Source: an uncultured Gammaproteobacteria bacterium | GTDB taxonomy: Bacteria; Patescibacteriota; Microgenomatia; Levybacterales; UBA12049 | Assembly (NCBI GenBank): GCA_964537895.1 | Contig: CAZIDK010000002.1 | Span: 82,684 to 146,683, forward strand | DNA: 64,000 bases | Direction of reading: 5' to 3' | In this document: positions 1-64,000 of the stretch, one piece after another | Position numbering within the stretch: position 1 is the stretch's first letter | Layout of the letters: each line of letters opens with the position of its first letter | Program-made: the position numbers and the translations under genes | The notes under the pieces: model-generated | Told to the model about the DNA's origin: nothing | Database searches by the model: none | The model's input: the letters and a program-made list of their open reading frames with translations, nothing else

Positions 1-71
1 CATGGTCGAATATTTTATCTGAAATCGTAAGATGGTTTGTAATCATAGTTTTCTTAATCCCAACAGCAGAC

Positions 72-443
72 GTGTGGGGACTTCCAAGAATTATAACCGT
101 CTTAAATGAATTCCTAAATTATTTACCTAATGTTTTCGTGTCAGCGGTAATTGCAATGGTGGGTTTTGTTTTTGCACGACTTTCCCATGACATAATTTTA
201 GCTTCGGTAAAAGGAGTAGATTCGCAAACCGCGAGCACAATAGCATCTGTTACCAGATGGGCTATTAACGTTTTTGTAATCCTTGCTGTTTTAAGTCAGC
301 TTGGTGTTGCAACAGACTTAATAAGAATTCTGTTTACCGGTCTTGTTGCCATGCTTGCGATTGCCGGAGGAATTGCCTTTGGCTTGGGCGGACAAGGAGC
401 GGCTAAAGACGTAATAGCGAGAGTAAAGCAAAAACTTGAGTAA
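72..443 (+). CDS. Small membrane protein with two conserved TM-helix repeats (MscS-associated TM_helix-like); hypothetical
   Basis: Reading frame is open back to the window edge, so the M at 72 may be an internal start. Two hydrophobic helices, each followed by a charged segment. Confidence 0.35.
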   Translation: MWGLPRIITVLNEFLNYLPNVFVSAVIAMVGFVFARLSHDIILASVKGVDSQTASTIASVTRWAINVFVILAVLSQLGVATDLIRILFTGLVAMLAIAGGIAFGLGGQGAAKDVIARVKQKLE

Positions 444-486
444 CCAGCTTGCAAACGCTTGAGCGTAGCAATAGCGGGTATGATTG

Positions 487-515
487 TTGTCTAAATTTTG
501 AACTTAGGCTATAAT
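487..515 (+). promoter_or_regulatory. Sigma70-like promoter upstream of tRNA-Glu
   Basis: TTGTCT, 17 bp spacer, TATAAT, about 38 bp before the tRNA 5' end. Confidence 0.35.
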
Positions 516-552
516 TAGGTCGTTATAACCATTTTTTTTTGATGGGTAAAAT

Positions 553-625
553 GGCGCCATCGTCTAGCGGTTAGGACACAGGGTTTTCATCCCTGTAATC
601 GTGGGTTCGAATCCCACTGGCGTCA
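553..625 (+). tRNA. tRNA-Glu (anticodon TTC)
   Basis: Cloverleaf is readable: 7 bp acceptor GGCGCCA/TGGCGTC, anticodon stem CAGGG/CCCTG, loop TTTTCAT, T-arm GGGTTCGAATCCC. CCA is not encoded. Confidence 0.85.
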
Positions 626-663
626 CTGAAACCTAATTTGACTTCTTAGCCACAATAACTCCC

Positions 664-692
664 TTGACAGTAAGCCCTTTTAGTCCTATTAT
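664..692 (+). promoter_or_regulatory. Near-consensus sigma70 promoter
   Basis: TTGACA (664-669), exact 17 bp spacer, TATTAT (687-692). Confidence 0.45.
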
Positions 693-698
693 AGGGTT

Positions 699-762
699 GT
701 GAAAATCAGATTAAATAGCAGGAAGTTTAATCACATATAGGCCGCCTTATGGCGGTTTTTTT
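699..762 (+). ncRNA. Candidate small RNA or attenuating 5' leader, about 64 nt, bounded by the promoter at 664-692 and an intrinsic terminator
   Basis: Predicted TSS is about 699. The terminator hairpin GCCGCC-TTAT-GGCGGT is followed by seven T (741-762). No convincing ORF lies inside. Confidence 0.3.
741..762 (+). terminator. Rho-independent terminator
   Basis: GC-rich 5-6 bp stem, tetraloop, T7 tract. Confidence 0.5.
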
Positions 763-791
763 GTGATAAAAGGAAGAATATGAATGAATTT

Positions 792-863
792 GCCCGCCTA
801 AGCTCACTTTAAAGCTTTTTAGAACTATTCGTTCACGCTTTAAAGAGTGCTTGGTCGGCGGGC
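792..863. promoter_or_regulatory. Long imperfect inverted repeat in the leader of the 923 gene
   Basis: Arms gcccgcctaagctcactttaaagc and gctttaaagagtgcttggtcggcgggc. Perfect 7 bp and 8 bp blocks flank an imperfect middle; the loop is about 21 nt. Confidence 0.35.
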
Positions 864-922
864 GTAAGAAATTCTAAAACTCGCAAACTTGTTAAGAATT
901 TCTAACGAAAGGAGGTGAAAAA

Positions 923-1960
923 ATGAAAAAAATTATAACATTCTTTTCTTTTCTAGCAATATCTCTTAGTCTTTTAGTCACTCCTGCCTTTGCAGATTCT
1001 CTTTCCGTAAATTTTGAAAACCCACCCTATACATTAGGAACAATAAATTTACAGGATGGATGGACAAGTACAGGAGCAGCAGGATCAGGATGCGCTGTTT
1101 ATGACCATGCAGTAAGCGCAAGCTTAAGCACTGTCGGGTTTGGATCTCAATCTTTAAGAATCTCAAACGCAGTAACTAGTGGTTGTTTTGGAGACATGAC
1201 ATTTGCCAAACCGCTTATTAACTCGGTAGGAGAAACAGGCGCAACTGCTGGAACTTTTTCGGCGGGGACAAAACAAACTCATTTCGAAATGCAGTTTGAT
1301 ATTGCTTCAGCAATACCTGGATCACAACAGCCAGGTTTGTTTATGTCGGTATCTCCAGATAGAGGAGATGGATCTCGTATGAGCTATGTTGGATTTAAAG
1401 ATGTCGCTGGCGGAATAGATATGATCTTCTATGACGTTCAGGGTACAGGTAATCCGGCAAATTTTGTTCTGACGGACTTAGGCACATACACAAGAACTCC
1501 CCATACGGTAAAACTTGTGATGGATGTAGTCGACGGTCCTTCAAATGACGTAGTTAAAGTTTATGTTGATGGCGTTCTCAAGCACACAGGGACAAGCTGG
1601 GAAAACTATTACAGATTCGATAGCGAAGCATCTGTGGAACAATCTGTAAGGATTGTTAAAACAGCAATTTTTAGAACAGGGGGAACAGCAGCGCCGGCAA
1701 CAGCGGGAAATGGTTATTTAGTAGATAACTTTTCCACGCTTTCCGGACCTGTTTTAGTTGGTCCGCCAACTAATAAAGACCAATGTAAGAAAGATGGATG
1801 GAAAACATTCAACAATCCTACATTTAAAAACCAAGGTCAGTGCATAAAATATGTGGAAAATCATAAAGATGATGACCACGATAATGACAGAGATGATCAC
1901 GGAAAAAATAATGATGATGATCATCGCGGAGAAAATGAAAATCACGGAGAACGTGATTGA
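923..1960 (+). CDS. Secreted hypothetical protein with Sec signal peptide and acidic His/Asp-rich C-terminal tail
   Basis: Strong SD aaggaggtgaaaaaATG. N-terminus is MKKIITFFSFLAISLSLLVTPAFA; the C-terminal roughly 45 aa are a D/H/N/E low-complexity tail. Confidence 0.6.
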   Translation: MKKIITFFSFLAISLSLLVTPAFADSLSVNFENPPYTLGTINLQDGWTSTGAAGSGCAVYDHAVSASLSTVGFGSQSLRISNAVTSGCFGDMTFAKPLINSVGETGATAGTFSAGTKQTHFEMQFDIASAIPGSQQPGLFMSVSPDRGDGSRMSYVGFKDVAGGIDMIFYDVQGTGNPANFVLTDLGTYTRTPHTVKLVMDVVDGPSNDVVKVYVDGVLKHTGTSWENYYRFDSEASVEQSVRIVKTAIFRTGGTAAPATAGNGYLVDNFSTLSGPVLVGPPTNKDQCKKDGWKTFNNPTFKNQGQCIKYVENHKDDDHDNDRDDHGKNNDDDHRGENENHGERD

Positions 1961-1984
1961 TAAATCCTTGGTTTAAGATTGAAA

Positions 1985-2012
1985 AACAGGCGGTTAACCC
2001 CGTCTGTTTTTT
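1985..2012 (+). terminator. Rho-independent terminator after the secreted-protein gene
   Basis: Imperfect hairpin aacaggcgg/ccccgtctgtt followed by seven T. Confidence 0.4.
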
Positions 2013-2142
2013 GTGGGATAACTAATTTGAGTAAATTGTAACGTACTGTTCGAAAGTAGCCATATCTGGTTCACCGAGTCAAACTCGGCTTCGCTGAAAA
2101 TGTGAGATTTCAAAACAATCCTTGGGGGTGGAAAGCTAGATT

Positions 2143-2403
2143 TTACTGTGTTGGAGATTCTAATTTTGTGATTCTTTTCTCGTGATTGTCTACCTCTTCA
2201 CGTATCTCTCTTGTTTGATGAGCTCCAATTGTGTTTTCTTCACGCATGGTCTCAAGTTCTTTCATAACCCCATCCAAACCATTTAAAATTTCATCTCTAT
2301 ACTTCTTGCTTTTTTCATCTAATGCTTTAAGCAGTCCATGGCGCAAATCAAACAGAGCTTCTTTTAAATCTCTTTTTGTTACGTACTTTGTAGTTTTTAT
2401 CAT
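2143..2403 (-). CDS. Small charged coiled-coil hypothetical protein
   Basis: 86 aa ORF that is K/E/R rich. No recognisable motif. Confidence 0.35.
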   Translation of the reverse strand: MIKTTKYVTKRDLKEALFDLRHGLLKALDEKSKKYRDEILNGLDGVMKELETMREENTIGAHQTREIREEVDNHEKRITKLESPTQ

Positions 2404-2458
2404 AAGTTTATATTAACAATTTTTGTTTATTATTGCAATTATAAGGCAATGGTCAATT

Positions 2459-3025
2459 TTAGTTTCCTTCGGGTTCGGGGGGTAAGAATTCTTCTCCCCC
2501 GCTGTTTTCTTCCGATTTAGTTACGTTTCCTTTTAACCATTCTATATAAGTGCATCCTGTTGCTACTCGTTTTGCGCTATCCCAGCCGGCGGTTGAACAC
2601 TTTTTCATTCTTTTCCCTGCATTTGTAGTGAAAATTACAAGCGGTTTGCCGCACTCCGGACATTCTTCGTCTGATTTTTCCGTTGTGCCATTAATCCACT
2701 CCACAAAATCACAGCCAACGGCTTTTTTTGTTTCCTTGTCCCAGCTGCCGGCACTGCATTTTTTCATTTTTTTGCCAAATCGTGTAAATTGCATTACAAG
2801 AGGAGATCCGCATTTTGGACATTTTTCGTCCAAAATTTCAGGCTCAATGGCTATCCATTTAACATAATCGCAGCCTTCATTTTGTCTCGTTTCCTTATTC
2901 CAGCTGCCTTTAGAACAGCGCTGCAGCTTACGTCCTGTTGAGGTTTCAGTAATTTCTCCTAAAGGAGAACCGCATTTCGGACACAAATCTTTAGTCATAA
3001 AATATAGAATATATGATTTAAACAT
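2459..3025 (-). CDS. YrdD-like protein with three tandem topoisomerase-type C4 zinc ribbons
   Basis: Three copies of the motif CPKCGSPL...C(S)..GSW(N/D)KETR...GC(D)(Y/F)V(K/E)WI, about 50 aa apart. Confidence 0.55.
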   Translation of the reverse strand: MFKSYILYFMTKDLCPKCGSPLGEITETSTGRKLQRCSKGSWNKETRQNEGCDYVKWIAIEPEILDEKCPKCGSPLVMQFTRFGKKMKKCSAGSWDKETKKAVGCDFVEWINGTTEKSDEECPECGKPLVIFTTNAGKRMKKCSTAGWDSAKRVATGCTYIEWLKGNVTKSEENSGGEEFLPPEPEGN

Positions 3026-3139
3026 AAAATGAAAGACGCAATTTTATTTGTATAATCTTATAGATATTTTTTAGAATAGACTACGTGCTTAAAGTACATA
3101 TATGCCAATATTGACCTCTTTTGACCTACTTTTACTCTA

Positions 3140-3168
3140 TTGACAAAGGCTATTCAGGAGTATAAAAT
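3140..3168 (+). promoter_or_regulatory. Sigma70-like promoter
   Basis: TTGACA (3140-3145), 17 bp spacer, TAAAAT (3163-3168). Two further TTGACC motifs lie just upstream (about 3111 and 3121). Confidence 0.4.
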
Positions 3169-3174
3169 GATTTT

Positions 3175-3254
3175 TACCTTCAGATACGCAAGTATCAAAA
3201 AGGCAGGAAACCTAGCAATAGGTGACCCGGAAAGACCCCGCAAGGGGTTTTTTT
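3175..3254 (+). ncRNA. Candidate small RNA or riboswitch-like leader, about 80 nt, between the promoter and an intrinsic terminator
   Basis: Ends at the hairpin ACCCCGCAAGGGGT (GCAA tetraloop) followed by a T7 tract. The only ORF inside is 19 codons and overlaps the -10 element. The next gene starts about 90 nt further downstream. Confidence 0.3.
3234..3254 (+). terminator. Rho-independent terminator with GNRA tetraloop
   Basis: Stem CCCC/GGGG, extended by A-T, then tttttttg. Confidence 0.55.
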
Positions 3255-3346
3255 GCGGCTAAAACACTTTTACCTTCATTAAGCTGAAGCTAATCTAACG
3301 ACTATAGGTTGACACAGGGAATGCATTAAGTTATAATAAAAATACT

Positions 3347-4087
3347 ATGGGCGAAAAAACAGGACATAGTCCTTCACGCAGAGAAATTCCTGCACCAATG
3401 AAGATGGATTTCAAAGATTTTGTGCAAGGAATGAATGCTTTAGGAGATCCAAGAGGCATTTTTGTCGTAGACGAAGACAAATTATTCGTCGCAAGAAGAC
3501 CGGAAACAGTAGTTCCGGGACAAGAATATAGTGTTACCAGACAATATTACAGACCATCGGACAATTTTTCCGCTCACGATCTGAAGGCCGAAATTGAACT
3601 TATTTTTGACGGTAAATCCCCGGCTCGGCTAAAACATGTTCTGTTGGAAGCTAAAAACGAGAGAGACCTCTTCAGCATTAGAGTAGGAGATGGAATAGAA
3701 ATACTCGCTGGAGTAGCAGGTTCCACGCTGGATATTAAATACAAGCCTACGGGAGAATTAGAGAGTGTTGTAATAGCCGGGCCAAACGGAGATCATCAGA
3801 AGCGTAAGTTCACCTGGCAAGCTTTAGAGAAAATGCGGATGGCAGGGGAAGAAACAGCTGCTATTTCAATTATTGCCCGTTCGGATTTTCAAAGAGCGTC
3901 TGTACCGCTTAAAATAGACCCGCATTTTTCTGAGCTGGTTTTAGTTAGTGACTTAGTGAGTAATCCTATGACCAGTAATACAAGACTTGATAGTCCTTGG
4001 ATAAATGCGAATTGGCAAGAATTGCTTCGAATTGACTGGAAACATGGTTTTAACCCCGTTAGTATTCGTGACGCCGTAAGGTTGTAA
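3347..4087 (+). CDS. Hypothetical protein
   Basis: 246 aa ORF with typical coding composition. No recognised motifs. Confidence 0.45.
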   Translation: MGEKTGHSPSRREIPAPMKMDFKDFVQGMNALGDPRGIFVVDEDKLFVARRPETVVPGQEYSVTRQYYRPSDNFSAHDLKAEIELIFDGKSPARLKHVLLEAKNERDLFSIRVGDGIEILAGVAGSTLDIKYKPTGELESVVIAGPNGDHQKRKFTWQALEKMRMAGEETAAISIIARSDFQRASVPLKIDPHFSELVLVSDLVSNPMTSNTRLDSPWINANWQELLRIDWKHGFNPVSIRDAVRL

Positions 4088-4127
4088 AAAATAAGTTAAT
4101 TGTTTTTGCTGTACAATATACACCTAC

Positions 4128-5291
4128 ATGAAGCTTCCTATTAAGTATATAGCCATAATAGCTTCTTTTTTAATATTAAATTTCTTATTCATAAAAAACT
4201 CATATGCAGTTTACGACCCAACATCCAAAACCAACAATATTGTGGGAATTCACATTTTATTTCCCAGCGAACTGGCAGAAGCTGCAAAATTAGTTAATTC
4301 TACGGGCGGAGATTGGGGCTACGTTACAATTCCAATTCAGGCATCAGACAAAGACTTAGTAAAATGGCAGGGTTTTATGGATGATAGCCGAAAATTTCAC
4401 TTAATTCCCATTATAAGACTTGCTACTAGCGGAGATTATTTTAACACTGTATCTTGGTCTAAGCCTACGGATAGTGATGTTTTAGATTTTGCCAATTTTT
4501 TAAACGCTCTTAATTGGCCTACCAAAAATAGGTATGTTGTGATTTATAACGAACCAAACAGGGGTGATGAATGGGGCGGAGCTCCCGATCCTGCGGGGTA
4601 CGCGGAAATATTAAGTTATGCCGCTGACGTTTTTAAGCAAAGAAGCGATGAGTTTTTTATTATTTCCGCAGGACTTGATAATGCGTCGGCTAATATTGCG
4701 GGACAATCGATAAACGAATACTCTTTTATAAGACAAGTGAATAACGCAGTGCCCGGAGTGTTTGGGAAAATTGACGGCCTGGCCAGTCATTCGTATCCAA
4801 ATCCCGGGTTTTCAGAGCCTCCTTCGGCATACGGATATCAAGGAATAGCCAGCTTTAAGTACGAACAGAGTCTGGTGCAAAGCTTGGAAGGCAAACTTCT
4901 GCCGGTTTTTATTACGGAAACGGGGTGGACGGATACTCAAATTCCGGAATCTGTTCAATCGGAATACTACAGGAGCGCATTTACCTCGATTTGGAACGAC
5001 AAAAATGTTATTGCGGTTACTCCTTTTTTGCTTCGGGCAGGAACGGGTCCTTTCGCCCAATTTTCTTTTATCAAAGACGAGCAGGAAAAACGAAATAAGT
5101 ATAAAACGCTACAAAATTTGCAAAAAAACAAAGGAGAGCCGGTACTAAACGAATACTCATTAACCAAGGGTTCGAACGCTGTAGAAAACGACTTTCCATT
5201 AGACAGGTTTACCAAAAGTATAAAGCAGAATTACACGGCGACTGTTTCAAAGGCAGCAAAAAATTTTATGAAATGGCTTCTAAACATTTAG
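4128..5291 (+). CDS. Secreted glycoside hydrolase, clan GH-A-like (TIM-barrel retaining glycosidase)
   Basis: N-terminal signal or TM anchor. Has an acid/base-type NEP motif (VVIYNEPNRGDEWGG) and a nucleophile-type TE-G motif (VFITETGWTD) at the expected spacing. Confidence 0.45.
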   Translation: MKLPIKYIAIIASFLILNFLFIKNSYAVYDPTSKTNNIVGIHILFPSELAEAAKLVNSTGGDWGYVTIPIQASDKDLVKWQGFMDDSRKFHLIPIIRLATSGDYFNTVSWSKPTDSDVLDFANFLNALNWPTKNRYVVIYNEPNRGDEWGGAPDPAGYAEILSYAADVFKQRSDEFFIISAGLDNASANIAGQSINEYSFIRQVNNAVPGVFGKIDGLASHSYPNPGFSEPPSAYGYQGIASFKYEQSLVQSLEGKLLPVFITETGWTDTQIPESVQSEYYRSAFTSIWNDKNVIAVTPFLLRAGTGPFAQFSFIKDEQEKRNKYKTLQNLQKNKGEPVLNEYSLTKGSNAVENDFPLDRFTKSIKQNYTATVSKAAKNFMKWLLNI

Positions 5292-5308
5292 GATTTGTGC
5301 TATAATTT

Positions 5309-5881
5309 TTGTCTGTCCCCTATTCCGGAAAAAATCAAATGAAAAATTATTTAAATATGGAAAGTTTAGAAATAGACAAGCAAACTTTCCAAAGCTTAAC
5401 GCACGGAAGTTTAATGGTTGAAGAAATAATTGAATTAATCAGGTTTTTTTTGGAAGAGAACCCTAATGCGGAGTACAGCCTTGTAATTGGTACTGATTCA
5501 CACGAAAAAAACGGAACCCCAAACGGCACTCCCAAGAAAATAAACTTAGTAACGGCCGTTTTAATTCATAGAAAAGGGTTTGGCGGAAAATACTTTTGGA
5601 TTAGGAAGGAAGTTGGCAACATTTATTCGTTAAGAGACAAGATTTACGCTGAAACCATCACGTCTTTAAATTTTGCCGGCGCTTTTGTCCCCCTTCTTAA
5701 AAAAGGCTTAAATGGACACTCGCCTAATTATAATTTGGAAATTCATGTTGATGTAGGAGAACACGGCGATACTCGGGACATGATAAAAGAGGTTGTCGGA
5801 ATGGTTACGGGCAATGGTTTTGTAGCTAAGACTAAGCCCGACGCATACGGGGCGTCTTACGTTGCAGATAAACATACCTGA
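5309..5881 (+). CDS. DUF458 / YkuK-like RNase H-fold protein
   Basis: Motifs LVIGTDSH...VTAVLIHRKG...LEIHVDVGEHGDT are typical of this family. Confidence 0.45.
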   Translation: MSVPYSGKNQMKNYLNMESLEIDKQTFQSLTHGSLMVEEIIELIRFFLEENPNAEYSLVIGTDSHEKNGTPNGTPKKINLVTAVLIHRKGFGGKYFWIRKEVGNIYSLRDKIYAETITSLNFAGAFVPLLKKGLNGHSPNYNLEIHVDVGEHGDTRDMIKEVVGMVTGNGFVAKTKPDAYGASYVADKHT

Positions 5882-5904
5882 ACTTAGGAATCAGCAACTA
5901 GCCT

Positions 5905-5939
5905 CTAGCAACTAGTTCGAACTGATGGCTAATTGCTAG
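5905..5939. promoter_or_regulatory. Nested palindrome in the DUF458 / HExxH intergenic region
   Basis: Outer arms CTAGCAA/TTGCTAG enclose the perfect 10 bp palindrome AGTTCGAACT. Confidence 0.3.
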
Positions 5940-5956
5940 TAGCTAAATGCTAATTT

Positions 5957-6349
5957 ATGAAGAGTCAAAAACTGGAATGGGAAGAAGCAAACGAAGTTAA
6001 AAAAGATATTGAAAATATAGTTACCGTCTTAGGTTTTTCTCATATAAATTCTGCTAGAATCTTTTGCTACAGAACAAACGGTTCAAAATCAAGATCATAC
6101 GCCAGAATTTGGGCATTTCCTAAAATTTTTCAAACGGCTTTAAAAACAGAACCGGCTTATGTAATTGAAGTTTTGGCTAAATATTTTGATAAACTGGACA
6201 CTGATAAACAAAAACAAGTTTTAATTCATGAACTATTGCATATTCCCAAGAATTTTTCAGGTGCTCTGCTTCCCCATAGAGGCAGAAATAGGCATTTAGA
6301 GAAAAATGCTTCGCAGCTATTCAAAGATTACAAAAAATTAGCAAAATAA
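5957..6349 (+). CDS. Small HExxH metallohydrolase-like protein (possibly YgjP/DUF45-like)
   Basis: Motif VLIHELLHIP with a downstream His (LLPHRG). Confidence 0.35.
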   Translation: MKSQKLEWEEANEVKKDIENIVTVLGFSHINSARIFCYRTNGSKSRSYARIWAFPKIFQTALKTEPAYVIEVLAKYFDKLDTDKQKQVLIHELLHIPKNFSGALLPHRGRNRHLEKNASQLFKDYKKLAK

Positions 6350-6351
6350 AT

Positions 6352-7044
6352 ATGATAACCATAATCCACGGCGACGACGTCGCAAGCTCAAGAAATTACT
6401 ACGTAGACAAACGGCAGGCATCTCAAAGCCCGGTAATTTTAGATGGCGGTAAGTTTAGCCTTTCGGATTTAATGCAGAGTTTGGAAGGCGGGTCTTTATT
6501 TAATGAAGAAAAAAATATTTTTATTGAGAACTTTTTTTCATCCAAGAAAGCCAACACCAACTTCAAAGAAATCGTTATCTACATTGAAGAACAGGCTTCT
6601 AAAGCAAGTATATTCTTTTGGGAAAATTCCGAATTATCAAAAACAGAATTAACGACTTTTAAAAAAACTACAGCAAAATTATTTAAAATTCCTCAAAATT
6701 TGTTCGGATTTTTAGATAACATAAAACCCGGAAATACAGACAGTATTAAACAATTTCATGAACTGCTTAATCAAACAGCCGAAGAATTAATATTCTTTAT
6801 GATTGTAAGACAATTTAGACTTCTCCTGGCAGTATCGGATCCTGATGCAGAAAATGCAATAGATGAGGTTAAAAGACTTGCTCCCTGGCAAACGGGTAAA
6901 CTTAAAAGTCAGGCAAAGCTTTTCGGGCCGGAAAAATTAATAGCAATATACAAAAGACTGCACGAAATAGATTCCGACAGCAAGACCGGGAAATCGGCAA
7001 CTTCGCTAACCCAAACCATTGACTTTTTCCTCCTCGATTTATAA
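6352..7044 (+). CDS. holA: DNA polymerase III delta subunit-like (short form)
   Basis: N-terminus ITIIHGDD and a C-terminal helical region resemble delta. At 230 aa it is short for the family. Confidence 0.4.
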   Translation: MITIIHGDDVASSRNYYVDKRQASQSPVILDGGKFSLSDLMQSLEGGSLFNEEKNIFIENFFSSKKANTNFKEIVIYIEEQASKASIFFWENSELSKTELTTFKKTTAKLFKIPQNLFGFLDNIKPGNTDSIKQFHELLNQTAEELIFFMIVRQFRLLLAVSDPDAENAIDEVKRLAPWQTGKLKSQAKLFGPEKLIAIYKRLHEIDSDSKTGKSATSLTQTIDFFLLDL

Positions 7045-7053
7045 GATATTGTA

Positions 7054-8436
7054 ATGAATATCGATACAGGTATTTTTAAATCATACGATATCCGCGCAAT
7101 TTACCCCGACCAAATAAACGAACAAAACATAGCTGAAATCATAAAAGCTATTTATAAATTTTTTACCACAAAAATAACTAAAGAAAATTTTACAGTGGCT
7201 TTGGCAAGAGATATGCGTATTTCCTCTCCCGCTTTCTACAAAATTGCAATTGAAACATTAGTATCCATGGGAGCGAACGTTATAGATATGGGTCTTATGT
7301 CTACCCCTACGTTTTATTTTGCTGTATTTAATTATAAATATGATTGCGGAATTCAGATTACTGCTTCTCACAATCCGAAAGAATACAACGGAGCAAAGTT
7401 TGTTATGTATGGACCAAAAGGACTTATCAAAATCGGTAAACAAACCGGCATGGAAGATATAAAAAATTATGCAATTTCGGGCGTTGATTTGCCAACAGAT
7501 AAAAAAGGCACCGTAACTGTAAAAACTCATGTCCTAGAAGACGAGGTTGAGAATGCCGCTAAAATTTTGGGAAATCCGCAAATTAAAAAATTTAAAATAG
7601 TAGCAGATCCTGCAAATGCGATGGGCGGAACGTATATTGATGCGTTCGTAGAAAAATATCCTACGGATTTGGTACGGATGAATTTTGAACTGGATGGCAC
7701 ATTTCCGGTTCACCAGCCGGATCCATTTCAACCAAAAAATCTTGTTGATTTGCAAAAAAGAGTCTTGGAAGAAAAAGCGGATTTAGGCCTTGCCCCCGAC
7801 GGAGACGGAGACAGACTTTTCTTTATCGACGAAAAAGGACAAGCTGTTCCGCCAACAATAATTACAGCTCTTGTAGCCAGAGAACTATTTAAAGAATATC
7901 CGGGATCAATGGTGCTTTTTGATATTAGGTATATCCTTACTCCCAAAAAAATTATTGAAGAAAATGGAGGGAAATATGGAATAACAAAAGTAGGACATGC
8001 GTTTATTACGGAACAAATGGGGAAAACAGGGGCTATATTTGCGGGAGAATCTTCTGCTCATTATTATTTTAAGGCAACCGGTAATGCCGAATCTCAAGTA
8101 ACAATAATGTTAGTCGTACTAAAAGTTTTAGGTGAATTAGGCAAACCATTTTCCGAAGTTGTAAAGGATTTACAAAAAAGCTTTGAATCGGGTGAAATTA
8201 ATTTTAAAGTCTCTAATGCAAAAGATATTATTGAGTCAATTAAAAACGACTACAAAGACGGAGAATTATCGGAACTGGATGGAATTGCAATTTCTTATCC
8301 GACATGGAGATTGAGTGTCAGAACTTCAAATACGGAACCTCTTTTAAGATTAAACGTTGAGGGTTATAATAAGGACGAAATGCAAAAACACAGAGACGAA
8401 TTAATTGATACAATCAAAGCATTGGGACATGAATGA
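7054..8436 (+). CDS. Phosphomannomutase/phosphoglucomutase (alpha-D-phosphohexomutase)
   Basis: Active-site Ser loop TASHNP and the metal-binding motif DGDGDR are both present. Confidence 0.8.
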   Translation: MNIDTGIFKSYDIRAIYPDQINEQNIAEIIKAIYKFFTTKITKENFTVALARDMRISSPAFYKIAIETLVSMGANVIDMGLMSTPTFYFAVFNYKYDCGIQITASHNPKEYNGAKFVMYGPKGLIKIGKQTGMEDIKNYAISGVDLPTDKKGTVTVKTHVLEDEVENAAKILGNPQIKKFKIVADPANAMGGTYIDAFVEKYPTDLVRMNFELDGTFPVHQPDPFQPKNLVDLQKRVLEEKADLGLAPDGDGDRLFFIDEKGQAVPPTIITALVARELFKEYPGSMVLFDIRYILTPKKIIEENGGKYGITKVGHAFITEQMGKTGAIFAGESSAHYYFKATGNAESQVTIMLVVLKVLGELGKPFSEVVKDLQKSFESGEINFKVSNAKDIIESIKNDYKDGELSELDGIAISYPTWRLSVRTSNTEPLLRLNVEGYNKDEMQKHRDELIDTIKALGHE

Positions 8437-8866
8437 TTTAAATAATTTAGATAAAAACTCTTTTAACAACTCTCCTTTTGTCAAAAAAATAGAAAAACCC
8501 TGGGGATATGAAATCCACTGGGTTCCCGAAAATAAACCTTATATGGGAAAGATTCTCCACATAAATAAAGGCAAGAGGCTTTCTCTTCAGGTTCATGATA
8601 AAAAACAGGAGAGCTGGTTTATTCTTAGTGGACGTGCTAAGGTTGTTTGGGATAATGATCAAGGCGAACTTATCGAAACAGAACTTGAACAGGGAAAAGG
8701 ATATAGTTGTCAAATTAGCCAAAGACACAGGTTAGCGGGAATAACGGATTGCGACGTACTTGAAGTTTCAACTCCGGAAATTGGTACGACCTACAGGCTT
8801 GAAGACGACTATAAAAGACCCGACGAAACAGAGGAATTAAGGAAAGAGGAAAGGAAAGATTTATGA
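8405..8866 (+). CDS. Cupin-domain sugar isomerase, mannose-6-phosphate isomerase type II cupin-like
   Basis: KPWGYE...RLSLQVHDKKQESWFILSGRAKV...EDDYKRPDE. The start overlaps the PMM 3' end; an alternative ATG lies at 8426. Confidence 0.65.
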   Translation: MIQSKHWDMNDLNNLDKNSFNNSPFVKKIEKPWGYEIHWVPENKPYMGKILHINKGKRLSLQVHDKKQESWFILSGRAKVVWDNDQGELIETELEQGKGYSCQISQRHRLAGITDCDVLEVSTPEIGTTYRLEDDYKRPDETEELRKEERKDL

Positions 8867-9480
8867 CCAAAGATTTCACCAGCAAGCATTACGCAGTCAG
8901 AACTTACGAGAAAATGAAAGAGGTTCTAATGGATCCTACTGCTCCTGGTCCGGAAGTTCAATACCACATGGTTCGCGGAGGAACCAATCAGCGTAATATT
9001 ACAATTTGGGAACCAGGGAAAGTTGGAAAAGAATACATTAAAACTTACGGACATTATCATATAGGCAAATTAGACGAAACGTATTGGACAATTTTTGGAG
9101 AAGGTGTTGTGCTTGTTCAAAAAAGAGCCGCAGACGCAAACGGTAATCCTGTTGATGACGAAATTGAGCAAGCTTATGCTGTTCATGTTAAGCCTGGAGA
9201 CAGTCTTTTCATACCTTCCGAATGGGGCCATTTAGTGGCAAATATTTCAGATACTTATTTTGTAACCGCCGATGACTCCCCTGTTAACTTTGATGAGGAA
9301 AATCCGGTATCCTTTCCGGGACACGCAGATTACGAGGCCGTAAAGAAAATGCAGGGGTTTTGTTATTATATAGTTGAAGAAAATGGTAAGCCAGCTCTTG
9401 TAAAAAACCCAAGGTATAAGAGAATTCCTCAAATTGAAATCATAGAAGCAAGCGAATATCCTCTCAAAAAAAGTAAGTAA
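8863..9480 (+). CDS. pgiA: Cupin-type glucose-6-phosphate isomerase (archaeal-type cPGI)
   Basis: Motifs PGKVGKEY..TYGHYH, E..Y and C-terminal VEENGKPALVKNPRYK parallel the Pyrococcus cupin PGI. Confidence 0.75.
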   Translation: MTKDFTSKHYAVRTYEKMKEVLMDPTAPGPEVQYHMVRGGTNQRNITIWEPGKVGKEYIKTYGHYHIGKLDETYWTIFGEGVVLVQKRAADANGNPVDDEIEQAYAVHVKPGDSLFIPSEWGHLVANISDTYFVTADDSPVNFDEENPVSFPGHADYEAVKKMQGFCYYIVEENGKPALVKNPRYKRIPQIEIIEASEYPLKKSK

Positions 9481-9526
9481 GCGAAAACTGCTTGATTTAT
9501 TTATCAATCCCTTTCATAATCATATT

Positions 9527-11800
9527 ATGACTGCCAAATCGAGGTTTGTTGCGTGGTTTTCCGAAGTGGATAAAGAGGACGTAGCGTTAGTCGGAGGGAA
9601 AGGTGCAAATTTAGGTGAAATGACAAAAGCTAAATTTCCAGTCCCCAACGGTTTTATTATAACATCCGAGGCTTACTACGCTTTTATAAGAGAAAACAAT
9701 TTCTCTGTAAAAATAAAGCACCTTTTAGAGACTGCAAATTTTGATAAACCCGATTCCTTATCGCAGGTTTCAACGCATATAAAAAAACTGATAATTGATG
9801 GTAAATTATCAAAGGAATTGGTCGGAGACGTTTTTAGAGCTTACAGTAAGCTTGGGACAGTTTTTGACGACACCCTCGTCGCGGTAAGATCTTCAGCAAC
9901 TGCCGAGGACCTTGCTAATGCCTCATTTGCCGGACAGCAGGAAACATTTTTGAATGTTAAAGGCGAAGCGGTGCTTTTGGAAAAAATTAAAGAAGGCTGG
10001 GCTTCGCTTTTTAATGCCCGGGCACTTTTTTACAGGCACGAGCAGCATTTTGACAATTTAAAAATTGGAATTGCGCTGGTTGTACAGAGAATGGTTGAAT
10101 CTGAAAAATCAGGAATAATGTTTACACTGGATCCTGTTACAAATGATAAATCAAAAATTGTAATTGAGGCAATTTACGGATTAGGGGAATTAATTGTGCA
10201 GGGGCAAGAAAATCCCGACCACTATGAAGTGTTAAAAAACGACTTTTCGATTATTTCTAAAAAAGCGGTATTGCAGAAAAAAATGCTTAAAAAAGTTGGT
10301 GCTAAAAATAAAGAGATTAAACTTACTAAATCCCAAGGCGGACACCAAAAATTGTCGGACAAAGAAATTATCGGATTGGCAAAGTTAGGCGAAAGATTGG
10401 AAAAACATTATTATTTTCCCCAAGATATTGAATGGGCAATTGAAAAAAATAAACTTTTTATTGTTCAAACAAGAGCAGTTACAACCGTAAATGAAAAAAA
10501 GCAAACAAAAAAAGCTATTGATGAAATCGCCAACACATCAAGAATACCGATATTAAAAGGCGATCCGGCAAGTCCGGGAATAGCCGCAGGTCCTGTCAGA
10601 ATTATTAAAAGTGCTAAGGAAATAGGCAAAGTAATGCCCGGAGAAGTTTTAGTTGCGCCTCAAACAAATCCTGATTATGTTCCGGCGATGAAAAAGGCCG
10701 TTGCCATTGTTACGGATAGCGGGGGAAGAACTTCACACGCGGCAATAGTCTCAAGGGAACTCGGAATTCCGGCAATTGTCGGTACCCAAAAGGCAACAAA
10801 AATTTTAAAACAAGGAGAGGTAGTAACCGTAAACGGCACAAAAGGCGAGATTTATAAAGGCGGACACTTAACTTCAAATGTAAACATAAACACAATTAAT
10901 CCCGAAGATTTTATAAAAACCGCTACTAAAGTTTACGTAAACTTGGCGGAACCGGAACTTGCGGAAAAAATCGCACAGCAAAATGTAGACGGAGTAGGAC
11001 TTTTAAGAGCCGAGTTTATGATGGCCGGTATTGGAATTCATCCTAAAAAATTGATCAGGGAGGGAAAAAAACAGCTATTTATCGAAAAACTAGCTAACGA
11101 CTTGGAAATGTTTTGCAAGCCTTTTAACCCGAGGCCGGTTGTTTATAGAGCCTCCGACTTTAAAACAAATGAATACAGATCGCTGATTGGAGGTAGGGAC
11201 TTCGAGCCCGAAGAACCAAATCCGATGCTAGGCTATAGGGGTGTATACCGGTATATTCATGATCCGGAAGTTTTTGAACTGGAGCTTGAAGCGATTAAAA
11301 TTGTCAGGAATAAAAAAGGATACAGAAATTTATGGCTGATGCTTCCTTTTGTAAGAACGGTCAAGGAACTTGAGGAAGTTAAGAAGATTATCAATATTTC
11401 CGGATTGCAGCGTTCCCCTACTTTTAAACTCTGGATGATGGTAGAAATTCCTTCTAACGTGATACTGCTTGAAGATTTCATTAAAGCGGGCATTGACGGA
11501 GTTTCAATCGGCTCTAATGATTTGACAATGCTGCTTTTAGGAACAGACCGGGATAACAGCGAAGTCGCATCGGAATTTAGCGAACTTAATCCTGCTGTGA
11601 TGTGGGCTTTTGAGCGCGTTATAAAAACTGCCCGCAAAACCGGAATTACCGCTTCTATTTGCGGGCAGGCAGTGTCAACATACCCTTTGCTTGTTGAAAA
11701 ATTAGTTTCTTGGGGAGTGACAAGTGTATCCATATCTCCGGACGCAGCCGACAGTACGAGAAAATTAATTTCCGAAACTGAGAAAAAAGTGATAAATTAA
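9527..11800 (+). CDS. ppsA: Phosphoenolpyruvate synthase (pyruvate, water dikinase)
   Basis: N-terminal ATP-grasp motif GGKGANLGEM, phosphohistidine domain GGRTSHAAIVSRELGIPAIVG, and a C-terminal PEP-utilising TIM barrel. 757 aa. Confidence 0.8.
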   Translation: MTAKSRFVAWFSEVDKEDVALVGGKGANLGEMTKAKFPVPNGFIITSEAYYAFIRENNFSVKIKHLLETANFDKPDSLSQVSTHIKKLIIDGKLSKELVGDVFRAYSKLGTVFDDTLVAVRSSATAEDLANASFAGQQETFLNVKGEAVLLEKIKEGWASLFNARALFYRHEQHFDNLKIGIALVVQRMVESEKSGIMFTLDPVTNDKSKIVIEAIYGLGELIVQGQENPDHYEVLKNDFSIISKKAVLQKKMLKKVGAKNKEIKLTKSQGGHQKLSDKEIIGLAKLGERLEKHYYFPQDIEWAIEKNKLFIVQTRAVTTVNEKKQTKKAIDEIANTSRIPILKGDPASPGIAAGPVRIIKSAKEIGKVMPGEVLVAPQTNPDYVPAMKKAVAIVTDSGGRTSHAAIVSRELGIPAIVGTQKATKILKQGEVVTVNGTKGEIYKGGHLTSNVNINTINPEDFIKTATKVYVNLAEPELAEKIAQQNVDGVGLLRAEFMMAGIGIHPKKLIREGKKQLFIEKLANDLEMFCKPFNPRPVVYRASDFKTNEYRSLIGGRDFEPEEPNPMLGYRGVYRYIHDPEVFELELEAIKIVRNKKGYRNLWLMLPFVRTVKELEEVKKIINISGLQRSPTFKLWMMVEIPSNVILLEDFIKAGIDGVSIGSNDLTMLLLGTDRDNSEVASEFSELNPAVMWAFERVIKTARKTGITASICGQAVSTYPLLVEKLVSWGVTSVSISPDAADSTRKLISETEKKVIN

Positions 11801-11803
11801 ATT

Positions 11804-13063
11804 ATGGCCAAAATAAAACAAATAGCAGCCCGGGAAATACTTAATTCAAAAGGCATGCCTACGGTTGAAACAACGGTAATATTGAATGACGGTAAAATTG
11901 GTACTGCGTCTACTCCTACGGGCACATCCGTAGGCAATTACGAAGCCAGCGAGCTAAGGGACAGAGATGATAAGCATTTCCAAGGCAATGGCGTTTTAAA
12001 ACCAATCGCCAATATCGAAGATCTTATTGCTCCTAATATTCTTGGTATGGAAGCTACAAAACAGCACGAAATAGACAAAAAAATGATTGAACTGGACGGA
12101 ACCCAGAATAAAGGCAGGCTCGGTTCAAATGCCATGCTTTCCGTATCCATGGCTGTTGCAAAAGCCGCAGCCAAAAGCGCGTTACTGCCTACTTTCTTGT
12201 ATTTACGGGAGTTTATTAATAAGGAGAACACTTCCGTTAAAATTCCGACCCCCGCTTTTAATATTTTAAACGGCGGAAAACATGCGGGAGACAATACGGA
12301 TTTTCAGGAATATATGGTTGTACCCGCTTCGTCGAAAACATATAGCGAGTCTTTAGACATGGCAGTTGTTTTATATAATTCTCTTAGGAAAATTTTAGAA
12401 CAGAACAACTTCTCTACTCTGGTTGGGGACGAAGGCGGATTTGCACCTAAGCTTCAGGCAAATAGAGATGGTTTGGATGTAATGAAACAGGCAATTGATG
12501 CAACTCCGTTTAGATACGGATTTGATGTATTTTTAGGCCTGGACGTTGCCGCTACCAACTTTTTTCAGGGAGGGAAGTACCACATTAAAGATAAAACTAT
12601 GCCACTTTCTTCGGATGCTCTTATTGAATATTACGAGGAGCTAAACAAAGAGTTTCATCTGCTTTATTTGGAAGATCCTTTAGCCCAAGATGATTGGAAC
12701 GGCTGGTCTAAAATATACAGCTTAATATCACAGCAGACATTAATAGTCGGCGATGACCTAACCGCTACAAATCCCTATAGACTCCAGATGGCTCTTGATA
12801 AAAAAACCATAACAGGAATTGTTATTAAACCAAACCAAATAGGAACGGTAATCGAGGCAATGGCTGTTGTTGAGGTTGCAAGACAAGCAGGAATTAAGAT
12901 TATTGTTTCACACCGAAGCGGAGAAACAAACGATGATTTTATAGCCGATTTTGCTGTTGCAGTATCTGCGGATTACGTAAAATTTGGAGCGCCGGTTAGG
13001 GGCGAAAGAGTCGCTAAGTACAACCGGTTGCTGGAAATTGAAAGAGAAATTAAATTGCTATAG
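11804..13063 (+). CDS. eno: Enolase
   Basis: N-terminus IKQIAAREILNSKGMPTVE; catalytic motifs conserved. Confidence 0.9.
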   Translation: MAKIKQIAAREILNSKGMPTVETTVILNDGKIGTASTPTGTSVGNYEASELRDRDDKHFQGNGVLKPIANIEDLIAPNILGMEATKQHEIDKKMIELDGTQNKGRLGSNAMLSVSMAVAKAAAKSALLPTFLYLREFINKENTSVKIPTPAFNILNGGKHAGDNTDFQEYMVVPASSKTYSESLDMAVVLYNSLRKILEQNNFSTLVGDEGGFAPKLQANRDGLDVMKQAIDATPFRYGFDVFLGLDVAATNFFQGGKYHIKDKTMPLSSDALIEYYEELNKEFHLLYLEDPLAQDDWNGWSKIYSLISQQTLIVGDDLTATNPYRLQMALDKKTITGIVIKPNQIGTVIEAMAVVEVARQAGIKIIVSHRSGETNDDFIADFAVAVSADYVKFGAPVRGERVAKYNRLLEIEREIKLL

Positions 13064-13759
13064 ATGGAAAAGTACCACAAACTCCCCCTTAGGTTTATTT
13101 TTATTAAAATGCAGTAGAGCTTCGGATATTTTTTCTTTCCTTACCTCCTCATAAATTTTCGTTAGTTCCCTGGCTGTAACTATATCAATGTCGCCGAAAA
13201 TTTCCTTTAATTCTTCTAGTGTTTTAATCAATCTAAACGGTGATTCAAAAAATATTACCGTTTGCTTAACAGCTTCCACTGCAATTTTAATATTTTTAAA
13301 TAAATCAGTTTTGTGGCCGGGTTTTTTAGGCAGAAAACCAATAAACATAAATTTGTCCGTTGGCAGTCCGGAACTAACAAGCGCCGTGATAACAGAAGAT
13401 GGTCCGGGAATTGCTTCTACTTTAATTTTCTCTTTAACACATTCTCTCACTAATTTAAAGCCCGGATCGGAAATGGTCGGTGTTCCCGCGTCCGAAACTA
13501 AAGCAAAATTAAAATCTTTTTTAAGTAGGTCGATTATTTCCGGTATTCTTTTGGGTTCGTTTTCTTCATAGTAAGATACCAGTTTTGCTTTATTTTTAAA
13601 CTCGGGAAATTTCTTTGCAATTGACCTAAGAAGGGTAGACGTTGTTCTTGTATCTTCACACAAAATAAAATCTACCAAGTCAAGGATATCAACAGCTCTT
13701 AAGCTAATATCTTGTAAATTCCCTATAGGAGTTGCAACAACAAAAAGAGTACCATTCAT
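13058..13759 (-). CDS. rsmI: 16S rRNA (cytidine1402-2'-O)-methyltransferase
   Basis: Tetrapyrrole-methylase fold; N-terminus LFVVATPIGNLQDISLRAVDIL. Confidence 0.75.
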   Translation of the reverse strand: MNGTLFVVATPIGNLQDISLRAVDILDLVDFILCEDTRTTSTLLRSIAKKFPEFKNKAKLVSYYEENEPKRIPEIIDLLKKDFNFALVSDAGTPTISDPGFKLVRECVKEKIKVEAIPGPSSVITALVSSGLPTDKFMFIGFLPKKPGHKTDLFKNIKIAVEAVKQTVIFFESPFRLIKTLEELKEIFGDIDIVTARELTKIYEEVRKEKISEALLHFNKNKPKGEFVVLFHL

Positions 13760-13810
13760 TAAGTTGCATTATATCAAAACACACTCTTTGTACTATATTT
13801 TATGATTTTC

Positions 13811-13819
13811 TGGTATAAT
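13811..13819 (+). promoter_or_regulatory. Extended -10 (TGGTATAAT) for dedA, giving a near-leaderless transcript
   Basis: TGnTATAAT ends 6 nt before the ATG at 13826. Confidence 0.35.
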
Positions 13820-13825
13820 TTTTAA

Positions 13826-14524
13826 ATGGAAATTTTCAGTACGCTTTTGCACTTTGACGAAGCACTTGTCACAATTATTAACCTCTTTGGACCCTTAACT
13901 TATGTAATTCTTTTTGCAATTGTATTTGCTGAAACAGGATTAGTAATTACTCCATTCTTACCAGGCGATTCTCTTCTTTTTGCAGTTGGAACTTTGGCCG
14001 GGGGAAATTACTTAAATATCTGGATTGTTTACCCTACGCTTCTTGCAGCGGCAATTATTGGAGACACGGTTAATTACTGGCTTGGACATCATTTAGGAAG
14101 CCGTGTATTTACAAAGGAAAATTCAAGAATCTTCAAAAAGTCATATTTAGAAAAAACTAGTGAGTTTTATGCAAAACACGGTGGAAAGACAATAATACTT
14201 GCCCGCTTTGTTCCTTTGATTAGGACCTTTGCTCCTTTTGTCGCAGGCGTTGGTAAAATGCATTATAAAACCTTCCTCTCATATAATGTAGTAGGAGCTT
14301 TTTTATGGGTTACCAGCTTAACTTTTGCGGGTTTCTTCTTTGGACAAATGCCATTAATTAGAGAGAACTTTGAGTATGCAGTAATTGGTATTATCCTTAT
14401 TTCTCTTCTTCCGGTTGTAATTGAATTTGTTAAACATAAGCTGTCAAAGAAAACTATTAAAGAGAAAGAAACTTCATACCAGGAAATCCAGGAGATGTTT
14501 AAGAAAGAGCATCTAAACGATTAA
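13826..14524 (+). CDS. DedA/SNARE-associated family membrane protein
   Basis: Motif ETGLVITPFLPGDSLLFAVG; polytopic. Confidence 0.75.
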   Translation: MEIFSTLLHFDEALVTIINLFGPLTYVILFAIVFAETGLVITPFLPGDSLLFAVGTLAGGNYLNIWIVYPTLLAAAIIGDTVNYWLGHHLGSRVFTKENSRIFKKSYLEKTSEFYAKHGGKTIILARFVPLIRTFAPFVAGVGKMHYKTFLSYNVVGAFLWVTSLTFAGFFFGQMPLIRENFEYAVIGIILISLLPVVIEFVKHKLSKKTIKEKETSYQEIQEMFKKEHLND

Positions 14525-14526
14525 AA

Positions 14527-15156
14527 CTATTCAAATCTTCTGACAAGACCCACAACCTTACCTTGAATTACCAAAGAATTTGGATAAATAGGTTCCATTT
14601 CCGAATTGGCGGGTTTAAGAACAACTCTGCCGTTTTCTTTATAATACATTTTTAATGTTGCGAGATTGTCGTCAACTATTGCAACCACGATGTCTCCGTT
14701 ATCGGCAACGTTTACTCTTTCTATAACCACATAATCTCCATCAAGTATTCCCTCTTCAATCATTGAGTTTCCCTTAACCTGTAATGAGTAAGCGGTCTTT
14801 GCGCCAGTAATCATCGTTGCGGAAACAAATATCGAAGCGTTGGGGTCTGTGTGGGGTTCCAGAGGCATTCCGGCGGCGATAAAGCCCATCAGGGGAAGTT
14901 CTATTGCCGGTTGGCTTCCCAGCATAGATAAAGTTACTTTTTCATCAATAATTTTAAGAACCCTTGTATTCCCTTCTACTTTTTTAATATACCCTTTTTC
15001 TACCAAGGATTTTATTAATGTGTGGACCGTGGAATTGCTTTTGTGGCTGGTTGCTTTTGCTATTTCGGCAAGTGTAGGAGAATAGCCGTACTGCCTTTGG
15101 AACTGGGCAAGAAACTCTAATACTTCTCTTTCTTTTTTATATAATACTCCGGGCAT
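14527..15156 (-). CDS. lexA: LexA repressor (S24 peptidase)
   Basis: N-terminal wHTH domain, C-terminal GNSM...GD..VV catalytic region. Ala-Gly cleavage site context is present. Confidence 0.8.
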   Translation of the reverse strand: MPGVLYKKEREVLEFLAQFQRQYGYSPTLAEIAKATSHKSNSTVHTLIKSLVEKGYIKKVEGNTRVLKIIDEKVTLSMLGSQPAIELPLMGFIAAGMPLEPHTDPNASIFVSATMITGAKTAYSLQVKGNSMIEEGILDGDYVVIERVNVADNGDIVVAIVDDNLATLKMYYKENGRVVLKPANSEMEPIYPNSLVIQGKVVGLVRRFE

Positions 15157-15312
15157 ATAATTTGTTTTGGAAAAATCAAATTACGCTGAGCGCAGTCGAA
15201 GTGAGTGATTAATCCGTATGTATATTTTATACGAAAAATAGTAGAATAATGTCAATACCACATTTTAATACAAACTGAGTCAATAATTCTATTTATGATA
15301 GAATAACAAACT

Positions 15313-17334
15313 ATGAAATTTAAGTTAGTTTCAGATTTTAAGCCTACAGGCGACCAGCCCCAAGCCATAGAAAAACTTACCAAAGGACTTTTGAATAACT
15401 ACAAAAATCAGGTTCTTTTGGGGGTTACGGGAAGCGGAAAAACTTTTACCATGGCAAACGTTATTGAAAAAGTGCAGAAACCAACCTTGGTTATTTCTCA
15501 CAATAAAACCCTGGCGGCGCAGCTTTATCAGGAATTTAGGGATTTTTTTCCCAACAACTCCGTTTGCTATTTTGTTTCTTATTACGATTATTACCAGCCC
15601 GAAGCCTATATCCCCCAAAGCGATACTTATATAGAAAAAGAGGTTCAGATAAATGAGGAGATAGATAAACTTAGACTTTCTGCAACTACAAACCTTCTAA
15701 CAAGAAAGGATGTCATAGTTGTAGCCAGCGTTTCCTGTATTTACAATCTTGGTTCCCCAATTGAGTACGGAAAATTTGTTCTTGAGCTTAAAACAGGCGT
15801 TAAGCTTGACCAGAAAGCTATTCTATTACGGCTTACCGATTTGCAATACGAAAGAAACGATTATGCTTTTGAAAGGGGAAGTTTTAGAATTAGAGGTGAG
15901 GACATAGACTTATTTCCGGCATATTTAGATTCAGGTATAAGAATTTCCATAACAAACGGGAAAATAAAAAAAATAGTTGAATTTGATGCTTTAACCGGAG
16001 ACCCGCATAAAATGCTCGATTCTACGGTAATATACCCTGCAAAACATTACATGACTGATCCCATTACTTATCAGGATGTATTCCCGCAAATTAGAGAAGA
16101 TTTATCTAAACAAGTAAAAATGTTTAAAGGGCAAGGAAAGCTTTTGGAAGCGCAGAGGATTAGTCAACGAACAAACTATGACTTGGAGATGATTCAGGAG
16201 TTAGGGTTTGTTAACGGAATCGAAAACTACTCAAGATATTTTGACGGCCGAAAACAGGGGCAGCCCCCCTACTCTCTCCTAAATTATTTTGATGCCTGCG
16301 CTTCCGATTGGCTGACGATTATTGACGAGTCTCATATTACAATTCCGCAGATTAGGGGTATGTATAATGGGGATAAGGCCAGGAAAGAAACCTTAATCGA
16401 TTATGGCTTTAGGCTTCCTTCTGCGCTTGATAACCGACCCTTAAGGTTTGAAGAATTTATGCGAAAAATTAATAAAACCGTTTACGTCAGCGCTACTCCC
16501 GACGAATATGAATTATCCCTTGCTCAGTCAACCTACGAGGTCGGACGCACGGGACCTCGTAGGTTGGAATCTGCAATTGTAGAGCAATTAATAAGGCCGA
16601 CAGGACTTGTAGACCCTAAAGTTGTCGTCAAGCCGACAAAAGGACAAGTCGAAGACTTAATAACGGAAATCAAAAAGCGGGTTAGGAAAAAACAAAGAGT
16701 TTTAGTTACCACTCTTACTAAAAGAATGGCGGAAGACTTGTCTTCGTATCTTGAGGAAAGAGATGTAAAAGTTTCATATCTTCATTCGGATATTGAAACC
16801 CTAAAAAGACAGGACGTTTTAGATAGGCTAAGGCATGGAGAATGCGATGTTTTAGTCGGAATTAACCTCTTAAGGGAAGGTTTGGATTTGCCAGAAGTCG
16901 CTCTTGTTGCGATTTTAGACGCTGATAAAGAGGGATTTTTACGAAGCCGTACTGCTTTAATTCAAACTATGGGAAGAGCGGCCAGGAACATAGATTCACA
17001 AGTTATTATGTATGCCGACAATATGACAGGTTCTATGAAGGCGGCAATTGAAGAAGTTGAAAGAAGGCGTGAAGTTCAGCTTGCATATAATAAGAAACAC
17101 AATATAACTCCAAAAACCATTGAAAAAATTATCAGAACAAAATTGATCGACCAGGAACAGCGCCAGGACGAAATAAATTATTTACTGACGCTTTCTAAAA
17201 AAGAAGTTCTTTTACCGGACGATAAAGAAAAATTAATTAAAAGACTATCTAAAGAAATGCGTGAAGCCGCAAAGGAGCTGGACTTTGAAACCGCAACAAT
17301 CTTGCGAGACCAAATAAAACTCCTCAAGCAGTGA
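15313..17334 (+). CDS. uvrB: Excinuclease ABC subunit B
   Basis: Walker A GSGKT, helicase motifs, C-terminal UVR domain. 673 aa. Confidence 0.9.
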   Translation: MKFKLVSDFKPTGDQPQAIEKLTKGLLNNYKNQVLLGVTGSGKTFTMANVIEKVQKPTLVISHNKTLAAQLYQEFRDFFPNNSVCYFVSYYDYYQPEAYIPQSDTYIEKEVQINEEIDKLRLSATTNLLTRKDVIVVASVSCIYNLGSPIEYGKFVLELKTGVKLDQKAILLRLTDLQYERNDYAFERGSFRIRGEDIDLFPAYLDSGIRISITNGKIKKIVEFDALTGDPHKMLDSTVIYPAKHYMTDPITYQDVFPQIREDLSKQVKMFKGQGKLLEAQRISQRTNYDLEMIQELGFVNGIENYSRYFDGRKQGQPPYSLLNYFDACASDWLTIIDESHITIPQIRGMYNGDKARKETLIDYGFRLPSALDNRPLRFEEFMRKINKTVYVSATPDEYELSLAQSTYEVGRTGPRRLESAIVEQLIRPTGLVDPKVVVKPTKGQVEDLITEIKKRVRKKQRVLVTTLTKRMAEDLSSYLEERDVKVSYLHSDIETLKRQDVLDRLRHGECDVLVGINLLREGLDLPEVALVAILDADKEGFLRSRTALIQTMGRAARNIDSQVIMYADNMTGSMKAAIEEVERRREVQLAYNKKHNITPKTIEKIIRTKLIDQEQRQDEINYLLTLSKKEVLLPDDKEKLIKRLSKEMREAAKELDFETATILRDQIKLLKQ

Positions 17335-17686
17335 TGTTTTCTATGTGTTCTATATTTGAAACCTGATTGTTTGAACTTAAATCAATAAGAATAGCATCAA
17401 TCCGCATGGCTTCGGGTAGTCTTGGATGGAGCATTTTGTAAAATTGCGCTGTTTTTACTAGACTTTTAATTTTATGATAAGTAATTGATTCAATTGCTCC
17501 TCCGTATAGGTCTGACGTTCTTGTTTTTACTTCAATGAAAACTAAAGTATTGTCTTTAATACAAATGATATCTATTTCTCCATAACCTTTTCTAAAGTTT
17601 CTTTCAATTATTTTGTAGCCTTTGTTTTTGAGGTAATTTGTAGCAATTTCTTCTCCAAGCTTGGCAGTGGGATTGGAAATTAACAT
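17324..17686 (-). CDS. yraN: YraN family (UPF0102) endonuclease-like protein
   Basis: Motif GEIDII...E..K (PD-(D/E)XK-like fold) in the typical 120 aa length. Confidence 0.7.
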   Translation of the reverse strand: MLISNPTAKLGEEIATNYLKNKGYKIIERNFRKGYGEIDIICIKDNTLVFIEVKTRTSDLYGGAIESITYHKIKSLVKTAQFYKMLHPRLPEAMRIDAILIDLSSNNQVSNIEHIENITA

Positions 17687-17694
17687 TTAAAATT

Positions 17695-17982
17695 TTAATT
17701 ATTCTTTTTTTCCCTAAGATAATAAAGTTTTGCCCTTCTTACTTTTTCCTTTAAGTGTCCTTTAACTTCTACTTTATCTATATTGGGTGTATTAACGGGG
17801 AATATTCTTTCTACGGCAATGCTTCCCACTGTTTTTCTAACAGTAAAGGATTTGTTTACATCTCTGCCTTTAATCTTTATTACAACTCCTTCGAAAACTT
17901 GAATTCTTGTTTTTTCTCCTTCTTTAATTTTTTGGTGAACTCGAACGATATCGCCGGGGACAAAGTTAATATTAGTTATCAT
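17695..17982 (-). CDS. rplS: 50S ribosomal protein L19
   Basis: N-terminal motif [29 protein letters not shown]. Confidence 0.8.
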
Positions 17983-18026
17983 AACAATACAGTATTATAG
18001 CGTAATTTAATTAACATCTCAAGGAA

Positions 18027-19727
18027 CTATTTGCAGGCGTTAATGAATGCCAAAAATATTGGATGGGGAGACAAAGGCCTGCTTTTGTACTCGGGGTGAC
18101 CTTGTGTACCAAAATAAAAAGGATGAATTTCTTTAGGAAGCTCAACTATTTCTGTTAGGTTTTCAACAACAGACCTGGCGCTTATTATTAAACCTTTATT
18201 TTCAAATTCTTTTGCAAATTCATTGTTAAATTCATACCTATGCCTGTGTCTTTCGCTAGTTAAAGCCTTGCTTTTATTTTTAAAACCATTATATTTGTCG
18301 TATATATCGTAGGTTTGCGTACCTTTTTTTATAATTGCGTCCCAACCGCCAAGTCTCATCGTTCCGCCATAGGCTCTTTTTTTTAAAAGCTGCTTCTGGT
18401 TTGGGATAACGTGTATTACGGTATGCTTTGTTTTCTTATTTTCTTCCGTATCTGCGTCTTTTAAATTGAGTACGTCTCTGGCAAAAGCTACGACTGCAAG
18501 CTGCATCCCGTAACAAAGCCCAAGGTATGGAATTTTACTTTTTCTAGCGTAGGAAGCAGCGGCAATCATTCCCTCCGCTCCTCTTTCCCCCCAGCCAATA
18601 GGAACAATAATTCCGCTTACATTGCCAATAACTTCTTTAATTGCCGTTGATGTATCTTTCCTATCCGCCATAGCCTTGGCGGCGGCGGACTCGACTTTTT
18701 CGGCATCAACCCACCTGGTTTTAACCTTTATACCCTGCTTCCATCCTGCATGATCTATGGCGTCAAAAAGCGCGGCATAAGAATCTCTTAGCTGATATTC
18801 CCCTGTACCGAAGTATTTTCCGACAATTGCAATTTCTACTGTTTTTTTGGCATTTTTCGTGCTTTTTACAAACGCTGTCCATTCCCTAAGATTTGGTTTC
18901 CTAACAGGGAGCCCTAATTTTTTCATAATCTTTTTATCTAGCTCCTGTTTATTGAGAACCAATGGAATCTCGTAAACCGACTGCACATCAGGACTTGAAA
19001 TTACATCATCCTTATGCACATTACAAAAGAGCGCAAGCCTGTCTCTTCTTCTTTGATCGAGATATTTTTCACCTCTTGTGATTATAAAATCGGGCTGAAT
19101 TCCCATTGAATTTAAAGTTCTTACAGAAAGCTGGGTAGGTTTTGTTTTTGGTTCTCCTAAATGTCCCGGAGTCGGAACGTAGCTTACGTGAATGTGAATA
19201 ACGTCCTCTGGCTTTTTTAAAGTCATCATGCGGGAAGCTTCATAGTAAAAAACATTTTGATATTCACCGGTGGTTCCGCCTAATTCTATAATTACAATGT
19301 CCGCTTTCTTATTTTTAGCCAAATTATCAATTCTTGAAATTATCTCGTCTGTTATATACGGAATTGCCTCAACGTCTTCGCCGTTATATTCAAATCTTCT
19401 TTCCCTGTCGATTACCATTTGATAAATACTACCCATTGTTACAAAATTTTCCTTACCCATATCTTCGTTTAGAAATTTTTCGTAGGTTCCAATGTCCATG
19501 TCTGCTTCTGTTCCGTCTTCGCATAAAAACGGATCGCCGTGTTCAATGGGATTAATTGTTCCTGCGTCTAAATTAAGATAATTTTCGAATTTTATCGGGG
19601 CAACTTTGTATCCTGCAGATTTAAGTAGAAGAGCTATTGAAGCCGCAGTTGTTCCTTTACCGATTCCGGATATTACTCCTCCGGAAACAAATATATATTT
19701 TGTGTGTTTAATATTACTACCGGGCAC
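18027..19727 (-). CDS. pyrG: CTP synthase
   Basis: N-terminal KYIFVSGGVISGIGKG and a C-terminal glutamine amidotransferase domain with the GLCYGMQ catalytic Cys. Confidence 0.9.
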   Translation of the reverse strand: MPGSNIKHTKYIFVSGGVISGIGKGTTAASIALLLKSAGYKVAPIKFENYLNLDAGTINPIEHGDPFLCEDGTEADMDIGTYEKFLNEDMGKENFVTMGSIYQMVIDRERRFEYNGEDVEAIPYITDEIISRIDNLAKNKKADIVIIELGGTTGEYQNVFYYEASRMMTLKKPEDVIHIHVSYVPTPGHLGEPKTKPTQLSVRTLNSMGIQPDFIITRGEKYLDQRRRDRLALFCNVHKDDVISSPDVQSVYEIPLVLNKQELDKKIMKKLGLPVRKPNLREWTAFVKSTKNAKKTVEIAIVGKYFGTGEYQLRDSYAALFDAIDHAGWKQGIKVKTRWVDAEKVESAAAKAMADRKDTSTAIKEVIGNVSGIIVPIGWGERGAEGMIAAASYARKSKIPYLGLCYGMQLAVVAFARDVLNLKDADTEENKKTKHTVIHVIPNQKQLLKKRAYGGTMRLGGWDAIIKKGTQTYDIYDKYNGFKNKSKALTSERHRHRYEFNNEFAKEFENKGLIISARSVVENLTEIVELPKEIHPFYFGTQGHPEYKSRPLSPHPIFLAFINACK

Positions 19728-20376
19728 GATTTACTATATCAAATAAAGGTGACTTCGTCAACCTTTCTATAATTTCTCTTGGCTCAGATATCAAATAGTC
19801 AGGGTCTGATTCCATTAACCTTTTTTTTGAATTAAAACCCCAAGTAACAGCAATAATGGGAATACCAGCTTTACGTGCGGCTTCAATATCTCGAACTTCA
19901 TCTCCGATATACATTACATTTTCTTTATTTAATTTATATTGTCTAATTAGATGAGCTAATACTTTTCCTTTTCCAAACAGATTGCTTTCTGAATGAATAA
20001 AATCAAGCTCAGCAATCCCCTCATTTTTTAAGAAAAGCTCGACATTCTTTATTGAATTAGAAGTAACGATCCCTATTTCAATACCTTGCTTTTTTAAATC
20101 TTGAAATACCTCTGCCATTCCCTCAACGATGGAAATATCTTGAATATTTTGCCTTAGCTTCGACTGAATATCTTTAACTAATCGCAGTAACTTCCAAGGA
20201 GGTAATCGATACGTTTTTAGAAGTTCTCTCATGCTGGAGTTCCTTATTTTTTCGATGTCAGAATTCTTTATCACGGGTAAACTGTAAGCTGGAGCGACTT
20301 CATTGAATAATTTAAGTATTGACTCGAGAGTATTAGCAATTGTTCCGTCAAAATCAAAAATAACTACCTTAGGCAT
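19717..20376 (-). CDS. HAD-superfamily hydrolase (phosphoglycolate phosphatase-like)
   Basis: Motif I is FDFDGTI; motif IV is GDEVRD. Confidence 0.7.
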   Translation of the reverse strand: MPKVVIFDFDGTIANTLESILKLFNEVAPAYSLPVIKNSDIEKIRNSSMRELLKTYRLPPWKLLRLVKDIQSKLRQNIQDISIVEGMAEVFQDLKKQGIEIGIVTSNSIKNVELFLKNEGIAELDFIHSESNLFGKGKVLAHLIRQYKLNKENVMYIGDEVRDIEAARKAGIPIIAVTWGFNSKKRLMESDPDYLISEPREIIERLTKSPLFDIVNRAR

Positions 20377-20404
20377 AGCATTATTATAGTCTTGCTGTCA
20401 CTTT

Positions 20405-20479
20405 TGGAGCGGCAGACCGGGTTCGAACCGGCGACCTTCTCCTTGGGAAGGAGACATTCTGCCACTGAACTACTGCCGC
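20405..20479 (-). tRNA. tRNA-Gly (anticodon CCC), CCA encoded
   Basis: Reverse complement reads GCGGCAGTAGTTCAGTGGCAGAATGTCTCCTTCCCAAGGAGAAGGTCGCCGGTTCGAACCCGGTCTGCCGCTCCA. Anticodon stem TCTCC/GGAGA, loop TTCCCAA. Confidence 0.85.
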
Positions 20480-20531
20480 AACATAAACACTTCTGTGTTT
20501 TATTATACAGCAATAACAATAAATAGACGAA

Positions 20532-21146
20532 CTATCTTGGCAGTTTTAGAACATTACCGGAATGAATTACGTCTGGATTTACTAATTTATTTGCTTTTGC
20601 AATTTCCACCCATTTATATCCGTCCCCGTATGCTCTTACCGCAATTGTCCAAAGATAATCACCTTTTTGAACGGTATACGTTGATCCTGTTATGGAACTT
20701 GTTTTTTGAGCACTAATTACGGGATCCGCAGTATTTTTAACTATTATTGGTTTTACGTTAGGAATCGTAAGTTTTGTGCCAACGTATAAAAGTCCTGGAT
20801 TTGCTAATTTGTTTGCCTTGGATACATCAACCCAGTTGTAACCCGAACCGTATATTTTTTCTGATATATTCCAGAGATCGTCTCCTTGTTTAACCAGATA
20901 CGTTTTTGGTAATGATTTATTTGCTTGCTGTTCCTGACTCGTAGAAGTTGACTGCGTTGAACTCGTTTCATTAAAGTTTTTACCCTTTAAAAACGAAAAA
21001 ACAAGAACTGCTGCAACTACAACTACAACGATTCCTAAAAACAAACTCGTATAAGACTCTCCCCATTTTACCCTTGAAAAAACACTGCTACGAGCAACGG
21101 ATCTGGAGACAGCTTGTGTTTTGTTATTTTTTTTTGTTTTTGACAT
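20532..21146 (-). CDS. LysM-domain peptidoglycan-binding protein (N-terminal TM anchor, two LysM repeats)
   Basis: Two copies of the Y.V..GD.LW.I......G.G..W..I..AN.L.NP.....G..L.IP motif. Start trimmed to MSKTKKNNK at 21146 (GGAGGA SD upstream) because the longer ORF runs into tRNA-Asp. Confidence 0.65.
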   Translation of the reverse strand: MSKTKKNNKTQAVSRSVARSSVFSRVKWGESYTSLFLGIVVVVVAAVLVFSFLKGKNFNETSSTQSTSTSQEQQANKSLPKTYLVKQGDDLWNISEKIYGSGYNWVDVSKANKLANPGLLYVGTKLTIPNVKPIIVKNTADPVISAQKTSSITGSTYTVQKGDYLWTIAVRAYGDGYKWVEIAKANKLVNPDVIHSGNVLKLPR

Positions 21147-21189
21147 TTTGTCCTCCTTCCCGGACAGAGGTAAGGAATTTGTTAAGTAT

Positions 21190-21267
21190 TGGCGGGGCGA
21201 ACGGGACTCGAACCCGCGACCTCTTCCGTGACAGGGAAGCGCTCTAACCAAACTGAGCTACCACCCC
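21190..21267 (-). tRNA. tRNA-Asp (anticodon GTC), CCA encoded
   Basis: Reverse complement reads GGGGTGGTAGCTCAGTTTGGTTAGAGCGCTTCCCTGTCACGGAAGAGGTCGCGGGTTCGAGTCCCGTTCGCCCCGCCA. Anticodon loop CTGTCAC. Confidence 0.85.
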
Positions 21268-21340
21268 AAACTTAACGAATCTACGGGTATCCTAGCAAAT
21301 TGTTGAATTATAGTCAATGCTCTGGTATGATTTTTTTGCT

Positions 21341-23194
21341 ATGAGTAACCTGGAAATAGTAAAGCTTTTTAGAAATGTTGCAGCCGCTTACTCAATAAAA
21401 GATGAAAAAAAATTCCGGTTCCAAATTATTGCATATCAAAAAGCCGCGGACACCGTTTCTAATTTAACTTCGGAAATTATTGACTTCTATAAAGATAATA
21501 AACTGAACACTCTTCCCGGTATTGGAGTAACCATAAAATCTCATCTTGAAGAACTATTTAAAACAAATAAGGTAAAGCAGTTTGAATGGGCTTTGCACGG
21601 AATTCCCGAAGCTGTTTTTCCCTTATTAGATATTCCCTCATTTGGTCCCAAAAAAGTATATAGGCTGGTCAAAGAATTTCATCTTAAAAACTCTAAAACC
21701 GTGCTTGAAGATCTTGAAAAAATTGCAAAGCAGGGGAAAATTGCCAGATTAGCTAGTTTTGGAGATAAATCTCAAAGTGACATTCTTAGAGCAATTGCCG
21801 AGTTCAGACTTGGAAAAGGAAAAACAACCAGAATGACACTCCCATATGCAATGGAGGTAGCCGATAAAGTAGTTTCTTATTTAAAGCAGTCAAAAGACGT
21901 AGTTCGCGCAGAACCTTTGGGAAGTTTAAGACGCAGAATGCCCACAGTCGGCGACATAGATATAGCCGTAGCCACAGATAACCCAAAAGGCGTAATTGAA
22001 TATTTTACCTCATATCCGTATAAAGAACGCATTATTGAAAAAGGCGATACAACCTCCTCAATCTTAGTTTCCGGAGGAAAGCAGGTGGACCTTATGACAC
22101 AGCCCCCGGAGGCTTTTGGGTCGCTTTTACAGCACTTTACAGGCAGCAAAAACCATAACATTCACTTAAGGGAATTCGCTCTCAAGAAAGGATTATCTCT
22201 ATCGGAATATGGCATCAGACGGAAAACGCCCGCCCCGCTTCGCTTGGCGAGGCCGGAGGAAAATGCCCGCCCTGAGCGAGGCCCCGCACCGTCTGGTGCA
22301 GGGCGAGGCCGAAGGGGGAAATGGAAAATGGAAAATTTTTCTACAGAAGAACAATTTTATCATGCTGTCGGCCTAGAGTGGATTCCGCCGGAAATAAGAG
22401 AGAATACGGGCGAGATTGAGTTGGCTTCTCAAAAAAAACTCCCTAAGCTCGTTGAGTTACCGGATATCAAGGGGGACCTGCATATTCACACAAGCTTTCC
22501 CATAGAACCAAGCCATGATTTGGGACAAAACACTATTTTAGAAATGCTGGAAAAAGCAAGACTTTTAAAATATGCGTATTTAGGATTTTCCGAACACAAT
22601 CCCAGTATTTCTAAACATAATTCAAATCAAACTTACTCAATTTTGGCAAGAAGAAATGAAGAAATTGAACATATTTTATTGAGTAATAAAGATGTTCGTA
22701 TATTAAAATTACTCGAAATTGATATATTACCTCACGGAAATCTTGCTATAGATGATAAATCTCTGAATCTCTTAGATGGCGCTATAGTTTCTATTCATAG
22801 CACATTCAACATGAACAAGACCGACATGACGGAAAGAGTTTTAAAGGGTTTGTCGCATAAAAAGGCTAAGATACTCGCTCACCCAACGGGCAGAATGTTA
22901 AATGAAAGACAAGGTTACGAATTGGATTGGAGCAAAATATTTGAATTTTGCAAAAAAAATAATAAGGCCTTGGAAATTAACAGCTGGCCGGGCAGATTAG
23001 ATTTACCCGATATGGTAATTAGAATGGCTGTAGAAGCCAAGGTTAAAATGGTAATAAATACAGACAGTCACGCGGTTTCCCAAATGGAGCTTATGAAGTA
23101 CGGCATTGCAATGGCAAGGAGAGGCTGGGCAACAAAAGATGACATACTCAATACTTTATCGTATAATGAATTCTCCGAGTGGTTAAGAAAATAA
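21341..23194 (+). CDS. polX: DNA polymerase X family protein with C-terminal PHP phosphoesterase domain
   Basis: N-terminal pol-beta-like HhH and palm domains, then LHIHTSFP and later His/Asp PHP motifs. An alternative start lies at 21317. Contains a GC-rich insertion that stays in frame at 22224-22318. Confidence 0.75.
   Translation: MSNLEIVKLFRNVAAAYSIKDEKKFRFQIIAYQKAADTVSNLTSEIIDFYKDNKLNTLPGIGVTIKSHLEELFKTNKVKQFEWALHGIPEAVFPLLDIPSFGPKKVYRLVKEFHLKNSKTVLEDLEKIAKQGKIARLASFGDKSQSDILRAIAEFRLGKGKTTRMTLPYAMEVADKVVSYLKQSKDVVRAEPLGSLRRRMPTVGDIDIAVATDNPKGVIEYFTSYPYKERIIEKGDTTSSILVSGGKQVDLMTQPPEAFGSLLQHFTGSKNHNIHLREFALKKGLSLSEYGIRRKTPAPLRLARPEENARPERGPAPSGAGRGRRGKWKMENFSTEEQFYHAVGLEWIPPEIRENTGEIELASQKKLPKLVELPDIKGDLHIHTSFPIEPSHDLGQNTILEMLEKARLLKYAYLGFSEHNPSISKHNSNQTYSILARRNEEIEHILLSNKDVRILKLLEIDILPHGNLAIDDKSLNLLDGAIVSIHSTFNMNKTDMTERVLKGLSHKKAKILAHPTGRMLNERQGYELDWSKIFEFCKKNNKALEINSWPGRLDLPDMVIRMAVEAKVKMVINTDSHAVSQMELMKYGIAMARRGWATKDDILNTLSYNEFSEWLRK
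22224..22318. repeat. GC-rich (about 70% GC) insertion that stays in frame inside polX
   Basis: Three gcgaggcc units and an imperfect palindrome gccctg...cagggc. Left-flank ggaaaacg and an inside-edge ggaaaatg are direct repeats; three ggaaaat heptamers lie on the right. Adds about 25 aa (PAPLRLARPEENARPERGPAPSGAGRGRRG) in the linker between the EYG and TEE motifs. Confidence 0.5.
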
Positions 23195-23209
23195 AAAAGG
23201 AGGTGAAAA

Positions 23210-23761
23210 ATGAATAACAATATTATCATTATATTAATTGCAGTAGGGGTTGTAGCATTTGTTTGGTATCTGTATAACAGCCTCATCGTTACCAAGATGA
23301 GAGTTTCGGAAGCTTTTTCTCAAATAGATGTTCAGCTTAAAAGACGCGCAAATTTAATTCCAAATTTGGTTGAAACAGTTAAGGGTTATGCAAAGCATGA
23401 AAAAGAGCTTTTTGAAAAAGTAACTAAAGAAAGAGCAAACTTAGTATCGGCAAAAAGCTTGGAACAAAAAGCTAAGGCTAATAACCAGCTAACGGAAACT
23501 TTTAAATCAATATTCGCAGTAGCAGAAGCTTATCCTGCCCTTAGGGCAAGTGAAAACTTTCAACAGCTTCAGGAAGAGTTATCTGATACGGAAAACAAAA
23601 TTGCTTACGCAAGGCAGTTTTACAACAGCAATGTTTTGGATTACAATACCAAACTAAAAGTTTTCCCAAGCGTATTATTTGCAAAACTTTTAAGTTTTAA
23701 GGAAGCAGAATTTTTTGGAGCAACCGAAGAAGAAAAAAAAGAAGTAAAAGTTAATTTTTAA
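23210..23761 (+). CDS. lemA: LemA family protein
   Basis: N-terminal TM helix followed by the conserved LemA helical domain. Strong SD. Confidence 0.75.
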
Positions 23762-23763
23762 CT

Positions 23764-24651
23764 ATGAACATGTATTCTGCTATTTCTGCAAATAAAAACA
23801 AAACATGGATAATAATGTTGTTATTTGTGGTGGTAATAACAACTATGGTTTATGTATTTAGTCAAGCGCTCGGATACAGCGGATACAGTCTTGCCGGAAT
23901 AGCGCTGGTACTTGCCGGGTTAACAAGTGTCGGAAGCTATTACTACTCCGACAAGTTAGTGCTTGCAACCACTAACGCAAAGCAAATAAAAAAAGAAGAT
24001 TTCCCAAATTATTATAAAACCGTAGAAAACCTGTGCATTGGAGCAGGACTTCCTATGCCAAAAGTTTACATTATGGAAGAAGCTTCTCCAAATGCCTTTG
24101 CAACAGGCAGGGACCCAAAGCACGCTGTAGTCTGCGCAACTACAGGGCTTTTAAAAACACTTAACGACGCAGAACTTGAGGGTGTTATTAGCCACGAACT
24201 TTCCCATATAAAAAATTACGATATCCGTGTACTCGGAATTGTTGCAATTCTTGTCGGATTTATTGCAATTCTTTCTGATCTTTTCATAAGAGCATCTTTT
24301 TATTCCGATTCTAGGGAAAACAAAGGAAATACGATATTTTTAATTTTGGCAATTGTATTTGCTATTCTTTCGCCAATTGCCGCGATATTAATTCAAACCG
24401 CAATTTCCAGGAAGAGAGAGTACTTAGCAGATGCTTCAGGCGTACTCCTAACAAGATATCCGGAAGCATTAGCCTCGGCTTTAGAAAAGCTTGCAAAAGA
24501 TAAAACTGCACCAAAAAATGCAAGTAATGCTACTGCTCATTTATACATCGAGAATCCATTTGACAATAAAAAAGTAAAAAATTTCTTTACAGGTCTTTTT
24601 AACACCCACCCGCCGCTTGAAGACAGAATACGAATCCTCCGTTCGATGTGA
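23764..24651 (+). CDS. htpX: HtpX-like M48 zinc metalloprotease
   Basis: HELSHIKNYD (HExxH), a downstream E, four TM segments. The lemA-htpX pairing is a known conserved neighbourhood. Confidence 0.8.
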   Translation: MNMYSAISANKNKTWIIMLLFVVVITTMVYVFSQALGYSGYSLAGIALVLAGLTSVGSYYYSDKLVLATTNAKQIKKEDFPNYYKTVENLCIGAGLPMPKVYIMEEASPNAFATGRDPKHAVVCATTGLLKTLNDAELEGVISHELSHIKNYDIRVLGIVAILVGFIAILSDLFIRASFYSDSRENKGNTIFLILAIVFAILSPIAAILIQTAISRKREYLADASGVLLTRYPEALASALEKLAKDKTAPKNASNATAHLYIENPFDNKKVKNFFTGLFNTHPPLEDRIRILRSM

Positions 24652-24661
24652 TGCAAAGCAT

Positions 24662-24728
24662 CATCCTGAGCTTATCGCACATTCGACATAGCTCAGTGCG
24701 ATACTGAGTTTAGCGAATGTATCGAAGG
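24662..24728. repeat. Nested-hairpin repeat element, copy 1 (REP/MITE-like or small structured RNA)
   Basis: cctgagcttatcgcACATTCGacatagCTCAGTgcgatACTGAGtttagCGAATGTatcgaagg. A central perfect 6 bp hairpin sits inside a 7 bp outer stem. The reverse complement of 35461-35530 matches it at about 85% identity. Confidence 0.6.
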
Positions 24729-24737
24729 ATAAATAAT

Positions 24738-26018
24738 ATGATCAATGTCTTGATAATTCTAATCGGAAAGGTTCTCTCTTTTTTGAGTAAAAATTTAAAC
24801 TTGGGACATGGATCAACTTGGCCGGGACATATTGCCCTAAAGATAAATAAAAATTTTATAAAGCAAACAATTGGGTCAAAAACCAAAGTCGTTCTCGTAG
24901 CAGGAACAAATGGAAAAACTACCACTTCTGCTCTTACTTGTCACATTCTTAAACAGAATGGATTTTCGGTAGTTCAAAATAAAAGCGGTGCTAACCTACT
25001 TAACGGAGCGGCATCAGCTATTATTCAAGGAATTAGACCATTTTCATCAAAGACTGACCAAGACTATTTGATTTTGGAAGTTGATGAAAACAATCTGCCT
25101 CTTGTTATAAACCAAACAAATCCATCCTATATCATTGCATTAGACTTGTTCCGTGATCAACTCGATAGATATGGTGAGGTTTATTCAATTATTAATAAAT
25201 GGAAAAATGCTTTTGAAAAACTTAGTAACAATAGTACGTTAATTCTAAATGCCGATGATCCTCAGGTTTCTTACCTTGGTAAAAATCTGAAATCAAAGGT
25301 AATATACTTTGGACTTAATGAAAATGATCAAGAAATAATTGAACACGGAGCAGATTCTATTTTCTGTCCAAAATGTCAACATCTGCTGGATTATAAATCT
25401 ATTACTTTTTCCCATCTTGGGAATTGGTTTTGCTCAAACTGCAATGAAAAAAGACCATCTCTAAATATTTCAAAATTTGAGATTTATCCCATTCCCGGCA
25501 CTTATAATAAGTATAATACTCTAGCTGCAATTTTATTAACAACTGATCAAGGATTATCTGGCAAGCAAATAACTGAAGCATTTAAATCCTTCAAGCCTGC
25601 TTTCGGAAGACAGGAAGAGTTCGAGGTTAATGGTAAAAAAACAAAAATATTTTTATCAAAAAATCCTACTAGCTTTAATGAGTCGCTATCAACTATTTCA
25701 GACCTAAACGCTAAAAATTTATTAATCGTTCTTAACGACAGAGTTCCTGATGGATTGGATATATCATGGATATGGGATACAAACACATCTCTTTTAGGAA
25801 ATATTTCAAACATTACAGTTTCCGGTGATAGGGCCTACGACATGGCTTTGAGAATCAAGTATTCCGGGCTTAAAAATTTCCATATTTTTGAAGATCTTTC
25901 AGATGCGATAAAACAATCTTTAGAGAAAACAAAATTCGGCGAAACACTATTTATTCTTCCTACATATTCCGCAATGCTTGAAACAAGAAAAATATTAACC
26001 GGCAAAAAAATATTATGA
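24738..26018 (+). CDS. murT: MurT-like lipid II isoglutamine synthetase, ligase subunit (Mur ligase domain, Cys4 ribbon, DUF1727)
   Basis: VVLVAGTNGKTTTSAL P-loop, the Cys4 ribbon CPKCQ...CSNC, and the C-terminal DUF1727-like region. Start taken at MINVL (SD aagga 7 nt upstream); the longer ORF would overlap the repeat element. Confidence 0.6.
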   Translation: MINVLIILIGKVLSFLSKNLNLGHGSTWPGHIALKINKNFIKQTIGSKTKVVLVAGTNGKTTTSALTCHILKQNGFSVVQNKSGANLLNGAASAIIQGIRPFSSKTDQDYLILEVDENNLPLVINQTNPSYIIALDLFRDQLDRYGEVYSIINKWKNAFEKLSNNSTLILNADDPQVSYLGKNLKSKVIYFGLNENDQEIIEHGADSIFCPKCQHLLDYKSITFSHLGNWFCSNCNEKRPSLNISKFEIYPIPGTYNKYNTLAAILLTTDQGLSGKQITEAFKSFKPAFGRQEEFEVNGKKTKIFLSKNPTSFNESLSTISDLNAKNLLIVLNDRVPDGLDISWIWDTNTSLLGNISNITVSGDRAYDMALRIKYSGLKNFHIFEDLSDAIKQSLEKTKFGETLFILPTYSAMLETRKILTGKKIL

Positions 26019-26773
26019 AATACAAATTGACAATCGGTTGGCTATATCCCAAGCTCATGAACGTATATGGTGATCGTGGTAACGTAATTACACTGCAAAA
26101 AAGATGTGAATGGCGAGATATTGAAGTGGAAATAAAATATTTGGACGCTCCCCTTTTAGAAAAAGACCTCGAAAAATGTGATTTGCTTATGATGGGCGGA
26201 GCGCAGGATGAACAACAAGAGATTGTTTCAGATGATTTGAAGAAAAAAAACAAAGCACTTAACTCAGCAATCGAAAAAGGAATCCCCGGTCTTTATGTTT
26301 GCGGAGCGTATCAATTCCTTGGAAATTATTATAAAGATGCAAGTGGGACAGAAATTCCCGGCCTTGGAATTTTTGACCTTTATACTATAAATCCCGGTGA
26401 AAACTCAAAAAGATTGATTGGAAATATTGTTACGGAATCGTCAATGGTAAATGGTCAATCGTCAGTTTTAGTAGGTTTTGAAAATCACGGAGGAAGAACT
26501 TATCTTGGAAAGAACACTAAACCATTGGGAACTGTAGTTTCCGGCTTTGGCAATAACGGGAATGATAAAACAGAAGGAGCTATTTACAAAAATTCTATCG
26601 GAACATATTTCCACGGTCCCATTCTGCCAAAAAACCCAAGACTTGCTGACTTCCTTATTGAAAAAGCGCTTGAAATAAAATACAAAAAGAAAATTATCCT
26701 TGAAAAATTGGACGACTCATTTGCCGAAAACGCGAGAAAAGTGATTGCCAAAAGACTGTCCATTGCAATATAA
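26015..26773 (+). CDS. gatD: GatD-like glutamine amidotransferase partner of MurT (CobB/CobQ-type GATase)
   Basis: N-terminus LTIGWLYPKLMNVYGDRGN and the C..Y nucleophile context (LYVCGAYQ). Overlaps murT by 4 nt. Confidence 0.6.
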   Translation: MKYKLTIGWLYPKLMNVYGDRGNVITLQKRCEWRDIEVEIKYLDAPLLEKDLEKCDLLMMGGAQDEQQEIVSDDLKKKNKALNSAIEKGIPGLYVCGAYQFLGNYYKDASGTEIPGLGIFDLYTINPGENSKRLIGNIVTESSMVNGQSSVLVGFENHGGRTYLGKNTKPLGTVVSGFGNNGNDKTEGAIYKNSIGTYFHGPILPKNPRLADFLIEKALEIKYKKKIILEKLDDSFAENARKVIAKRLSIAI

Positions 26774-26778
26774 TAACC

Positions 26779-27063
26779 TTGATGAAAATTGACGTTTCTC
26801 ATATTGCAAAACTGGCTAATTTACCTTTATCCTCAACCGAAAAAACGAAATTTGAAAAACAGCTTGGGGAGACTCTAGAATACATTGAAAGCCTCAACGA
26901 GGTAAAAACAGGAAGCGCTGAGCCGACAAGCCAGGTTACCGGACTTGAAAATATCACCAGAGATGATACCGCTAAACCGTCACTTTCCCAAAACGAGGCA
27001 TTAGCAAACGCAAAATCAACACATAATGGATTTTTTAAAGTAAAGGCTATATTTGAAGAATGA
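26779..27063 (+). CDS. gatC: Asp/Glu-tRNA amidotransferase subunit C
   Basis: 94 aa with the typical GatC N-terminus, directly upstream of gatA. Confidence 0.75.
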   Translation: MMKIDVSHIAKLANLPLSSTEKTKFEKQLGETLEYIESLNEVKTGSAEPTSQVTGLENITRDDTAKPSLSQNEALANAKSTHNGFFKVKAIFEE

Positions 27064-28505
27064 AACTAAACAGCTTAAACATTAAAGAGGCTAAGGAAGG
27101 GTTAAAAAAAAGGGATTTTTCTTCTTTTGAATTAACCAGAGCTTGTCTTGACCAAATAAAAAAGCTCGAAGGAAAATTGAATGCTTTTGTCACGATTACG
27201 GAAAACGAAGCTTTGGAACAAGCGAAAGAAGCCGACATTGAATTAGCTTCGCAAGGCGACGCCTTGGAGGCTAAGCCGCTTTTAGGAATTCCCATTGCTA
27301 TTAAAGATAATTTTTCAACGCTTGGCATTAAAACAACTGCGTCAAGTAAGGTGTTGGAAGATTATATCCCGCCATACGATGCAACAGTTGTTAAAAAATT
27401 AAAAGATGCGGGAATGGTTCTCTTAGGAAAAACCAATATGGACGCTTGGGCTCACGGCTCCTCTACGGAAACTTCTGATTTTGGAGTAACCAGAAATCCC
27501 TGGAACATAAACCATCTGCCCGGAGGCTCTTCGGGAGGGTCTGCGGCTGCAGTTGCAGCGGATGAAGTCATCGCCGCAATCGGTTCCGAGACAGCAGGCT
27601 CAATAAGACAACCTGCCAGCTGGTGCGGTGTTGTGGGACTAAAACCAACATATGGAAGAGTCAGCAGATACGGAGTTATAGCAATGGGTTCATCTTTAGA
27701 TTCTCCGGGCCCGATAACCAAAACCGTTGAGGACAGTGCTTTAATTTTGGAAGTTCTAGCAGGAAAGGACGAAAAAGACGCCACCACTTCCCCATTGCCG
27801 GTAGGGAATTACTCACAAAAGTTAAATAAAAATATTAAAGAATTGAGAGTGGGAATTTCCAGAGAGTACTTTATCGACGGGATTGATAAAGAAGTTAAAG
27901 AAACAGTTGAAAGGGCTGCTAAAGCATTAGAAAAATTTGGTGCAAAAGTTGAAAATATCAAACTATTCGATCCAAAATATGCGATTGATGTCTACACAAT
28001 AATTCAAAGATCCGAAGTCTCATCCAACTTGGCTAGATACGACGGAATTAGGTACGGAAACGGACGCGATTATTTTAAAGATGAGGCAAAGCGAAGAATT
28101 ATGTTTGGTACCTATGCCCTTTCATCCGGATATTACGACCAGTATTACAATAAAGCCCAGCAGGTAAGAACTGTAATCATCAATGATTTTAATAAAGCTT
28201 TTGAAAAAGTTGATGTAATAATTGCTCCCACAAGTCCTTCTCTGGCCTTACCGGTGGGGGCCACTAAAGATGCAACTATGTTTGGAGAAATTGCAGACGT
28301 ATTGGTAGAACCGTCTTCAATCGCAGGGCTAGCGGGTATAAATATCCCCGTAGGGTTTTCGAAATCGGGTCTTCCGATTGGAATGCAGATAATCGGACCG
28401 CAGTTTAGCGAAACGTTAGTTCTTTCTGTTGCGCATCAATATGAAGTAAATACTCAAAATGAGAATCGGAGAAAACTTAGGCCGAATTTACAATTTAAAA
28501 TTTGA
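27060..28505 (+). CDS. gatA: Asp/Glu-tRNA amidotransferase subunit A (amidase signature)
   Basis: Amidase signature motif GGSSGGSAAAVAA plus the Ser-cisSer-Lys catalytic context. Confidence 0.9.
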   Translation: MKLNSLNIKEAKEGLKKRDFSSFELTRACLDQIKKLEGKLNAFVTITENEALEQAKEADIELASQGDALEAKPLLGIPIAIKDNFSTLGIKTTASSKVLEDYIPPYDATVVKKLKDAGMVLLGKTNMDAWAHGSSTETSDFGVTRNPWNINHLPGGSSGGSAAAVAADEVIAAIGSETAGSIRQPASWCGVVGLKPTYGRVSRYGVIAMGSSLDSPGPITKTVEDSALILEVLAGKDEKDATTSPLPVGNYSQKLNKNIKELRVGISREYFIDGIDKEVKETVERAAKALEKFGAKVENIKLFDPKYAIDVYTIIQRSEVSSNLARYDGIRYGNGRDYFKDEAKRRIMFGTYALSSGYYDQYYNKAQQVRTVIINDFNKAFEKVDVIIAPTSPSLALPVGATKDATMFGEIADVLVEPSSIAGLAGINIPVGFSKSGLPIGMQIIGPQFSETLVLSVAHQYEVNTQNENRRKLRPNLQFKI

Positions 28506-28584
28506 AATTTATAATCAAACTCAAATGTTTTAAAATTGAAACATTGAAAATTCATTGAAAATTTAAAATTGGTAATTAAAAATT

Positions 28585-29961
28585 ATGAATAAATATACGC
28601 CAGTAATCGGCCTTGAAGTGCACGTTGAGTTAAAAACCACCAGCAAAATGTTTTGTGCTTGCTCTGCTGACTACTTTGGCAAAAAGCCTAACACCCATAC
28701 TTGCCCCGTTTGCCTTGGTCTTCCTGGCGCACTTCCCTATCCAAATAAAAAAGCAATTGAATGGTGCGTAATGATTGGACTTGCATTAAATTGTAAGATT
28801 CCCCTATTTTCCAAATTCGACAGAAAAAATTATTTTTATCCTGACCTTGCCAAAGGTTACCAAATTTCACAGTATGACAAACCATTTTGCCAAAATGGAT
28901 GGATAGAATTACAAAACGGCAAAAGAATTGGAATTACCAGGGTCCACATGGAAGAAGATACCGGTAAATTAATTCATGAAAAAGTTGACGGAGAAAATGT
29001 AAGCTTAATCGATTTTAACCGAAGCGGAGTCCCGCTTGTTGAAATAGTTACAGAACCGGATTTTGAAACGGCTGATGAAGTAAAAGAATACCTGCAAAAA
29101 CTTCAGCAAATTGTCAGATACCTTGGGGTTTCCAATGCCGACATGGAAAAAGGAGACATGAGATTGGAACCTAACATTTCACTTCGTGAAATCAGCAATC
29201 AGCAATCACCTGCCCGCAATGCTTCGCAAAGCGATGCAGGCGGGGCAATCAGCAATCAATTACCACCCTATAAAGTTGAAGTAAAAAACATAAATTCGTT
29301 TGCTTTTGTATCAAAAGCGATTGATTACGAAATAAAAAGACAAACAGAAATTTTGGAAAAAGGAAAAACTCCCGTACAGGAAACAAGGGGATTTGTTGAA
29401 AAAACCTCGTCGACAGTTACGCAAAGAGTTAAGGAGGAGGCATCAGACTACAGATATTTCCCAGAACCGGATATTCCTCCAATCCGTTGGCTTGAATCTC
29501 AAATTTTAAATCTTAAATCTCAAATGCCGGAGCTTCCGGATGCAAAACTTGATAGGTTTCAAAAACAATACTCACTCTCCCAATACGACAGCGGCCTATT
29601 AACAAGAATAGCTGAGCTTGCAAGTTTTTTTGAAGAAGCTGTTACTTTGGGCAAAGAACACAACCTTATTCCTAAACAAATCGCCAATTTTATTATCAAT
29701 CGAAAAATTAACCTTGATGAAATTCTGCCCGCAGAGCTTGTTAAAAAGGTTGTTTCTGCAAGTAAAACCGATGATATAAACGAAGAAGAGTTAGTAAAAA
29801 TCATTAAAAAAATATTGAAAGATAATCCGAAAATCGCAGAAGATTATAAAAAAGGCAAGGATTCTGTCATCCAGTTTGCCATTGGACAAGTTATGTATAT
29901 AATAAGAAAGAAAATAGATACGGATATTTTGACAAAACTAATAAAGGAGGAATTAAAATAA
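28585..29961 (+). CDS. gatB: Asp/Glu-tRNA amidotransferase subunit B
   Basis: N-terminus YTPVIGLEVHVEL; C-terminal YqeY-like tail. Contains a GC-rich insertion that stays in frame at 29190-29259. Confidence 0.85.
   Translation: MNKYTPVIGLEVHVELKTTSKMFCACSADYFGKKPNTHTCPVCLGLPGALPYPNKKAIEWCVMIGLALNCKIPLFSKFDRKNYFYPDLAKGYQISQYDKPFCQNGWIELQNGKRIGITRVHMEEDTGKLIHEKVDGENVSLIDFNRSGVPLVEIVTEPDFETADEVKEYLQKLQQIVRYLGVSNADMEKGDMRLEPNISLREISNQQSPARNASQSDAGGAISNQLPPYKVEVKNINSFAFVSKAIDYEIKRQTEILEKGKTPVQETRGFVEKTSSTVTQRVKEEASDYRYFPEPDIPPIRWLESQILNLKSQMPELPDAKLDRFQKQYSLSQYDSGLLTRIAELASFFEEAVTLGKEHNLIPKQIANFIINRKINLDEILPAELVKKVVSASKTDDINEEELVKIIKKILKDNPKIAEDYKKGKDSVIQFAIGQVMYIIRKKIDTDILTKLIKEELK
29190..29259. 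repeat. GC-rich palindromic insertion flanked by caatcag heptamer repeats, in frame inside gatB
   Basis: Left flank atcagcaatcagcaatca, core cctgcccgcaatgcttcgcaaagcgatgcaggcgggg, right flank caatcagcaatcaa. Adds about 25 aa (ISNQQSPARNASQSDAGGAISNQ) between conserved GatB blocks. Confidence 0.5.
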
Positions 29962-30752
29962 TGGCATCAGATATTTCATCAGTTGAAACATCAACACCGC
30001 AAGTACCTTCGAAATTAAGGGAGGCAGGAAGTAGACATGACGAAATAGCCCAGAGAATAAAAACAATAAAAGATTATGCTTTATTAGAAGGGTTACTGGC
30101 ACCAGAAGGACTGGGTGAAGATGAGCATTTTTGGTTTACTGTTATGAATACCTATCGCTCTGTTGAAACCGTGCTTGAAAAACCTATACAGGATAAGGAT
30201 GTAAGAAGAAAAACAGCAATCGCGATTGCCATAGATCAGTCAAAAGAAAAAATGGAGATTGAAAAAAAAGCTGCTACCGATGGACTAACAGGAGCTTGGT
30301 CAAGACGTTCTTTGGATAATTTCTTAGGAAACATGACTGCGAAACAAAGAGAGGATTCTGTTACAGGAGTAATGTTAATTGATATAGACCACTTTAAAAA
30401 AATAAATGACGAAAAAGGACACCCAGCGGGAGATCAAGCACTTAGGGATTTAGTTACCTTGCTTAGAGGACATTCTAGAGGGGATGACATGGTCGCAAGA
30501 TATGGCGGGGAAGAGTTTTGCCTAGTCTTGCCAGGCGGCGGAGGTTTAATAAACGAAAGAGCTGATGAAATAAGAAAAAGCGTTCAGGAAATCTTTGATT
30601 TTACAGTTAGCGTTGGAACAACTAAAATAGATTCCAGCGATACTTCTATAAAATCTGTATATGAAAGAATAGATAAAAACCTTTATAACGTAAAACATAA
30701 CGGCAGAAACAACGTAGCAGACGATAATGGATTAATACACCCTACAGGATAA
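29961..30752 (+). CDS. GGDEF-domain diguanylate cyclase (stand-alone, with RxxD I-site)
   Basis: GGEEF in RYGGEEFCLVL, RGDD five residues upstream, and DxLTG substrate-binding motifs. No N-terminal sensor domain recognised. Confidence 0.75.
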   Translation: MASDISSVETSTPQVPSKLREAGSRHDEIAQRIKTIKDYALLEGLLAPEGLGEDEHFWFTVMNTYRSVETVLEKPIQDKDVRRKTAIAIAIDQSKEKMEIEKKAATDGLTGAWSRRSLDNFLGNMTAKQREDSVTGVMLIDIDHFKKINDEKGHPAGDQALRDLVTLLRGHSRGDDMVARYGGEEFCLVLPGGGGLINERADEIRKSVQEIFDFTVSVGTTKIDSSDTSIKSVYERIDKNLYNVKHNGRNNVADDNGLIHPTG

Positions 30753-30756
30753 GTTT

Positions 30757-33700
30757 ATGGCGGATTTTGTACATCTTCATAATCACAGCGAATTTTCTTT
30801 ACTTGACGGTCTTTCGAAAATAAAAGACATGGTCGCTCGTGCAAAAGAGCTCAACATGAAATCAATTGCAATTACCGACCATGGCAACATGTATGGAGCA
30901 ATAACTTTTTACAAAACCTGCATTGAGGAGGGCATAAAACCGATAATCGGCGCTGAAATTTACATAAGCAAAAGATCAAGGCACGACAAAGAAGCCGGTA
31001 TTGATGGAGACAATAACCATCTAATTCTGCTTGCGGAAAACCTTCAAGGATACAAAAATTTGATGAAAATTATTTCCATTGCCAATCTTGAAGGATACTA
31101 TTATAAACCAAGAACGGATATGGAACTTCTAAGGGAGTATCACGAAGGATTAATTTGTTTAAGCGCCTGCGTAAACGGCTATGTTTCCGAACCGCTAATA
31201 GCCAACCAGGAAGAAACTGCAATAAAAAGAGCGCAAACTCTTTCGGAAATATTTGGCAAAGACCATTTTTATCTGGAGATACAAAAACATACTAACGTTA
31301 AAGATCAGGATATTCTAAACGAAAAGTTAATAAAATTATCGCAAAAATTAGGCCTTCCTCTGGTTGCAACAAATGATAACCATTATATTTACAATACCGA
31401 TGCCAAGGCACAGGAAGCACTCCTTTGCATACAGACTCAATCAACGTTAGACACGCCAAACAGAAAGCTTTCGATGATTTCTTCTCCTGATTTTTACATA
31501 AAAAGTCAGGAGGAGATGACAGGACTTTTTATTCAAACTCCGGAAGCAATTGAAAATACAACAAAAATTGCAGACATGTGTAACGTCGAAATTTCGCTCG
31601 GCAAATGGATAATGCCTATTTTTGAGGTTCCGGGAGGCAAAACCCCGGCAGAATACATTACCCAAAAGGTAGAAGAAGGACTTAGGCGTAGATATAAAAA
31701 AATAACTCCGGAAATGAAAGAAAGAACCGATTATGAATTATCGGTTATCCTTAAAAAGGGATACGAAACCTATATATTAATAGTTGCGGATTTTGTTAAT
31801 TGGGCAAAAATGCAAGGCATTACCGTTGGCCCGGGCAGAGGTTCAAATGCCGGTTCTATTGTTTCTTACGCGCTGGGAATATCAGACATTGACCCCTTAT
31901 TTTTTAAGCTTCCCTTCGAAAGGTTTTTAAACCCGATGCGGCCATCTCCGCCGGACATTGATTTGGACTTTGCGGATAACAGAAGGGACGAGGTCATTGA
32001 GTACGTAACGCAAAAGTACGGAAGAGATAAAGTTGCTCAAATTATAACTTTTGGGACAATGGAAGCCAGGGGCTCTGTCAGGGATACCGGCAGAGTAATG
32101 GGTATGCCTTACTCGGCGCCTGACCGGATATCAAAAATGATTCCTCCCGGCTGGCAGGGGCACACAATGACCATAGATAAAGCAATGGAACAAAGTCCCG
32201 AACTTAAACTTGTTTATACAACCGAACCCGAAACCAAAAAGCTACTTGATCTGGCAAGGAAATTAGAAGGGGTAGCACGACATGCATCGGTACATGCGGC
32301 AGGAGTTGTCATAGCAGACAAAGAAATTACAGAATATACTCCCCTGCAGCGTGAATCAAATGGTGACAAAATAATTACACAATATGATATGTATAGCATT
32401 GGTGAGGACGGCGTTGGGCTTTTAAAGATTGATTTCCTGGGCCTTAGAAACTTAACTATTATTCAAGAGGCGCTTAGATTTATAAAAGACAATCAAGAAA
32501 AAGATATCAATTTTTCCAATATTTCGTTTGACGATACAAAAACTTACGAACTCTTGGCTTCGGGAGAAACAACAGGAATATTCCAACTCGAATCTTCCGG
32601 AATGAGAAGGTATATAAAGGAACTAAAGCCGACTTCAATATTCGATTTACAAGCAATGGTTGCTTTATATAGGCCGGGCCCGATGGCTAATATTCCCGAG
32701 TTTATAAAAAGAAAACATAACCCCAAGCTCATAAAATATCCCGATAAAAGACTTGAAGACGTTTTAAAAGAATCTTACGGAATAATTACTTTCCAAGACG
32801 ATCTTCTGCTTACGGCTATAAAAGTTGCCGGATATTCGTGGCTTGAAGCAGACAAGCTAAGAAAAGCTGTGGGTAAAAAAATTCCTTCGGAAATGAAAAA
32901 AGAGCACGATCATTTCGTGCAAGGCTGTATTACAAACGGAATGGCGAAGGAAAAGGCAGAGACACTGTGGATTCTGTTCGAACCTTTTGCCGGATACGGT
33001 TTTGGGAAGGCACATGCTGCTTGTTACGCAACAATCGCTTTCAGAACAGCCTATCTGAAAGCTCATTATCCCGTTGAGTTTATGACTGCTCTTCTTACAG
33101 CGGAGTCCCGCGGATCTTCGGGACCAATAAAGAACGAAAAAATCGCGCAGGCGATTGCCGAATGCAAAAGACTAAAAGTTATCGTGCTCCCTCCGGATAT
33201 AAATAAATCCGACAACGAATTCGAAATCGAAGATGAAAAAAGCATAAGATTTGGACTTTCGGCCATAAAAAACGTCGGAGAAGCTGCGATAGGCAGCATC
33301 CTCAAGAAAAGAAAGAGCGGTCCCTTCAAAAATCTGGAAGATTTTTGTTCGCGGGTAGATCTTAGCGCTGTAAACAAAAAGACCGTTGAGAGCTTAATCA
33401 AAGCCGGCGCAATGGATAACTTTGGCAAACGTGCGAATCTTCTAATTAATTATCCTGAAATTATAGAAAAATCTCATAGGAAAATAAAACAGCAGCAATC
33501 GGGCCAAACGAATCTTTTTGGCGATTCCGATGAAAACGACTTTGCTTCTTTACCAAAAGACGTTGAGGAATTCTCATCAAACGAAAAATTAGCTTTTGAA
33601 AAAGAGTTTTTAGGTTTTTATTTAACCTCTCACCCCCAAATGGACAGCCTGTCAAAAATTAGATCGCTTGTTAGCCACGAGATTGAGCTACTACAGGAGG

Positions 33701-33975
33701 AAAACGAAGGCACCAAGGTAACTATTGGCGGTATTATCGAGAACATAAGAAGAATATTCACAAAGAAAACCGGAAACGAAATGGCATTTATTACATTAAG
33801 CGATGAAAAAGGATTAATTGCCGAATGCATAATTTTTCCGAGGATATTTGAACAATATAAAAATTTACTGCTAAAAGATTCTGTGATAGTCGTTAGCGGA
33901 AAAATCGACACAAAAAATGACAAACCGATAATTATTGCCGAAAGAATATCTTCGTTCGCCAATTTTTCTTCTTGA
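30757..33975 (+). CDS. dnaE: DNA polymerase III alpha subunit
   Basis: N-terminal PHP domain (VHLHNHSEFSLLDG), polymerase core, and an OB-fold at the C-terminus. 1072 aa. Confidence 0.9.
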   Translation: MADFVHLHNHSEFSLLDGLSKIKDMVARAKELNMKSIAITDHGNMYGAITFYKTCIEEGIKPIIGAEIYISKRSRHDKEAGIDGDNNHLILLAENLQGYKNLMKIISIANLEGYYYKPRTDMELLREYHEGLICLSACVNGYVSEPLIANQEETAIKRAQTLSEIFGKDHFYLEIQKHTNVKDQDILNEKLIKLSQKLGLPLVATNDNHYIYNTDAKAQEALLCIQTQSTLDTPNRKLSMISSPDFYIKSQEEMTGLFIQTPEAIENTTKIADMCNVEISLGKWIMPIFEVPGGKTPAEYITQKVEEGLRRRYKKITPEMKERTDYELSVILKKGYETYILIVADFVNWAKMQGITVGPGRGSNAGSIVSYALGISDIDPLFFKLPFERFLNPMRPSPPDIDLDFADNRRDEVIEYVTQKYGRDKVAQIITFGTMEARGSVRDTGRVMGMPYSAPDRISKMIPPGWQGHTMTIDKAMEQSPELKLVYTTEPETKKLLDLARKLEGVARHASVHAAGVVIADKEITEYTPLQRESNGDKIITQYDMYSIGEDGVGLLKIDFLGLRNLTIIQEALRFIKDNQEKDINFSNISFDDTKTYELLASGETTGIFQLESSGMRRYIKELKPTSIFDLQAMVALYRPGPMANIPEFIKRKHNPKLIKYPDKRLEDVLKESYGIITFQDDLLLTAIKVAGYSWLEADKLRKAVGKKIPSEMKKEHDHFVQGCITNGMAKEKAETLWILFEPFAGYGFGKAHAACYATIAFRTAYLKAHYPVEFMTALLTAESRGSSGPIKNEKIAQAIAECKRLKVIVLPPDINKSDNEFEIEDEKSIRFGLSAIKNVGEAAIGSILKKRKSGPFKNLEDFCSRVDLSAVNKKTVESLIKAGAMDNFGKRANLLINYPEIIEKSHRKIKQQQSGQTNLFGDSDENDFASLPKDVEEFSSNEKLAFEKEFLGFYLTSHPQMDSLSKIRSLVSHEIELLQEENEGTKVTIGGIIENIRRIFTKKTGNEMAFITLSDEKGLIAECIIFPRIFEQYKNLLLKDSVIVVSGKIDTKNDKPIIIAERISSFANFSS

Positions 33976-34745
33976 CTTGGAAAAAAATTATCTTTAAAAT
34001 AAGGCTGATGGTCTCATTTGCAGCAGAACCTGTTTTTAGTTTGGGCTTTTTTCAGATTACAAACACCTTTATTCATACCCTCTTAGTTGACGGGATACTC
34101 ATCGCAACGTGCTTCTACTTCAGAAATAAAATTACTCTTATTCCGGGAAAAATTCAAAATCTTGCGGAGCTTGCCATCGAGACTTTTTATAATCTTTCGG
34201 AATCAATCGCCGGGGAACGAGGGAAGAAAATCTTCCCTTATTTTATGACTTTTTTTCTCTTCATACTTATCGCGAACTGGACCGCTCTTCTTCCGGGATT
34301 CAACGTTTTAGGAATTAAAGAACACGAAGGTTTAGTCCCATTATTAAGAGGCGCTACAAGCGACGTAAATGTCACGTTTGGCCTTGCAATAATTTCTATA
34401 GTTGCCACGCATATTTTCAGTATAAAAACCATAGGTATCCGCGAGTATTTGTCCAGATATCTTTCTCTTAATCCTGTATTTCTTTTTATAGGGATTCTGG
34501 AAATAATTTCGGAATTTACAAAAATAGTCTCGTTAGGTTTCCGTTTATTCGGAAACATTTTTGCGGGTGAAATAGTTTTGGGTACAGTTTCCGGCCTTTT
34601 CGCTATTGTGGTTCCCCTACCATTTCTTACGCTCGAAGTGATTGTAGGATTTGTACAGGCTTTAGTTTTTGCAATGTTAACGCTTACTTTTATGACAATT
34701 CTTTCAACACCTCATCACGAAGAGGCAAAGGAGGTGAGTCATTAA
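33972..34745 (+). CDS. atpB: F0F1 ATP synthase subunit a
   Basis: Polytopic, with the conserved Arg-containing helix (GFRLFGNIFAGE). First gene of the atp operon. Confidence 0.8.
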   Translation: MTWKKIIFKIRLMVSFAAEPVFSLGFFQITNTFIHTLLVDGILIATCFYFRNKITLIPGKIQNLAELAIETFYNLSESIAGERGKKIFPYFMTFFLFILIANWTALLPGFNVLGIKEHEGLVPLLRGATSDVNVTFGLAIISIVATHIFSIKTIGIREYLSRYLSLNPVFLFIGILEIISEFTKIVSLGFRLFGNIFAGEIVLGTVSGLFAIVVPLPFLTLEVIVGFVQALVFAMLTLTFMTILSTPHHEEAKEVSH

Positions 34746-34952
34746 GTGGAATTTCACGTTACAGGAGGTCTTATAATCGCTATCGGAGGAATGCTTCCTG
34801 CATTAGCTGTCGGACTTATTGGTGCAAAAGCTATGGAAGCCATGGGAAGAAACCCGGAAGCATCCGGAAAAATCCTCCCGGCTATGATTTTAGGGATGGC
34901 ATTTGCAGAAGCTATTGCTATTTACGCATTAATCCTGGCATTTATCGGCTAA
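34746..34952 (+). CDS. atpE: F0F1 ATP synthase subunit c (GTG start)
   Basis: 68 aa two-helix hairpin with the conserved acidic residue in helix 2 ([13 protein letters not shown]). Confidence 0.8.
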
Positions 34953-34958
34953 TAAAAT

Positions 34959-35456
34959 ATGGAAATATTTACAAAATTTGGGTTTGATCCCGTTATGCTC
35001 GGTGCTCAAATCATAAATTTTCTAATCATTTTTTATATACTAAAAAGGTTTTTATATAAACCTATCCTTGAAATGCTTAAAAAACGCAAGGATGCCATTG
35101 AAAAGGGAGTAAAAGATGCGGAGGAAGGCAGGCTAACATTAGAAAAGGCGCTGGAAGAAGAAAAAAAGATTTTAAGAAAAGCGCAGGAACAATCAAAAAA
35201 AATTATTGATGACGCCGCGAGTCAAGCCATTCTAATAGCAAACGATATTGGGCAAAATTCAAGAAAACAAGCGGAAAAAATACTTGATGATGCAAAAACT
35301 CAAATCCAGCAAGAAACAAAAGAAGCGGAAAAAAGATTATCACAAGATGTTAGTAAATTATCCATTGAGTTTCTTAGTACATCCTTAAAGGAAATTTTTG
35401 GAGAAAAAGAAGAAAAATTAATAATAAAAAAGACATTAAAACAACTAAAAAAATAG
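34959..35456 (+). CDS. atpF: F0F1 ATP synthase subunit b
   Basis: Single N-terminal TM helix followed by a long charged helix. Confidence 0.75.
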   Translation: MEIFTKFGFDPVMLGAQIINFLIIFYILKRFLYKPILEMLKKRKDAIEKGVKDAEEGRLTLEKALEEEKKILRKAQEQSKKIIDDAASQAILIANDIGQNSRKQAEKILDDAKTQIQQETKEAEKRLSQDVSKLSIEFLSTSLKEIFGEKEEKLIIKKTLKQLKK

Positions 35457-35460
35457 TATG

Positions 35461-35530
35461 ACCCATTCGATACGTTCGATAAACTCAGTATCGCACTGAG
35501 CAAAATCGAATGTGCGACGTTGTTCAGGGT
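35461..35530. repeat. Nested-hairpin repeat element, copy 2, in inverted orientation relative to copy 1
   Basis: Reverse complement reads gaccctgaacaacgtcgcACATTCGattttgCTCAGTgcgatACTGAGtttatCGAACGTatcgaatgggt. The central 17 nt is identical to copy 1, and the outer stem is kept by a G-U-compatible change. Confidence 0.6.
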
Positions 35531-35551
35531 CATAATGAGTAAAATCGAATT

Positions 35552-35917
35552 ATGACAAAAAAATATATTAAAAAAATAGCCTTGGCAAGTTATGCAAAAA
35601 ATGAATTGGATTCTAAAAAAGTTAGAAAAATCGCCGGCTTTTTAACACGAAATAATCTTAAACAATACATAAAAGAATTAAAATTGTTGGAAAGTCAAAA
35701 AACTATTACAATTTTAACGCCGTCATTTAGCAAAACAACGCAAAATGATATAAAAAAACAATTTGCTAAAGTTTTCGTTGGTAAAAAGATTATAATAGAT
35801 AGTGATCCGTCTTTAATTCTTGGCGTAAAAGTAATAAATAACGATTTAATTTATAACTTGAGTTTAAAAAATACACTTGATAATCTAAATATGCATATAA
35901 ATGAACAGTATGATTGA
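35552..35917 (+). CDS. atpH: F0F1 ATP synthase subunit delta (short form)
   Basis: The C-terminal block DSDPSLILGVKVINNDLIYNLSLKNTL matches the OSCP/delta signature. Confidence 0.65.
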   Translation: MTKKYIKKIALASYAKNELDSKKVRKIAGFLTRNNLKQYIKELKLLESQKTITILTPSFSKTTQNDIKKQFAKVFVGKKIIIDSDPSLILGVKVINNDLIYNLSLKNTLDNLNMHINEQYD

Positions 35918-37433
35918 TAGCGAAGAAATTATAAAACAATTGGAAAAAGGTTTATCTACTTTTAACCTTGATACCAAATTACAAAACGTAGGCACGGTTC
36001 AAAAGAATACAGATGGGGTCATTGTTGCTTCCGGCCTATCTAAAGCGTTTATGGGCGAACTGGTGGCCTTTGACGATGGTACAAAAGGAGTAATACTTAA
36101 TCTTGATGAGGATACTGTTTCAATTATACTTTTAGACTCGGGTAAACAGATAAAAGAAGGCGACAGGATAAAAACAACCGGAAGATTACTTTCCATAAAT
36201 GTGTCCGAAGATTATTTGGGAAGAGTTATTAATCCGCTTGGAATCCCAATAGACGGCAAATCAAAACCCAAAAAAGGCAAGGATATGCCGTTGGAAAAAA
36301 TTGCGGCCGGTGTAGTTGAGAGAGAACCTGTAAATACTCCTCTTAAAACAGGGATTAAAGCAATTGACGCAATGATTCCCATAGGCCGTGGTCAACGTGA
36401 GTTAATAATCGGAGACCGGGGATTTGGAAAAACTGCCATCGCCATAGACACAATCATAAACCAAAAACAAAGCGCGAAAACTACAAAATTAAGACAAGTT
36501 CTTTGCGTGTACGTAGCCATCGGCCAAAAACAAAGTACAATCGCCCAAGTCGTGGAAAAACTAAAAGAAAAAGGTGCCATCGACTATACGGTAGTACTAG
36601 CTGCTTCGGCTTCTGACCCCGCTTCCTTACAATATCTGGCTCCTTATGCCGGTTCCGCTATTGCCGAATATTTTTTGGAAAAAGGCGAAGATGTTTTAGT
36701 AGTTTACGACGATTTAACCAAACACGCCTGGGCCTACAGACAGCTTTCCCTTGTTTTAAAAAGACCTGCGGGAAGAGAGGCCTATCCGGGAGATATCTTC
36801 TACCTTCATAGCAGACTGCTGGAAAGAGCTGTCAAATTAAACAAACAAAACGGCGGCGGGTCTATAACCGCGCTGCCCATTATTGAAACCCAAGCAAACG
36901 ACGTTTCCGCCTATATTCCAACCAACGTTATCTCAATAACCGACGGCCAAATATACCTTGAGGGCGATTTGTTTAACAGTGGCATAAGACCTGCTATTAA
37001 TATCGGCATTTCCGTTTCAAGGGTAGGGGGATCGGCACAAACTCAAGCAATCAAATCTGTTGCGGGAAAAATGAAACTTGAACTGTCTCAATACAGGGAA
37101 ATGGCTGCTTTTGCTCAATTCGGAAGTGAATTAGATCAGGTAACAATGCAGCAGCTCGAAAGAGGCAAAAGAACAACGGAAATTTTAAAACAACCTCAAT
37201 ATCAATCGCTTTCGGATGCTTTTGAGTACTTAAGCATGTGGTCGGTAACAAACGGACACCTGGACCAAATACCCGTAGAAAGTATTCAAAAATTTGAAAA
37301 AGAATATCACAGCTTTATAAAAATTAATTATCCAAAAATAACAGATGCCCTATCAACAGGCGATAAACCAAGCGAGGAAATCTTAAAGCAACTTGAAAAA
37401 GCAACTATAGAATTTAAGAAGGGATTTTCATAA
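35901..37433 (+). CDS. atpA: F0F1 ATP synthase subunit alpha
   Basis: P-loop GDRGFGKTAIAIDTIINQ. Confidence 0.9.
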   Translation: MNSMIDSEEIIKQLEKGLSTFNLDTKLQNVGTVQKNTDGVIVASGLSKAFMGELVAFDDGTKGVILNLDEDTVSIILLDSGKQIKEGDRIKTTGRLLSINVSEDYLGRVINPLGIPIDGKSKPKKGKDMPLEKIAAGVVEREPVNTPLKTGIKAIDAMIPIGRGQRELIIGDRGFGKTAIAIDTIINQKQSAKTTKLRQVLCVYVAIGQKQSTIAQVVEKLKEKGAIDYTVVLAASASDPASLQYLAPYAGSAIAEYFLEKGEDVLVVYDDLTKHAWAYRQLSLVLKRPAGREAYPGDIFYLHSRLLERAVKLNKQNGGGSITALPIIETQANDVSAYIPTNVISITDGQIYLEGDLFNSGIRPAINIGISVSRVGGSAQTQAIKSVAGKMKLELSQYREMAAFAQFGSELDQVTMQQLERGKRTTEILKQPQYQSLSDAFEYLSMWSVTNGHLDQIPVESIQKFEKEYHSFIKINYPKITDALSTGDKPSEEILKQLEKATIEFKKGFS

Positions 37434-37499
37434 ATCCTGCACTTTTTCGCAGCATAATATTGTGTTTAAACGAACAAGTAGCAGGTTAAAGTGCAGGAT
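37434..37499. promoter_or_regulatory. 12 bp perfect inverted repeat between atpA and atpG
   Basis: ATCCTGCACTTT ... AAAGTGCAGGAT, separated by about 42 nt. Confidence 0.3.
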
Positions 37500-37504
37500 A
37501 AATT

Positions 37505-39764
<2,260 letters not shown>

Positions 39765-39827
39765 ATCCTTCACTTTTATGCTAAACTTATTTGCTAACAA
39801 TTTTTTAAGAAAGAAAGTGAAGGATAA

Positions 39828-40244
39828 ATGAATCTTCTTCTTGAAATTATTACTCCGGAAAAAGTTGTTCTAAAGGACGAGGTTGATGAAATAATTGTTC
39901 CCACCGTAACCGGAGAAATTGCAATTTTATCAAATCATACACAGCTTTTGACGAAAATAAATCCCGGCGAGTTAGTCATTAAAAAAAATGGCAAAAGTCA
40001 ATCGTTTGCCATACTGGGAGGATTTTTGGAAGTAATTAATAACCATATCAGCGTCCTTGCCGATTATGCTATAAGAGCCGAGGACATTGAAATTGCAAAA
40101 GTGCAAGAAGCACAGGAAAGAGCCAGGCAAAAAATGAAACAAAAAGATACGGAGCAAAACTTTAGAGTCGCCGAAGCAGAGCTTAGAAAATCTCTTTTGC
40201 AGCTTAAGGTAGCCCGCAAGCATAAAATTAAATATACCCCTTAA
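39828..40244 (+). CDS. atpC: F0F1 ATP synthase subunit epsilon
   Basis: N-terminal beta-sandwich, C-terminal helical hairpin, 138 aa. Confidence 0.8.
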   Translation: MNLLLEIITPEKVVLKDEVDEIIVPTVTGEIAILSNHTQLLTKINPGELVIKKNGKSQSFAILGGFLEVINNHISVLADYAIRAEDIEIAKVQEAQERARQKMKQKDTEQNFRVAEAELRKSLLQLKVARKHKIKYTP

Positions 40245-40280
40245 TTTGCCTAAACGCTCTAAATTTCATAGAATAAGGTA

Positions 40281-40322
40281 CTGCCGGAGTAACTCAGGGA
40301 ACGGAGCAAAGCGAGTTCGCCT
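40281..40322 (+). pseudogene. tRNA 5'-half-like fragment 1
   Basis: gccggagtaactcagggaacggagcaaagcgagttcgcctgc, a degenerate acceptor and D-arm. Shares its start (gccgnagtaactcag) and its end (ttcgcctgc) with fragment 2. Confidence 0.4.
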
Positions 40323-40440
40323 GCTTGATCGCGTCAGACGCGACTTGACAGACGCGACGAGCAAGTGTTTCGTCCCAGCATTTTCTTGCAAATTTTGATA
40401 AAATTTGCTTAGAAATGCGGGATCCCGTAAATCTAAGCTT

Positions 40441-40479
40441 GCCGAAGTAACTCAGCGGTAGAGTAGCTCTTTCGCCTGC
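40441..40479 (+). pseudogene. tRNA 5'-half-like fragment 2
   Basis: gccgaag-ta-actc-agcggta-gagt-a-gctct-ttcgcct aligns position by position with nt 1-37 of the adjacent tRNA-Thr and breaks off after the anticodon-loop position. Confidence 0.5.
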
Positions 40480-40487
40480 CCGCCATC

Positions 40488-40559
40488 GCCAACATAGCTC
40501 AGTGGCAGAGCAGCTGTTTCGTAAACAGCAGGTCGTTGGTTCGATCCCAACTGTTGGCT
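40488..40559 (+). tRNA. tRNA-Thr (anticodon CGT)
   Basis: GCCAACA/TGTTGGC acceptor, D-stem GCTC/GAGC, anticodon stem GCTGT/ACAGC with loop TTCGTAA, T-arm GTTGG-TTCGATC-CCAAC. Confidence 0.8.
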
Positions 40560-40582
40560 CAGGCAAGCAAGATTTACTGGGA

Positions 40583-40621
40583 TAAACAGCAGGTCCTCGG
40601 TTCAATCCCGAGAGACGGCTC
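40583..40621 (+). pseudogene. tRNA 3'-half-like fragment 1
   Basis: aacagcaggtc matches tRNA-Thr from position 38 on. The T-arm CTCGG-TTCAATC-CCGAG has compensatory changes. Preceded by gatttactgggata. Confidence 0.5.
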
Positions 40622-40647
40622 AATAAACGGCTGAATTTACCGGGATA

Positions 40648-40686
40648 AACACTAGGTCGCAGGTTCGATTCCCGCCATCGGCTCTG
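40648..40686 (+). pseudogene. tRNA 3'-half-like fragment 2
   Basis: aacactaggtc, then T-arm GCAGG-TTCGATT-CCCGC and an acceptor-like 3' end catcggctc. Preceded by gaatttaccgggata. Confidence 0.45.
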
Positions 40687-40702
40687 AATTTGTAATATAA
40701 TT

Positions 40703-41425
40703 GTGAATATGTCTAAAAGAAGATCAAGATTAAGTCTTAAAACGGAAAAAAGAACCCGTAAGACAATTTTCTTAACCAGTCTTGGAATACTGATAATTTT
40801 AATTTTGCTTATTAAGTTTGGCATTAATATACTGGTCGGTTTTAGTGTTTTTTTGGCAGGCACTAAGAATCAAGCTTTGACAACATCTAGCTCTTCTAGT
40901 AACACCTTTATCGCTCCCCCGGTTCTAAATCCTCTTCCTAGCGCCACAAACAGCGCCAGGATTGTAATTTCGGGTAAGTCCCAATCTGATAAAACAGTTA
41001 AACTTTATATAAATAACGATTTAAAAGATACAACTCAAGCCGACAAAGACGGGAATTTTTCATTTATTCAAACTCTTTCTGCCGGAGACAACCGGATTGA
41101 AACAAAAGCTGATAAAAATAATAAATCCAGTGATTTTTCCAATAGCTTTACTGTTTTTTTGAAAAATAACGCACCTTCTTTGACCGTAGACTTTCCTTCC
41201 AACGGACAATCATTTTCAAAAGATCAAAACAGCGTTAACGTAAAAGGAAAAACAGATTCGGAAACAAGCGTTACTGTTAATGGCTTTTGGGCAATTATAG
41301 ATGAGAACAGCAATTTCTCTTACAATCTTCCCCTTCAGAATGGAGACAATCAAATAAAAATAACCGCTACAGATCAGGCCGGAAACAAAACCGAAAAGGA
41401 TTTAAAAGTTACCTATTCTCAGTAA
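40703..41425 (+). CDS. Membrane-anchored surface protein with Ig-like (Big) beta-sandwich repeats
   Basis: N-terminal TM helix, then two repeats of about 90 aa each ending in the pattern DKDGNFSF / ENSNFSY. Confidence 0.4.
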   Translation: MNMSKRRSRLSLKTEKRTRKTIFLTSLGILIILILLIKFGINILVGFSVFLAGTKNQALTTSSSSSNTFIAPPVLNPLPSATNSARIVISGKSQSDKTVKLYINNDLKDTTQADKDGNFSFIQTLSAGDNRIETKADKNNKSSDFSNSFTVFLKNNAPSLTVDFPSNGQSFSKDQNSVNVKGKTDSETSVTVNGFWAIIDENSNFSYNLPLQNGDNQIKITATDQAGNKTEKDLKVTYSQ

Positions 41426-42608
41426 GTCCCGTTACAATCCATATCCATTGAAAAATTAACACATAAAATAGACTATTTATAAATAAACTATTAAAAATTA
41501 ATCCCGCAAGCGAAGAAAAAAATATTATTGAAAAGACGTTATTTTTTAGATTTTTTTTAGCAAGCAAAAATAAATTATAAAGCAAGTAAGTATAGGCCCC
41601 AAATCCGACAATCCCTGTTGTCGCAAGAATAAAAAGGAAGCTGTTATCGGTTCCTGCTCCCGAGTGAGTAATTTGCCAGATTTTATTATTTAAACCATAT
41701 TTATTTTGCGCGTATCGGTATGCGTTAAAACCAACACCGAATACCGGACTGCTTTGAAATATTTTTAAAGCAACTTGTGAAGATTCTATTCTTTGCTGGC
41801 TTGAAAATGTTCTAAACAAATTAGTTCCTTCGGTTTGAAACGATTTTGGTATTATAAAAATAATTAGTAAAAGAAGTGTTATTGAGGCAGCTATCATCTT
41901 TTTTCTGCCAATTAAGAAAAGAAACGTTGCGGTGCTTAAAATAAGCATAATTAAAGCGCTTCTTGAATAAGTCAAATAAACTGCGATTAAAACAAAAACT
42001 CCCAATACGCTCAACACAAAACTATGCAAAAGTAATTTCTTTCTAAGAAAATCGTAAGTTAATCCCAAAATGAATATAAAAAACAGAACAAAAAAGCTAC
42101 CGGCAAAATTTGGATCAAGAAAACTGGAAAACATTCTGTAAAGATGCTCATCCCATCCTAAATAAAATAAATTTTTCAAACTGGGATATAAAAAATATTG
42201 CGCGTAGCCGGCTACAACAAATAATAATCCTGAAAACAATAATAAGTAAGGGATTTTATTTCTAAACTCTTTATTAAAACCCCTAACAATAAAAAACAGC
42301 AGGGCATACATTACCCATCTTAACAGGTATAAGAATGAAATTAAAAAATCTGTAACTGAAAGATTTGCTATGTTTAAAACAAGTGAAATTAAGGCGACCG
42401 TAATAAAAATAAGTATTGGTTTAGCAAGGCTATTTTTATTAATCCCCTTCTTATTCAAAACGTGATAAGAAACCCAGGCAACAATTAAGGCTATTAAAAA
42501 AACATCGTTTATGGAAAATGCAACGCCATTTGGAAACTGAAACCTGCCAATTTCAGCAATTGGAAAACTCATAATTAATAATGAAAAAATAGTTTTTAAT
42601 ACGACCAT
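41409..42608 (-). CDS. O-antigen ligase / Wzy-like polytopic membrane protein
   Basis: About 10-12 TM helices with one larger periplasmic loop, sitting in a glycan-assembly gene context. Confidence 0.4.
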   Translation of the reverse strand: MVVLKTIFSLLIMSFPIAEIGRFQFPNGVAFSINDVFLIALIVAWVSYHVLNKKGINKNSLAKPILIFITVALISLVLNIANLSVTDFLISFLYLLRWVMYALLFFIVRGFNKEFRNKIPYLLLFSGLLFVVAGYAQYFLYPSLKNLFYLGWDEHLYRMFSSFLDPNFAGSFFVLFFIFILGLTYDFLRKKLLLHSFVLSVLGVFVLIAVYLTYSRSALIMLILSTATFLFLIGRKKMIAASITLLLLIIFIIPKSFQTEGTNLFRTFSSQQRIESSQVALKIFQSSPVFGVGFNAYRYAQNKYGLNNKIWQITHSGAGTDNSFLFILATTGIVGFGAYTYLLYNLFLLAKKNLKNNVFSIIFFSSLAGLIFNSLFINSLFYVLIFQWIWIVTGLTENR

Positions 42609-44245
42609 TCTTGTCCTCCTAAAGAATAAAGTTTTACTTTTGTAATCGGATTATAATAGATTTGCTGCCAATTATTAAATTTTTTAGGTAGGTCGCTATT
42701 TTGAATACCAATATAATTAAATTTATCCCCTTTCTTCACCCAGCTTGAGTCAATAAACGGAAAATCTACATAAAATAAATTATGGAATCCAAAAAGAAGA
42801 ACTTTATCCGTAGGTTTTATATTATTTTTAAAATAATTATCTGTATCGTAAAAGTCTCCAAATGCAAAATTTAAGTTTTTTGTTAAAAACTCTGCTTTTG
42901 TTTCTTTTCCTAAAACAACGGGTATATATTTTTTGTTTGCCAATGTTCTATATCCGATTGAAGTCAAGCTTATGAATATAATTATCATTAATAGAAAATT
43001 TTTAAGTTTAATATTCTTAAGCTTACCTACCGAATAAACCGCTAAAACAGAAAACGCGGGAAGATACGGAAGTATAAATCTTCCTCCGCCGATTCTAGGC
43101 GTCAAATACCATAATAATAAGCCTAATAATGAGTACATATAAATAATTTTAAATTCTCTCTTAGCTTTTGTGAAAAAAATAAACAATAGAGGTAAAACAG
43201 CTAAATAAATAGGAGATATAGGATCATTAGAATATATAAAAAGGTTTAATAAATCATTCATTACGTTTGAAATGTTTGGCAAACTAAAACCGGTTCCTAT
43301 ATCTATACTTTTGCTAAAAAATGGATAAAAAGGATTGCCGGTATTAATAAAGGCAAAAATAAACCAAGGCAAAGGAACTAAGATAGAAAAAAAGCAAAAA
43401 TATAAAATATTAGTAATCAAATAATGAATTTTTTCTTTATTCATTAAATATAAATATATAAAAAGTGAGATAAATATGAAGACTGATTCCAAGGCTATTA
43501 TTTTTGCTGAAATAGCCAGTCCCAACATTGTTCCGGAAATTGCTAACCATTTTCTTTGCTTATTTTCCATCCATTTTAAGAATCCCCAAAGAGCCAGCAC
43601 TTCAAAAAATGTTCTTGCTAAATCAATGTATGCAGTTATAGATTCCCAACCGACAACCAAATTGGAATAAAAAATTAAAGCGGCAAGTAAGGATAAATTT
43701 TTCGATAAATATTTTTTTGACAGTTTATAAATTACTACTAACGTCAATATTCCAAATATAAAATGTATAAGCTTAGCACCTAACTCGTTTCCAAACAAGA
43801 GTAAAGGAATATACAACATTTCTGTCAATTTTGGCATATCAGAATAAAATAAAAGGTTTCCGGGAATATGAAAAATGGCATATTGCAGGATATATAGCTT
43901 TGGAAGAGTTAAATGATACCAAAGCGCATCAAAAGAAATTTCCGGTCCCAAAACGCCTATTAAATTAATACTGATCTGCAGAATAAATATCAGAACTAAT
44001 AACGATTCAAATCTATTATTCTTTATATAATTTAATACATATCTTGGATTTATTGTTTTAGCGGTTTCTCTTAAAGACGCTAATTTTTTAAAAAGCTTAA
44101 CTAGCTTATTTTTATAGTAAAAGCCAATTATAAAAATAAAGATCAGAGTTATAGATGTGAGGACGGATTTATATATTAGTCCCAAAACTCCAAGTGAAAA
44201 AATGAGATATGAATAAGTTCCAATCAAAATAGCTAACGAAAACAT
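42596..44245 (-). CDS. GT-C-fold membrane glycosyltransferase (PMT/ArnT-like)
   Basis: Polytopic N-terminal region with an acidic first loop, then a soluble C-terminal domain. Confidence 0.4.
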   Translation of the reverse strand: MFSLAILIGTYSYLIFSLGVLGLIYKSVLTSITLIFIFIIGFYYKNKLVKLFKKLASLRETAKTINPRYVLNYIKNNRFESLLVLIFILQISINLIGVLGPEISFDALWYHLTLPKLYILQYAIFHIPGNLLFYSDMPKLTEMLYIPLLLFGNELGAKLIHFIFGILTLVVIYKLSKKYLSKNLSLLAALIFYSNLVVGWESITAYIDLARTFFEVLALWGFLKWMENKQRKWLAISGTMLGLAISAKIIALESVFIFISLFIYLYLMNKEKIHYLITNILYFCFFSILVPLPWFIFAFINTGNPFYPFFSKSIDIGTGFSLPNISNVMNDLLNLFIYSNDPISPIYLAVLPLLFIFFTKAKREFKIIYMYSLLGLLLWYLTPRIGGGRFILPYLPAFSVLAVYSVGKLKNIKLKNFLLMIIIFISLTSIGYRTLANKKYIPVVLGKETKAEFLTKNLNFAFGDFYDTDNYFKNNIKPTDKVLLFGFHNLFYVDFPFIDSSWVKKGDKFNYIGIQNSDLPKKFNNWQQIYYNPITKVKLYSLGGQEWSY

Positions 44246-44351
44246 ATCCCCCCTCTACAAAGCAAATATTCTATGTAGAGAAATATTACAATGAAAACAA
44301 AAAATACATAAAGCGGGATAAGAATTTTCTTAGATAATTTTAATTTGACAA

Positions 44352-45104
44352 TTAGTTTTTGCTTTTGTAGGTCCATAATTTGGCTCTGACTAAAAATGAA
44401 TGAAAACTCATCATAATTGCAAAAACCAAGCCTTCGATTCCATCTAAAAATCCCAGCTTCAGAAAATAATTTAAGAAAAACTTTGCCTTTGGATATAAAA
44501 CTATTTTATAAAAATTAGTTCTAATGCCACTGTCATAAAGTTCTTTTGCTCTCAAGTCCGTATAATAATTTATTTCTCTTAAAAAACTCCCGATAGCCTG
44601 ATGGGGATAATGTAAAAGCGGCATTTTGAAATTTCCTAAATTTCCGCTTATTTTCCAAACTTCGTGAACCCTACCATGCCAAACTCCGGCGTTTTTCTTT
44701 GCAAATCTCAAAAGCTTGATATTTCCAGTCTCTCCATGCTTTAATTCTTTTCCCCACAAAATATCCCTTCTTTTTATGTAAAACCCACTGAATTCTATAT
44801 TTTTTGAAGAAACACAATCCATTATTTCCCCCTTTAAGCTATTGCTAGGCCTTTCGTCGGCATCTACAAACAATATCCACTCCCCTCTTGCTTTAGATAA
44901 ACCAAAGTTTCTCTGTGCAGAAAAGTCTCCCTGAAGCTCATGCTGGAATATTTTTACTCTTGGATTAAAGTTTTTAATTACTTGTAACGTTCTATCTGTG
45001 GAAAAATCATCAACTACGATTATTTCATCGCACCAGTCAATGCTTTCTAAACAATCTACGATATTGTTTTCTTCATTTTTAGTTAAAATTATTGTGCTAA
45101 TCAT
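44352..45104 (-). CDS. Glycosyltransferase family 2
   Basis: N-terminal ISTIILTKNEE...IIVVDDFSTD (DxD region). Confidence 0.6.
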   Translation of the reverse strand: MISTIILTKNEENNIVDCLESIDWCDEIIVVDDFSTDRTLQVIKNFNPRVKIFQHELQGDFSAQRNFGLSKARGEWILFVDADERPSNSLKGEIMDCVSSKNIEFSGFYIKRRDILWGKELKHGETGNIKLLRFAKKNAGVWHGRVHEVWKISGNLGNFKMPLLHYPHQAIGSFLREINYYTDLRAKELYDSGIRTNFYKIVLYPKAKFFLNYFLKLGFLDGIEGLVFAIMMSFHSFLVRAKLWTYKSKN

Positions 45105-45105
45105 A

Positions 45106-47298
45106 TTACTTTCTCACAACTATTCCCTTTTTAGTTTCCGAAATAATAATCTTAAGTTTAACATTTTTTTCTGCTGGAGGATGCTTTTTCCACCATAATA
45201 AATACTCATAATTCATCGTAAAACTTTCGAACTGGCTTCCCGAACCCATACCTATTAAATTATATTCCTCGCCATTAGCTAATTCAATTATTTTATCTAC
45301 CGCACTTATTCTTTGTGTAAATCCGTTTGTTTGGCTGCTTTTAAAGCTGGCATAGGAATTAAAAACAACTATCAGAAAAAAAGCAACCATTGAAACAGTT
45401 CTTATCTTCTCTCTGCCCAGTAAATAATCAAAAAATAAAGCTATAAGTAAAATTATTAAAGGAAAGGTTATGGGCAGGTAAGCATCTGAAGGAGACTTAT
45501 TTATCAATATTCCGCCAATTGAAGTTAGCAAAAATATTAAAAGCAGTAGTTTCGGATTTTCCAAATTAAAATTATTTTTTTTAAGTAAATCCTTAACTGC
45601 AATAACAACCGATAAACTAAAAAGAAAAAGAGCTATGGCAAGACTTGCTTCAAACGTGATTTTCTGCATGCTTTGCAGTAAGAACTTAACCACAACGGCA
45701 ATGCCTGAATTAGCTCCTTCCAGAGAATGTTTAAATAAAAAGCTAAAGGGCTTATATATAAAAACCCATCCTAAAAAAACAAGAGTTTGTTTGAATCCGT
45801 TTGTAAAATCGTAAACAATAATTGGCGCCATTACGGTAATAAGCCCTGTTATTGAATAAATGAATATTTTTCTATTCAAGATATTTTTTATCCAGTGTTT
45901 TCTTTTATAAAGACCGTATAAAAATATAAAAAATAAAGGGAAAAAGAGGCTAAACGTTGCAAGCTCCAAATTGTAAAGAAGTGAAAGTAATATTACTATT
46001 AGCGGAAAATACAAAGCCTGCCCCTTCAGCCATTTATAAATACAGTAAAAATATAATATTGTAAAAAATGGAACTACGGAAGGATCAAAAGGCATCCTCT
46101 CAAAAAAAACAATAAGAGGCGAAACCGCGTATAAAGATGCCGCTACTATTCCTACCCTTTGAGAAAACATTTCCGAACCCAATTTATACATCAAAAAAGT
46201 AGCTCCGACTCCAAATGCTGCAGTAAGTAGTCCTCCTGATATTGGATTAAAATTTCCTAATAAAAGAGCTACGGAAAGCATATATGTCCATAAAGGTCCC
46301 TGATGGAGCCATGTATGGCTCGACGTTATGCCGACAAGCGGAATTTTTCCTTCTATAAGTAAATCTCTTGCCGATAGGTAAAACCACCCCTGGTCTCCGA
46401 TAAAAACCATGCTTTGGGAAAGATTGTAAATTCTAAGAAATAAAGCTAGTAATAATGTTAATAATATCAAGAAGAAAGTCTTATTAATTCTTAAAAATGC
46501 CTCGACCAGTAATGCCTTAACAATACCGTAATGTTTTTTAAAGTACAAAAACCTGCTTCTTGAAAAAATTTTATTTGAATTTCTTAATTGCTTGGTGCTG
46601 GCGCCTACTTCATGAAATATTTTTGCTTTTGATAAAAGATAAATCTTGTAACCTAATTTCCTGACCCGGTTAGATACGTCATCTTCCTCAAAGTATAGGA
46701 AAAACTTTTCGTCAAAACCGTTTATTTTATCAAACAATTTACGGGAAATCATAAACGCGGTACCAGGGCAGACCTCTATCTCTTTAAGTGCTGTATGATT
46801 CCAATCTTTTAGCCAATACTCTCTTGAAAAACGATTCTTCGGAAATATTTTTTCAATAAATGAAAGGCAGATTATACCCTTGAGCGGGGTAAGTTCACTT
46901 GTCCCTTGAAGAACAAACGGCTTTTCGTCTTTATCCACCAACAAGGGAGATACAATGCCTACATTTTTGTTTCTAGTGAGAAAACTCGCTAATTCGTCAA
47001 TCGTGTTCTTGAAAACCAGAGTATCAGGATTTAAAATAAATAAATATTCCCCTTTTGCATATTTTGCCCCCAAATTATTTCCTCCGCCGTATCCTAGATT
47101 AGATGGACTTTTTATATATTTAACGTCAGGAAATAATTTTAACAATTCTTTCTCTATTACACTTTCTTCATCGTTATCGACGACTATAATTTCAAAAGAA
47201 GTTTTAGGTTTTGAGTCGTATATTGAGTTTATGCAGGCAAAAAGTCTTTCTTTTACTTTATAATTTACTATAATTATTGAGACCTTTAGATTTTTCAT
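45106..47298 (-). CDS. Fusion protein: N-terminal GT2 domain plus C-terminal polytopic GT-C-like membrane domain
   Basis: VSIIIVNYKVKE...VVDNDEES GT2 core, followed by about 12 TM helices. Confidence 0.5.
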   Translation of the reverse strand: MKNLKVSIIIVNYKVKERLFACINSIYDSKPKTSFEIIVVDNDEESVIEKELLKLFPDVKYIKSPSNLGYGGGNNLGAKYAKGEYLFILNPDTLVFKNTIDELASFLTRNKNVGIVSPLLVDKDEKPFVLQGTSELTPLKGIICLSFIEKIFPKNRFSREYWLKDWNHTALKEIEVCPGTAFMISRKLFDKINGFDEKFFLYFEEDDVSNRVRKLGYKIYLLSKAKIFHEVGASTKQLRNSNKIFSRSRFLYFKKHYGIVKALLVEAFLRINKTFFLILLTLLLALFLRIYNLSQSMVFIGDQGWFYLSARDLLIEGKIPLVGITSSHTWLHQGPLWTYMLSVALLLGNFNPISGGLLTAAFGVGATFLMYKLGSEMFSQRVGIVAASLYAVSPLIVFFERMPFDPSVVPFFTILYFYCIYKWLKGQALYFPLIVILLSLLYNLELATFSLFFPLFFIFLYGLYKRKHWIKNILNRKIFIYSITGLITVMAPIIVYDFTNGFKQTLVFLGWVFIYKPFSFLFKHSLEGANSGIAVVVKFLLQSMQKITFEASLAIALFLFSLSVVIAVKDLLKKNNFNLENPKLLLLIFLLTSIGGILINKSPSDAYLPITFPLIILLIALFFDYLLGREKIRTVSMVAFFLIVVFNSYASFKSSQTNGFTQRISAVDKIIELANGEEYNLIGMGSGSQFESFTMNYEYLLWWKKHPPAEKNVKLKIIISETKKGIVVRK

Positions 47299-47304
47299 AA
47301 ATAA

Positions 47305-48381
47305 TTAGATTATTGTCTTAGCAATATTCAAAAAACTATTTGCGCTTTTTCCCCAGGTAAATTTATCTAAAACTAGTTTCCTCCCGTTTTTCCCCATTTC
47401 GACTCTTAGTTTGTCATCCGAAAGCAAAAAGTCTATTTTATCTTTTAACTCTTCCTGTTTTCTTTCAATCAAAAACCCTGTTTTGCCCTCGATTACAGAT
47501 TCCCTGAATCCACCTTCGTTCACGGCTACTACCGGAACTTCACAGGCCATTGATTCTATGGGAATTAACCCGAACGGCTCACTTCTGCTTAGTGCTAGAA
47601 CAATTTTTGACTTATTAATTTCTTCCGTCAAATTTTCTTCTGCAATACCCTCCCCTTTTTCGTTTCTTACGACATACCGGACCGAAGGTTTTTTCTTATA
47701 TATTTTCAGAGTTGCGTTAAGCAAATCATATCCCTCTATGGAAGATTTTTCGCCTATAAATAACAGGTCATAAGGTTTTTTAATGTTTTTGGGAGAAAAT
47801 CTGTCCGTGTCTGCTCCCAGATAGCATACCTTAGCATTAATACCGTAAGCGTCGTATATATTATCTCTTGAAAATTCGGAGTTTGCTAAAACAATTCCTG
47901 CATTGTGGATATTTCCCTTATCTATCAGTTTTCTTATTTTTCGGTTATAGAATTCGTATTGTTTTTTAAAAAGATTCAAATTACGGGGAATTACCATTAA
48001 AGGGTCATAAATCATTCTCAATGGTTCCTGGCAAAAATATATTGTTTTATTAATCATTCGCAATAAAAATGGCGCTTGGGTAAATTTTGAGGGGCTCACG
48101 AAAACAAAATCGTAGTCTTTATCTTGCATAATTTTTGCAATTTTTCTATGAAGAAAAAATAATCTGATTAATCCTATTGAATCACGATAAATTCTTGACT
48201 TGCTTCCTGCAAATTTAAAATAATAAACCTTGTTAAAAATTGAGGGAACTCTTGAATCTTCCCCATCGTCAACATAATACAAATCTACCTCGTGTTCTTT
48301 ACCGAGGATTTTTCCGTATTCCTCAACCACCTTTCTGGCTCCACTTAAAGGAGTTAATTCATGAAAAAATGCTATTTTCAT
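47305..48381 (-). CDS. Glycosyltransferase family 4 (GT-B)
   Basis: Motif EPFGLIPIESMACEVPVVAVNEGGFRESV (E-X7-E). Confidence 0.6.
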   Translation of the reverse strand: MKIAFFHELTPLSGARKVVEEYGKILGKEHEVDLYYVDDGEDSRVPSIFNKVYYFKFAGSKSRIYRDSIGLIRLFFLHRKIAKIMQDKDYDFVFVSPSKFTQAPFLLRMINKTIYFCQEPLRMIYDPLMVIPRNLNLFKKQYEFYNRKIRKLIDKGNIHNAGIVLANSEFSRDNIYDAYGINAKVCYLGADTDRFSPKNIKKPYDLLFIGEKSSIEGYDLLNATLKIYKKKPSVRYVVRNEKGEGIAEENLTEEINKSKIVLALSRSEPFGLIPIESMACEVPVVAVNEGGFRESVIEGKTGFLIERKQEELKDKIDFLLSDDKLRVEMGKNGRKLVLDKFTWGKSANSFLNIAKTII

Positions 48382-49217
48382 TTCTTATTTACTAATATAC
48401 TAACGAAATCACTTCCACAGAGTATATTAAAAGGAAATTTTCTAGAAATTGGGTCCAAAAATACCAAAAAATTAAAAATTGTATCTTTAGAACTAAATAT
48501 TGGTTTTCTGACTGTAACATTACTACTTTCTAAGCTTCCCTCGAATTTAAATTTTTTAAATAAACTTGAAAGTGAAAAATATGTTGACTCATTAATATGC
48601 ATTATTAAATGAGAGTCAGTTCTTATTTGTGAAGGAGAAGCAATGTTTGGATATTTACTGCTATTTATAGTATTCCAAAATTTTGTAATTAAACTACCTA
48701 CTGGATAAGAGTAAAATCTATAAAAAAAATCGTTGAAGAGCTTATTGGGCGCAGTATGAATAATAAGCTTACCTTTTGGCTTAAGAACTCTTTTAATCTC
48801 TTTGAAAGCAAGTTCTAATTCCTCGGGATACAAATGCTCTACAACATCAGTCATAATTATCAAATCGAATGAATTATCTTTAAATTTAAGTTTTTTTGCA
48901 TCCATATATAGGAATTTTGTTTTAGATTGCACTAACTTAGATTGCTTTTTTTGAGCTAATTTCGCTAAACCTATTGAATCTTTTGAGTAATCTACTCCTA
49001 CACCCTCTGCTCCATGTTTTGCCGCATAAAATATCATTTCCCCTCTTCCACACCCTACATCTAACACTTTCTGTCCCGGTTTAATTTTAAAGTGTTTAAT
49101 CAATTCTTTAAATCTAACCTCAAGCTCTTTTCCGTAACTTTTATGGAATTCTTGATATCCAGTACAATCCGTTAAATAATATTTTTTGGTATAAACGCTT
49201 GGACTAACTCTTCTCAT
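48378..49217 (-). CDS. Class I SAM-dependent methyltransferase
   Basis: Motif I VLDVGCGRGEM. Confidence 0.6.
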   Translation of the reverse strand: MRRVSPSVYTKKYYLTDCTGYQEFHKSYGKELEVRFKELIKHFKIKPGQKVLDVGCGRGEMIFYAAKHGAEGVGVDYSKDSIGLAKLAQKKQSKLVQSKTKFLYMDAKKLKFKDNSFDLIIMTDVVEHLYPEELELAFKEIKRVLKPKGKLIIHTAPNKLFNDFFYRFYSYPVGSLITKFWNTINSSKYPNIASPSQIRTDSHLIMHINESTYFSLSSLFKKFKFEGSLESSNVTVRKPIFSSKDTIFNFLVFLDPISRKFPFNILCGSDFVSILVNKK

Positions 49218-49220
49218 AGA

Positions 49221-50486
49221 TTAATGTTGATATATTATCTTAAAGGTGAAATATGTCATAAACGGCAAAGCAACTAAGGAGCCAATTAATGCTGATAATC
49301 CTGCTCCATATATTCCATAAGTTATAACTAATGGAACTATTGTCACAGCAAGACCTATTATGCTAACTAAAGTTACTACTGTTACGTATTTTTGTTTTCC
49401 GACAGATAAAAAAAGAGCAGAGGATGATCCCGATATAGCTCTAATTACGCCGAATATAACAAGAATTCGAAGCACATCTACTATTCCTAACCATTTTTGT
49501 CCAAGAACTACTTTTACAATTTCATTGGGGAATAATACCAATATTATTCCGAATGGTATAGTTACTATTGAAACAAAAAGAAGGGTTTTTAAGAATGCTT
49601 TTCTTAAACGCAATCTATCTTCAGATATTATTGTGTAAACAGGAAAAGTAACTTTGGAAATTACATCTGCAACATCGGTTATTGGTAGCATTGAGATGTT
49701 ATAAGCCATCTGGTACAAACCCAAACTTCCTGTTCCTAAAATTCTTCCAACCACTATGTTGTCAAAATTATGAAATAGGTAACTAAATATTCCGCTCAGG
49801 GTTATCCATTTACCTCTACTTAGTATCCTTGAAAAATACTTTTTGTCAATTGAAAAATGAGGCTTTGGGGAAATAAACAAAAATGAAAAAACAATCTCCA
49901 GAATAACTCCTGCGATAAGGCCAAAAATAAGACCATTAACTGAATGAGTTAAAAAAGCTAACGTTATTGAAACGGATGAACCAAAAAAGAATATTATTAA
50001 TCTATACCAAAACTCTTTACGAAAATTTAATTCTTTTTGAAATTTAATTACAGAAGGATTAATGAATCCCCTTAAGAACGGAACGATTGCTAATAAGAAT
50101 AATACATCAAGGGAACCTGGAGAATGAAAAAATACCGAAACAAAAGGAGCCAATATCAATATGGATATAGCAATAAAAATTCCTCTTATTATCGACACTA
50201 TCCATGCAGAATTTAGATAATTCTCTATTTTACCTTTTTCCTGTATAAGTAGCACATTTATGCCGGTCTCTGTTAGCACCTCCAATAAAGCCATAATTAA
50301 CATAGCAATTCCATATACTCCAAATTGAGAAGGACTAAGAATGCGAGCAAGCAATATGATGCTAAGAAAAGAAACTGCTCTTGTAGAAAGCTTAAGTGCC
50401 CATGTCCACGAAATACCAGTTATTACGTTTTTTGTAAACCCCATATTTAGTATTGAAATTATACCAGCTTTAGCTTTATAATACAT
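49221..50486 (-). CDS. Wzx-like polysaccharide flippase (MOP superfamily)
   Basis: 421 aa with about 12 TM helices and the polysaccharide-biosynthesis-protein signature pattern. Confidence 0.5.
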   Translation of the reverse strand: MYYKAKAGIISILNMGFTKNVITGISWTWALKLSTRAVSFLSIILLARILSPSQFGVYGIAMLIMALLEVLTETGINVLLIQEKGKIENYLNSAWIVSIIRGIFIAISILILAPFVSVFFHSPGSLDVLFLLAIVPFLRGFINPSVIKFQKELNFRKEFWYRLIIFFFGSSVSITLAFLTHSVNGLIFGLIAGVILEIVFSFLFISPKPHFSIDKKYFSRILSRGKWITLSGIFSYLFHNFDNIVVGRILGTGSLGLYQMAYNISMLPITDVADVISKVTFPVYTIISEDRLRLRKAFLKTLLFVSIVTIPFGIILVLFPNEIVKVVLGQKWLGIVDVLRILVIFGVIRAISGSSSALFLSVGKQKYVTVVTLVSIIGLAVTIVPLVITYGIYGAGLSALIGSLVALPFMTYFTFKIIYQH

Positions 50487-50503
50487 TATCCTGCCTCAAT
50501 CAA

Positions 50504-51748
50504 ATGATAATTAAAAAATGCAGATCTTGTAATTCTAAAAACCTAATCAAAATTATCTCTTTAGGAAATCAGTATTTATCCGATTTTACAAAAACTAGAA
50601 GAAAACCAAAAGCCTTTCCCCTAAGACTCGTTCTTTGTAAAAAATGTTTTCTCGTACAGCTTGACTACACCGCTCCTTCGAAATACCTTTATACCGAAAG
50701 ATACGGATATAAATCGGGCATAAACCAGACAATGCAGGAAGAATTAAAAGAAATAACTCAAAAATCCCTGAAAAAAATAAAAAAATTGAGTGGAACGAAA
50801 TCCGCCTCTGGCAGAACAAACGAAAAAATAATTGCTGTGGATATAGGCGCAAATGACGGCACACTGCTAAAAAATTATCCTAAGAGTATTTACAGAATAG
50901 GTGTTGAACCAATTACTAAATTTGCGAAAGAGGCAAAAAAATACTCCGACAAAGTTATAAATGATTTTTTTACATACGAATCGTTCTATAATGCTTTAAA
51001 AAATAAAAGAGCGGATATAATCACAATAATTTCCTGCTTTTACGACATGGAAGACCCTAATAAGTTTATTTCCGATGTAAAAAAAATAATGAAGGATGAC
51101 GGAATATGTGTAATTCAGCAGAATTATCTTGTCGGCATGCTTAAACAAAACGCTTTTGATAACATTGTTCACGAGCATTTGGAATATTACTCTCTTCTTT
51201 CTCTAAATAATCTTCTTAATAGGCATGGGCTGGAAGTTTTTGACTTAGAAAAACGAACCCTTAATGGAGGAAGTTTTAGAACGTATATCGCTTTTAAAGG
51301 CAAAAAAGGGATATCAAAGGCTGTAGAAAAACTTAACAAGTATGAAAAAAGGTTAGGACTTAACAAAAAGAAAATTTATCTTGATTTTGCAAAAAGAATA
51401 GAAAAAAACAAAAAAAACCTGTTTGAATTTATAAAGAAAGAGGCTGCAAAAGGAAAAACAATATATCTTTACGGAGCTTCCACCAGGGGGAACACCCTAC
51501 TCCAATATTTTGGCTTAGATAATAAGCTGATAAAAAAAGCAGTAGAAAGAAATCCCGAAAAATGGGGAAAAATAATTGCATCCGTTGGAATACCCATCAT
51601 ATCTGAAGAACAGGCAAGAAAAGATAAACCCGACTATATGCTTGTTCTGCCTTGGTTTTTTAAAGAGGAGTTTTTAAAAAGAGAAAGTAAATACCTTGAA
51701 AACGGCGGACATTTTATTTTCCCTCTCCCAAAATTTGAAGTTATTTAG
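50504..51748 (+). CDS. C-methyltransferase-like protein (N-terminal zinc-binding domain, SAM MTase, C-methyltransferase C-terminal domain)
   Basis: CRSCNS...CKKCFLVQ zinc ribbon, IGANDGT motif I, and a TylCIII-like C-terminal region. Confidence 0.45.
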   Translation: MIIKKCRSCNSKNLIKIISLGNQYLSDFTKTRRKPKAFPLRLVLCKKCFLVQLDYTAPSKYLYTERYGYKSGINQTMQEELKEITQKSLKKIKKLSGTKSASGRTNEKIIAVDIGANDGTLLKNYPKSIYRIGVEPITKFAKEAKKYSDKVINDFFTYESFYNALKNKRADIITIISCFYDMEDPNKFISDVKKIMKDDGICVIQQNYLVGMLKQNAFDNIVHEHLEYYSLLSLNNLLNRHGLEVFDLEKRTLNGGSFRTYIAFKGKKGISKAVEKLNKYEKRLGLNKKKIYLDFAKRIEKNKKNLFEFIKKEAAKGKTIYLYGASTRGNTLLQYFGLDNKLIKKAVERNPEKWGKIIASVGIPIISEEQARKDKPDYMLVLPWFFKEEFLKRESKYLENGGHFIFPLPKFEVI

Positions 51749-53999
51749 AAGAATAGATATCAACTATCGGGGCTCCAGCCGCCTTTACCTGATGTATTAA
51801 TTTATAATTTCTTCTTATTTGAGAATCATCAAAACCTTCTCTTAAAACATGGTAATAATTTACGACTACGTAATCGTATTTTATTTTAGGATCGTAAATT
51901 CCTTTATTAGGATCTATAAATATAAGCTTTTGATTTTTTATCGGTGGAAAGACATGGGGCGGAGAAATAAAAAGCGCTATTGATGAATTCTTTTTTGCAT
52001 TGTCTCTTAAATAATACCCCGCTTCCCTAAGCCCCTGTCCCCACCAGCCAAGCTCAAAGTACTTTTTATCGTAAACCCCTTTCGGACCTCCGACTAAAAT
52101 ATTAAAATAATCTAAATAATAAGGTTTTGTCTGATAAATAATGGAAAACATATATAGCGTTACTACTATAATTGAGAATACTTTTACTTTCGTACCAAAT
52201 TTGAATTTTTCAATTAAAAAACTTACTCCCATCGCCGCTATTATTGCAAGGGGAGCATAAATCTCAATAATATATCTTACTCCATGAACTCTCCAAGCAT
52301 AAAAAGACTGAATAAACGGAAAGATAAACCAAATAATTAATCCGTATAAAACCCAGTTTCTCATTTTCTCTATTTTCTTCAACCCAATTAAAGAAAGAAA
52401 AATAATTAAAAGCGGTGTGGTTATAAAGAAAAAAGTTACAAAATATATTACTGGACTAAACATTAATCTTCCCCAAAAAATTGTTGGAGGAGATGTTTTT
52501 ACCAGCCAAATTTTTTGATTAATGGCATTAATTACATCCAGATGGAAATATGGCATTGGCCAAAGAACTATAAACGTAATTGCTGAAATTATTCCTATTA
52601 AAAATAATGAAAGGAATTTTTTATTAATAAACTTTTCTTTTAGTTTTCCTGTATTAAAATACCACAATAAATATATAAGACCAAAAATTGGAAACAGCAG
52701 GGCATTAGATTGTTTAGCCTCCAAGGAAAGTCCAACTAAAATTCCCGTTAGAACCAGTTTTTTGAAGGAAAAGCTTTTTAAAAATCTGATAAGTGAATAA
52801 ACGGAAGACGTAAACAGAAACATTAAGATACTCTCCGTAGTTACCAATTGGGATAAACCGATAAAAAAGGGTAGGGTAGAAAATATAATTCCAGAAGTTA
52901 ATCCGACAAAAGGAGAGATATACTCCCACGCAATTAATAAAACCAATACCGCAGACAGACTTCCAAAAATTGCGGAGAGTAATCTTGAATAAGTATAATC
53001 ATAATTAAATATCGGATTTCCGCTTTTGTCAGTCCCTGTTTTATCCAAGTGAGCAGTTAAACCATAAATATATTTAACAAGCGGGGGATGATCATAAGTA
53101 GTAACAAAATATTTATTACCAAAATCTCCCTTAACTATCAGCTCATCCAGCTTATATCCTTGCTCTATATATTCAGGCTCATCCCAAGTTCTCCCCATTT
53201 GATTCAATGTTGCAATTCTTAAAGTCAGCGACAATAGGAAGATGAAAATTATTGAAATAATTATTTTCCATCTGCTTTTAAAGAGATATTCCAGTTTCAT
53301 TAGAATTACAAACGATAAAGACTTGAATAATTCCTTAGCATTTACTGTTGATTTACCATATATTCTATAATTCCAGGTAATTGGTACTTCTCCGATCTTA
53401 AATCCTGCAAGATGCAGTTTATATGCTGTTTCCGATAGCGTTATAAAGCCTTTTGACCTTAGCTTTGTTTTAACAAGAAACTCAACCGCTCTTCTGTTAT
53501 ATAGTCTAAAACCGCTTGTGTGATCGCTTAAATGAATTCCTAACCAGTAATACAAAAATTTATTTATAACCCTGCTCATAATTGTTCTGCTTGCGGCAAT
53601 ATTTATTATTCTTCCTCCGGGAAGGTATCGTGAGCCGATAATTAAAGCAAAATCCTCGCTATTCTTTTTCTTTATAAATCTCTCCATTTCTAAAGGATCG
53701 TGAGCCAAATCCGAATCCATTTCGAATACATATTCGATATTTTTTTCTTTCAAAACTTCTCTAAAACCGTCTAAAACCGCGCTGCCCCGCCCAATTTTTC
53801 TAAGTCTTGAAATAAGAATGATATTCTTTTTTCCTTTTACAATTTTTTTTAGTTTTTCGTTTTCATCCAGACGTGAATCGTCAACTATTACGATTTTCGA
53901 CAACGGAAGATTTTTATTTATTCCCTTAATAAGGATAGAAAGATTTTTTACCTCGTTATATGAGGGAATAACAACCGCAATGTTTTTATAATTTTTCAT
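51741..53999 (-). CDS. Fusion protein: N-terminal GT2 (Dpm1/polyprenol-phosphate glycosyltransferase-like) plus polytopic GT-C-like domain
   Basis: IAVVIPSYNEVKN...VDDSRLDEN, followed by about 13 TM helices. Confidence 0.5.
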   Translation of the reverse strand: MKNYKNIAVVIPSYNEVKNLSILIKGINKNLPLSKIVIVDDSRLDENEKLKKIVKGKKNIILISRLRKIGRGSAVLDGFREVLKEKNIEYVFEMDSDLAHDPLEMERFIKKKNSEDFALIIGSRYLPGGRIINIAASRTIMSRVINKFLYYWLGIHLSDHTSGFRLYNRRAVEFLVKTKLRSKGFITLSETAYKLHLAGFKIGEVPITWNYRIYGKSTVNAKELFKSLSFVILMKLEYLFKSRWKIIISIIFIFLLSLTLRIATLNQMGRTWDEPEYIEQGYKLDELIVKGDFGNKYFVTTYDHPPLVKYIYGLTAHLDKTGTDKSGNPIFNYDYTYSRLLSAIFGSLSAVLVLLIAWEYISPFVGLTSGIIFSTLPFFIGLSQLVTTESILMFLFTSSVYSLIRFLKSFSFKKLVLTGILVGLSLEAKQSNALLFPIFGLIYLLWYFNTGKLKEKFINKKFLSLFLIGIISAITFIVLWPMPYFHLDVINAINQKIWLVKTSPPTIFWGRLMFSPVIYFVTFFFITTPLLIIFLSLIGLKKIEKMRNWVLYGLIIWFIFPFIQSFYAWRVHGVRYIIEIYAPLAIIAAMGVSFLIEKFKFGTKVKVFSIIVVTLYMFSIIYQTKPYYLDYFNILVGGPKGVYDKKYFELGWWGQGLREAGYYLRDNAKKNSSIALFISPPHVFPPIKNQKLIFIDPNKGIYDPKIKYDYVVVNYYHVLREGFDDSQIRRNYKLIHQVKAAGAPIVDIYSSK

Positions 54000-56580
54000 A
54001 AACCGAAACTGTATTAGGTGCTTGCACTAATCCGGAAATAAAATATTCCAATTCGTTGTTAAATATTTTATAATATTTAAAGTTAGGTTTAAATTTGGCA
54101 ATAATTTCATATCCTTCATTGTTTAATCTTTTTACGAGATTTTTTTTGTCCGATTTTTTTAGATAACTCGTTTCTAATTCATCATTTGTTATAATTATAA
54201 CTTTTGGAATAGTCAAGCTTTTGCTGCTTGCAACTTGATACCTATAATTAGTTTTAACTTTTTGGCCGTATTGAATTAAATAGAATTCTTTTTGGACAAC
54301 GTCCGGTAAGAATTGGTAAATTGGGATATTTTCGATGCCGATTAATGTACCCTTTGGCACGTTTCTAATTATCCAATCAGAGGATAATTGCCTGGGACTA
54401 GCAGACCATTTTATCGGAAACCAAGAATATGTTTCAACTGTTTGAAACAATAACGCCGAAAATACTATTAAAATAAATATTAATCTTAGTAAATTATTTT
54501 TAATTTTTGAGTAAACATTGTTAATAAGCAGCGCAATAGACAAGGCCATAAAAGGAAGTAAAACTAAAACTCGATTATTCGTAGCTTCAGTTTTTATTAG
54601 GTATAGACTTAAGGAGAAAGTAAGAAAAACTAAAAATAATAATATTTGATATTTGTACTCATAAACAGTTTCTTTTGTTTTTTTGAATATTCCTCTATTT
54701 ATTAAAAATAAAATTCCAAAAGAGAACGAGAACAGAAATGAAATGTAAAACGGATGACCAAAAATTGCAGGATATAATTTAGTTAAGTAATACTCCCAAT
54801 AGCTCATTCCAAAAACAAAATTAGATGCTCTTATGGGAGCCTGTATTACGTTAGAATAAATATACTCGGACACGTTTCCCTTGCCCAACAGAATATCCGG
54901 ATTACCAAAAAATAAATAAACTAAAATATAAACAGAAAGGCCTATTGTTAAATGTTTTAACTTCCTTAAATAATTTGGGGTAAATATAAAAAACGTTAAT
55001 ATATACACCAAAAAAAGTGGCAAAGGCGATAATAGCTTAACGGACATCGCAAGAGCTGAAAAAATTCCGCCAAATAAAAAATTAATAAAATTTGGTTTCT
55101 CTGCATATTTTAAGAAAAACAAAAAAGACATTAGTATCCAAAACATTAAAGCAATATCGTATTTATAATAGTTGCTTAGCATAAGCCAAATAGGATTTAT
55201 GGTAAACAGAAACGACGCGATAAATGCGTTGAGTTTGAAATATTTTTTTGCAATGTAAGTAAAAAGTACTATCGATAAAATTCCAAAAAATAGGGTGTTT
55301 AATTTTAATACTACAAATAGCGAGCTCTGAATCTGCAGGTCTGTTACAGAAGATTTGATAGCAAAAAGATCAATAATTCCTAAAATGTAAAAGGGAATTA
55401 AATAAATACCTGTCAGAAAAAAATGAAAAATTGATCCGTTTGCGGAGCCTGCAATATTTGGAGTTCCGTATTTAAATAAATTGCGTACTGACTGTGACTG
55501 ATGCCACTCGTCCATAAAGTAATTAAACGGATGGTTAATGTTTGGAATACCATAAGAAATAACCGACAGCATAGTTAAAGCGTAAACGATAATAACAGCG
55601 GTAACTCCTTTGTTATTGAAGATAATCTTTAAAAATGACTTTAGAGATAAACTCCGGACAAAACCTAAGGTGGTTCCAATTATAACTGCAACATCGGACG
55701 TAAACTGAAGCAGGGGGAGGTAAAAGATAGCCTTAGGATTAGCAACGTATCTGTAGTTTTTCCAAATCGACCAAGCAACATATAACAAGAAACAAAAAAA
55801 TATAAATCCGTACAAATAAGCTGAGCGCTCAATAAATGAAAGTAAAATTAAATAAAGAGTAAAAGTATATCTTAAAAAAATAAAAATAACCTTATCTCTA
55901 TAAATGTTGGATTCTGCATCACCCAAGGCAAACCTGAAAAACATTACGAATGCCTGCTTTAAATTTTCTCTTGGAATCCAATTAACAATGGCATCTTTTT
56001 CAAACACAATTTTTGCATTAATTTTCTTTAACTTATTGGCAAAGGCATAATCTTCATTATGAGAAAGCTTTTCATCAAATCCCCCGACCTTTTTCCAAAT
56101 TGATTTTTTAAAAGCCATTGACCTCGTGGCAGGCAGAAAATTATTTTTATCCACTTTATCGGGCATCACTAAAACGTACGGAATAAGCGCTCTTTGAAAC
56201 AAACTTTCGGCTTTTCCTTTATAGTATCCTGCGACAACGTCAACCTTCTTATTCTTGAATGGTTTTATAATTTCTTTGACCCAATCCTTGTCTAAAACAC
56301 AGCCGGCATCCGAAACAAGAATTATTTCTCCTTTTGCATTTTTTATTGCCTCGTTTCTGCCAATAGATCTGTTTCCTTTTTGAAACAATATCTTTATATT
56401 GGGGTTATTTTTCCTTTGAGGAAACTTAAATTTTGATATTTCCGAGAGCGTGCTATCGGTAGAGCCGCCATCAACAATAATTATTTCATCCGGTAATTTA
56501 GTTTGCGCAAATACCGATTCGAGAAATTTTATAATTGTCTCTTGCTCGTTAAATACGGTTGTAATAAAAGATAATTTCAT
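53986..56580 (-). CDS. Fusion protein: N-terminal GT2 plus polytopic membrane domain plus C-terminal soluble domain
   Basis: LSFITTVFNEQE...IIVDGGSTDST GT2 core, followed by more than 14 TM helices. Confidence 0.5.
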   Translation of the reverse strand: MKLSFITTVFNEQETIIKFLESVFAQTKLPDEIIIVDGGSTDSTLSEISKFKFPQRKNNPNIKILFQKGNRSIGRNEAIKNAKGEIILVSDAGCVLDKDWVKEIIKPFKNKKVDVVAGYYKGKAESLFQRALIPYVLVMPDKVDKNNFLPATRSMAFKKSIWKKVGGFDEKLSHNEDYAFANKLKKINAKIVFEKDAIVNWIPRENLKQAFVMFFRFALGDAESNIYRDKVIFIFLRYTFTLYLILLSFIERSAYLYGFIFFCFLLYVAWSIWKNYRYVANPKAIFYLPLLQFTSDVAVIIGTTLGFVRSLSLKSFLKIIFNNKGVTAVIIVYALTMLSVISYGIPNINHPFNYFMDEWHQSQSVRNLFKYGTPNIAGSANGSIFHFFLTGIYLIPFYILGIIDLFAIKSSVTDLQIQSSLFVVLKLNTLFFGILSIVLFTYIAKKYFKLNAFIASFLFTINPIWLMLSNYYKYDIALMFWILMSFLFFLKYAEKPNFINFLFGGIFSALAMSVKLLSPLPLFLVYILTFFIFTPNYLRKLKHLTIGLSVYILVYLFFGNPDILLGKGNVSEYIYSNVIQAPIRASNFVFGMSYWEYYLTKLYPAIFGHPFYISFLFSFSFGILFLINRGIFKKTKETVYEYKYQILLFLVFLTFSLSLYLIKTEATNNRVLVLLPFMALSIALLINNVYSKIKNNLLRLIFILIVFSALLFQTVETYSWFPIKWSASPRQLSSDWIIRNVPKGTLIGIENIPIYQFLPDVVQKEFYLIQYGQKVKTNYRYQVASSKSLTIPKVIIITNDELETSYLKKSDKKNLVKRLNNEGYEIIAKFKPNFKYYKIFNNELEYFISGLVQAPNTVSVYEKL

Positions 56581-56632
56581 ACCTTCCGTCTGTTGGTTGA
56601 AATTATACCATTCTTTTGCTTAGAATACATTA

Positions 56633-58474
56633 ATGCTAAACGCACAAATAACCAGCCTGCCTTCAAATATTCTAAACAATATAAATTATCTAAAACAAGA
56701 CTATCTGGGATTAAATCCAAATTTTGATTTTTTAGTTAATTTTACTTTTGGTTTTATCATATCAATTTCCTTTTTAATTATTTCCCTTTTAATAGGACAA
56801 AAAATCAGGAGTTTGTTTTTTATAAATGCTGATCTTAAGGATATTAATTATTTAGTTGATATTGCCCTCGGAACAATAGCAATCGGAACCGGAGTGGCTT
56901 TGTTGGGATTTTTCTCTCTATTGAATACACCCGCACTCTTATCCTATCTAATATTGTTGGTGATAATTTCATTTTATAGATTTAAACCTGCTTACTTAAA
57001 AAACGTAAAGAAAAGTTTATTGCTTAACTTAAGATTATTAAAAAAGAATAAATTCGTTTTTTTATGGATAACGCTTTTTATAATCCTTGCTCTTGTTAAT
57101 TTAATCAATCCGGAAGCAAGAGAAGACCAGTACCACGTAGATTTGCCAAAAATGTATCTTGCAAAGCAGAGCATTATGATACCACCCAGGGAGCAAATAC
57201 AAGTTTCCGCAAGCCCGCTTTTATCAGAAATGTCCTATTTAATGGGTGTTTTCTTATGGTCCGGAGAGTCTGCTAGATATATACATTTTTTGTTTTATTT
57301 ACTGGCAATACTGACTTTGTTTGAATTCTCCAAAATCAAAGGATACAAATTTGCTGTCTATGCCCCTTTATTATTCGCTACGGCACCCGTAGTTATACAT
57401 GAAGCATCATCTATGTATGTAGACTTTCAATGGATATTTTATTTTTTATTGTCTATTTTTATTATTACTTTTAACAAAAAGCTCAATTATTCAAATTTAG
57501 CTTTGGCGGGATTATTTTTGGGAGGAATGGTAGCAACAAAACTTTGGACAATTGTATTTATTCCTATTTCCGTTTTGTATTTAATAATTTTGTTAAAAAA
57601 TAATAGTGTTAATAAAATATTAAAAAGTTGCTTTGTATACGTAGCTATGACTCTATCCGTGTCGTTGATATGGTTTTTAAGAGCTTTTCTCTTAACAGGA
57701 AATCCGTTGTACCCGGCCTTTGACAATTCATCAGGCATCTCAATATCGCTATCTTCTGTTATCGGATTTAATTACCCCCTTTTAAATCCGATATCTTATA
57801 TAAATGTTTTTAGTCCTTTATTTTTTATCGGAAGCATCTTTCTTTTGTATCGGCTTAGGAGTAATATAAAAATCTTTTGGAATAACAAACTGTTTATTTT
57901 TTTCTTACTGTTGCTTGCATTATATTTATCAATACATTATCCGTTTGGAAGATATCTCCTTGGGCTTTATGTATTTTTTATAATTTTTGCTTCCATGGGA
58001 ATATATAGACTAATAAATATTTCCCGGCTTTCAAGGATTTTTTTGAATATTCTCCTTCTTCTTTTATTCTTGTACTACCTTATTAACTCCCTTCTTGTTT
58101 TACCCTATTCGCTGGAACTTGCCGATAAAAACAGACATTTGACCAGAATTCTTTCAAGAGACAATTCCAGCTATTACGATTTTAACAGACAATTTAATAA
58201 ACATATTTCTAGAAACGACTACGTAGCTACATACGGAATATTCGGCTATTATTACGCAAACTTTCGTTATATTGATTTTAATTTTATCTTTGATAGCAAG
58301 AACAGATCGTTTGATTTATATAAAAAAAGCGGAGTGACAAAATTATTTATCAAGGGTGGCGATATAAACTGGTTTTGTCTAAAAGAAAACATAAACGATT
58401 GCGATAAGTCTAAATACTCGTATGTTTCAACATATATGGGTACCCAACCGTATTATCTTTATAATATAAAATAG
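56633..58474 (+). CDS. Polytopic membrane protein, GT-C-like (acidic motif in first extracytoplasmic loop)
   Basis: NPEAREDQYH loop, followed by many TM helices. Confidence 0.3.
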   Translation: MLNAQITSLPSNILNNINYLKQDYLGLNPNFDFLVNFTFGFIISISFLIISLLIGQKIRSLFFINADLKDINYLVDIALGTIAIGTGVALLGFFSLLNTPALLSYLILLVIISFYRFKPAYLKNVKKSLLLNLRLLKKNKFVFLWITLFIILALVNLINPEAREDQYHVDLPKMYLAKQSIMIPPREQIQVSASPLLSEMSYLMGVFLWSGESARYIHFLFYLLAILTLFEFSKIKGYKFAVYAPLLFATAPVVIHEASSMYVDFQWIFYFLLSIFIITFNKKLNYSNLALAGLFLGGMVATKLWTIVFIPISVLYLIILLKNNSVNKILKSCFVYVAMTLSVSLIWFLRAFLLTGNPLYPAFDNSSGISISLSSVIGFNYPLLNPISYINVFSPLFFIGSIFLLYRLRSNIKIFWNNKLFIFFLLLLALYLSIHYPFGRYLLGLYVFFIIFASMGIYRLINISRLSRIFLNILLLLLFLYYLINSLLVLPYSLELADKNRHLTRILSRDNSSYYDFNRQFNKHISRNDYVATYGIFGYYYANFRYIDFNFIFDSKNRSFDLYKKSGVTKLFIKGGDINWFCLKENINDCDKSKYSYVSTYMGTQPYYLYNIK

Positions 58475-58478
58475 CTAT

Positions 58479-60317
58479 ATGTTAGATCCCTACAGAATGG
58501 TTCTTGTTAATATAATTGCTTCTGCTTTAGTTTTAGCAGGAACTCTTTTTTATAGATATATTTATCCAAAAAAGAAAATTAATTTATTTGTTTTGCTTCT
58601 TATTATTTCTATCCTACCGATAATAAGTATCTTTAGAACGGGTGCTTACGAAAGCGGAGACTTTAACATTCATATCTATAGAATAATGTCTTTTTATGAT
58701 TCCTTAAAAGAAGGTATTCTTATGCCTTCCTGGGCAGCTGAGCTCAATGCCACATACGGTAACCCACTATTTATCTTTAATTACCCTCTTCCCTACTACG
58801 TTATTTCTTTTCTTCATTTTCTAGGACTTAGTTTTATTTCAAGTATGAAATTATATCTGGGCCTTACTCTGTACCTGTCTGGAATTTTCATGTATCTACT
58901 TTTTAAAGAGCTTTCAAATAATAAGCTTGCAGCTTTTACGGCGGCAATATTCTATATTTTTAATCCATATCATTTAATAGACGTCCACTTTAGAGCAACA
59001 TTGGGAGAGTCTACTATCTTTACTCTTGTTCCATTATTATTTTTGTTTATCGTCAAATATTTAAAAGAGGACAAAAAGATATACCTTGTTTTAATTATTT
59101 TCTTCACTGACTTGCTCTTTCTTGCCCATCCGCTTTTAGCCGGAGTTTTCTTAGGGATAGCTGTACTATACGTTATATTATTTGCCAAAAATACAAGAAG
59201 AATATTGTCTTCAATAGCTTCGCTTTTAATTGGGGCTTTTTCTTCTATTTATACTTGGAGTCCTTTCTATCTATATTCACAATATATGTTTAAATTTAAT
59301 GAGCCGTCTGTCAGAGACATTTCCTTTTATCCCTTCTACGAATTATTTGTTTCTCCTTGGAGATTTGGATTTCTGTTTCAGGGTCCAAAAGGAGAATTAG
59401 CCCAAATAATAGGATATACACAAATCCTCGTGGTTCTTCTATCGATAACACTGATTGTATTTAAGAAAATTCAGGAAAAGATAAAAAAAGAATATATCTT
59501 CTGGTTATCCTTATTTTTCCTTACTCTCTTCATGATGAATCCTGGCTCAAACTTTTTTTGGAGATACATGCCTAATATTGGTTCTATGTTAAATTTGTAC
59601 GGCAGACTATCTCTTGTCTTAAGCTTCGGCACTTCTGTAATTGCCGGATACTTTATTCTTTCTTTTCCTTTAAGAAAAAGGCCAATGTTTATATACTTAC
59701 TAATTTTAATAACCATATCATACACAATATTAAACTGGGGACATCGAAGGGTAATACCGGAAATTAACGACGCTGTGCTTAGAAAGAACGTTTGGATTAG
59801 CACTGCGGTGGCCGAGGGGACTACCGCTTATTTTTTAAACACTAAATGGGCGGATATTAACAATTTTTGGTTTTCAAAACGTCCGGATAAACCACTAGAT
59901 GTTCTTAAAAGAAATGCGACTGTAAAACCAATTAAAAGAACTTCTATTTTACACACTTATGATGTTGATGCTAAAACGGCTTTAACTATTAGAGAAAACA
60001 CACTATATTTTCCCGGATGGACTTTAAAAAGCAACAATAAAATCGTAAATATATATCCGGGTGAAAGAGGAATAATCAATGCGTACCTGCCCGCCGGAAA
60101 ACAATACCTAACATTGTTTTATAAAGATATACCGGCTTATGCGCTTACAAAAACAATAAGCGGTATATCATTCTTAGTATTAATACTTATATTAGTCATT
60201 TATTATCTATTTTCTTTTTTGCCTATCCATAACATTTCTCCCGGTAAGCGTAAAACCCAACTTGGTTTAAGTATAAAAAAGGGAGCAAGCAATTTCATAA
60301 GCCCCGGACGGAAGTAA
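58479..60317 (+). CDS. Polytopic membrane protein, GT-C/YfhO-like
   Basis: GAYESGDF loop after TM1-2, followed by many TM helices. The 3' end overlaps the convergent methyltransferase gene by 115 nt. Confidence 0.3.
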   Translation: MLDPYRMVLVNIIASALVLAGTLFYRYIYPKKKINLFVLLLIISILPIISIFRTGAYESGDFNIHIYRIMSFYDSLKEGILMPSWAAELNATYGNPLFIFNYPLPYYVISFLHFLGLSFISSMKLYLGLTLYLSGIFMYLLFKELSNNKLAAFTAAIFYIFNPYHLIDVHFRATLGESTIFTLVPLLFLFIVKYLKEDKKIYLVLIIFFTDLLFLAHPLLAGVFLGIAVLYVILFAKNTRRILSSIASLLIGAFSSIYTWSPFYLYSQYMFKFNEPSVRDISFYPFYELFVSPWRFGFLFQGPKGELAQIIGYTQILVVLLSITLIVFKKIQEKIKKEYIFWLSLFFLTLFMMNPGSNFFWRYMPNIGSMLNLYGRLSLVLSFGTSVIAGYFILSFPLRKRPMFIYLLILITISYTILNWGHRRVIPEINDAVLRKNVWISTAVAEGTTAYFLNTKWADINNFWFSKRPDKPLDVLKRNATVKPIKRTSILHTYDVDAKTALTIRENTLYFPGWTLKSNNKIVNIYPGERGIINAYLPAGKQYLTLFYKDIPAYALTKTISGISFLVLILILVIYYLFSFLPIHNISPGKRKTQLGLSIKKGASNFISPGRK

Positions 60318-61096
60318 TATCTTCCTAAGTAATTATTCATAAGTTTTTGAGTAGCTACGAAAGGATAAGTATCAGTTTTTATATGCCTAATCCCGCATAA
60401 TTTCCCTAAAAGACTCAAGCTCTTCTCTGTGAAATACTGTATATGCTGCCCTTGCCAGTACCACCAGCGTCTTCCTAAAATCTTGCTTATAATTGAATCT
60501 ACGTCTCCGGTCCAAATCACGAGCACTCCTCCAGGCTTTAATAGTTTGTTTAAGTTATTCATTTCATCTAAGGGAAATTCAAAGTGCTCTATTACTCCAA
60601 ATAAGGTAATAATGTCATAATATTCAGGAAATTCCTTTACCAACGACTTCAAGGTTTTTCTATGAATTTTTATCCCCCTCTTTTTCGCTATTTCCGAAGA
60701 CCATTTTGACAACTCAAGACCCTCCACTGAAAAACCAAAATCTTTAGCAACTGTTAGGAATTCACCCGTTGCACAACCCACGTCTAATAATTTACCAGTA
60801 GGAACTAACTTTTTTATCAAGGGCATTATTATACCTGCAGATATCTTTGCAGAAATCTCATATTTAAGGTATTGCTCATCTACGACATCCTCATAGTTTT
60901 TGTAAATATTTGCTGGAATTGGAGAACAAAATACATGAGTACATTTATTGCATTTTAAAGACCTAAAGGTTTTATTAGAATCAGGAGTTTTTGTATAAGT
61001 AAAGGATAACTTACTTAATTCTATGTTTGCAGGGTAAAGTTCGACAACATCGGAAGAATTGCATATTGGACATTTGGCTAATTTCATAAAAAACAT
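60203..61096 (-). CDS. SAM-dependent methyltransferase with N-terminal Cys4 zinc ribbon
   Basis: CPICNS...CNKC ribbon; motif I LLDVGCATGEF. Confidence 0.55.
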   Translation of the reverse strand: MFFMKLAKCPICNSSDVVELYPANIELSKLSFTYTKTPDSNKTFRSLKCNKCTHVFCSPIPANIYKNYEDVVDEQYLKYEISAKISAGIIMPLIKKLVPTGKLLDVGCATGEFLTVAKDFGFSVEGLELSKWSSEIAKKRGIKIHRKTLKSLVKEFPEYYDIITLFGVIEHFEFPLDEMNNLNKLLKPGGVLVIWTGDVDSIISKILGRRWWYWQGQHIQYFTEKSLSLLGKLCGIRHIKTDTYPFVATQKLMNNYLGRYYFRPGLMKLLAPFFILKPSWVLRLPGEMLWIGKKENR

Positions 61097-61123
61097 TTAT
61101 TGATTTTACCTTAAAATACTAAG

Positions 61124-62200
61124 CTATTCAATATTCCAAAGTTTTAAATAAAGATTAACCATATTATCCCACGTTTTATCTTTTACCCATTCATATCCTT
61201 TATTAATTTTTATATTTTTTGATGTAGTATCTGTTAAATATTTTTCTAATTCAGATAGAATTTCCGTATGGTCTTTAGATATCGAAATAAATTCGGAAAA
61301 TGGAGTAATTTTTAGATAATCTTTCTTAATATCATTGTTATAAACTGCTAGAACAAATTTTTTACTCATTAAAGATTCAAGTATTCCTAGGTATCTTGAT
61401 GTGAATACAAAAGATGTTCTATTGATATAAATGAGTACATTTTTTACGAATCCCTTAAATTCTGTGTTCAATTGATTTTGTGCGGCATACCTCTTAGCTT
61501 CGCCCATTTGGACACCATCACCAAGAACAACTAGTCTTAATCCTTTATGGCTTCTCCCTACTTCTTTAAATGCTTTAAGGTACTCCATTATCCCTGCCTC
61601 TTCTTCCAATCTTCCCAAAAAAACAACTAAGTTCTTGTCGTAATTTTTACCGTTTTTTTCTTTTTGAAAATCCACCGCTCCATATGTTACAAAGGTTGGT
61701 TTTGTGCCATACCATTTTTTAAGAAAGTCTCCAACGCAAATATTTCCATAAGATAATTTCTCCGAAAGCTTGTGCATAAAGATTGCTCTTTTATTTGGAA
61801 TATTATTTCCTTCATATCCATGAAAAGTTGTATAAACTTTTTTAAAAGGGAATAAAAATCTAAAAGGAAGATACCAGAAGAAAACGTCGTGGCAATGAAC
61901 CACATCCGCATTTCTAATCAAGCCTCTATGCTTCCAAAGCTCCTTCCAGAGCCTGAATTTCTTGAACCAATCGTCTTTTCCGAGGTTAATATTATAGGAC
62001 TCTAGGTTTTTGAGCTTCCCCACGAGCCTGGCACTAGAGGAACTTGACTGATAAGAATTATTATGGGACTCTGGGATATTTTCCGATATTACTATAACTC
62101 TATGCCCTTTTTCCGCCAATCTGGTACCAACCTCGTAAACATGCTTCTCCACCCCACCGATATGAGGGTAAAACAACCTTGATAAAAACAAAACCGTCAT
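61124..62200 (-). CDS. Glycosyltransferase family 4 (GT-B)
   Basis: C-terminal Rossmann half with an E-X7-E-like motif (TSRYLGILESLMS). Confidence 0.5.
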   Translation of the reverse strand: MTVLFLSRLFYPHIGGVEKHVYEVGTRLAEKGHRVIVISENIPESHNNSYQSSSSSARLVGKLKNLESYNINLGKDDWFKKFRLWKELWKHRGLIRNADVVHCHDVFFWYLPFRFLFPFKKVYTTFHGYEGNNIPNKRAIFMHKLSEKLSYGNICVGDFLKKWYGTKPTFVTYGAVDFQKEKNGKNYDKNLVVFLGRLEEEAGIMEYLKAFKEVGRSHKGLRLVVLGDGVQMGEAKRYAAQNQLNTEFKGFVKNVLIYINRTSFVFTSRYLGILESLMSKKFVLAVYNNDIKKDYLKITPFSEFISISKDHTEILSELEKYLTDTTSKNIKINKGYEWVKDKTWDNMVNLYLKLWNIE

Positions 62201-62253
62201 ATCTTTATTTAAAAGCTATTATACCACTGTTTGAGGTTGGAGATGCATTTGAC

Positions 62254-62886
62254 TTACCTTACGAATGTTTCAATTGAGCTTGAATCATTAATTGTTAAAG
62301 TCTGCGTGCAAGAATTATAATTACCGGTAATGATAACTGTAGAATTAGCAAATTTTACAACATCATCCTCTTCTGAATGAGGAATATAAATTGTCGTGTT
62401 ATCGTTTTTCACTAAAACCATTCTGTTTTTTATGTATTTTTGTGAAGGAGTCATAAGCTCAAGAATGTAAGATAAGAAAGGAACAGGTTTTGAATATATT
62501 TCTCTAGCATTTAAAATCTTAACCGTTCCTATCTGACTTTGCGTTCCTTTATCACAAATTATCTGTCCTCCTCCAAATATTCCAAATACCGATATAACCA
62601 AAACAACTCCGGCAATTCCTAAGCTTCCTTTTAAGGTAAAAGAAAATGCTTTTTGATTTTTAATTTCCTCCAGAAGCTTAACAATTCTCCCTAAAGGATT
62701 TCCAACTCTAATATCCAAGATATCATCTTGATCTTTATAATTACCCGTGTGGCTTAAAAGAAATTTTTCAAGCGGATTTTTCGCTGTTTTAATATCCGGT
62801 GGATTTATAAATTGGCCTTGCTCATCTCTTGGCTTACTTGAAGTTACTTCACTTTTTAATTTATCTGCTGGCTCTTGCTTGGGCAT
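62254..62886 (-). CDS. Hypothetical single-pass membrane protein
   Basis: Charged N-terminal region, one TM helix (GIAGVVLVISVFGIFGG), and an extracytoplasmic C-terminal domain. Confidence 0.4.
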   Translation of the reverse strand: MPKQEPADKLKSEVTSSKPRDEQGQFINPPDIKTAKNPLEKFLLSHTGNYKDQDDILDIRVGNPLGRIVKLLEEIKNQKAFSFTLKGSLGIAGVVLVISVFGIFGGGQIICDKGTQSQIGTVKILNAREIYSKPVPFLSYILELMTPSQKYIKNRMVLVKNDNTTIYIPHSEEDDVVKFANSTVIITGNYNSCTQTLTINDSSSIETFVR

Positions 62887-62991
62887 ATGTATTTATTATT
62901 ACTGCTAGATTCCTGGAAATGCAAGTGTCAATAATACAGATTGCGCGGCATGACTTACTCGCTATAAATTGTCGGATAGTTTTTTAAAGTT

Positions 62992-64000
62992 TTAAATAAT
63001 TTGAACTCTTGAGTTAATAATACTAATGTAATCTTCTTTTAGTTTTTCCTTTATTTCATCTATTTTATAATATTTCTGAGCCATTTCCTTTTGTCTTTTT
63101 AAGTTAAACTCCCCATTCTTATTTATGGGGATTTCCATATATATTTCGCTCATTCTCTCTATGCCTAATCTTTTATTTGCTCCTTCACCAAGAGTTCTGC
63201 TTGGTAATACCTGTCCTAAAATAAAACACGAATATTCAAAGTCGATTTTACCTTTATACATTTGCCGTAATTCTAAAATCCCTGCGTGTGTAGTAATTGA
63301 AAATTTTCCATTTCTATAAAAGACTGTTCCTGCATGAACACCATCAGTCGTCCAACTTAGACATTCTTTTTCATAATCGAAAGTATCAATTTTTCCAATC
63401 TCGCCAAAATTAACAGTTTGAGATGAATATAGTGGATATTCTCCTTTGTGTTCATGTATATACTTTTTTGTGTAAGTTGAGTTTCCTTTTTTAGGGGAAA
63501 ATATCCTAGTTACTGGAACTAGTTTTGTTTCATACTTGCTACTTATGTCAACTCTTGATTTGATTAAACTATTGAAAACACTACTAAGCTCAAGCTTTAA
63601 GTTTTGGATTTCAAGATATTTTTTAGCAAGCTCTCTCTGTTTTTTCAGATCAAATGCGCCATTATTGTTAACTGGAATTAAAATTTGTACATCTTTTATT
63701 TTATCAACACCACATTTGTGAAGGTATGAAAAACCACATAAAAATAATTGCCTCTCAATTTCAAATTTAAGGTATAACTTATCCAATTTATCATAATACT
63801 TCTGTTTTATTATTAACGCCCTATGATCTTCATTGGTAGTGAATTTGTGGTCTCTTATAAAGACGTACCCAACTGAACCGTTCCTGTTCCAGCTTAAACA
63901 GTTCTCATAGTATTTAACTCCTTTTAGGTTGTTTTGTATAAATCCAAGTGTAGATTTTTCATCTCTTGATGATGCATAAACAGGAATAGATCCCTTATTT
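62992..64000 (-). CDS. hsdS: Type I restriction-modification specificity subunit (HsdS)-like, with the N-terminal part (on the minus strand) beyond the window
   Basis: The frame stays open from the TTG at 63786 to position 64000. Two similar target-recognition-type blocks (IPVYASS...ENCLSWNRNGSVGYVFIRDHKF and YPLYSSQ...KECLSWTTDGVHAGTVFYRNGKF) are each followed by a conserved helical spacer (LAKKYLEIQNLKLEL and MAQKYYKIDEIKEKL). Confidence 0.55.
   Translation of the reverse strand, partial: NKGSIPVYASSRDEKSTLGFIQNNLKGVKYYENCLSWNRNGSVGYVFIRDHKFTTNEDHRALIIKQKYYDKLDKLYLKFEIERQLFLCGFSYLHKCGVDKIKDVQILIPVNNNGAFDLKKQRELAKKYLEIQNLKLELSSVFNSLIKSRVDISSKYETKLVPVTRIFSPKKGNSTYTKKYIHEHKGEYPLYSSQTVNFGEIGKIDTFDYEKECLSWTTDGVHAGTVFYRNGKFSITTHAGILELRQMYKGKIDFEYSCFILGQVLPSRTLGEGANKRLGIERMSEIYMEIPINKNGEFNLKRQKEMAQKYYKIDEIKEKLKEDYISIINSRVQII

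What the first reader, a model, noticed from the sequence alone, without database searches (positions are those of the whole stretch)
7054..9480. Archaeal-type cupin phosphoglucose isomerase next to a second cupin isomerase and phosphomannomutase
The 205 aa protein at 8863-9480 carries the hallmark motifs of the cupin-type PGI family (GKVGKE, T.GH.H...E..Y, VEENG...NPR.K). That family is known mainly from Thermococcales and has sporadic bacterial members. It is translationally coupled to a mannose-6-phosphate-isomerase-like cupin and a PMM/PGM, and is followed by PEP synthase and enolase. This suggests a compact hexose-phosphate interconversion and gluconeogenic module, with the canonical bacterial SIS-type PGI possibly replaced by a horizontally acquired archaeal enzyme.
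Basis: partly seen in the sequence, partly recalled or inferred. Interest (0 to 1): 0.5.

Follow-up and report, generated by a model that had tools for sequence, protein, structure and literature searches.

The report
Cupin-type glucose-phosphate isomerase in a CPR bacterium
This is a genuine cupin-type ("archaeal-type") phosphoglucose isomerase gene sitting beside a mannose-phosphate-isomerase-like cupin and a phosphomannomutase in an uncultured Levybacteria-like (Candidate Phyla Radiation) genome, but the enzyme is an old, widespread, already reported feature of that bacterial radiation and not a fresh import from archaea.

Summary
Window 7054-9480 encodes a PMM/PGM, a 145-aa PMI-like cupin (true start ATG 8429, not TTG 8405) and a 205-aa cupin PGI, joined by 8-nt and 4-nt overlaps and followed by PEP synthase and enolase.

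The 205-aa protein scores 71.5 bits on PF06560 (cutoff 20.7). It keeps all four metal ligands of P. furiosus PGI (H64, H66, E72, H123) plus Y34, T47, T61, Y74, H154 and Y157. Its AF2 model (pLDDT 92) matches only cupin PGIs strongly (E~1e-13, TM 0.62-0.71; next folds E~1e-5).

The "horizontally acquired archaeal enzyme" reading is only partly right. The gene belongs to a large clade (>2,250 90%-identity clusters) whose named members are CPR. The clade tree follows CPR lineages, GC/GC3 is native, and identity to the archaeal enzymes is only 27-28%. Any transfer was ancient.

Jaffe et al. 2020 already reported PF06560 PGIs across the CPR. Replacement of a SIS-type pgi cannot be tested from 64 kb; none is in the window.

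The modest new point is a recurrent cPGI-PMI gene pairing (37 of 77 loci). Novelty: already known. Interest: low.

The parts
7054..8436 (+). alpha-D-phosphohexomutase (PMM/PGM family, 460 aa); sugar specificity unresolved
   Evidence: Four PGM_PMM domains. Motifs TASHNP(103), DGDGDR(249), GESSAH(331) and RTSNTEP(423) are present. The best NCBIfam match is PMM/PGM NF007088 at 388 bits, below its 618-bit equivalog cutoff. It is syntenic two or three genes upstream of cPGI in 11 loci (8 at -2, 3 at -3; the cluster spans 12 loci).
8429..8866 (+). small single-domain cupin (145 aa), homologous to the PMI domain of type II GMP/PMI enzymes; probable phosphomannose isomerase
   Evidence: PF01050 39.5 bits against 23.6. 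3,773 homologous clusters of 142-145 aa, named 'cupin' or 'mannose-6-phosphate isomerase(-like)'. Invariant PWG, S52, Q54, H56, E61, H100, R101. AF2 pLDDT 84. It is the commonest neighbour of cPGI (30 of 77 loci). There is no specific solved-structure match.
8429..8436 (+). 8-nt overlap between the PMM stop (TGA 8434-8436) and the small-cupin start (ATG 8429)
   Evidence: Sequence read directly. The start was chosen from homologue lengths and the gene calls in L083/L084. Translational coupling is inferred, not shown.
8863..9480 (+). cupin-type phosphoglucose isomerase (cPGI, PF06560), 205 aa, CPR clade
   Evidence: PF06560 71.5 bits. PDB sequence hits are only cPGIs or derivatives. Metal ligands H64/H66/E72/H123 and Y34, T47, T61, Y74, H154, Y157 are conserved. 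AF2 pLDDT 92.1, pTM 0.89. The Foldseek top 12 are all cPGIs or derivatives, E~1e-13, TM 0.62-0.71.
8863..8866 (+). ATGA start/stop overlap between the small cupin and cPGI, preceded by a purine-rich SD-like stretch (GGAAAGAGGAAAGGAAAG)
   Evidence: Sequence read directly. Overlaps or gaps of 10 nt or less recur at this junction in most related loci that have the pair.
9527..11800 (+). phosphoenolpyruvate synthase (pyruvate, water dikinase), 757 aa
   Evidence: NF005057 925 bits against 598 and TIGR01418 890 bits against 740. A 46-nt gap follows cPGI with no terminator above chance. Adjacency is conserved only in Levybacteria-type loci.
11804..13063 (+). enolase, 419 aa
   Evidence: TIGR01060 494 bits against 300. 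Enolase_N and Enolase_C domains.

Best explanation

It belongs to a large clade that is specific to the Candidate Phyla Radiation (Patescibacteria). That clade has been inherited mostly vertically within the radiation. The host here is a Levybacteria-like organism.

It is co-expressed, probably by translational coupling, with a small cupin homologous to type II phosphomannose isomerase and with a PMM/PGM. Together these three genes form a hexose-phosphate hub: G6P <-> F6P <-> M6P, and G6P/M6P <-> G1P/M1P. The hub supplies nucleotide-sugar precursors for surface glycans, and for glycogen in other lineages, and it connects to the trunk of glycolysis/gluconeogenesis.

Shown: family membership, active-site conservation, fold, distribution, synteny and native composition.

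Inferred: the catalytic activities, co-translation, the direction of flux, and the absence of a second PGI.
For: Family and active site:
- PF06560 at 71.5 bits against a 20.7 cutoff.
- Only cPGIs or derivatives among significant PDB sequence hits.
- The metal ligands named in PMC6627849 (His88, His90, Glu97, His136) are invariant in 52 diverse family members and in 77 CPR sequences.
- H154 and Y157 (Pf His158 and Tyr160) are invariant in the CPR clade.

Fold:
- AF2 pLDDT 92.1.
- The Foldseek top 12 are all Pf/Tl cPGIs or derivatives, E~1e-13, TM 0.62-0.71. The next folds come at E~1e-5, TM 0.3-0.4.

Distribution and inheritance:
- 2,253 close clusters, the named ones Levy-/Curtissbacteria/Patescibacteria.
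- 107 GTDB species hits across Microgenomates and Parcubacteria lineages.
- The NJ tree groups labelled phyla coherently in one clade on a long branch from the archaeal enzymes.
- cPGI identity to the nearest relatives (79-82%) exceeds that of PEPS (67-73%), enolase (65-68%), PMM (58-60%, 28% in L004) and holA (47-50%) in the same loci.
- GC 0.400 and GC3 0.320 are like the neighbours.

Context:
- A PMI-type gene lies within four genes in 37 of 77 loci. In 30 it belongs to the PF01050-containing cluster (standalone cupin, GMP-fused, cytidylyltransferase-fused, or GMP alone). In 7 it is a type-I-PMI-like protein.
- Other recurrent neighbours are HAD-type PMM, glycogen synthase and GH57.
- A sister cluster sits beside G6P dehydrogenase, a ROK kinase and glycogen genes.
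- The window also holds a glycan island with GT2-PMT-like fusions that could consume mannose donors.

Literature:
- Jaffe et al. 2020 report PF06560 PGIs in the CPR, with only about 2% of genomes carrying more than one PGI type.
Against: - No CPR cPGI has been characterised biochemically, as far as the held literature shows.
- Identity to characterised enzymes is only 27-28%.
- Pf Tyr152, implicated with His158 in proton transfer, is an invariant Ser139 in the CPR clade.
- An extra loop of about 11 residues (141-151, pLDDT ~54) and a one-residue insertion (A155) lie next to the active site. Specificity could therefore differ.
- The small cupin's PMI role rests on a modest Pfam score and the ligand pattern. 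Its model matches only generic cupins.
- The promoter/terminator scan was not above chance, so the operon structure is inferred from spacing only.
Confidence: 0.75

Rival explanations
1. Recent horizontal acquisition from archaea. A Thermococcales-like cPGI was imported into this bacterium and displaced its SIS-type pgi.
For: The family was first described in Thermococcales and is described as typically archaeal with restricted transfers to bacteria (PMC12525153). Jaffe et al. find CPR sequences as a sibling clade to archaeal ones and discuss acquisition of variant enzymes. No SIS PGI occurs in the window.
Against: - Only 27-28% identity to Pf/Tl enzymes.
- The gene is part of a clade spanning many CPR phyla, whose tree follows those phyla.
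- The closest outgroup clusters (P0143, P0129) are bacterial and share CPR-like contexts.
- GC/GC3 is native.
- The eight-gene synteny is conserved among Levybacteria-type genomes.
- Any inter-domain transfer must predate CPR diversification, and its direction is unresolved.
Confidence: 0.05
2. The CPR clade is a cupin sugar-phosphate isomerase with a different or broader specificity. It might be a bifunctional PGI/PMI or a PMI, with the small upstream cupin doing something else, such as acting on a nucleotide sugar.
For: - Tyr152 to Ser139, the extra active-site-proximal loop and the A155 insertion are fixed in all 77 CPR sequences.
- There is a persistent association with mannose-pathway genes.
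- The small cupin's model resembles CapF-type and other generic cupins as well as anything else.
Against: - Every metal-binding and conserved substrate-contact residue of PfPGI is retained except Tyr152.
- The nearest structural neighbours are PGIs by eight orders of magnitude in E-value, and lyxose/mannose isomerase cupins score TM about 0.4.
- In Parcubacteria-type loci the partner is an unambiguous PF01050 PMI domain at 70-174 bits, so a separate PMI is already provided.
- One sister locus pairs the enzyme with G6P dehydrogenase and a ROK kinase.
Confidence: 0.15
3. The cPGI is redundant. The genome also carries a conventional SIS-type PGI or PGI/PMI elsewhere, and the cupin enzyme serves only the mannose/glycan branch.
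For: - Only 64 kb plus about 9 kb of an unknown-sized genome could be inspected.
- Jaffe et al. count only about 15 genomes, mostly Nealsonbacteria, as cupin-only. About 2% of genomes carry more than one form, which leaves room for dual carriers among Microgenomates.
Against: The same paper reports that very few CPR genomes have more than one PGI form. No SIS PGI was detectable with E. coli Pgi in about 1.1 Mb of DNA flanking cPGI genes in 80 CPR genomes, though this is weak evidence.
Confidence: 0.25

Closest known systems
Pyrococcus furiosus / Thermococcus litoralis cupin-type phosphoglucose isomerase (PfPGI, TlPGI; PDB 1X7N, 1QXJ, 1J3P; Pfam PF06560)
   Same: - Single cupin barrel of about 190-205 aa.
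- His-His-Glu-His metal site (H64/H66/E72/H123 = H88/H90/E97/H136).
- Conserved T-x-G-H-x-H...E-x-Y and G-H-(x)-D-Y motifs, and the C-terminal EENG...NPR motif.
- Best structural match: TM 0.62-0.71, E~1e-13.
   Different: - 27-28% identity.
- N-terminus shorter by about 24 residues.
- Tyr152 replaced by an invariant Ser139.
- An extra loop of about 11 residues before the GH(A)DY motif, and a one-residue insertion within it.
- H-x5-E spacing and P-S instead of P-P before the third His.
- Mesophilic, low-GC bacterial host.
- Gene paired with a PMI-like cupin.
CPR/Patescibacteria PF06560 proteins reported by Jaffe et al. 2020 (BMC Biol 18:69, PMC7304191)
   Same: The same Pfam family in the same radiation. 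That paper notes three alternative PGI forms scattered across the CPR, few genomes with more than one form, and CPR cupin sequences forming a sibling clade to the archaeal ones. This protein (71.5 bits) passes their 30.2-bit threshold.
   Different: The paper highlights about 15 cupin-only genomes, mostly Nealsonbacteria. Here the clade is seen to be large in Microgenomates (Levy-, Curtiss-, Roizman-, Daviesbacteria) and Parcubacteria lineages. The recurrent pairing with PMI-type genes is not mentioned in the passages I read.
Type II phosphomannose isomerase domain of bifunctional GDP-mannose pyrophosphorylase/PMI (Pfam PF01050; TIGR01479), as comparator for the 145-aa cupin
   Same: PF01050 match over residues 27-138. 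The PWG motif and the invariant Q54/H56/E61/H100 pattern are conserved. It clusters by BLAST with bona fide GMP-PMI fusions that sit next to cPGI in Parcubacteria loci.
   Different: It is standalone, with no nucleotidyltransferase or beta-helix domains. The score is modest (39.5 bits, against 70-174 bits for the Parcubacteria versions). It has a charged C-terminal tail. No solved structure matches it specifically.
SIS-fold phosphoglucose isomerases (PF00342) and archaeal/bacterial bifunctional PGI/PMI (TIGR02128)
   Same: The same reaction (EC 5.3.1.9) and the same metabolic position.
   Different: An unrelated fold and a metal-independent mechanism. No such gene was detected in the window or its extension.

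Membership tests
Cupin-type PGI (cPGI, Pfam PF06560) | Sequence matches the family profile above the curated threshold | tested here: met
   PF06560 E 7.1e-20, 71.5 bits against gathering score 20.7. Protein residues 41-176 match profile positions 49-171 of 182.
Cupin-type PGI (cPGI, Pfam PF06560) | Four metal ligands His88, His90, Glu97, His136 (PfPGI numbering; PMC6627849) | tested here: met
   H64, H66, E72 and H123 align to them. They are invariant in 52 diverse members and in 77 CPR sequences.
Cupin-type PGI (cPGI, Pfam PF06560) | Proton-transfer residues His158 and Tyr152 (as cited in PMC6627849), and other conserved active-site residues (Tyr52, Thr71, Thr85, Tyr99, Tyr160; roles recalled from the PfPGI structural literature) | tested here: inconclusive
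   Y34, T47, T61, Y74, H154 and Y157 are conserved. Tyr152 is replaced by Ser139, invariant in the CPR clade, and a one-residue insertion separates H154 from D156-Y157.
Cupin-type PGI (cPGI, Pfam PF06560) | Literal signature patterns of Hansen et al. 2005 (TX3PX3GXEX3TXGHXHX6-11EXY and PPX3HX3N; recalled from memory because the paper is not held) | tested here: inconclusive
   The query reads T47-x3-P-x3-G-x-E-x3-T-x-G-H-x-H-x5-E-x-Y and P-S-x3-H-x3-N. That is one residue short in the spacer and has Ser for the second Pro (sequence). The pattern itself could not be verified against the source.
Cupin-type PGI (cPGI, Pfam PF06560) | Single-domain cupin fold closest to solved cPGI structures | tested here: met
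   AF2 pLDDT 92.1, pTM 0.89. Foldseek ranks 1-12 are all Pf/Tl PGI entries or derivatives, E 8e-14 to 5e-12, TM 0.62-0.71. Rank 13 onward are at E of 1e-5 or weaker.
Cupin-type PGI (cPGI, Pfam PF06560) | Metal-dependent G6P <-> F6P isomerase activity | not testable with these tools
   This needs an enzyme assay or complementation. It is supported only indirectly by gene context.
Type II PMI cupin domain (PF01050), for the 145-aa protein | Profile match above the curated threshold | tested here: met
   PF01050 E 7.4e-10, 39.5 bits against 23.6. All 120 listed homologues carry PF01050.
Type II PMI cupin domain (PF01050), for the 145-aa protein | Equivalog-level match to bifunctional GMP/PMI (TIGR01479) | tested here: not met
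   38 bits against a cutoff of 372.95. Only the C-terminal domain (profile positions 344-462) is present. It is therefore a homologue of the PMI domain, not a member of the bifunctional enzyme family.
Type II PMI cupin domain (PF01050), for the 145-aa protein | Gln/His/Glu/His metal-ligand pattern of phosphomannose isomerases (ligand set recalled from the Candida albicans PMI literature) | tested here: met
   Q54, H56, E61 and H100 are invariant in 31 sequences that include 30-33%-identity members.
Type II PMI cupin domain (PF01050), for the 145-aa protein | Specific structural similarity to a solved PMI, or demonstrated M6P <-> F6P activity | tested here: inconclusive
   phmmer against the PDB finds nothing below E 0.2. 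Foldseek gives only generic cupins (CapF, oxalate decarboxylase, quercetinase) at E~1e-5. Activity is not testable here.
alpha-D-phosphohexomutase superfamily (PMM/PGM), for the 460-aa protein | Four-domain architecture with the phosphoserine loop, metal loop, sugar loop and phosphate loop | tested here: met
   PF02878, PF02879, PF02880 and PF00408 all pass their cutoffs. TASHNP, DGDGDR, GESSAH and RTSNTEP are present. No NCBIfam equivalog cutoff is reached, the best being 388 against 618, so substrate preference is open.
Genome lacking a conventional PGI (the 'replacement' claim) | No PF00342 or TIGR02128 gene anywhere in the genome | not testable with these tools
   None in the 64-kb window (tblastn/phmmer with E. 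coli Pgi; Pfam of 48 of the 56 predicted ORFs of 70 aa or more), and none in the extra 9 kb on the left.

The most novel reading that the evidence does not exclude
The CPR-wide cPGI clade, with its fixed Tyr152-to-Ser change and extra active-site loop, together with its habitual PMI-type partner, is a dedicated two-cupin isomerase cassette that is the only route between G6P, F6P and M6P in many ultra-small genomes. In addition, its deep, radiation-wide, lineage-congruent distribution would mean that cupin PGI is ancestral in this bacterial radiation and not an archaea-to-bacteria import. That would bear on claims that cPGI traces to LUCA (Weiss et al. 2016, as cited in PMC12525153).
Probability: 0.2. 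Interest if true: 0.45.

Novelty: already known. Interest (0 to 1): 0.2.

Why it matters
The finding mainly confirms published knowledge. CPR bacteria patch upper glycolysis with alternative enzyme forms, including the cupin PGI first found in hyperthermophilic archaea.

It is useful as a well-documented example. The active site is intact, the model is high confidence, and the synteny is conserved.

It also corrects the textbook impression that cupin PGIs are essentially archaeal, because thousands of sequence clusters sit in Patescibacteria.

The recurrent cPGI-PMI gene pairing and the clade-specific Tyr152-to-Ser change give concrete and inexpensive biochemical targets. None of this is surprising to a specialist in CPR metabolism.

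Tried and rejected
1. Search for a conventional PGI. tblastn and phmmer with E. coli Pgi (taken from NC_000913) against the window, its ORFs and 80 related loci found nothing. Pfam scans of 48 of the 56 predicted window ORFs showed no PGI or SIS domain. This is uninformative for the whole genome.

2. Contig walking with the look-up of encoding contigs. The right-end gene is not on record. The left end added about 9 kb (UvrA, IMPDH, a recombinase) with no PGI. I abandoned this as inefficient.

3. Jaffe et al. supplements. They hold no per-genome presence/absence table, only HMM thresholds.

4. Hansen et al. 2005 (PMC1063998) is not held. The signature patterns are therefore quoted from memory and flagged as such.

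5. Promoter/terminator scan of 5000-14000. The counts were at chance level (27 against 22.1 ± 4.0 promoter-like sites; 7 against 7.7 ± 3.3 terminator-like sites), so no operon boundaries could be called.

6. Tandem-duplication idea. The two cupins are not detectably related (BLASTP E = 9).

7. Structure-based identification of the small cupin gave only generic cupin hits.

8. The type-I-PMI-like neighbour in Roizmanbacteria loci scores below the Pfam cutoff (PF21621 22.7 against 27) and has no PDB sequence hit. That label is tentative.

9. A family-wide NJ tree of the 50%-identity representatives is star-like and poorly resolved. Cluster names were too sparse to label most clades.

Full report
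**Observation**

- The 460-aa product of 7054-8436 has all four phosphoglucomutase/phosphomannomutase domains. It also has the four loop motifs of the alpha-D-phosphohexomutase superfamily: TASHNP, DGDGDR, GESSAH and RTSNTEP.
- The next ORF is a small cupin matching PF01050, the PMI domain of type II enzymes, at 39.5 bits against a 23.6 cutoff.
- The 205-aa product of 8863-9480 matches Pfam PF06560, the cupin-type glucose-6-phosphate isomerase family. E is 7.1e-20 and the score is 71.5 bits against a cutoff of 20.7.
- Its only significant matches among solved structures are the Pyrococcus furiosus and Thermococcus litoralis cupin PGIs and derivatives of them, E 3e-13 to 1.5e-8. JmjC proteins and calmodulin appear only at E > 0.03.
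- PEP synthase (925 bits against 598) and enolase (494 bits against 300) follow.
- The cupin-cPGI junction is an ATGA overlap behind a purine-rich stretch.
- One correction: homologues of the small cupin are 142-145 aa. Its start is therefore the ATG at 8429, which overlaps the PMM stop codon by 8 nt, and not the TTG at 8405.
- The identical locus was assembled from three separate sequencing runs.

**Is it really a cupin PGI?**

The Mn ligands of PfPGI are His88, His90, Glu97 and His136 (PMC6627849). They align to H64, H66, E72 and H123.
- These are invariant across 52 family members that go down to 31% identity, together with Y34, T47, E57, G63, Y74, Q86, N127, Y157, G165 and N182.
- Within 77 CPR sequences the motif P-G-H-A-D-Y is fixed. 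It contains the counterparts of Pf His158 and Tyr160.
- An AlphaFold2 model built on that alignment has mean pLDDT 92.1 and pTM 0.89. Only the loop at about residues 141-150 is uncertain.
- Foldseek against the PDB returns twelve cupin-PGI entries or derivatives first, at E 8e-14 to 5e-12, TM 0.62-0.71, about 190 aligned columns and 25-28% identity. It then drops eight orders of magnitude to quercetinase, CapF, oxalate oxidase and lyxose isomerases at TM 0.3-0.4.

There are real differences from the archaeal enzymes:
- a shorter N-terminus;
- Pf Tyr152 replaced by an invariant Ser139;
- an extra loop of about 11 residues;
- a one-residue insertion in the GH(A)DY motif.

Tyr152 is cited with His158 as controlling proton exchange. 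For that reason I leave a 15% rival that the specificity or mechanism is modified.

**Whose gene is it, and was it transferred?**

The close-homologue search found 2,253 clusters at 90% identity. The named ones are Candidatus Levybacteria, Curtissbacteria or 'Patescibacteria group', and several sources already call them glucose-6-phosphate isomerase (family) proteins.

A scan of one genome per GTDB species confirmed 107 loci. The 80 best carry titles from Levy-, Curtiss-, Roizman-, Davies-, Moran-, Magasanik-, Falkow-, Nomurabacteria, Paceibacteria and Parcubacteria, or placeholder names.

Evidence on inheritance:
- In an NJ tree these 77 usable sequences form a single tight clade on a long branch from PfPGI and an Aigarchaeota representative. 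Inside the clade the labelled phyla group coherently, and the query sits with Levybacteria next to L005.
- In the closest genomes the whole eight-gene order is conserved: RNaseH-like, metallopeptidase, holA, PMM, cupin, cPGI, ppsA, eno. cPGI is the best-conserved member at 79-82% identity, against 47-73% for its neighbours (PMM only 28% in L004).
- Its GC (0.400) and GC3 (0.320) lie within the range of neighbouring housekeeping genes.
- The nearest outgroup clusters are also bacterial. P0143 has the same small cupin directly upstream, in a RecA/RecX/UbiA context shared with Roizmanbacteria-type loci. P0129 lies between glucose-6-phosphate dehydrogenase and a glycogen synthase/GH57/amylase/ROK-kinase cluster.

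All this argues for long residence and mostly vertical descent inside the CPR. Any exchange with archaea was ancient, and its direction is not resolved by my low-resolution trees.

**Context and likely role**

I clustered the four genes on either side of cPGI in 77 loci.
- The cluster containing the PF01050-type cupin is by far the commonest neighbour. It occurs in 30 loci, 22 times immediately upstream and 5 times immediately downstream. The junction usually has an overlap or a gap of 10 nt or less.
- In Parcubacteria-type loci the partner is an unambiguous PMI domain at 70-174 bits. It can be standalone, fused to a GDP-mannose pyrophosphorylase, or fused to a cytidylyltransferase. Some members of this cluster are GMP proteins without the PMI domain (L040).
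- In seven Roizmanbacteria-type loci a 377-aa protein with a weak type I PMI cupin match sits immediately upstream instead.
- Other recurrent neighbours are a HAD-type phosphomannomutase, glycogen synthase and GH57.
- PMM/PGM, PEP synthase and enolase are neighbours only in the Levybacteria-type subset, in 12, 9 and 9 loci respectively.

I therefore read the conserved functional unit as cPGI plus a PMI, a G6P-F6P-M6P switch, with a mutase feeding nucleotide-sugar synthesis. The window itself carries a low-GC glycan island with Wzy, a flippase, GT4s and three GT2-PMT-like fusion proteins that could use mannose donors.

The link to ppsA-eno is a lineage-specific adjacency. No terminator separates them, but the scan is at chance level. 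Co-transcription and flux direction are inferences.

The small cupin is not a paralogue of cPGI. It keeps an invariant Q54/H56/E61/H100 pattern typical of PMI metal sites. Its model (pLDDT 84) resembles only generic cupins, so its PMI activity is probable but not shown.

**Replacement of the canonical PGI**

No SIS-type PGI or SIS domain is encoded in the window, in about 9 kb further left, or in about 1.1 Mb flanking cPGI genes in 80 CPR genomes. This cannot establish absence from the genome.

Jaffe et al. 2020 report that only about 2% of roughly 1,000 CPR genomes carry more than one of the three PGI forms. They explicitly discuss acquisition of variant forms before or after loss of the ancestral enzyme. 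Replacement is therefore plausible but untested here.

**Comparison with what is known, and novelty**

The protein is a member of the cupin-PGI family by profile, ligands and fold. It deviates at Tyr152 and, literally, from the published signature spacing, which I recalled from memory because the source is not held.

The presence of PF06560 PGIs across the CPR, their sibling relationship to archaeal sequences and the 'alternative enzyme form' idea were published in 2020 (PMC7304191). This protein's 71.5 bits exceeds that study's 30.2-bit threshold. A 2025 review still describes cPGI as typically archaeal with restricted transfers to bacteria (PMC12525153), which the numbers here qualify.

What I did not find in the passages I read is the recurrent cPGI-PMI gene pairing or the clade-specific active-site differences. 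These are minor additions.

**Verdict**

- Novelty is 'already known'.
- Interest is 0.2.

Noticed in passing
window 41409-62200: A low-GC island (gene GC 0.28-0.33, against 0.36-0.41 elsewhere) of surface-glycan genes: Wzy-like polymerase/ligase, a flippase, two GT4s, methyltransferases, PMT-like GT-C proteins, and three large GT2 + PMT_2 fusion proteins (730, 752 and 864 aa). It is a possible consumer of the mannose/glucose donors made by the hexose-phosphate cassette, and its composition suggests a variable or exchanged region.
   Followed up: partly
window 4128-5291 (+): A 387-aa protein with an N-terminal hydrophobic segment and no Pfam hit. It contains 'IYNEPN' and 'ITETGW' motifs reminiscent of clan GH-A glycoside hydrolases (recalled from memory, not tested). 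The flanking ORFs 923-1960 and 3347-4087 also have no Pfam match.
   Followed up: no
window 5309-7044 (+): An RNaseH-like (PF04308) gene, a 'putative phage metallopeptidase' (PF18894) gene and holA (DNA pol III delta) lie directly upstream of the sugar genes with gaps of 2-75 nt. This order is conserved in Levybacteria-type relatives (L001, L002, L004, L005, L029).
   Followed up: partly
window 8405 vs 8429; loci L082-L084: Gene callers disagree on the small cupin's start: 153 aa from TTG 8405 in L082, and 145 aa from ATG 8429 in L083/L084. Homologue lengths (142-145 aa) favour 8429.
   Followed up: yes
window 29961-30752 (+): A GGDEF diguanylate-cyclase domain protein sits between gatB and dnaE, which hints at c-di-GMP signalling in a reduced CPR genome.
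   Followed up: no
window 21317-23194 (+); 24717-26773 (+): A PolX-type polymerase (HHH_8, DNA_pol_B_thumb and a sub-threshold PHP match, 21.6 vs 26.4 bits), and a MurT/GatD pair (peptidoglycan iso-glutamine amidation).
   Followed up: no
L085 1-9600 (left of the window): Just outside the window's left end lie uvrA, an IMPDH-domain gene, several small hypothetical ORFs, a large serine recombinase (Resolvase + Zn_ribbon_recom) and a mechanosensitive-channel gene. This may be an integrated element boundary.
   Followed up: no
L087 6607-15246 (sister cPGI P0129): A more distant bacterial PF06560 protein (224 aa, ~38% identity over the full alignment) is divergently adjacent to glucose-6-phosphate dehydrogenase and followed by glycogen synthase, GH57, GT4, alpha-amylase and a ROK kinase. 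This is independent context support for a G6P-handling role of the family.
   Followed up: partly
loci L006, L007, L008, L012, L014, L018-L020, L023, L025, L045 and others: GTDB representative MAGs titled 'uncultured Gammaproteobacteria / Verrucomicrobiota / Bdellovibrionales / Saccharibacteria' (binchicken and SRP co-assemblies) carry cPGI genes and synteny that nest within CPR clades. The record titles look like unreliable placeholders.
   Followed up: partly
L017 8839-9972 and six similar loci: A 377-aa protein immediately upstream of cPGI in Roizmanbacteria-type genomes has only a sub-threshold match to the type I PMI cupin domain (PF21621, 22.7 against 27 bits) and no PDB sequence hit. 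It may be a divergent type I PMI family that standard annotation misses.
   Followed up: partly

What the first reader, a model, noticed from the sequence alone, without database searches (positions are those of the whole stretch)
22224..22318. GC-rich, repeat-structured insertion kept in frame inside polX
A roughly 95 bp segment of about 70% GC sits in a roughly 35% GC gene. It contains three gcgaggcc units and an imperfect palindrome (gccctg...cagggc with an inner cacc-gtct-ggtg). It is flanked by the direct repeats ggaaaacg and ggaaaatg on the left and three ggaaaat heptamers on the right. It adds about 25 Pro/Arg/Gly/Ala-rich residues in the linker just before the conserved TEEQ...GLEWIPPEIRE segment, without breaking the frame. 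This mirrors Rickettsia palindromic elements, which insert in frame into conserved genes of AT-rich reduced genomes.
Basis: partly seen in the sequence, partly recalled or inferred. Interest (0 to 1): 0.6.

Follow-up and report, generated by a model that had tools for sequence, protein, structure and literature searches.

The report
Tiny GC-rich mobile elements inside polX
The GC-rich stretch in this DNA-repair polymerase gene is two tiny palindromic "jumping" DNA elements, one with a further piece nested inside it. They landed in frame in a 7-base repeat tract, and the same elements sit in frame inside many essential genes of ultra-small groundwater bacteria (Patescibacteria/CPR).

Summary
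Window 22224-22318 is 73.7% GC in a 37.7% GC polX gene and is the strongest GC island in the 64 kb window.

It is not one insertion. A pre-existing heptanucleotide tract, (GGAAAAT)5, encodes part of a thumb-domain loop. That tract received a 30-nt element "A" (22228-22257) and then a 51-nt element "B" (22265-22315). B is a 24-nt element "S" with a 27-nt hairpin piece nested inside it. Together they add 81 nt, or 27 residues, in frame.

- An ortholog at 76% identity has the empty tract.
- A relative at 92% identity has A only.
- Three independent assemblies carry A plus B.
- The core of A occurs identically at 56 loci in 39 species-level genomes. Most copies lie in frame inside housekeeping genes such as rpoB, gyrA, secA, gatB and tRNA synthetase genes.
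- S occurs in at least 120 metagenome contigs.
- A third family member, "C" (36 nt), sits in this window's gatB.

All element lengths are multiples of three and none carries a stop codon in any frame. Insertion leaves no target duplication and is usually at TTG^A.

I found no prior description. How the elements move is inferred, not shown.

The parts
21341..23194 (+). polX (family X DNA polymerase with PHP domain), the host gene. An alternative upstream ATG lies at 21317.
   Evidence: ORF. Pfam HHH_8, DNA_pol_B_thumb and PHP domains. 7344 homologs, with the nearest labelled Patescibacteria or Levybacteria.
22221..22227 (+). Heptamer 1 (GGAAAAC) of the pre-existing heptanucleotide tract.
   Evidence: The corresponding unit is GGAAAAT in L001 and GAAAAAT in the empty-site ortholog L003.
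22228..22257 (+). Element A: 30 nt, 80% GC, an imperfect palindrome, GCCCGCCCCGCTTCGCTTGGCGAGGCCGGA. It differs by one base from the family consensus CCCGCCCCGCTTCGCTTGGCGAGGCCGGGG and encodes PAPLRLARPE.
   Evidence: It is shared with the 92% relative L001/L002 at the same site and is absent from L003 and L062-L065. Its 22-nt core is identical at 56 loci in 39 genomes.
22258..22264 (+). Heptamer 2 (GGAAAAT), which separates elements A and B.
   Evidence: Locus L122 shows the same layout, with two S elements one heptamer apart.
22265..22315 (+). Element B: 51 nt, 78% GC. It is present only in the window lineage and encodes ARPERGPAPSGAGRGRR.
   Evidence: It is a 51-nt gap in L001 when L001 is aligned to the window.
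22265..22281 (+). Left part of the 24-nt element S (GCCCGCCCTGAGCGAGG).
   Evidence: Uninterrupted S, GCCCGCCCTGAGCGAGGCCGAAGG, occurs in L011 inside LeuRS within a GGAAATT tract and in at least 120 metagenome contigs.
22282..22308 (+). 27-nt piece nested inside S: CCCCGCACCGTCTGGTGCAGGGCGAGG. It contains the hairpin CCCCGCACC-GTCT-GGTGCAGGG. In an alternative parse, the direct repeat GCGAGGCC flanks a 19-nt insert.
   Evidence: The exact piece was not found elsewhere in 1.3 Mb of fetched DNA. A similar stem, CCCCGCACC...GGTRCGGGG, encloses element A in L010 and L031; L019 and L029 show a similar left arm.
22309..22315 (+). Right part of element S (CCGAAGG).
22316..22336 (+). Heptamers 3-5 (GGGAAAT GGAAAAT GGAAAAT), encoding GKWKMEN.
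   Evidence: A perfect (ATGGAAA)x4 tract without any GC element occurs at the same place in the 68% ortholog L065.
29209..29244 (+). Related element C in gatB (ORF 28585..29961): 36 nt, CCTGCCCGCAATGCTTCGCAAAGCGATGCAGGCGGG. It sits inside an ATCAGCA heptamer tract (about 29188-29261) and encodes PARNASQSDAGG.
   Evidence: L001, L062, L063 and L064 have the empty site. L058 has element A at the same gatB site. Near-identical C copies occur in L061 rpoB and in L185. As single-stranded DNA it folds with z = -3.4.
24652..24739 (+). Intergenic 88-nt insertion between htpX and murT of the wider CCTGAGC...CGAAGG hairpin type. It is absent from L001.
15162..15208 (+). Intergenic 47-nt insertion containing CTGAGCGCAGTCGAAG, of the same wider type. 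It is absent from L001.

Best explanation
The segment records successive in-frame insertions of very small, non-autonomous, GC-rich palindromic mobile elements into a heptanucleotide simple-sequence tract in the thumb loop of polX.

**Order of events (shown by comparison).**
1. The ancestor carried about five GGAAAAT-like units encoding RKMENGKWKMEN.
2. Element A (30 nt) inserted after the first unit, before the window lineage split from its 92% relative.
3. Element S (24 nt), carrying a nested 27-nt hairpin piece, inserted after the second unit, in the window lineage only. Whether the nested piece arrived with S or later is unknown.

**Properties of the family (shown).**
- Members share ends: 5' CCCGCCC and 3' GCGAGGCCG(R)GGG.
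- Lengths are multiples of three: 24, 27, 30, 36.
- No member carries a stop codon in any of the six frames.
- They insert without target duplication, usually at (T/A)TG^A.
- They sit inside 7-nt tandem tracts or at the apex of other GC hairpins.

**Consequence for the gene.** Any gene they enter stays in frame. In polX the insert is read through as a 27-residue Pro/Arg/Gly/Ala-rich, probably disordered surface loop (structure prediction, not experiment).

**Inferred, not shown.**
- The elements are selfish or near-neutral passengers tolerated in loops.
- They integrate into transiently single-stranded DNA, such as slipped heptamer tracts or hairpin loops, through an enzyme supplied in trans. 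A single-strand (HUH/Y1-type) transposase is one candidate.
- They spread between lineages horizontally.
For: **Lineage-specific and stepwise.**
- Orthologs of 589-590 aa lack the insert.
- L003 (76% identity) has the empty tract. L001/L002 (92%) have A only. The window and two independent Logan assemblies (L004, L005) have A plus B.
- L065 (68%) has a perfect 4-unit tract and no element.

**Dispersed family.**
- L001 carries a second A copy in the opposite orientation at the 5' end of gatD. The window lacks it.
- The exact 22-nt core of A occurs at 56 loci in 39 species-representative genomes, mostly Patescibacteria.
- C occurs in window gatB, in L061 rpoB and in L185.

**Intragenic and in frame.**
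- Most A copies are spanned by long ORFs, in all three phases and both orientations.
- Hosts include IleRS, LeuRS, LysRS, GyrA, LepA, DnaG, RpoB, UvrC, SecA, GatB, PurD and TrmD.
- Comparisons with empty sites give +10 aa (UvrC) and +17 aa = 30+21 nt (a second PolX, L056), among others.

**No target duplication.** The heptamer phase runs unbroken across the insert at 23 sites, and polX gains exactly 30 and then 51 nt.

**Site preference.** Position -1 is G in 55 of 59 copies, -2 is T or A in 57 of 59, and +1 is A in 47 of 59.

**Young or constrained copies.** A copies show 0-1 mismatch or are absent. No copy with 2-5 mismatches was found in any of the three locus sets scanned for A (about 0.87 Mb).

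**Recent activity.** About 16 kb aligned with L001 shows four window-specific and at least three L001-specific small GC-rich insertions.

**Protein effect.** In the AlphaFold2 model, residues 298-325 have pLDDT below 50 and lie between strands 291-295 and 328-331, while the neighbouring domains are confident.
Against: - No enzyme that could move the elements was identified, so mobility rests on comparative evidence only.
- Exact copies are few per genome: four in the relative's genome assembly.
- The nested 27-nt piece was not found anywhere else, so it could have arisen locally.
- Hairpin stability of A and B is not better than that of shuffled GC-rich sequence (z = -1.3 and -0.5).
- The strong association with 7-nt tracts has no demonstrated cause. 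The tracts could be targets, or could be promoted by the elements.
- Translation of the insert has not been observed.
- Several of the source genomes are metagenome bins whose taxonomic labels look unreliable, so the spread outside Patescibacteria is uncertain.
Confidence: 0.8

Rival explanations
1. The element reached polX by homologous recombination, not by transposition. After DNA uptake, a polX fragment from a relative that already carried the element replaced the local copy. Under this view the family spreads by gene conversion using flanking homology.
For: The same gatB loop carries A in L058 and C in the window, while the window's closer relative L001 is empty there. The same heptamer units (for example GGAAATT) flank S in several contigs. 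From general knowledge, Patescibacteria are thought to be naturally competent.
Against: A and S occur in dozens of unrelated genes, in all phases and both orientations. That requires movement between non-homologous sites. The two gatB occupants are different elements in opposite orientation. B is absent from every other polX retrieved.
Confidence: 0.1
2. The insert is kept because it is useful. It could act as a basic, flexible loop that alters DNA binding by the PolX thumb, or as an mRNA or DNA hairpin that regulates expression.
For: The loop is Arg-rich and lies on the thumb, a DNA-contacting subdomain. The frame has been maintained. A has persisted since the split from the 92% relative.
Against: The same DNA is read in all six frames in unrelated proteins. 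Conservation is therefore at the nucleotide level, not the peptide level. Presence or absence varies between close relatives. The window's A copy and its left flank differ from the L001 copy at two positions, ATG>ACG and GGG>GAG. Folding is not better than for shuffled sequence.
Confidence: 0.08
3. The segment arose locally by replication slippage or duplication in the heptamer tract, with B a diverged duplicate of A plus one heptamer. No mobile element is involved.
For: The site is a slippage-prone 7-nt tract. A and B share their ends and the GCGAGGCC unit.
Against: Nearly identical A (one mismatch to the consensus) and identical S exist in many other genes and genomes. B equals S plus a nested piece, not a copy of A. 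The GC-rich sequence has no local source in a 36% GC gene.
Confidence: 0.03
4. The GC-rich stretch is skipped by the ribosome through programmed translational bypassing, as in phage T4 gene 60 or the yeast mitochondrial byp elements. The flanking repeated heptamers would supply matching take-off and landing codons.
For: The element is a GC-rich hairpin-forming insert flanked by identical short repeats.
Against: All element lengths and all net insert lengths are multiples of three (24, 27, 30, 36, 51, 54, 81 nt). No stop codon follows a possible take-off site, and the frame is open through every copy. None of this would be required if the insert were skipped.
Confidence: 0.02
5. The segment is an ancestral linker of PolX, or an assembly or contamination artefact.
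For: None beyond the unusual composition.
Against: Empty sites occur in the nearest orthologs. Identical sequence appears in three independent assemblies. An intermediate state occurs in a separate organism assembled twice.
Confidence: 0.01

Closest known systems
Rickettsia palindromic elements (RPEs)
   Same: Both are dispersed palindromic repeats in AT-rich, reduced genomes that are frequently inserted in frame into unrelated housekeeping genes and read through as extra peptide segments. The RPE description is taken from the review PMC10969869.
   Different: RPEs are about 150 bp, each family encodes one conserved peptide, and they are confined to Rickettsia. The elements here are 24-36 nt, are read in all six frames, occur across many Patescibacteria lineages with identical sequence, and sit in 7-nt tracts or hairpin loops. 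No sequence relationship to RPEs was tested or is expected.
REP elements and REPINs (mobilised by RAYT tyrosine transposases)
   Same: Both are 20-40 nt GC-rich imperfect palindromes that are non-autonomous and dispersed. REP elements are thought to move as single-stranded DNA without target duplication (PMC3116915 and PMC3733652, plus general knowledge).
   Different: REPs are extragenic, number hundreds per genome, carry a GTAG or CGTC head and usually act as inverted doublets near a RAYT gene. The elements here are mostly intragenic, have few copies per genome, lack GTAG or CGTC at their ends, and no RAYT gene was examined.
GC clusters of yeast mitochondrial genomes and related fungal mitochondrial hairpin elements
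   Same: From my own knowledge, not checked here: these are 30-60 nt GC-rich palindromic mobile clusters in a very AT-rich genome. They are sometimes nested and are occasionally in frame inside a protein gene (var1).
   Different: They are organellar, mostly intergenic, and unrelated in sequence. No association with 7-nt tracts is known to me.
Small dispersed repeats (SDR) of Nostoc and other cyanobacteria (Elhai et al. 2008, Genome Res 18:1484)
   Same: From memory of that paper: these are very small (21-27 nt) mobile repeats, some palindromic, with nested insertions and no obvious transposase, in genomes that are also rich in heptanucleotide tandem repeats. The paper is cited as reference 43 in PMC3116915 but could not be read.
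   Different: The host phylum and sequences differ. I could not verify whether SDRs show in-frame intragenic insertion or identity across phyla.
Heptanucleotide simple-sequence repeats of prokaryotes
   Same: The target tract in polX and the many other 7-nt arrays in these genomes match the known excess of 7-nt units among long simple-sequence repeats. That excess has been attributed to polymerase slippage (summarised in PMC4679880). Tracts of (TTTTGAA)3-4 are described in Nostoc.
   Different: The published tracts are mainly intergenic. Their use as landing sites for GC-rich hairpin elements inside genes is not described in the sources I could read.

Membership tests
Rickettsia palindromic elements | Element length of about 100-150 bp belonging to one of the RPE sequence families | tested here: not met
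   A is 30 nt, S is 24 nt and B is 51 nt. RPE size is taken from PMC10969869. No sequence comparison with RPE consensus sequences was run.
Rickettsia palindromic elements | Dispersed copies inserted in frame into unrelated protein-coding genes | tested here: met
Rickettsia palindromic elements | Host restricted to Rickettsia | tested here: not met
   The nearest PolX homologs and the element-bearing genomes are Patescibacteria metagenome bins.
REP / REPIN | Short (20-40 nt) GC-rich imperfect palindrome | tested here: met
   The stability of A is not above that of shuffled sequence; that of C is (z = -3.4).
REP / REPIN | Extragenic location and hundreds of copies per genome | tested here: not met
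   Most copies lie inside ORFs. One relative's genome assembly has four exact A copies.
REP / REPIN | Conserved GTAG or CGTC tetranucleotide at one end | tested here: not met
   The ends are CCCGCCC and CCGGGG, and the flanks are (T/A)TG and A.
REP / REPIN | Association with a RAYT (Y1 transposase) gene in the same genome | not tested
   Only 8-20 kb around each copy was available, and no whole genomes were available.
Classical MITE | Terminal inverted repeats | tested here: inconclusive
   The ends CCCGCC and GGCGGG/CCGGGG are roughly inverted, but they are also simply the stem of the hairpin.
Classical MITE | Target-site duplication of fixed length | tested here: not met
   The heptamer phase is continuous across the insert. 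polX gains exactly 30 and 51 nt, and UvrC gains 30 nt.
Heptanucleotide simple-sequence repeat (the target tract) | Tandem 7-nt units, also present without the GC element | tested here: met
   In 481 kb there are 76 period-7 arrays away from A, against at most 15 for any other period.
Programmed translational bypass elements (T4 gene 60, mitochondrial byp) | Insert length free of the multiple-of-three rule, with a stop codon or non-coding content after the take-off codon | tested here: not met
   All lengths are multiples of three and all copies are open in the host frame.
Any described RNA family (Rfam 15) | Match to a covariance model at the curated threshold | tested here: not met

The most novel reading that the evidence does not exclude
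A, S and C would belong to a so far undescribed superfamily of ultra-small (24-36 nt, always a multiple of three) GC-rich palindromic mobile elements. These elements home into heptanucleotide tracts and hairpin loops, colonise essential genes of Patescibacteria in frame, and move between phylum-level lineages (identical 30-mers in 39 species-level genomes). That would imply an unidentified trans-acting integration machinery acting on single-stranded DNA, and a hidden channel of DNA exchange among groundwater bacteria.
Probability: 0.45. Interest if true: 0.8.

Novelty: new variant of a known kind. Interest (0 to 1): 0.62.

Why it matters
If the family is what it appears to be, several things follow.

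- Protein-coding genes of the most reduced free-living bacteria are being remodelled continuously by 24-36 nt selfish elements. These elements cannot break a reading frame, because their lengths are multiples of three and they carry no stop codon in any of the six frames.
- This would explain many unexplained Pro/Arg/Gly/Ala-rich "insertions" in Patescibacteria proteins.
- It provides sequence markers of very recent DNA exchange between distant lineages living in the same aquifers.
- It points to an integration mechanism that recognises slipped 7-nt repeats or hairpin loops.
- On the practical side, these segments can mislead alignments, domain boundaries and structure prediction for proteins from metagenome-assembled genomes.

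Tried and rejected
**Database and collection searches that found nothing relevant**
- Rfam at curated thresholds on the whole window found only four tRNAs.
- Rfam on 14 element-bearing loci found no family overlapping an element.
- Permissive Rfam on 22100-22450 gave one chance hit at E = 1.8.
- A scan of the viral contig collection for the core of A gave 0 hits.
- blastn of A against plasmid and phage records gave only chance matches in GC-rich genomes, with E of 0.07 or higher.

**Literature**
- Searches for Patescibacteria/CPR combined with palindromic, in-frame, hairpin or heptanucleotide terms, and for the element's own sequence, found no description.
- The Elhai 2008 paper on small dispersed repeats could not be read.

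**Tests and ideas that led nowhere**
- I searched the window for more copies by GC islands alone. At a 63% threshold this produced only ordinary coding GC peaks and missed the gatB element.
- I considered the heptamers as target-site duplications, with the frame restored by slippage. I rejected this for polX because orthologs without the element already have the same number of units.
- I considered TGCCCGCC as a diagnostic motif. The three other window copies are unrelated.
- Hairpin stability as evidence: A and B do not fold better than shuffled sequence.
- The nested 27-nt piece was not found in 1.3 Mb of fetched DNA.
Full report

Yes. Window 22224-22318 is 73.7% GC over 95 nt. The mean for 95-nt windows is 35.8% with sd 7.1%, and the next-highest such window is 61.1%. 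polX without the insert is 37.7% GC. No other place in the 64 kb reaches 80% GC over 30 nt. GCGAGGCC occurs three times in the window, all inside the segment, against 0.61 expected. The palindrome CGCCCTG...CAGGGCG with inner CACC-GTCT-GGTG is there. The frame of the 617/625-codon ORF 21341(21317)..23194 is open throughout.

**2. What gene, and is the segment lineage-specific?**

The ORF has the HHH_8, DNA_pol_B_thumb and PHP domains of a bacterial family X polymerase. It has 7344 homologs at E<=1e-20. The closest are labelled Patescibacteria or Levybacteria. Nearly all close homologs are 589-590 aa. Only two are longer at this point:
- P0001, 617 aa and identical to the window.
- P0002, 600 aa and 92% identical.

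Other long homologs differ only by N-terminal extensions. The segment is an insertion.

**3. Anatomy, from filled and empty sites**

I fetched DNA for the relatives. The states at this site are:

| Source | Identity to window PolX | State at the site |
|---|---|---|
| L003 | 76% | Five heptamer-like units: GAAAAAT GAAAAGG GGAAAGT GGAAAAT GGAAAAT |
| L065 | 68% | Perfect (ATGGAAA)x4 tract, no GC-rich DNA |
| L062-L064 | 80-82% | Non-repetitive loop of the same length |
| L001/L002 (two assemblies) | 92% | GGAAAAT + a 30-nt insert + four GGAAAAT |
| Window, L004, L005 (two independent Logan assemblies) | 100% | GGAAAAC + A (30 nt, 22228-22257) + GGAAAAT + B (51 nt, 22265-22315) + GGGAAAT GGAAAAT GGAAAAT |

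The 7-nt phase runs unbroken across both inserts. The net gains are exactly 30 and 51 nt. The heptamers are therefore a pre-existing simple-sequence tract, not target duplications. A entered before the split from the 92% relative, and B entered after it.

**4. Element A is a dispersed, highly conserved element**

The 92% relative has a second A copy. It has one mismatch, lies in the opposite orientation at the 5' end of gatD, and is absent from the window.

A scan of one genome per species for the exact 22-nt core GCCCCGCTTCGCTTGGCGAGGC returned 56 loci in 39 genomes. Labels include Levy-, Curtiss-, Gottesman-, Portnoy-, Falkow-, Kuenen- and Doudnabacteria, Parcubacteria and Microgenomates. 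A few bins are labelled Elusimicrobia, Ignavibacteriaceae, Brocadiaceae or Gammaproteobacteria. At least the last label is doubtful, because the relative's own assembly carries it.

The eight positions outside the search pattern are almost invariant: CCC in 55 of 59 copies and CGGGG in 49 of 59. That defines a 30-nt unit, CCCGCCCCGCTTCGCTTGGCGAGGCCGGGG.

Most copies lie inside long ORFs, in all three phases and both orientations, mostly antisense to the gene. The peptides depend on frame and orientation:
- PRPRQAKRGGQ, SPASPSEAGRA and PGLAKRSGAG when the element is antisense to the gene.
- PAPLRLARPG, RPASLGEAGE and PPRFAWRGRG when it is in the sense orientation.

Hosts confirmed by Pfam include IleRS, LeuRS, class I LysRS, GyrA, LepA, DnaG, RpoB, UvrC (twice), SecA, transketolase, PurD, TrmD and others. 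A second, distant PolX carries A in its PHP domain.

Where an ortholog with an empty site was available, the gain was +10 aa (UvrC, 30 nt), +17 aa (PolX L056, 30+21 nt), and +16 to +19 aa elsewhere.

Fuzzy matching found A copies with 0-1 mismatch only. There was no tail of decayed copies.

**5. Element B is a composite**

Its outer 24 nt, GCCCGCCCTGAGCGAGG^CCGAAGG ("S"), occur uninterrupted in LeuRS of L011, inside a GGAAATT tract. Its contexts there are:
- 7-nt tracts (12 of 62 distinct AT-rich contexts, 7 of them inside ORFs).
- The apex of other hairpins, for example gtcatcctgaactt|S|gtttcaggatc.
- The loop of a GC-rich hairpin in contigs of 60-70% GC.

S shares its ends with A: CCCGCCC... 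and ...GCGAGGCCG(AA)GGG.

In the window, S is interrupted after GCGAGG by 27 nt, CCCCGCACCGTCTGGTGCAGGGCGAGG. This piece contains a 9-bp hairpin, and GCGAGGCC appears on both sides of it. The exact nested piece was not found elsewhere. A similar stem does enclose A in L010 and L031; L019 and L029 show a similar left arm.

In L122, two S copies are separated by exactly one heptamer. That is the same layout as A-heptamer-B here.

**6. More of the same in this window**

gatB (28585..29961) carries a 36-nt relative "C" at 29209-29244, inside an ATCAGCA tract. It adds 18 residues compared with L001, L062 and L064, and 17 compared with L063. L058 has A at the same gatB loop. Near-identical C copies sit in L061 rpoB and in L185.

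Alignment of about 16 kb with L001 gives these differences:
- Window-specific small insertions at 15162-15208, 22265-22315, 24652-24739 and 29181-29234, plus 61 nt of heptamer tracts at 28505-28565.
- L001-specific insertions in gatD and next to two tRNA genes.

**7. The heptamer tracts**

About 35 of the 59 A copies sit in period-7 tracts of about 28-40 nt. In 481 kb of these genomes, TRF finds 76 period-7 arrays of at least 3 copies away from A and 20 next to A. No other period gives more than 15. The window has several tracts without any element, at 26436, 28485-28584 and 29491.

An excess of 7-nt units among long simple repeats, attributed to polymerase slippage, is known in other prokaryotes (summary in PMC4679880; Nostoc tracts). 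The tracts therefore appear to be a separate phenomenon that these elements use as landing sites.

The insertion point is (T/A)TG^A. TTGA is disfavoured on coding strands because it contains a stop codon and the coding strand is A-rich. This may explain why most copies are antisense to their host gene. That last point is inference.

**8. Effect on the protein**

The 27 residues lie within the Pfam thumb match. In the AlphaFold2 model (mean pLDDT 78), residues 298-325 fall below 50 and lie between strands 291-295 and 328-331. That places the insert at the tip of a beta-hairpin, while the surrounding thumb and PHP domains are confident. This is a prediction, not a measurement. It fits a tolerated surface loop.

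**9. How it most likely works**

Shown:
- The insertion is stepwise and lineage-specific.
- Identical copies are dispersed in unrelated genes.
- No target duplication is made.
- All lengths are multiples of three (24, 27, 30, 36).
- All six frames are open.
- Insertion favours TTG^A inside 7-nt tracts or hairpin apices.
- Presence or absence varies between close relatives.

Inferred:
- The elements are non-autonomous and selfish.
- They integrate into DNA that is transiently single-stranded, such as slipped repeats or hairpin loops, through an enzyme supplied in trans.
- The near-identity across deep lineages reflects recent horizontal spread, recognition constraint, or both.
- They are translated.

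**10. Comparison with what is known**

- The behaviour matches Rickettsia palindromic elements, but size, host and coding pattern do not.
- REP/REPIN elements match in size and palindromy. They do not match in location, copy number or end motif.
- Yeast mitochondrial GC clusters and cyanobacterial small dispersed repeats are, from memory, the nearest in scale. The key paper could not be read.
- No Rfam family, viral contig, plasmid or phage record, or searchable paper contains the element.

**11. Caveats**

- Copy numbers come from exact-match scans and are lower bounds for diverged copies.
- Taxon labels of several bins are unreliable.
- No whole genome was available.
- The mobilising enzyme and the cause of the link with heptamer tracts remain unknown.

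Noticed in passing
window 29188-29261 (gatB, ORF 28585..29961): A second in-frame GC-rich element (36 nt, type C) sits inside an ATCAGCA heptamer tract. It adds 18 residues compared with the 92% relative. A distant gatB (L058) carries element A at the same loop.
   Followed up: yes
window 28485-28584; also 26436-26464, 29491-29525, 21114-21141: These are period-7 tandem tracts without any GC element. Some lie inside genes (the gatA C-terminus, gatD, gatB). 61 nt of the tract in the gatA-gatB spacer is absent from the 92% relative. Across 481 kb of related genomes, period-7 arrays outnumber every other period about five-fold.
   Followed up: partly
window 24652-24739 and 15162-15208: Two intergenic insertions absent from the 92% relative, both of a CCTGAGC...CGAAGG hairpin type. 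The first looks nested. They seem to belong to the same wider superfamily as element S.
   Followed up: partly
window 40277-40487: A GC-rich stretch (about 61% GC) is followed by a sequence resembling the 5' half of a tRNA (GCCGAAGTAACTCAGCGGTAGAGTAG...), immediately upstream of tRNA-Thr (40488-40560). No Rfam family matched. It could be a tRNA remnant or an undescribed small RNA.
   Followed up: partly
window 20532-21251 (- strand): The mechanical ORF for the LysM protein starts inside tRNA-Asp (21190-21267). Its first residues (MVRALPCHGRGRGFESRSP) are a translation of the tRNA. The real start is probably the downstream MSKTKKNNK.
   Followed up: no
L001 11869-12537 versus window about 27060: The 92% relative has a 669-nt histidine phosphatase gene between gatC and gatA that the window lacks.
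   Followed up: no
L061 2645-5953 (rpoB); L011 673-3384 (leuS): Single essential genes carry several of these features at once. rpoB has both A and C. leuS has A, S and at least four heptamer tracts, each seen as a gap against the ortholog in L057.
   Followed up: partly
L002/L023 (CAYIOB01) and other TPA assemblies among L006-L061: Bins labelled 'uncultured Gammaproteobacteria' or 'Saccharibacteria' carry gene orders and PolX proteins typical of Levybacteria-like Patescibacteria. The record labels appear unreliable.
   Followed up: no
L024 581, 6364, 7052: Three A copies lie within 8 kb of a contig labelled Ignavibacteriaceae. Each is embedded in the same longer repeat of about 100 nt (gatccgccAG|A|AGGacggacagg...), suggesting a larger composite repeat with A at its core.
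   Followed up: no

What the first reader, a model, noticed from the sequence alone, without database searches (positions are those of the whole stretch)
24662..24728. Nested-hairpin repeat element after htpX (copy 1 of 2)
A roughly 68 bp element has a perfect central hairpin CTCAGT-gcgat-ACTGAG inside a second stem ACATTCG/CGAATGT, with conserved flanks cctga(g/a)c and tatcgaa(t/g)gg. It recurs as a reverse complement at 35461-35530, with the central 17 nt identical and about 85% identity overall. Both copies are intergenic and sit immediately 3' of a gene (htpX and atpF). Copy 1 overlaps the longest possible murT start. The architecture resembles REP/MITE-like elements or a small structured RNA or protein-binding site. 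The single substitution in the outer stem of copy 2 (T to C) still allows G-U pairing on one strand, which hints at RNA-level selection.
Basis: seen in the sequence. Interest (0 to 1): 0.6.

Follow-up and report, generated by a model that had tools for sequence, protein, structure and literature searches.

The report
Tiny hairpin transposon with target-matching loop
The two "nested-hairpin repeats" are copies of a tiny, non-coding mobile DNA element of Levybacteria that inserts at gene junctions, and its hairpin loop is complementary to the short sequence it inserts at, which suggests the element carries its own target address.

Summary
Both copies exist as described, and the shared 17-mer occurs twice against 0.03 expected.

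It is a mobile element, not a regulatory RNA. Five relatives have atpF and atpH 1 nt apart. The window has 95 extra bases there: an 88-bp element plus a duplicated TATGAC that holds the atpH start codon. Two further filled/empty pairs were found elsewhere. More than 30 copies occur in Levybacteria and other Patescibacteria assemblies. There is no match in Rfam, phage or plasmid collections.

Anatomy:
- The basic unit is about 37-44 bp: arms TTCGAY-N3-5-CTCAG and CTGAG-N3-5-TCGAA around a 6-12 nt loop.
- Copy 1 is an older copy that lacks its left arm. Copy 2 is complete and lies in the opposite orientation.

The unexpected result is that the reverse complement of each loop equals right-end nucleotides + flanking direct repeat + left-end nucleotides. 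Loops with different centres sit at different repeats (ATGA/TCAT, TTAA, TTTTTGT, TATCG). Flank shuffles never reach the observed match (0 of 2000).

I read this as target choice by base pairing with the loop, similar in principle to IS200/IS605. The enzyme is unknown.

The parts
35457..35462 (+). Copy 2, left direct repeat TATGAC, immediately after the atpF stop codon TAG (35454-35456).
   Evidence: Relatives have the sequence once (L148: taa|TATGAC|aaaa). The window has it on both sides of the insert.
35463..35550 (-). Copy 2, the complete 88-bp element: outer unit E1 with inner unit E2 nested in its right arm. On the canonical (-) strand it reads A.TTCGAT-TTTA-CTCA[TTATGACCC]TGAA-CAACG-TCGCAC-ATTCGA-TTTTG-CTCAG-TGCGATA-CTGAG-TTTA-TCGAACGT-ATCGAAT-GG.
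   Evidence: Absent from the atpF|atpH junction of L144-L148. nhmmer hit 35454-35556, E 3e-26. Coordinates.
35551..35556 (+). Copy 2, right direct repeat TATGAC. It contains the atpH start codon (35552-35554).
   Evidence: AtpH homologues start at this ATG.
35523..35539 (-). Copy 2, E1 hairpin tip. On the + strand it reads TTCA-GGGTCATAA-TGAG. On that strand the loop pairs with the left junction TATGAC.CC and the right junction T.TATGAC.
   Evidence: Loop rule. Coordinates.
35473..35514 (-). Copy 2, inner unit E2.
24663..24671 (+). Copy 1, remnant of the E1 tip: the loop 3' part ATCC followed by the right stem arm CTGAGC. The E1 left arm (TTCGAT..CTCA) is missing.
   Evidence: Alignment with full-length copies. 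Orthologous junctions.
24678..24719 (+). Copy 1, inner unit E2: CAC.ATTCGA-CATAG-CTCAG-TGCGATA-CTGAG-TTTAG-CGAAT.G. It is flanked by TATCG at 24673-24677 and 24720-24724. The reverse complement of the loop GTGCGATAC is G.TATCG.CAC.
24721..24730 (+).
24738..24740 (+). Real murT start codon, 8 nt after the element. The ATG at 24717 inside the element is not the start.
   Evidence: Relatives have htpX stop - 1 nt - ATG (L150, L151). The gene call on the identical contigs L153/L154 starts here.

Best explanation
The two repeats are copies of a non-coding, palindromic mobile DNA element found in Levybacteria (candidate phyla radiation).

Structure. The basic unit is about 37-44 bp. It has two inverted arms, TTCGAY-N3-5-CTCAG and CTGAG-N3-5-RTCGAA, around a 6-12 nt loop. 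The composite moves by E1's ends.

Insertion. It inserts with a short direct repeat of 2-7 bp, most often ATGA/TCAT. These are stop/start overlaps and start codons, so both neighbouring reading frames survive.

The loop rule. The E1 loop is the reverse complement of [last nucleotides of the right end][direct repeat][first nucleotides of the left end].

Proposed mechanism. I propose that this loop, exposed as single-stranded DNA, selects both the element's own cleavage junctions and the target tetranucleotide by base pairing. IS200/IS605 transposases use an internal guide in the same way. The enzyme would act in trans and has not been identified.

What is shown: mobility, the direct repeat, the loop rule, and that loop type is inherited and goes with target type. 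What is inferred: that pairing is the mechanism, that the intermediate is single-stranded, and what kind of enzyme is involved.
For: Mobility:
- Five relatives have atpF stop - 1 nt - atpH ATG. The window has 95 extra bases flanked by TATGAC.
- The 20-kb syntenic loci of relatives hold no copy.
- L110 has an extra single unit with repeat GTCATA that the orthologous L052 lacks.
- L128 compared with L158, with all flanking bases compared identical, shows a 44-bp unit plus a TTAA repeat. It adds 16 in-frame residues that are absent from 10 homologues.
- More than 30 distinct copies exist, all but one of those examined intergenic, with ends that abut ORF ends.

Loop rule:
- In 16 copies from different loci, the longest exact match between the reverse-complemented loop and each flank averages 6.5 nt (left) and 6.75 nt (right). 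Nine chance pattern matches give 3.7 and 3.1.
- The summed score is 212, against 111 +/- 5 for shuffled flanks (maximum 129; 0 of 2000 reach it).
- A copy's own loop scores 13.25. The loop of a copy from a different repeat class scores 6.1.
- In the formal alignment, 6 of 7 loop-to-3'-flank pairs change on both sides.

Loop centre tracks the repeat:
- GGG.TCAT.AC goes with ATGA; GGG.TTAA.TAC with TTAA; CACAAAAATAC with TTTTTGT; E2's GTGCGATAC with TATCG.

The pairing is inherited:
- Non-orthologous insertions with the same loop share the same repeat: window copy 2 and the L052/L110 locus with GTCATA; L005 and L049 with TTTTTGT; two different junctions on L109.
- One contig can carry two loop types, each at its own repeat type (L128, L080).

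No time for compensatory evolution:
- The L128 insertion has identical flanks in the empty allele, yet its loop matches the junction 10 of 10.

Other:
- In single units the minimum-energy DNA fold is the loop-flank hairpin of 8-9 bp.
- Principle: in IS608 the cleavage sites and the target tetranucleotide are read by base pairing with short internal guide sequences (abstracts of PMC3201880 and PMC5934647).
Against: - No transposase was identified. None appears among 20 window ORFs scanned in Pfam. No ORF family recurs next to copies except through synteny. tblastn with E. coli RayT finds nothing in the 1.07 Mb held.
- The guide sits in the hairpin loop and spans up to 9-11 nt. In IS608 it is a tetranucleotide at the 5' foot of a subterminal hairpin.
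- Only the central 2-7 nt match the target. The outer loop nucleotides match the element's own ends.
- The rule holds equally on both strands, so the active strand cannot be told.
- The direction of causation, loop to target or target to loop, is not proven by comparison alone.
- Some copies (the L025/L065/L068/L121 group, and the middle module of L097) do not fit the simple rule.
- Copy number in this genome is low: 2 copies in about 82 kb.
Confidence: 0.6

Rival explanations
1. The target writes the loop, rather than the loop choosing the target. In this model the element passes through a small single-stranded circle (a dumbbell). Its two loops are the joined ends plus repeat, and the old hairpin tip. 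The circle can be opened at either loop, so each round of transposition copies flank-derived sequence into what becomes the next hairpin tip. Target preference itself would come from the enzyme.
For: The circle sequence would have two-fold pseudo-symmetry, and the A and B subfamilies are one E1 read on its two strands, with S_B equal to the reverse complement of S_A. This looks like flip-flop. The loop-to-junction match is perfect even in the youngest copy. Repeat length varies from 2 to 7 bp, which fits a shared core better than a fixed staggered cut.
Against: Independent insertions share the same loop, the same end nucleotides and the same repeat, so the loop is inherited. Rare repeats (TTTTTGT twice, at L005 and L049) would have to be hit twice by chance. 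No known enzyme does this.
Confidence: 0.2
2. It is a conventional MITE moved by a transposase that recognises the arms and prefers TCAT-like sites. The loop-flank complementarity would then be an RNA-level adaptation: an anti-start-codon loop, or a fold that brings the upstream stop codon next to the downstream start so that translational coupling survives the insertion.
For: Most copies sit exactly on start codons or ATGA stop/start overlaps. The repeat recreates both the stop and the start. The L008/L109 subfamily carries GGAG about 10 nt before the restored ATG. In window copy 2 the duplicated ATG opens a 13-codon decoy frame.
Against: The repeat changes with the loop (TTAA, TTTTTGT, TATCG, AT), which a protein-fixed target cannot explain. 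The rule also holds for a unit inside a coding sequence and for the fossil E2 nested inside E1, where no start codon is involved. The L128 copy is too young for 10 compensatory changes. Stem mismatches show no bias towards the mRNA strand.
Confidence: 0.12
3. It is a functional structured RNA: a small RNA, a riboswitch-like leader, or a 3' terminator or stabiliser. In this reading it is conserved because of its fold.
For: Both strands fold better than shuffles. The outer stem covaries.
Against: The two window copies lie in opposite orientation within same-strand operons. The element is present or absent among close relatives. No Rfam family matches at E up to 10. There is no T-run terminator and no promoter. 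The inner stems are invariant in sequence rather than covarying. The covarying outer stem is explained by the direct-repeat rule.
Confidence: 0.04
4. It is a chance duplicated fragment with no wider family.
For: Only two copies occur in the 64-kb window and in 18 kb more of the same genome.
Against: The 17-mer is expected 0.03 times. More than 30 copies with conserved flanks occur in other assemblies.
Confidence: 0.01

Closest known systems
Miniature inverted-repeat transposable elements (MITEs)
   Same: Small and non-coding. Has terminal inverted repeats (the two arms) and a flanking direct repeat. Copies are dispersed, and close relatives differ in presence or absence.
   Different: It is far smaller (37-44 bp per unit). 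The repeat length varies from 2 to 7 bp instead of being fixed. The sequence between the inverted repeats is complementary to the junctions. No parent insertion sequence is known.
REP / REPIN elements and their RAYT (TnpA-REP) transposases (PMC3333891, PMC8266576, PMC3479197)
   Same: Hairpin-sized palindromes lying between genes, in either orientation, thought to be moved in trans by a single enzyme. The nested double form recalls REP pairs.
   Different: It has no conserved 5' GTAG. Copy number is low here (2 in about 82 kb). No RAYT gene was found in the sequence held. REPs are not reported (to my knowledge) to have a loop that matches their flanks.
IS200/IS605 family, e.g. IS608 (PMC3201880, PMC3597680, PMC5934647)
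   Same: The proposed principle is the same: cleavage sites and a roughly 4-nt target are read by base pairing with a guide inside the element, near a DNA hairpin, on single-stranded DNA. The small repeat seen here could be the target on the left and an identical element end on the right.
   Different: IS608 has two subterminal hairpins and two different tetranucleotide guides at the hairpin feet, and it has no inverted repeats and no direct repeat. Here there is one hairpin, the guide is its loop, it spans up to 9-11 nt, and the same guide would serve both ends. No TnpA was identified.
IS110 bridge RNA (PMC11208160, PMC11208158)
   Same: The logic is similar: loops of a folded nucleic acid encoded by the element are complementary to the element's joined ends and to the target, and they share a core. 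This was also discovered through covariation between loops and flanks.
   Different: A bridge RNA is about 150-250 nt, with two internal loops that each carry two guides, and it is encoded beside a recombinase gene. Here there is one hairpin loop in a 44-bp element with no gene, and there is no evidence that RNA is the active form.
Rickettsia palindromic elements (own knowledge: Ogata et al. 2000; mentioned in PMC1458961)
   Same: Palindromic repeats in a small-genome bacterium that can sit in frame inside protein-coding genes. The L128 thermonuclease copy adds 16 residues in this way.
   Different: Those elements are 100-150 bp and unrelated in sequence, and no loop-flank rule is known for them. 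Most copies here are at gene junctions, not inside genes.

Membership tests
MITE | Short, with no coding capacity | tested here: met
   37-44 bp for single units and 88 bp for the window copy. There is no ORF of its own.
MITE | Terminal inverted repeats | tested here: met
   The arms TTCGAY-N3-5-CTCAG and CTGAG-N3-5-RTCGAA. Window copy 2 ends with ATTCGAT...ATCGAAT.
MITE | Target-site duplication of fixed length | tested here: inconclusive
   A direct repeat is present in all three filled/empty pairs (TATGAC, GTCATA, TTAA). Across copies its length varies from 2 to 7 bp.
MITE | Presence/absence polymorphism and multiple dispersed copies | tested here: met
MITE | A related autonomous element with the same ends | tested here: not met
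   None was found in the loci held. Whole genomes could not be searched.
REP / RAYT system | Conserved GTAG tetranucleotide at the 5' foot of the hairpin | tested here: not met
   The alignments show no conserved GTAG.
REP / RAYT system | High copy number (hundreds per genome) | tested here: not met
   2 copies in about 82 kb of this genome and 0 in about 100 kb of relatives.
REP / RAYT system | A RAYT gene in the genome, flanked by REPs | tested here: inconclusive
   tblastn with E. coli RayT finds nothing below E 0.18 in 1.07 Mb of fragments. Complete genomes were not available.
IS200/IS605-derived element | Subterminal imperfect hairpins at both ends on one strand; no inverted repeats, no duplication | tested here: not met
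   Each unit has a single central hairpin, arms that are inverted repeats, and a direct repeat.
IS200/IS605-derived element | Cleavage site and target complementary to an internal guide | tested here: met
   The loop is complementary to both junctions and to the target core. The geometry differs from IS608.
IS200/IS605-derived element | A Y1 HUH transposase acting on single-stranded DNA | not testable with these tools
   This needs whole-genome gene content or biochemistry.
IS110 bridge-RNA system | A non-coding RNA of about 150-250 nt with two internal loops, next to a DEDD/serine recombinase gene | tested here: not met
   The element is 44-88 bp with hairpin loops and no adjacent gene. The only recombinase seen is a large serine recombinase about 26 kb away, in L159.
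Intrinsic terminator | A G+C-rich hairpin followed by a T run | tested here: not met
   0 sites at either copy. Copy 2 lies inside the atp operon.
Any Rfam RNA family | A covariance-model match | tested here: not met
   Nothing at the gathering threshold. At E up to 10 there is only noise of 7.6-18.4 bits.

The most novel reading that the evidence does not exclude
This would be a self-addressed transposon of about 44 bp, the smallest programmable mobile element known. It would move as a single-stranded hairpin or dumbbell. The hairpin loop would base-pair with the element's own junctions for excision and with a 4-7 nt target for insertion. Mutating the loop centre would then retarget the element, as the natural pairs TCAT to ATGA, TTAA to TTAA and CACAAAAATAC to TTTTTGT suggest. 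The family would have specialised on ATGA stop/start overlaps as safe harbours in very compact genomes.
Probability: 0.4. Interest if true: 0.85.

Novelty: new variant of a known kind. Interest (0 to 1): 0.7.

Why it matters
How REP-sized and MITE-sized palindromes spread and choose their sites is still poorly understood. Guide-based target choice is known only for elements that carry their own enzyme gene (IS200/IS605, IS110, group II introns, CRISPR-associated transposons).

Here the smallest possible element appears to carry its address in a hairpin loop. Natural variants show the address and the target changing together. That makes the question directly testable: change the loop and see where the element lands. 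It also points to an unidentified enzyme in candidate-phyla-radiation bacteria that could be useful for engineering.

The work also shows how a parasite can live in a genome with almost no intergenic space. It lands on overlapping stop/start codons and rebuilds both.

For annotation, it explains a spurious long murT start and a 95-nt gap inside the atp operon.

Tried and rejected
- Rfam, at gathering and at permissive thresholds: no family matched.
- tRNA or tmRNA at the sites: none.
- Terminator and promoter scans at both copies: nothing above the shuffle expectation.
- Viral contigs: three chance matches to the 17-mer with no conserved flanks.
- Plasmid and phage collections: no blastn match.
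- The genome-collection hits in Vibrio, Perlucidibaca, Mariniblastus, Francisella and others share only the 17-mer or a little more. They do not obey the arm or loop rules, so I treated them as chance.
- Further copies in the window, sought with a profile and with a structural pattern: none beyond the two. None in 18 kb more of the same genome.
- A recurrent neighbouring gene that could be a transposase: the only recurrences are syntenic orthologues.
- Pfam on 20 window ORFs: no transposase.
- tblastn with E. coli RayT against everything held: nothing.
- Literature search for MITEs in the candidate phyla radiation: nothing relevant.

Ideas considered and dropped:
- An intron. Splicing at the arm ends would not restore the empty-site sequence.
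- An integron attC site. There are no GTTRRRY / RYYYAAC boxes.
- A pseudoknotted ribozyme. The TCGCAC::GTGCGA pairing is invariant, and it is explained as E2's own junction rule.
- A simple inversion between the A and B subfamilies. Writing out the product does not give the observed arrangement.

Full report
**1. The observation**

The 17-mer CTCAGTGCGATACTGAG lies at 24692-24708 on the + strand and at 35484-35500 on the - strand. It occurs twice, against 0.03 expected, and no shuffle gave two matches. The pair 24675-24739 / 35453-35517 is the longest inverted repeat in the window, at 65 nt and 83% complementary. Either strand of either copy folds better than shuffled sequence, with z of -2.5 to -4.3. 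All genes from 21 to 40 kb are on the + strand, so the two copies are transcribed in opposite senses.

**2. A family, not a pair**

- No Rfam family matches, either at the gathering score or at E up to 10.
- A scan of one genome per species for the 17-mer gave 23 loci. Seven of these share the whole element. They come from Levybacteria/Patescibacteria assemblies, apart from L001, which is labelled Gammaproteobacteria but is near-identical to the Levyibacteriota locus L019. L022 is the orthologous htpX locus.
- A profile built from 32 copies finds 37 strong hits, and only two of them are in the window.
- The profile also matches each element on its opposite strand (E down to 1e-9). The element is therefore a quasi-palindrome.
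- The window's HtpX is 100% identical to a protein on an NCBI contig of 183 kb. The named proteins among the listed hits are mostly from Levybacteria.

**3. It is an insertion**

The atpF-atpH junction. AtpH homologues of 75-85% identity were traced to their contigs. In all five loci atpF ends one base before the atpH ATG. L148, for example, reads aaaaaTAA|TATGAC|aaaaaag. The window reads aaaaaTAG|TATGAC|CCATTCGAT...ATCGAAT|TATGAC|aaaaaaa. That is 88 bp of element plus a second TATGAC, which carries the atpH start codon. The 20-kb syntenic loci of these relatives contain no copy.

The htpX-murT junction. L150 and L151 have stop - 1 nt - ATG. L152 has a 15-nt spacer, cGCAAAGCATCgatt. The window and L022 carry the element right after GCAAAGCATC.

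Copy 1 is therefore an older insertion, shared with the L022 lineage. It lacks the left arm that full-length copies have. The murT start is the ATG at 24738, not the one at 24717.

**4. Anatomy**

Full-length copies extend about 30 nt further 5' than the finding states. Short single units also exist:

| Locus | Coordinates |
|---|---|
| L098 | 1201-1235 |
| L128 | 540-576 |
| L080 | 10666-10698 |
| L109 | 4110-4146 |
| L110 | 436-472 |
| L097 | 1718-1754 |

. The unit has this form:

x.TTCGAY-N3-5-CTCAG-[loop]-CTGAG-N3-5-RTCGAA.y

It is flanked by a direct repeat, which I call the core. The reverse complement of the loop, counting one stem base on each side, reads y.core.x.

The window form is a nest of two units. 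It sits in the right arm (T|ATCGAA) of an outer unit, E1. E2 obeys the same rule: the reverse complement of GTGCGATAC is G.TATCG.CAC, its left junction is TATCG.CAC, and its right junction is G.TATCG.

The two subfamilies I first called A and B are E1 read on its two strands.

**5. The loop rule is statistically solid and inherited**

Statistics on 16 copies from different loci:

| Measure | Value |
|---|---|
| Longest exact match, reverse-complemented loop vs left flank | mean 6.5 nt |
| Same, vs right flank | mean 6.75 nt |
| Same measures in nine chance pattern matches | 3.7 and 3.1 nt |
| Summed score | 212 |
| Summed score with shuffled flanks | 111 +/- 5, maximum 129, 0 of 2000 reach 212 |
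| Score with a copy's own loop | 13.25 |
| Score with the loop of another core class | 6.1 |

. On a formal alignment of 29 copies, 6 of the 7 loop-to-3'-flank pairs change on both sides. The inner stems and the TCGCAC::GTGCGA pairing never vary.

The one to three end nucleotides x covary with the loop in five variants: AC/GT, GC/GC, GG/CC, A/T and C/G.

The loop centre tracks the core:

| Loop | Core |
|---|---|
| GGG.TCAT.AC | ATGA |
| GGG.TTAA.TAC | TTAA |
| CACAAAAATAC | TTTTTGT |
| GTGCGATAC (E2) | TATCG |

Flank comparisons show which sites are independent. Non-orthologous insertions with the same loop share the same core: window copy 2 and the L052/L110 locus with GTCATA, L005 and L049 with TTTTTGT, and the two junctions on L109. 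Single contigs carry two loop types, each at its own core (L128, L080).

**6. The cleanest case**

L128 compared with L158 gives the clearest result. All flanking bases compared (about 50 on each side) are identical.

- The empty allele reads cagcctaatgTTAAatatcaag.
- The filled allele reads ...TTAA CCC.ATTCGAC.AAG.CTCAG.GGTTAATAC.TGAG.CAAAG.CCGAA.GTA TTAA....

The reverse complement of the loop is GTA.TTAA.CCC, which matches 10 of 10 positions. The 48 added bases lie in frame inside the SNase domain of a thermonuclease gene. The 16 extra residues are missing from ten homologues, including one that is 90% identical. There has been no time for compensatory evolution, so the match existed at insertion.

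**7. Where it lands**

Most copies sit on start codons or on ATGA stop/start overlaps, and the repeat recreates both the stop and the start. The orthologous junction ..GGTGTTGGnnG ATGA Annaaag.. is occupied in L001/L019 and in L008. The elements there have opposite internal orientation and different x, y and loop. This means recurrent, independent insertion at one ATGA. L110 has two elements side by side at one start codon.

**8. Mechanism**

The following are shown:
- The element is mobile DNA.
- It has a short repeat of variable length.
- Its loop is complementary to both junctions.
- Loop type is inherited and goes with target type.

Only the core of the loop matches the naive target. The outer loop bases match the element's own ends. 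This is the pattern expected if the loop pairs with the left junction (target core + x) and the right junction (y + core) for cleavage, and with the bare core of a new site for insertion. IS608 reads its cleavage sites and its TTAC target in this way, with internal guides (PMC3201880, PMC5934647). In that reading the right-hand 'repeat' is simply the end of the element.

In single units the minimum-energy single-stranded DNA fold is the loop-flank hairpin.

I put about 0.95 on 'mobile palindromic element', about 0.6 on 'the loop specifies the target by pairing', and about 0.3 on a single-strand HUH-type enzyme.

The main rival is that flank sequence is copied into the loop through a small circular intermediate that can open at either loop. 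That model would also explain the flip between the two strand forms. A purely RNA-level explanation, such as sequestering the start codon or rescuing translational coupling, cannot explain the non-ATG cores, the coding-sequence copy or the young L128 copy.

**9. The RNA hint does not hold**

On the mRNA strand the mismatch is A.C in L001, L047, L049, L008 and L109, and is G.U only in window copy 2. Neither copy has a terminator or a promoter.

**10. What is missing**

The enzyme has not been found.
- No transposase appears among 20 window ORFs.
- None recurs next to copies.
- There is no RayT-like match in 1.07 Mb of held sequence.
- A large serine recombinase lies upstream of the window, but nothing links it to the element.
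- There is no match in phage, plasmid or viral collections.

Copy number in this genome is low: 2 copies in about 82 kb.

**Verdict**

The finding is real. It is a mobile element, and it carries an unexpected, well-supported regularity that points to guide-like target choice in an element of only about 44 bp.

Noticed in passing
window 40283-40685: tRNA-Thr(CGT) at 40488-40560 is surrounded by tRNA-half-like pieces. Two look like 5' halves (about 40283-40320 and 40443-40478). Two are direct repeats of the 3' half (40583-40622 and 40646-40685, 73-80% identical to the tRNA's own 3' half, spaced 61-63 nt). Relatives have only about 140 nt between atpC and the next gene. These could be leftovers of integrations at the tRNA, or split or degenerate tRNA genes.
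   Followed up: partly
L128 529-587 (compared with L158 around 1805): A single 44-bp unit plus a TTAA repeat lies in frame inside the SNase domain of a thermonuclease gene. It adds 16 residues (NPFDKLRVNTEQSRSI) that ten homologues lack. This resembles Rickettsia palindromic elements.
   Followed up: yes
window 35458-35499: In copy 2 the duplicated atpH ATG, directly after the atpF stop, opens a 13-codon frame (MTHSIRSINSVSH) that runs through the inner hairpin and stops at a TGA in its stem. The real atpH ATG follows 52 nt later with no obvious Shine-Dalgarno sequence. This may matter for translational coupling in the atp operon.
   Followed up: no
L008 3690-3930; L109 3640-3880: One subfamily carries an extra hairpin (CCGTGAGCTCAGGACCnAACGG) and a GGAG Shine-Dalgarno-like motif about 10 nt before the ATG that the insertion restores. 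The element seems to supply a ribosome-binding site to the downstream gene.
   Followed up: partly
L097 1718-1860; L110 326-472: These are tandem arrays. L097 has three modules in a row at the start codon of a minus-strand gene. L110 has a single unit inserted next to a double one at the same GTCATA site, and the orthologous L052 lacks it.
   Followed up: partly
L159 4908-8716 (about 1.3-5 kb upstream of the window's left end, same genome): A 520-residue large serine recombinase (Resolvase, Recombinase, Zn_ribbon_recom) follows five small ORFs with no Pfam hit, close to tRNA-Glu (window 553-626). The window also has a PhageMetallopep gene at 5957-6349. This is possibly an integrated element or prophage remnant.
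   Followed up: no
window 62992-63786 and L160 5972-9209: A type I restriction-modification specificity subunit (Methylase_S) lies at the right edge of the window, with an N6_Mtase gene just beyond it.
   Followed up: no
L048 639-660: One copy ends directly against a sequence that looks like the 5' end of a tRNA gene (GGGCCCCGTAGTTCAACGGA...), so tRNA gene borders are also used as insertion sites.
   Followed up: no
L010 7101-7129 (Vibrio scophthalmi): A 27-nt stretch, TTCGACATTGCTCAGTGCGATACTGAG, matches the inner unit's left arm plus hairpin beyond the 17-mer used for the search. There is no right arm and no junction rule. I treated it as chance, but it is more than the query demanded.
   Followed up: partly
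L025, L065, L068, L121 (5' parts): A group of copies has a different 5' module. The first hairpin loop (AGCCGAATGG) has the same sense as the 3' arm CGAATGG and is not complementary to the flank. There are also extra CTCAG/CTGAG hairpins upstream. These copies do not fit the simple loop rule.
   Followed up: no
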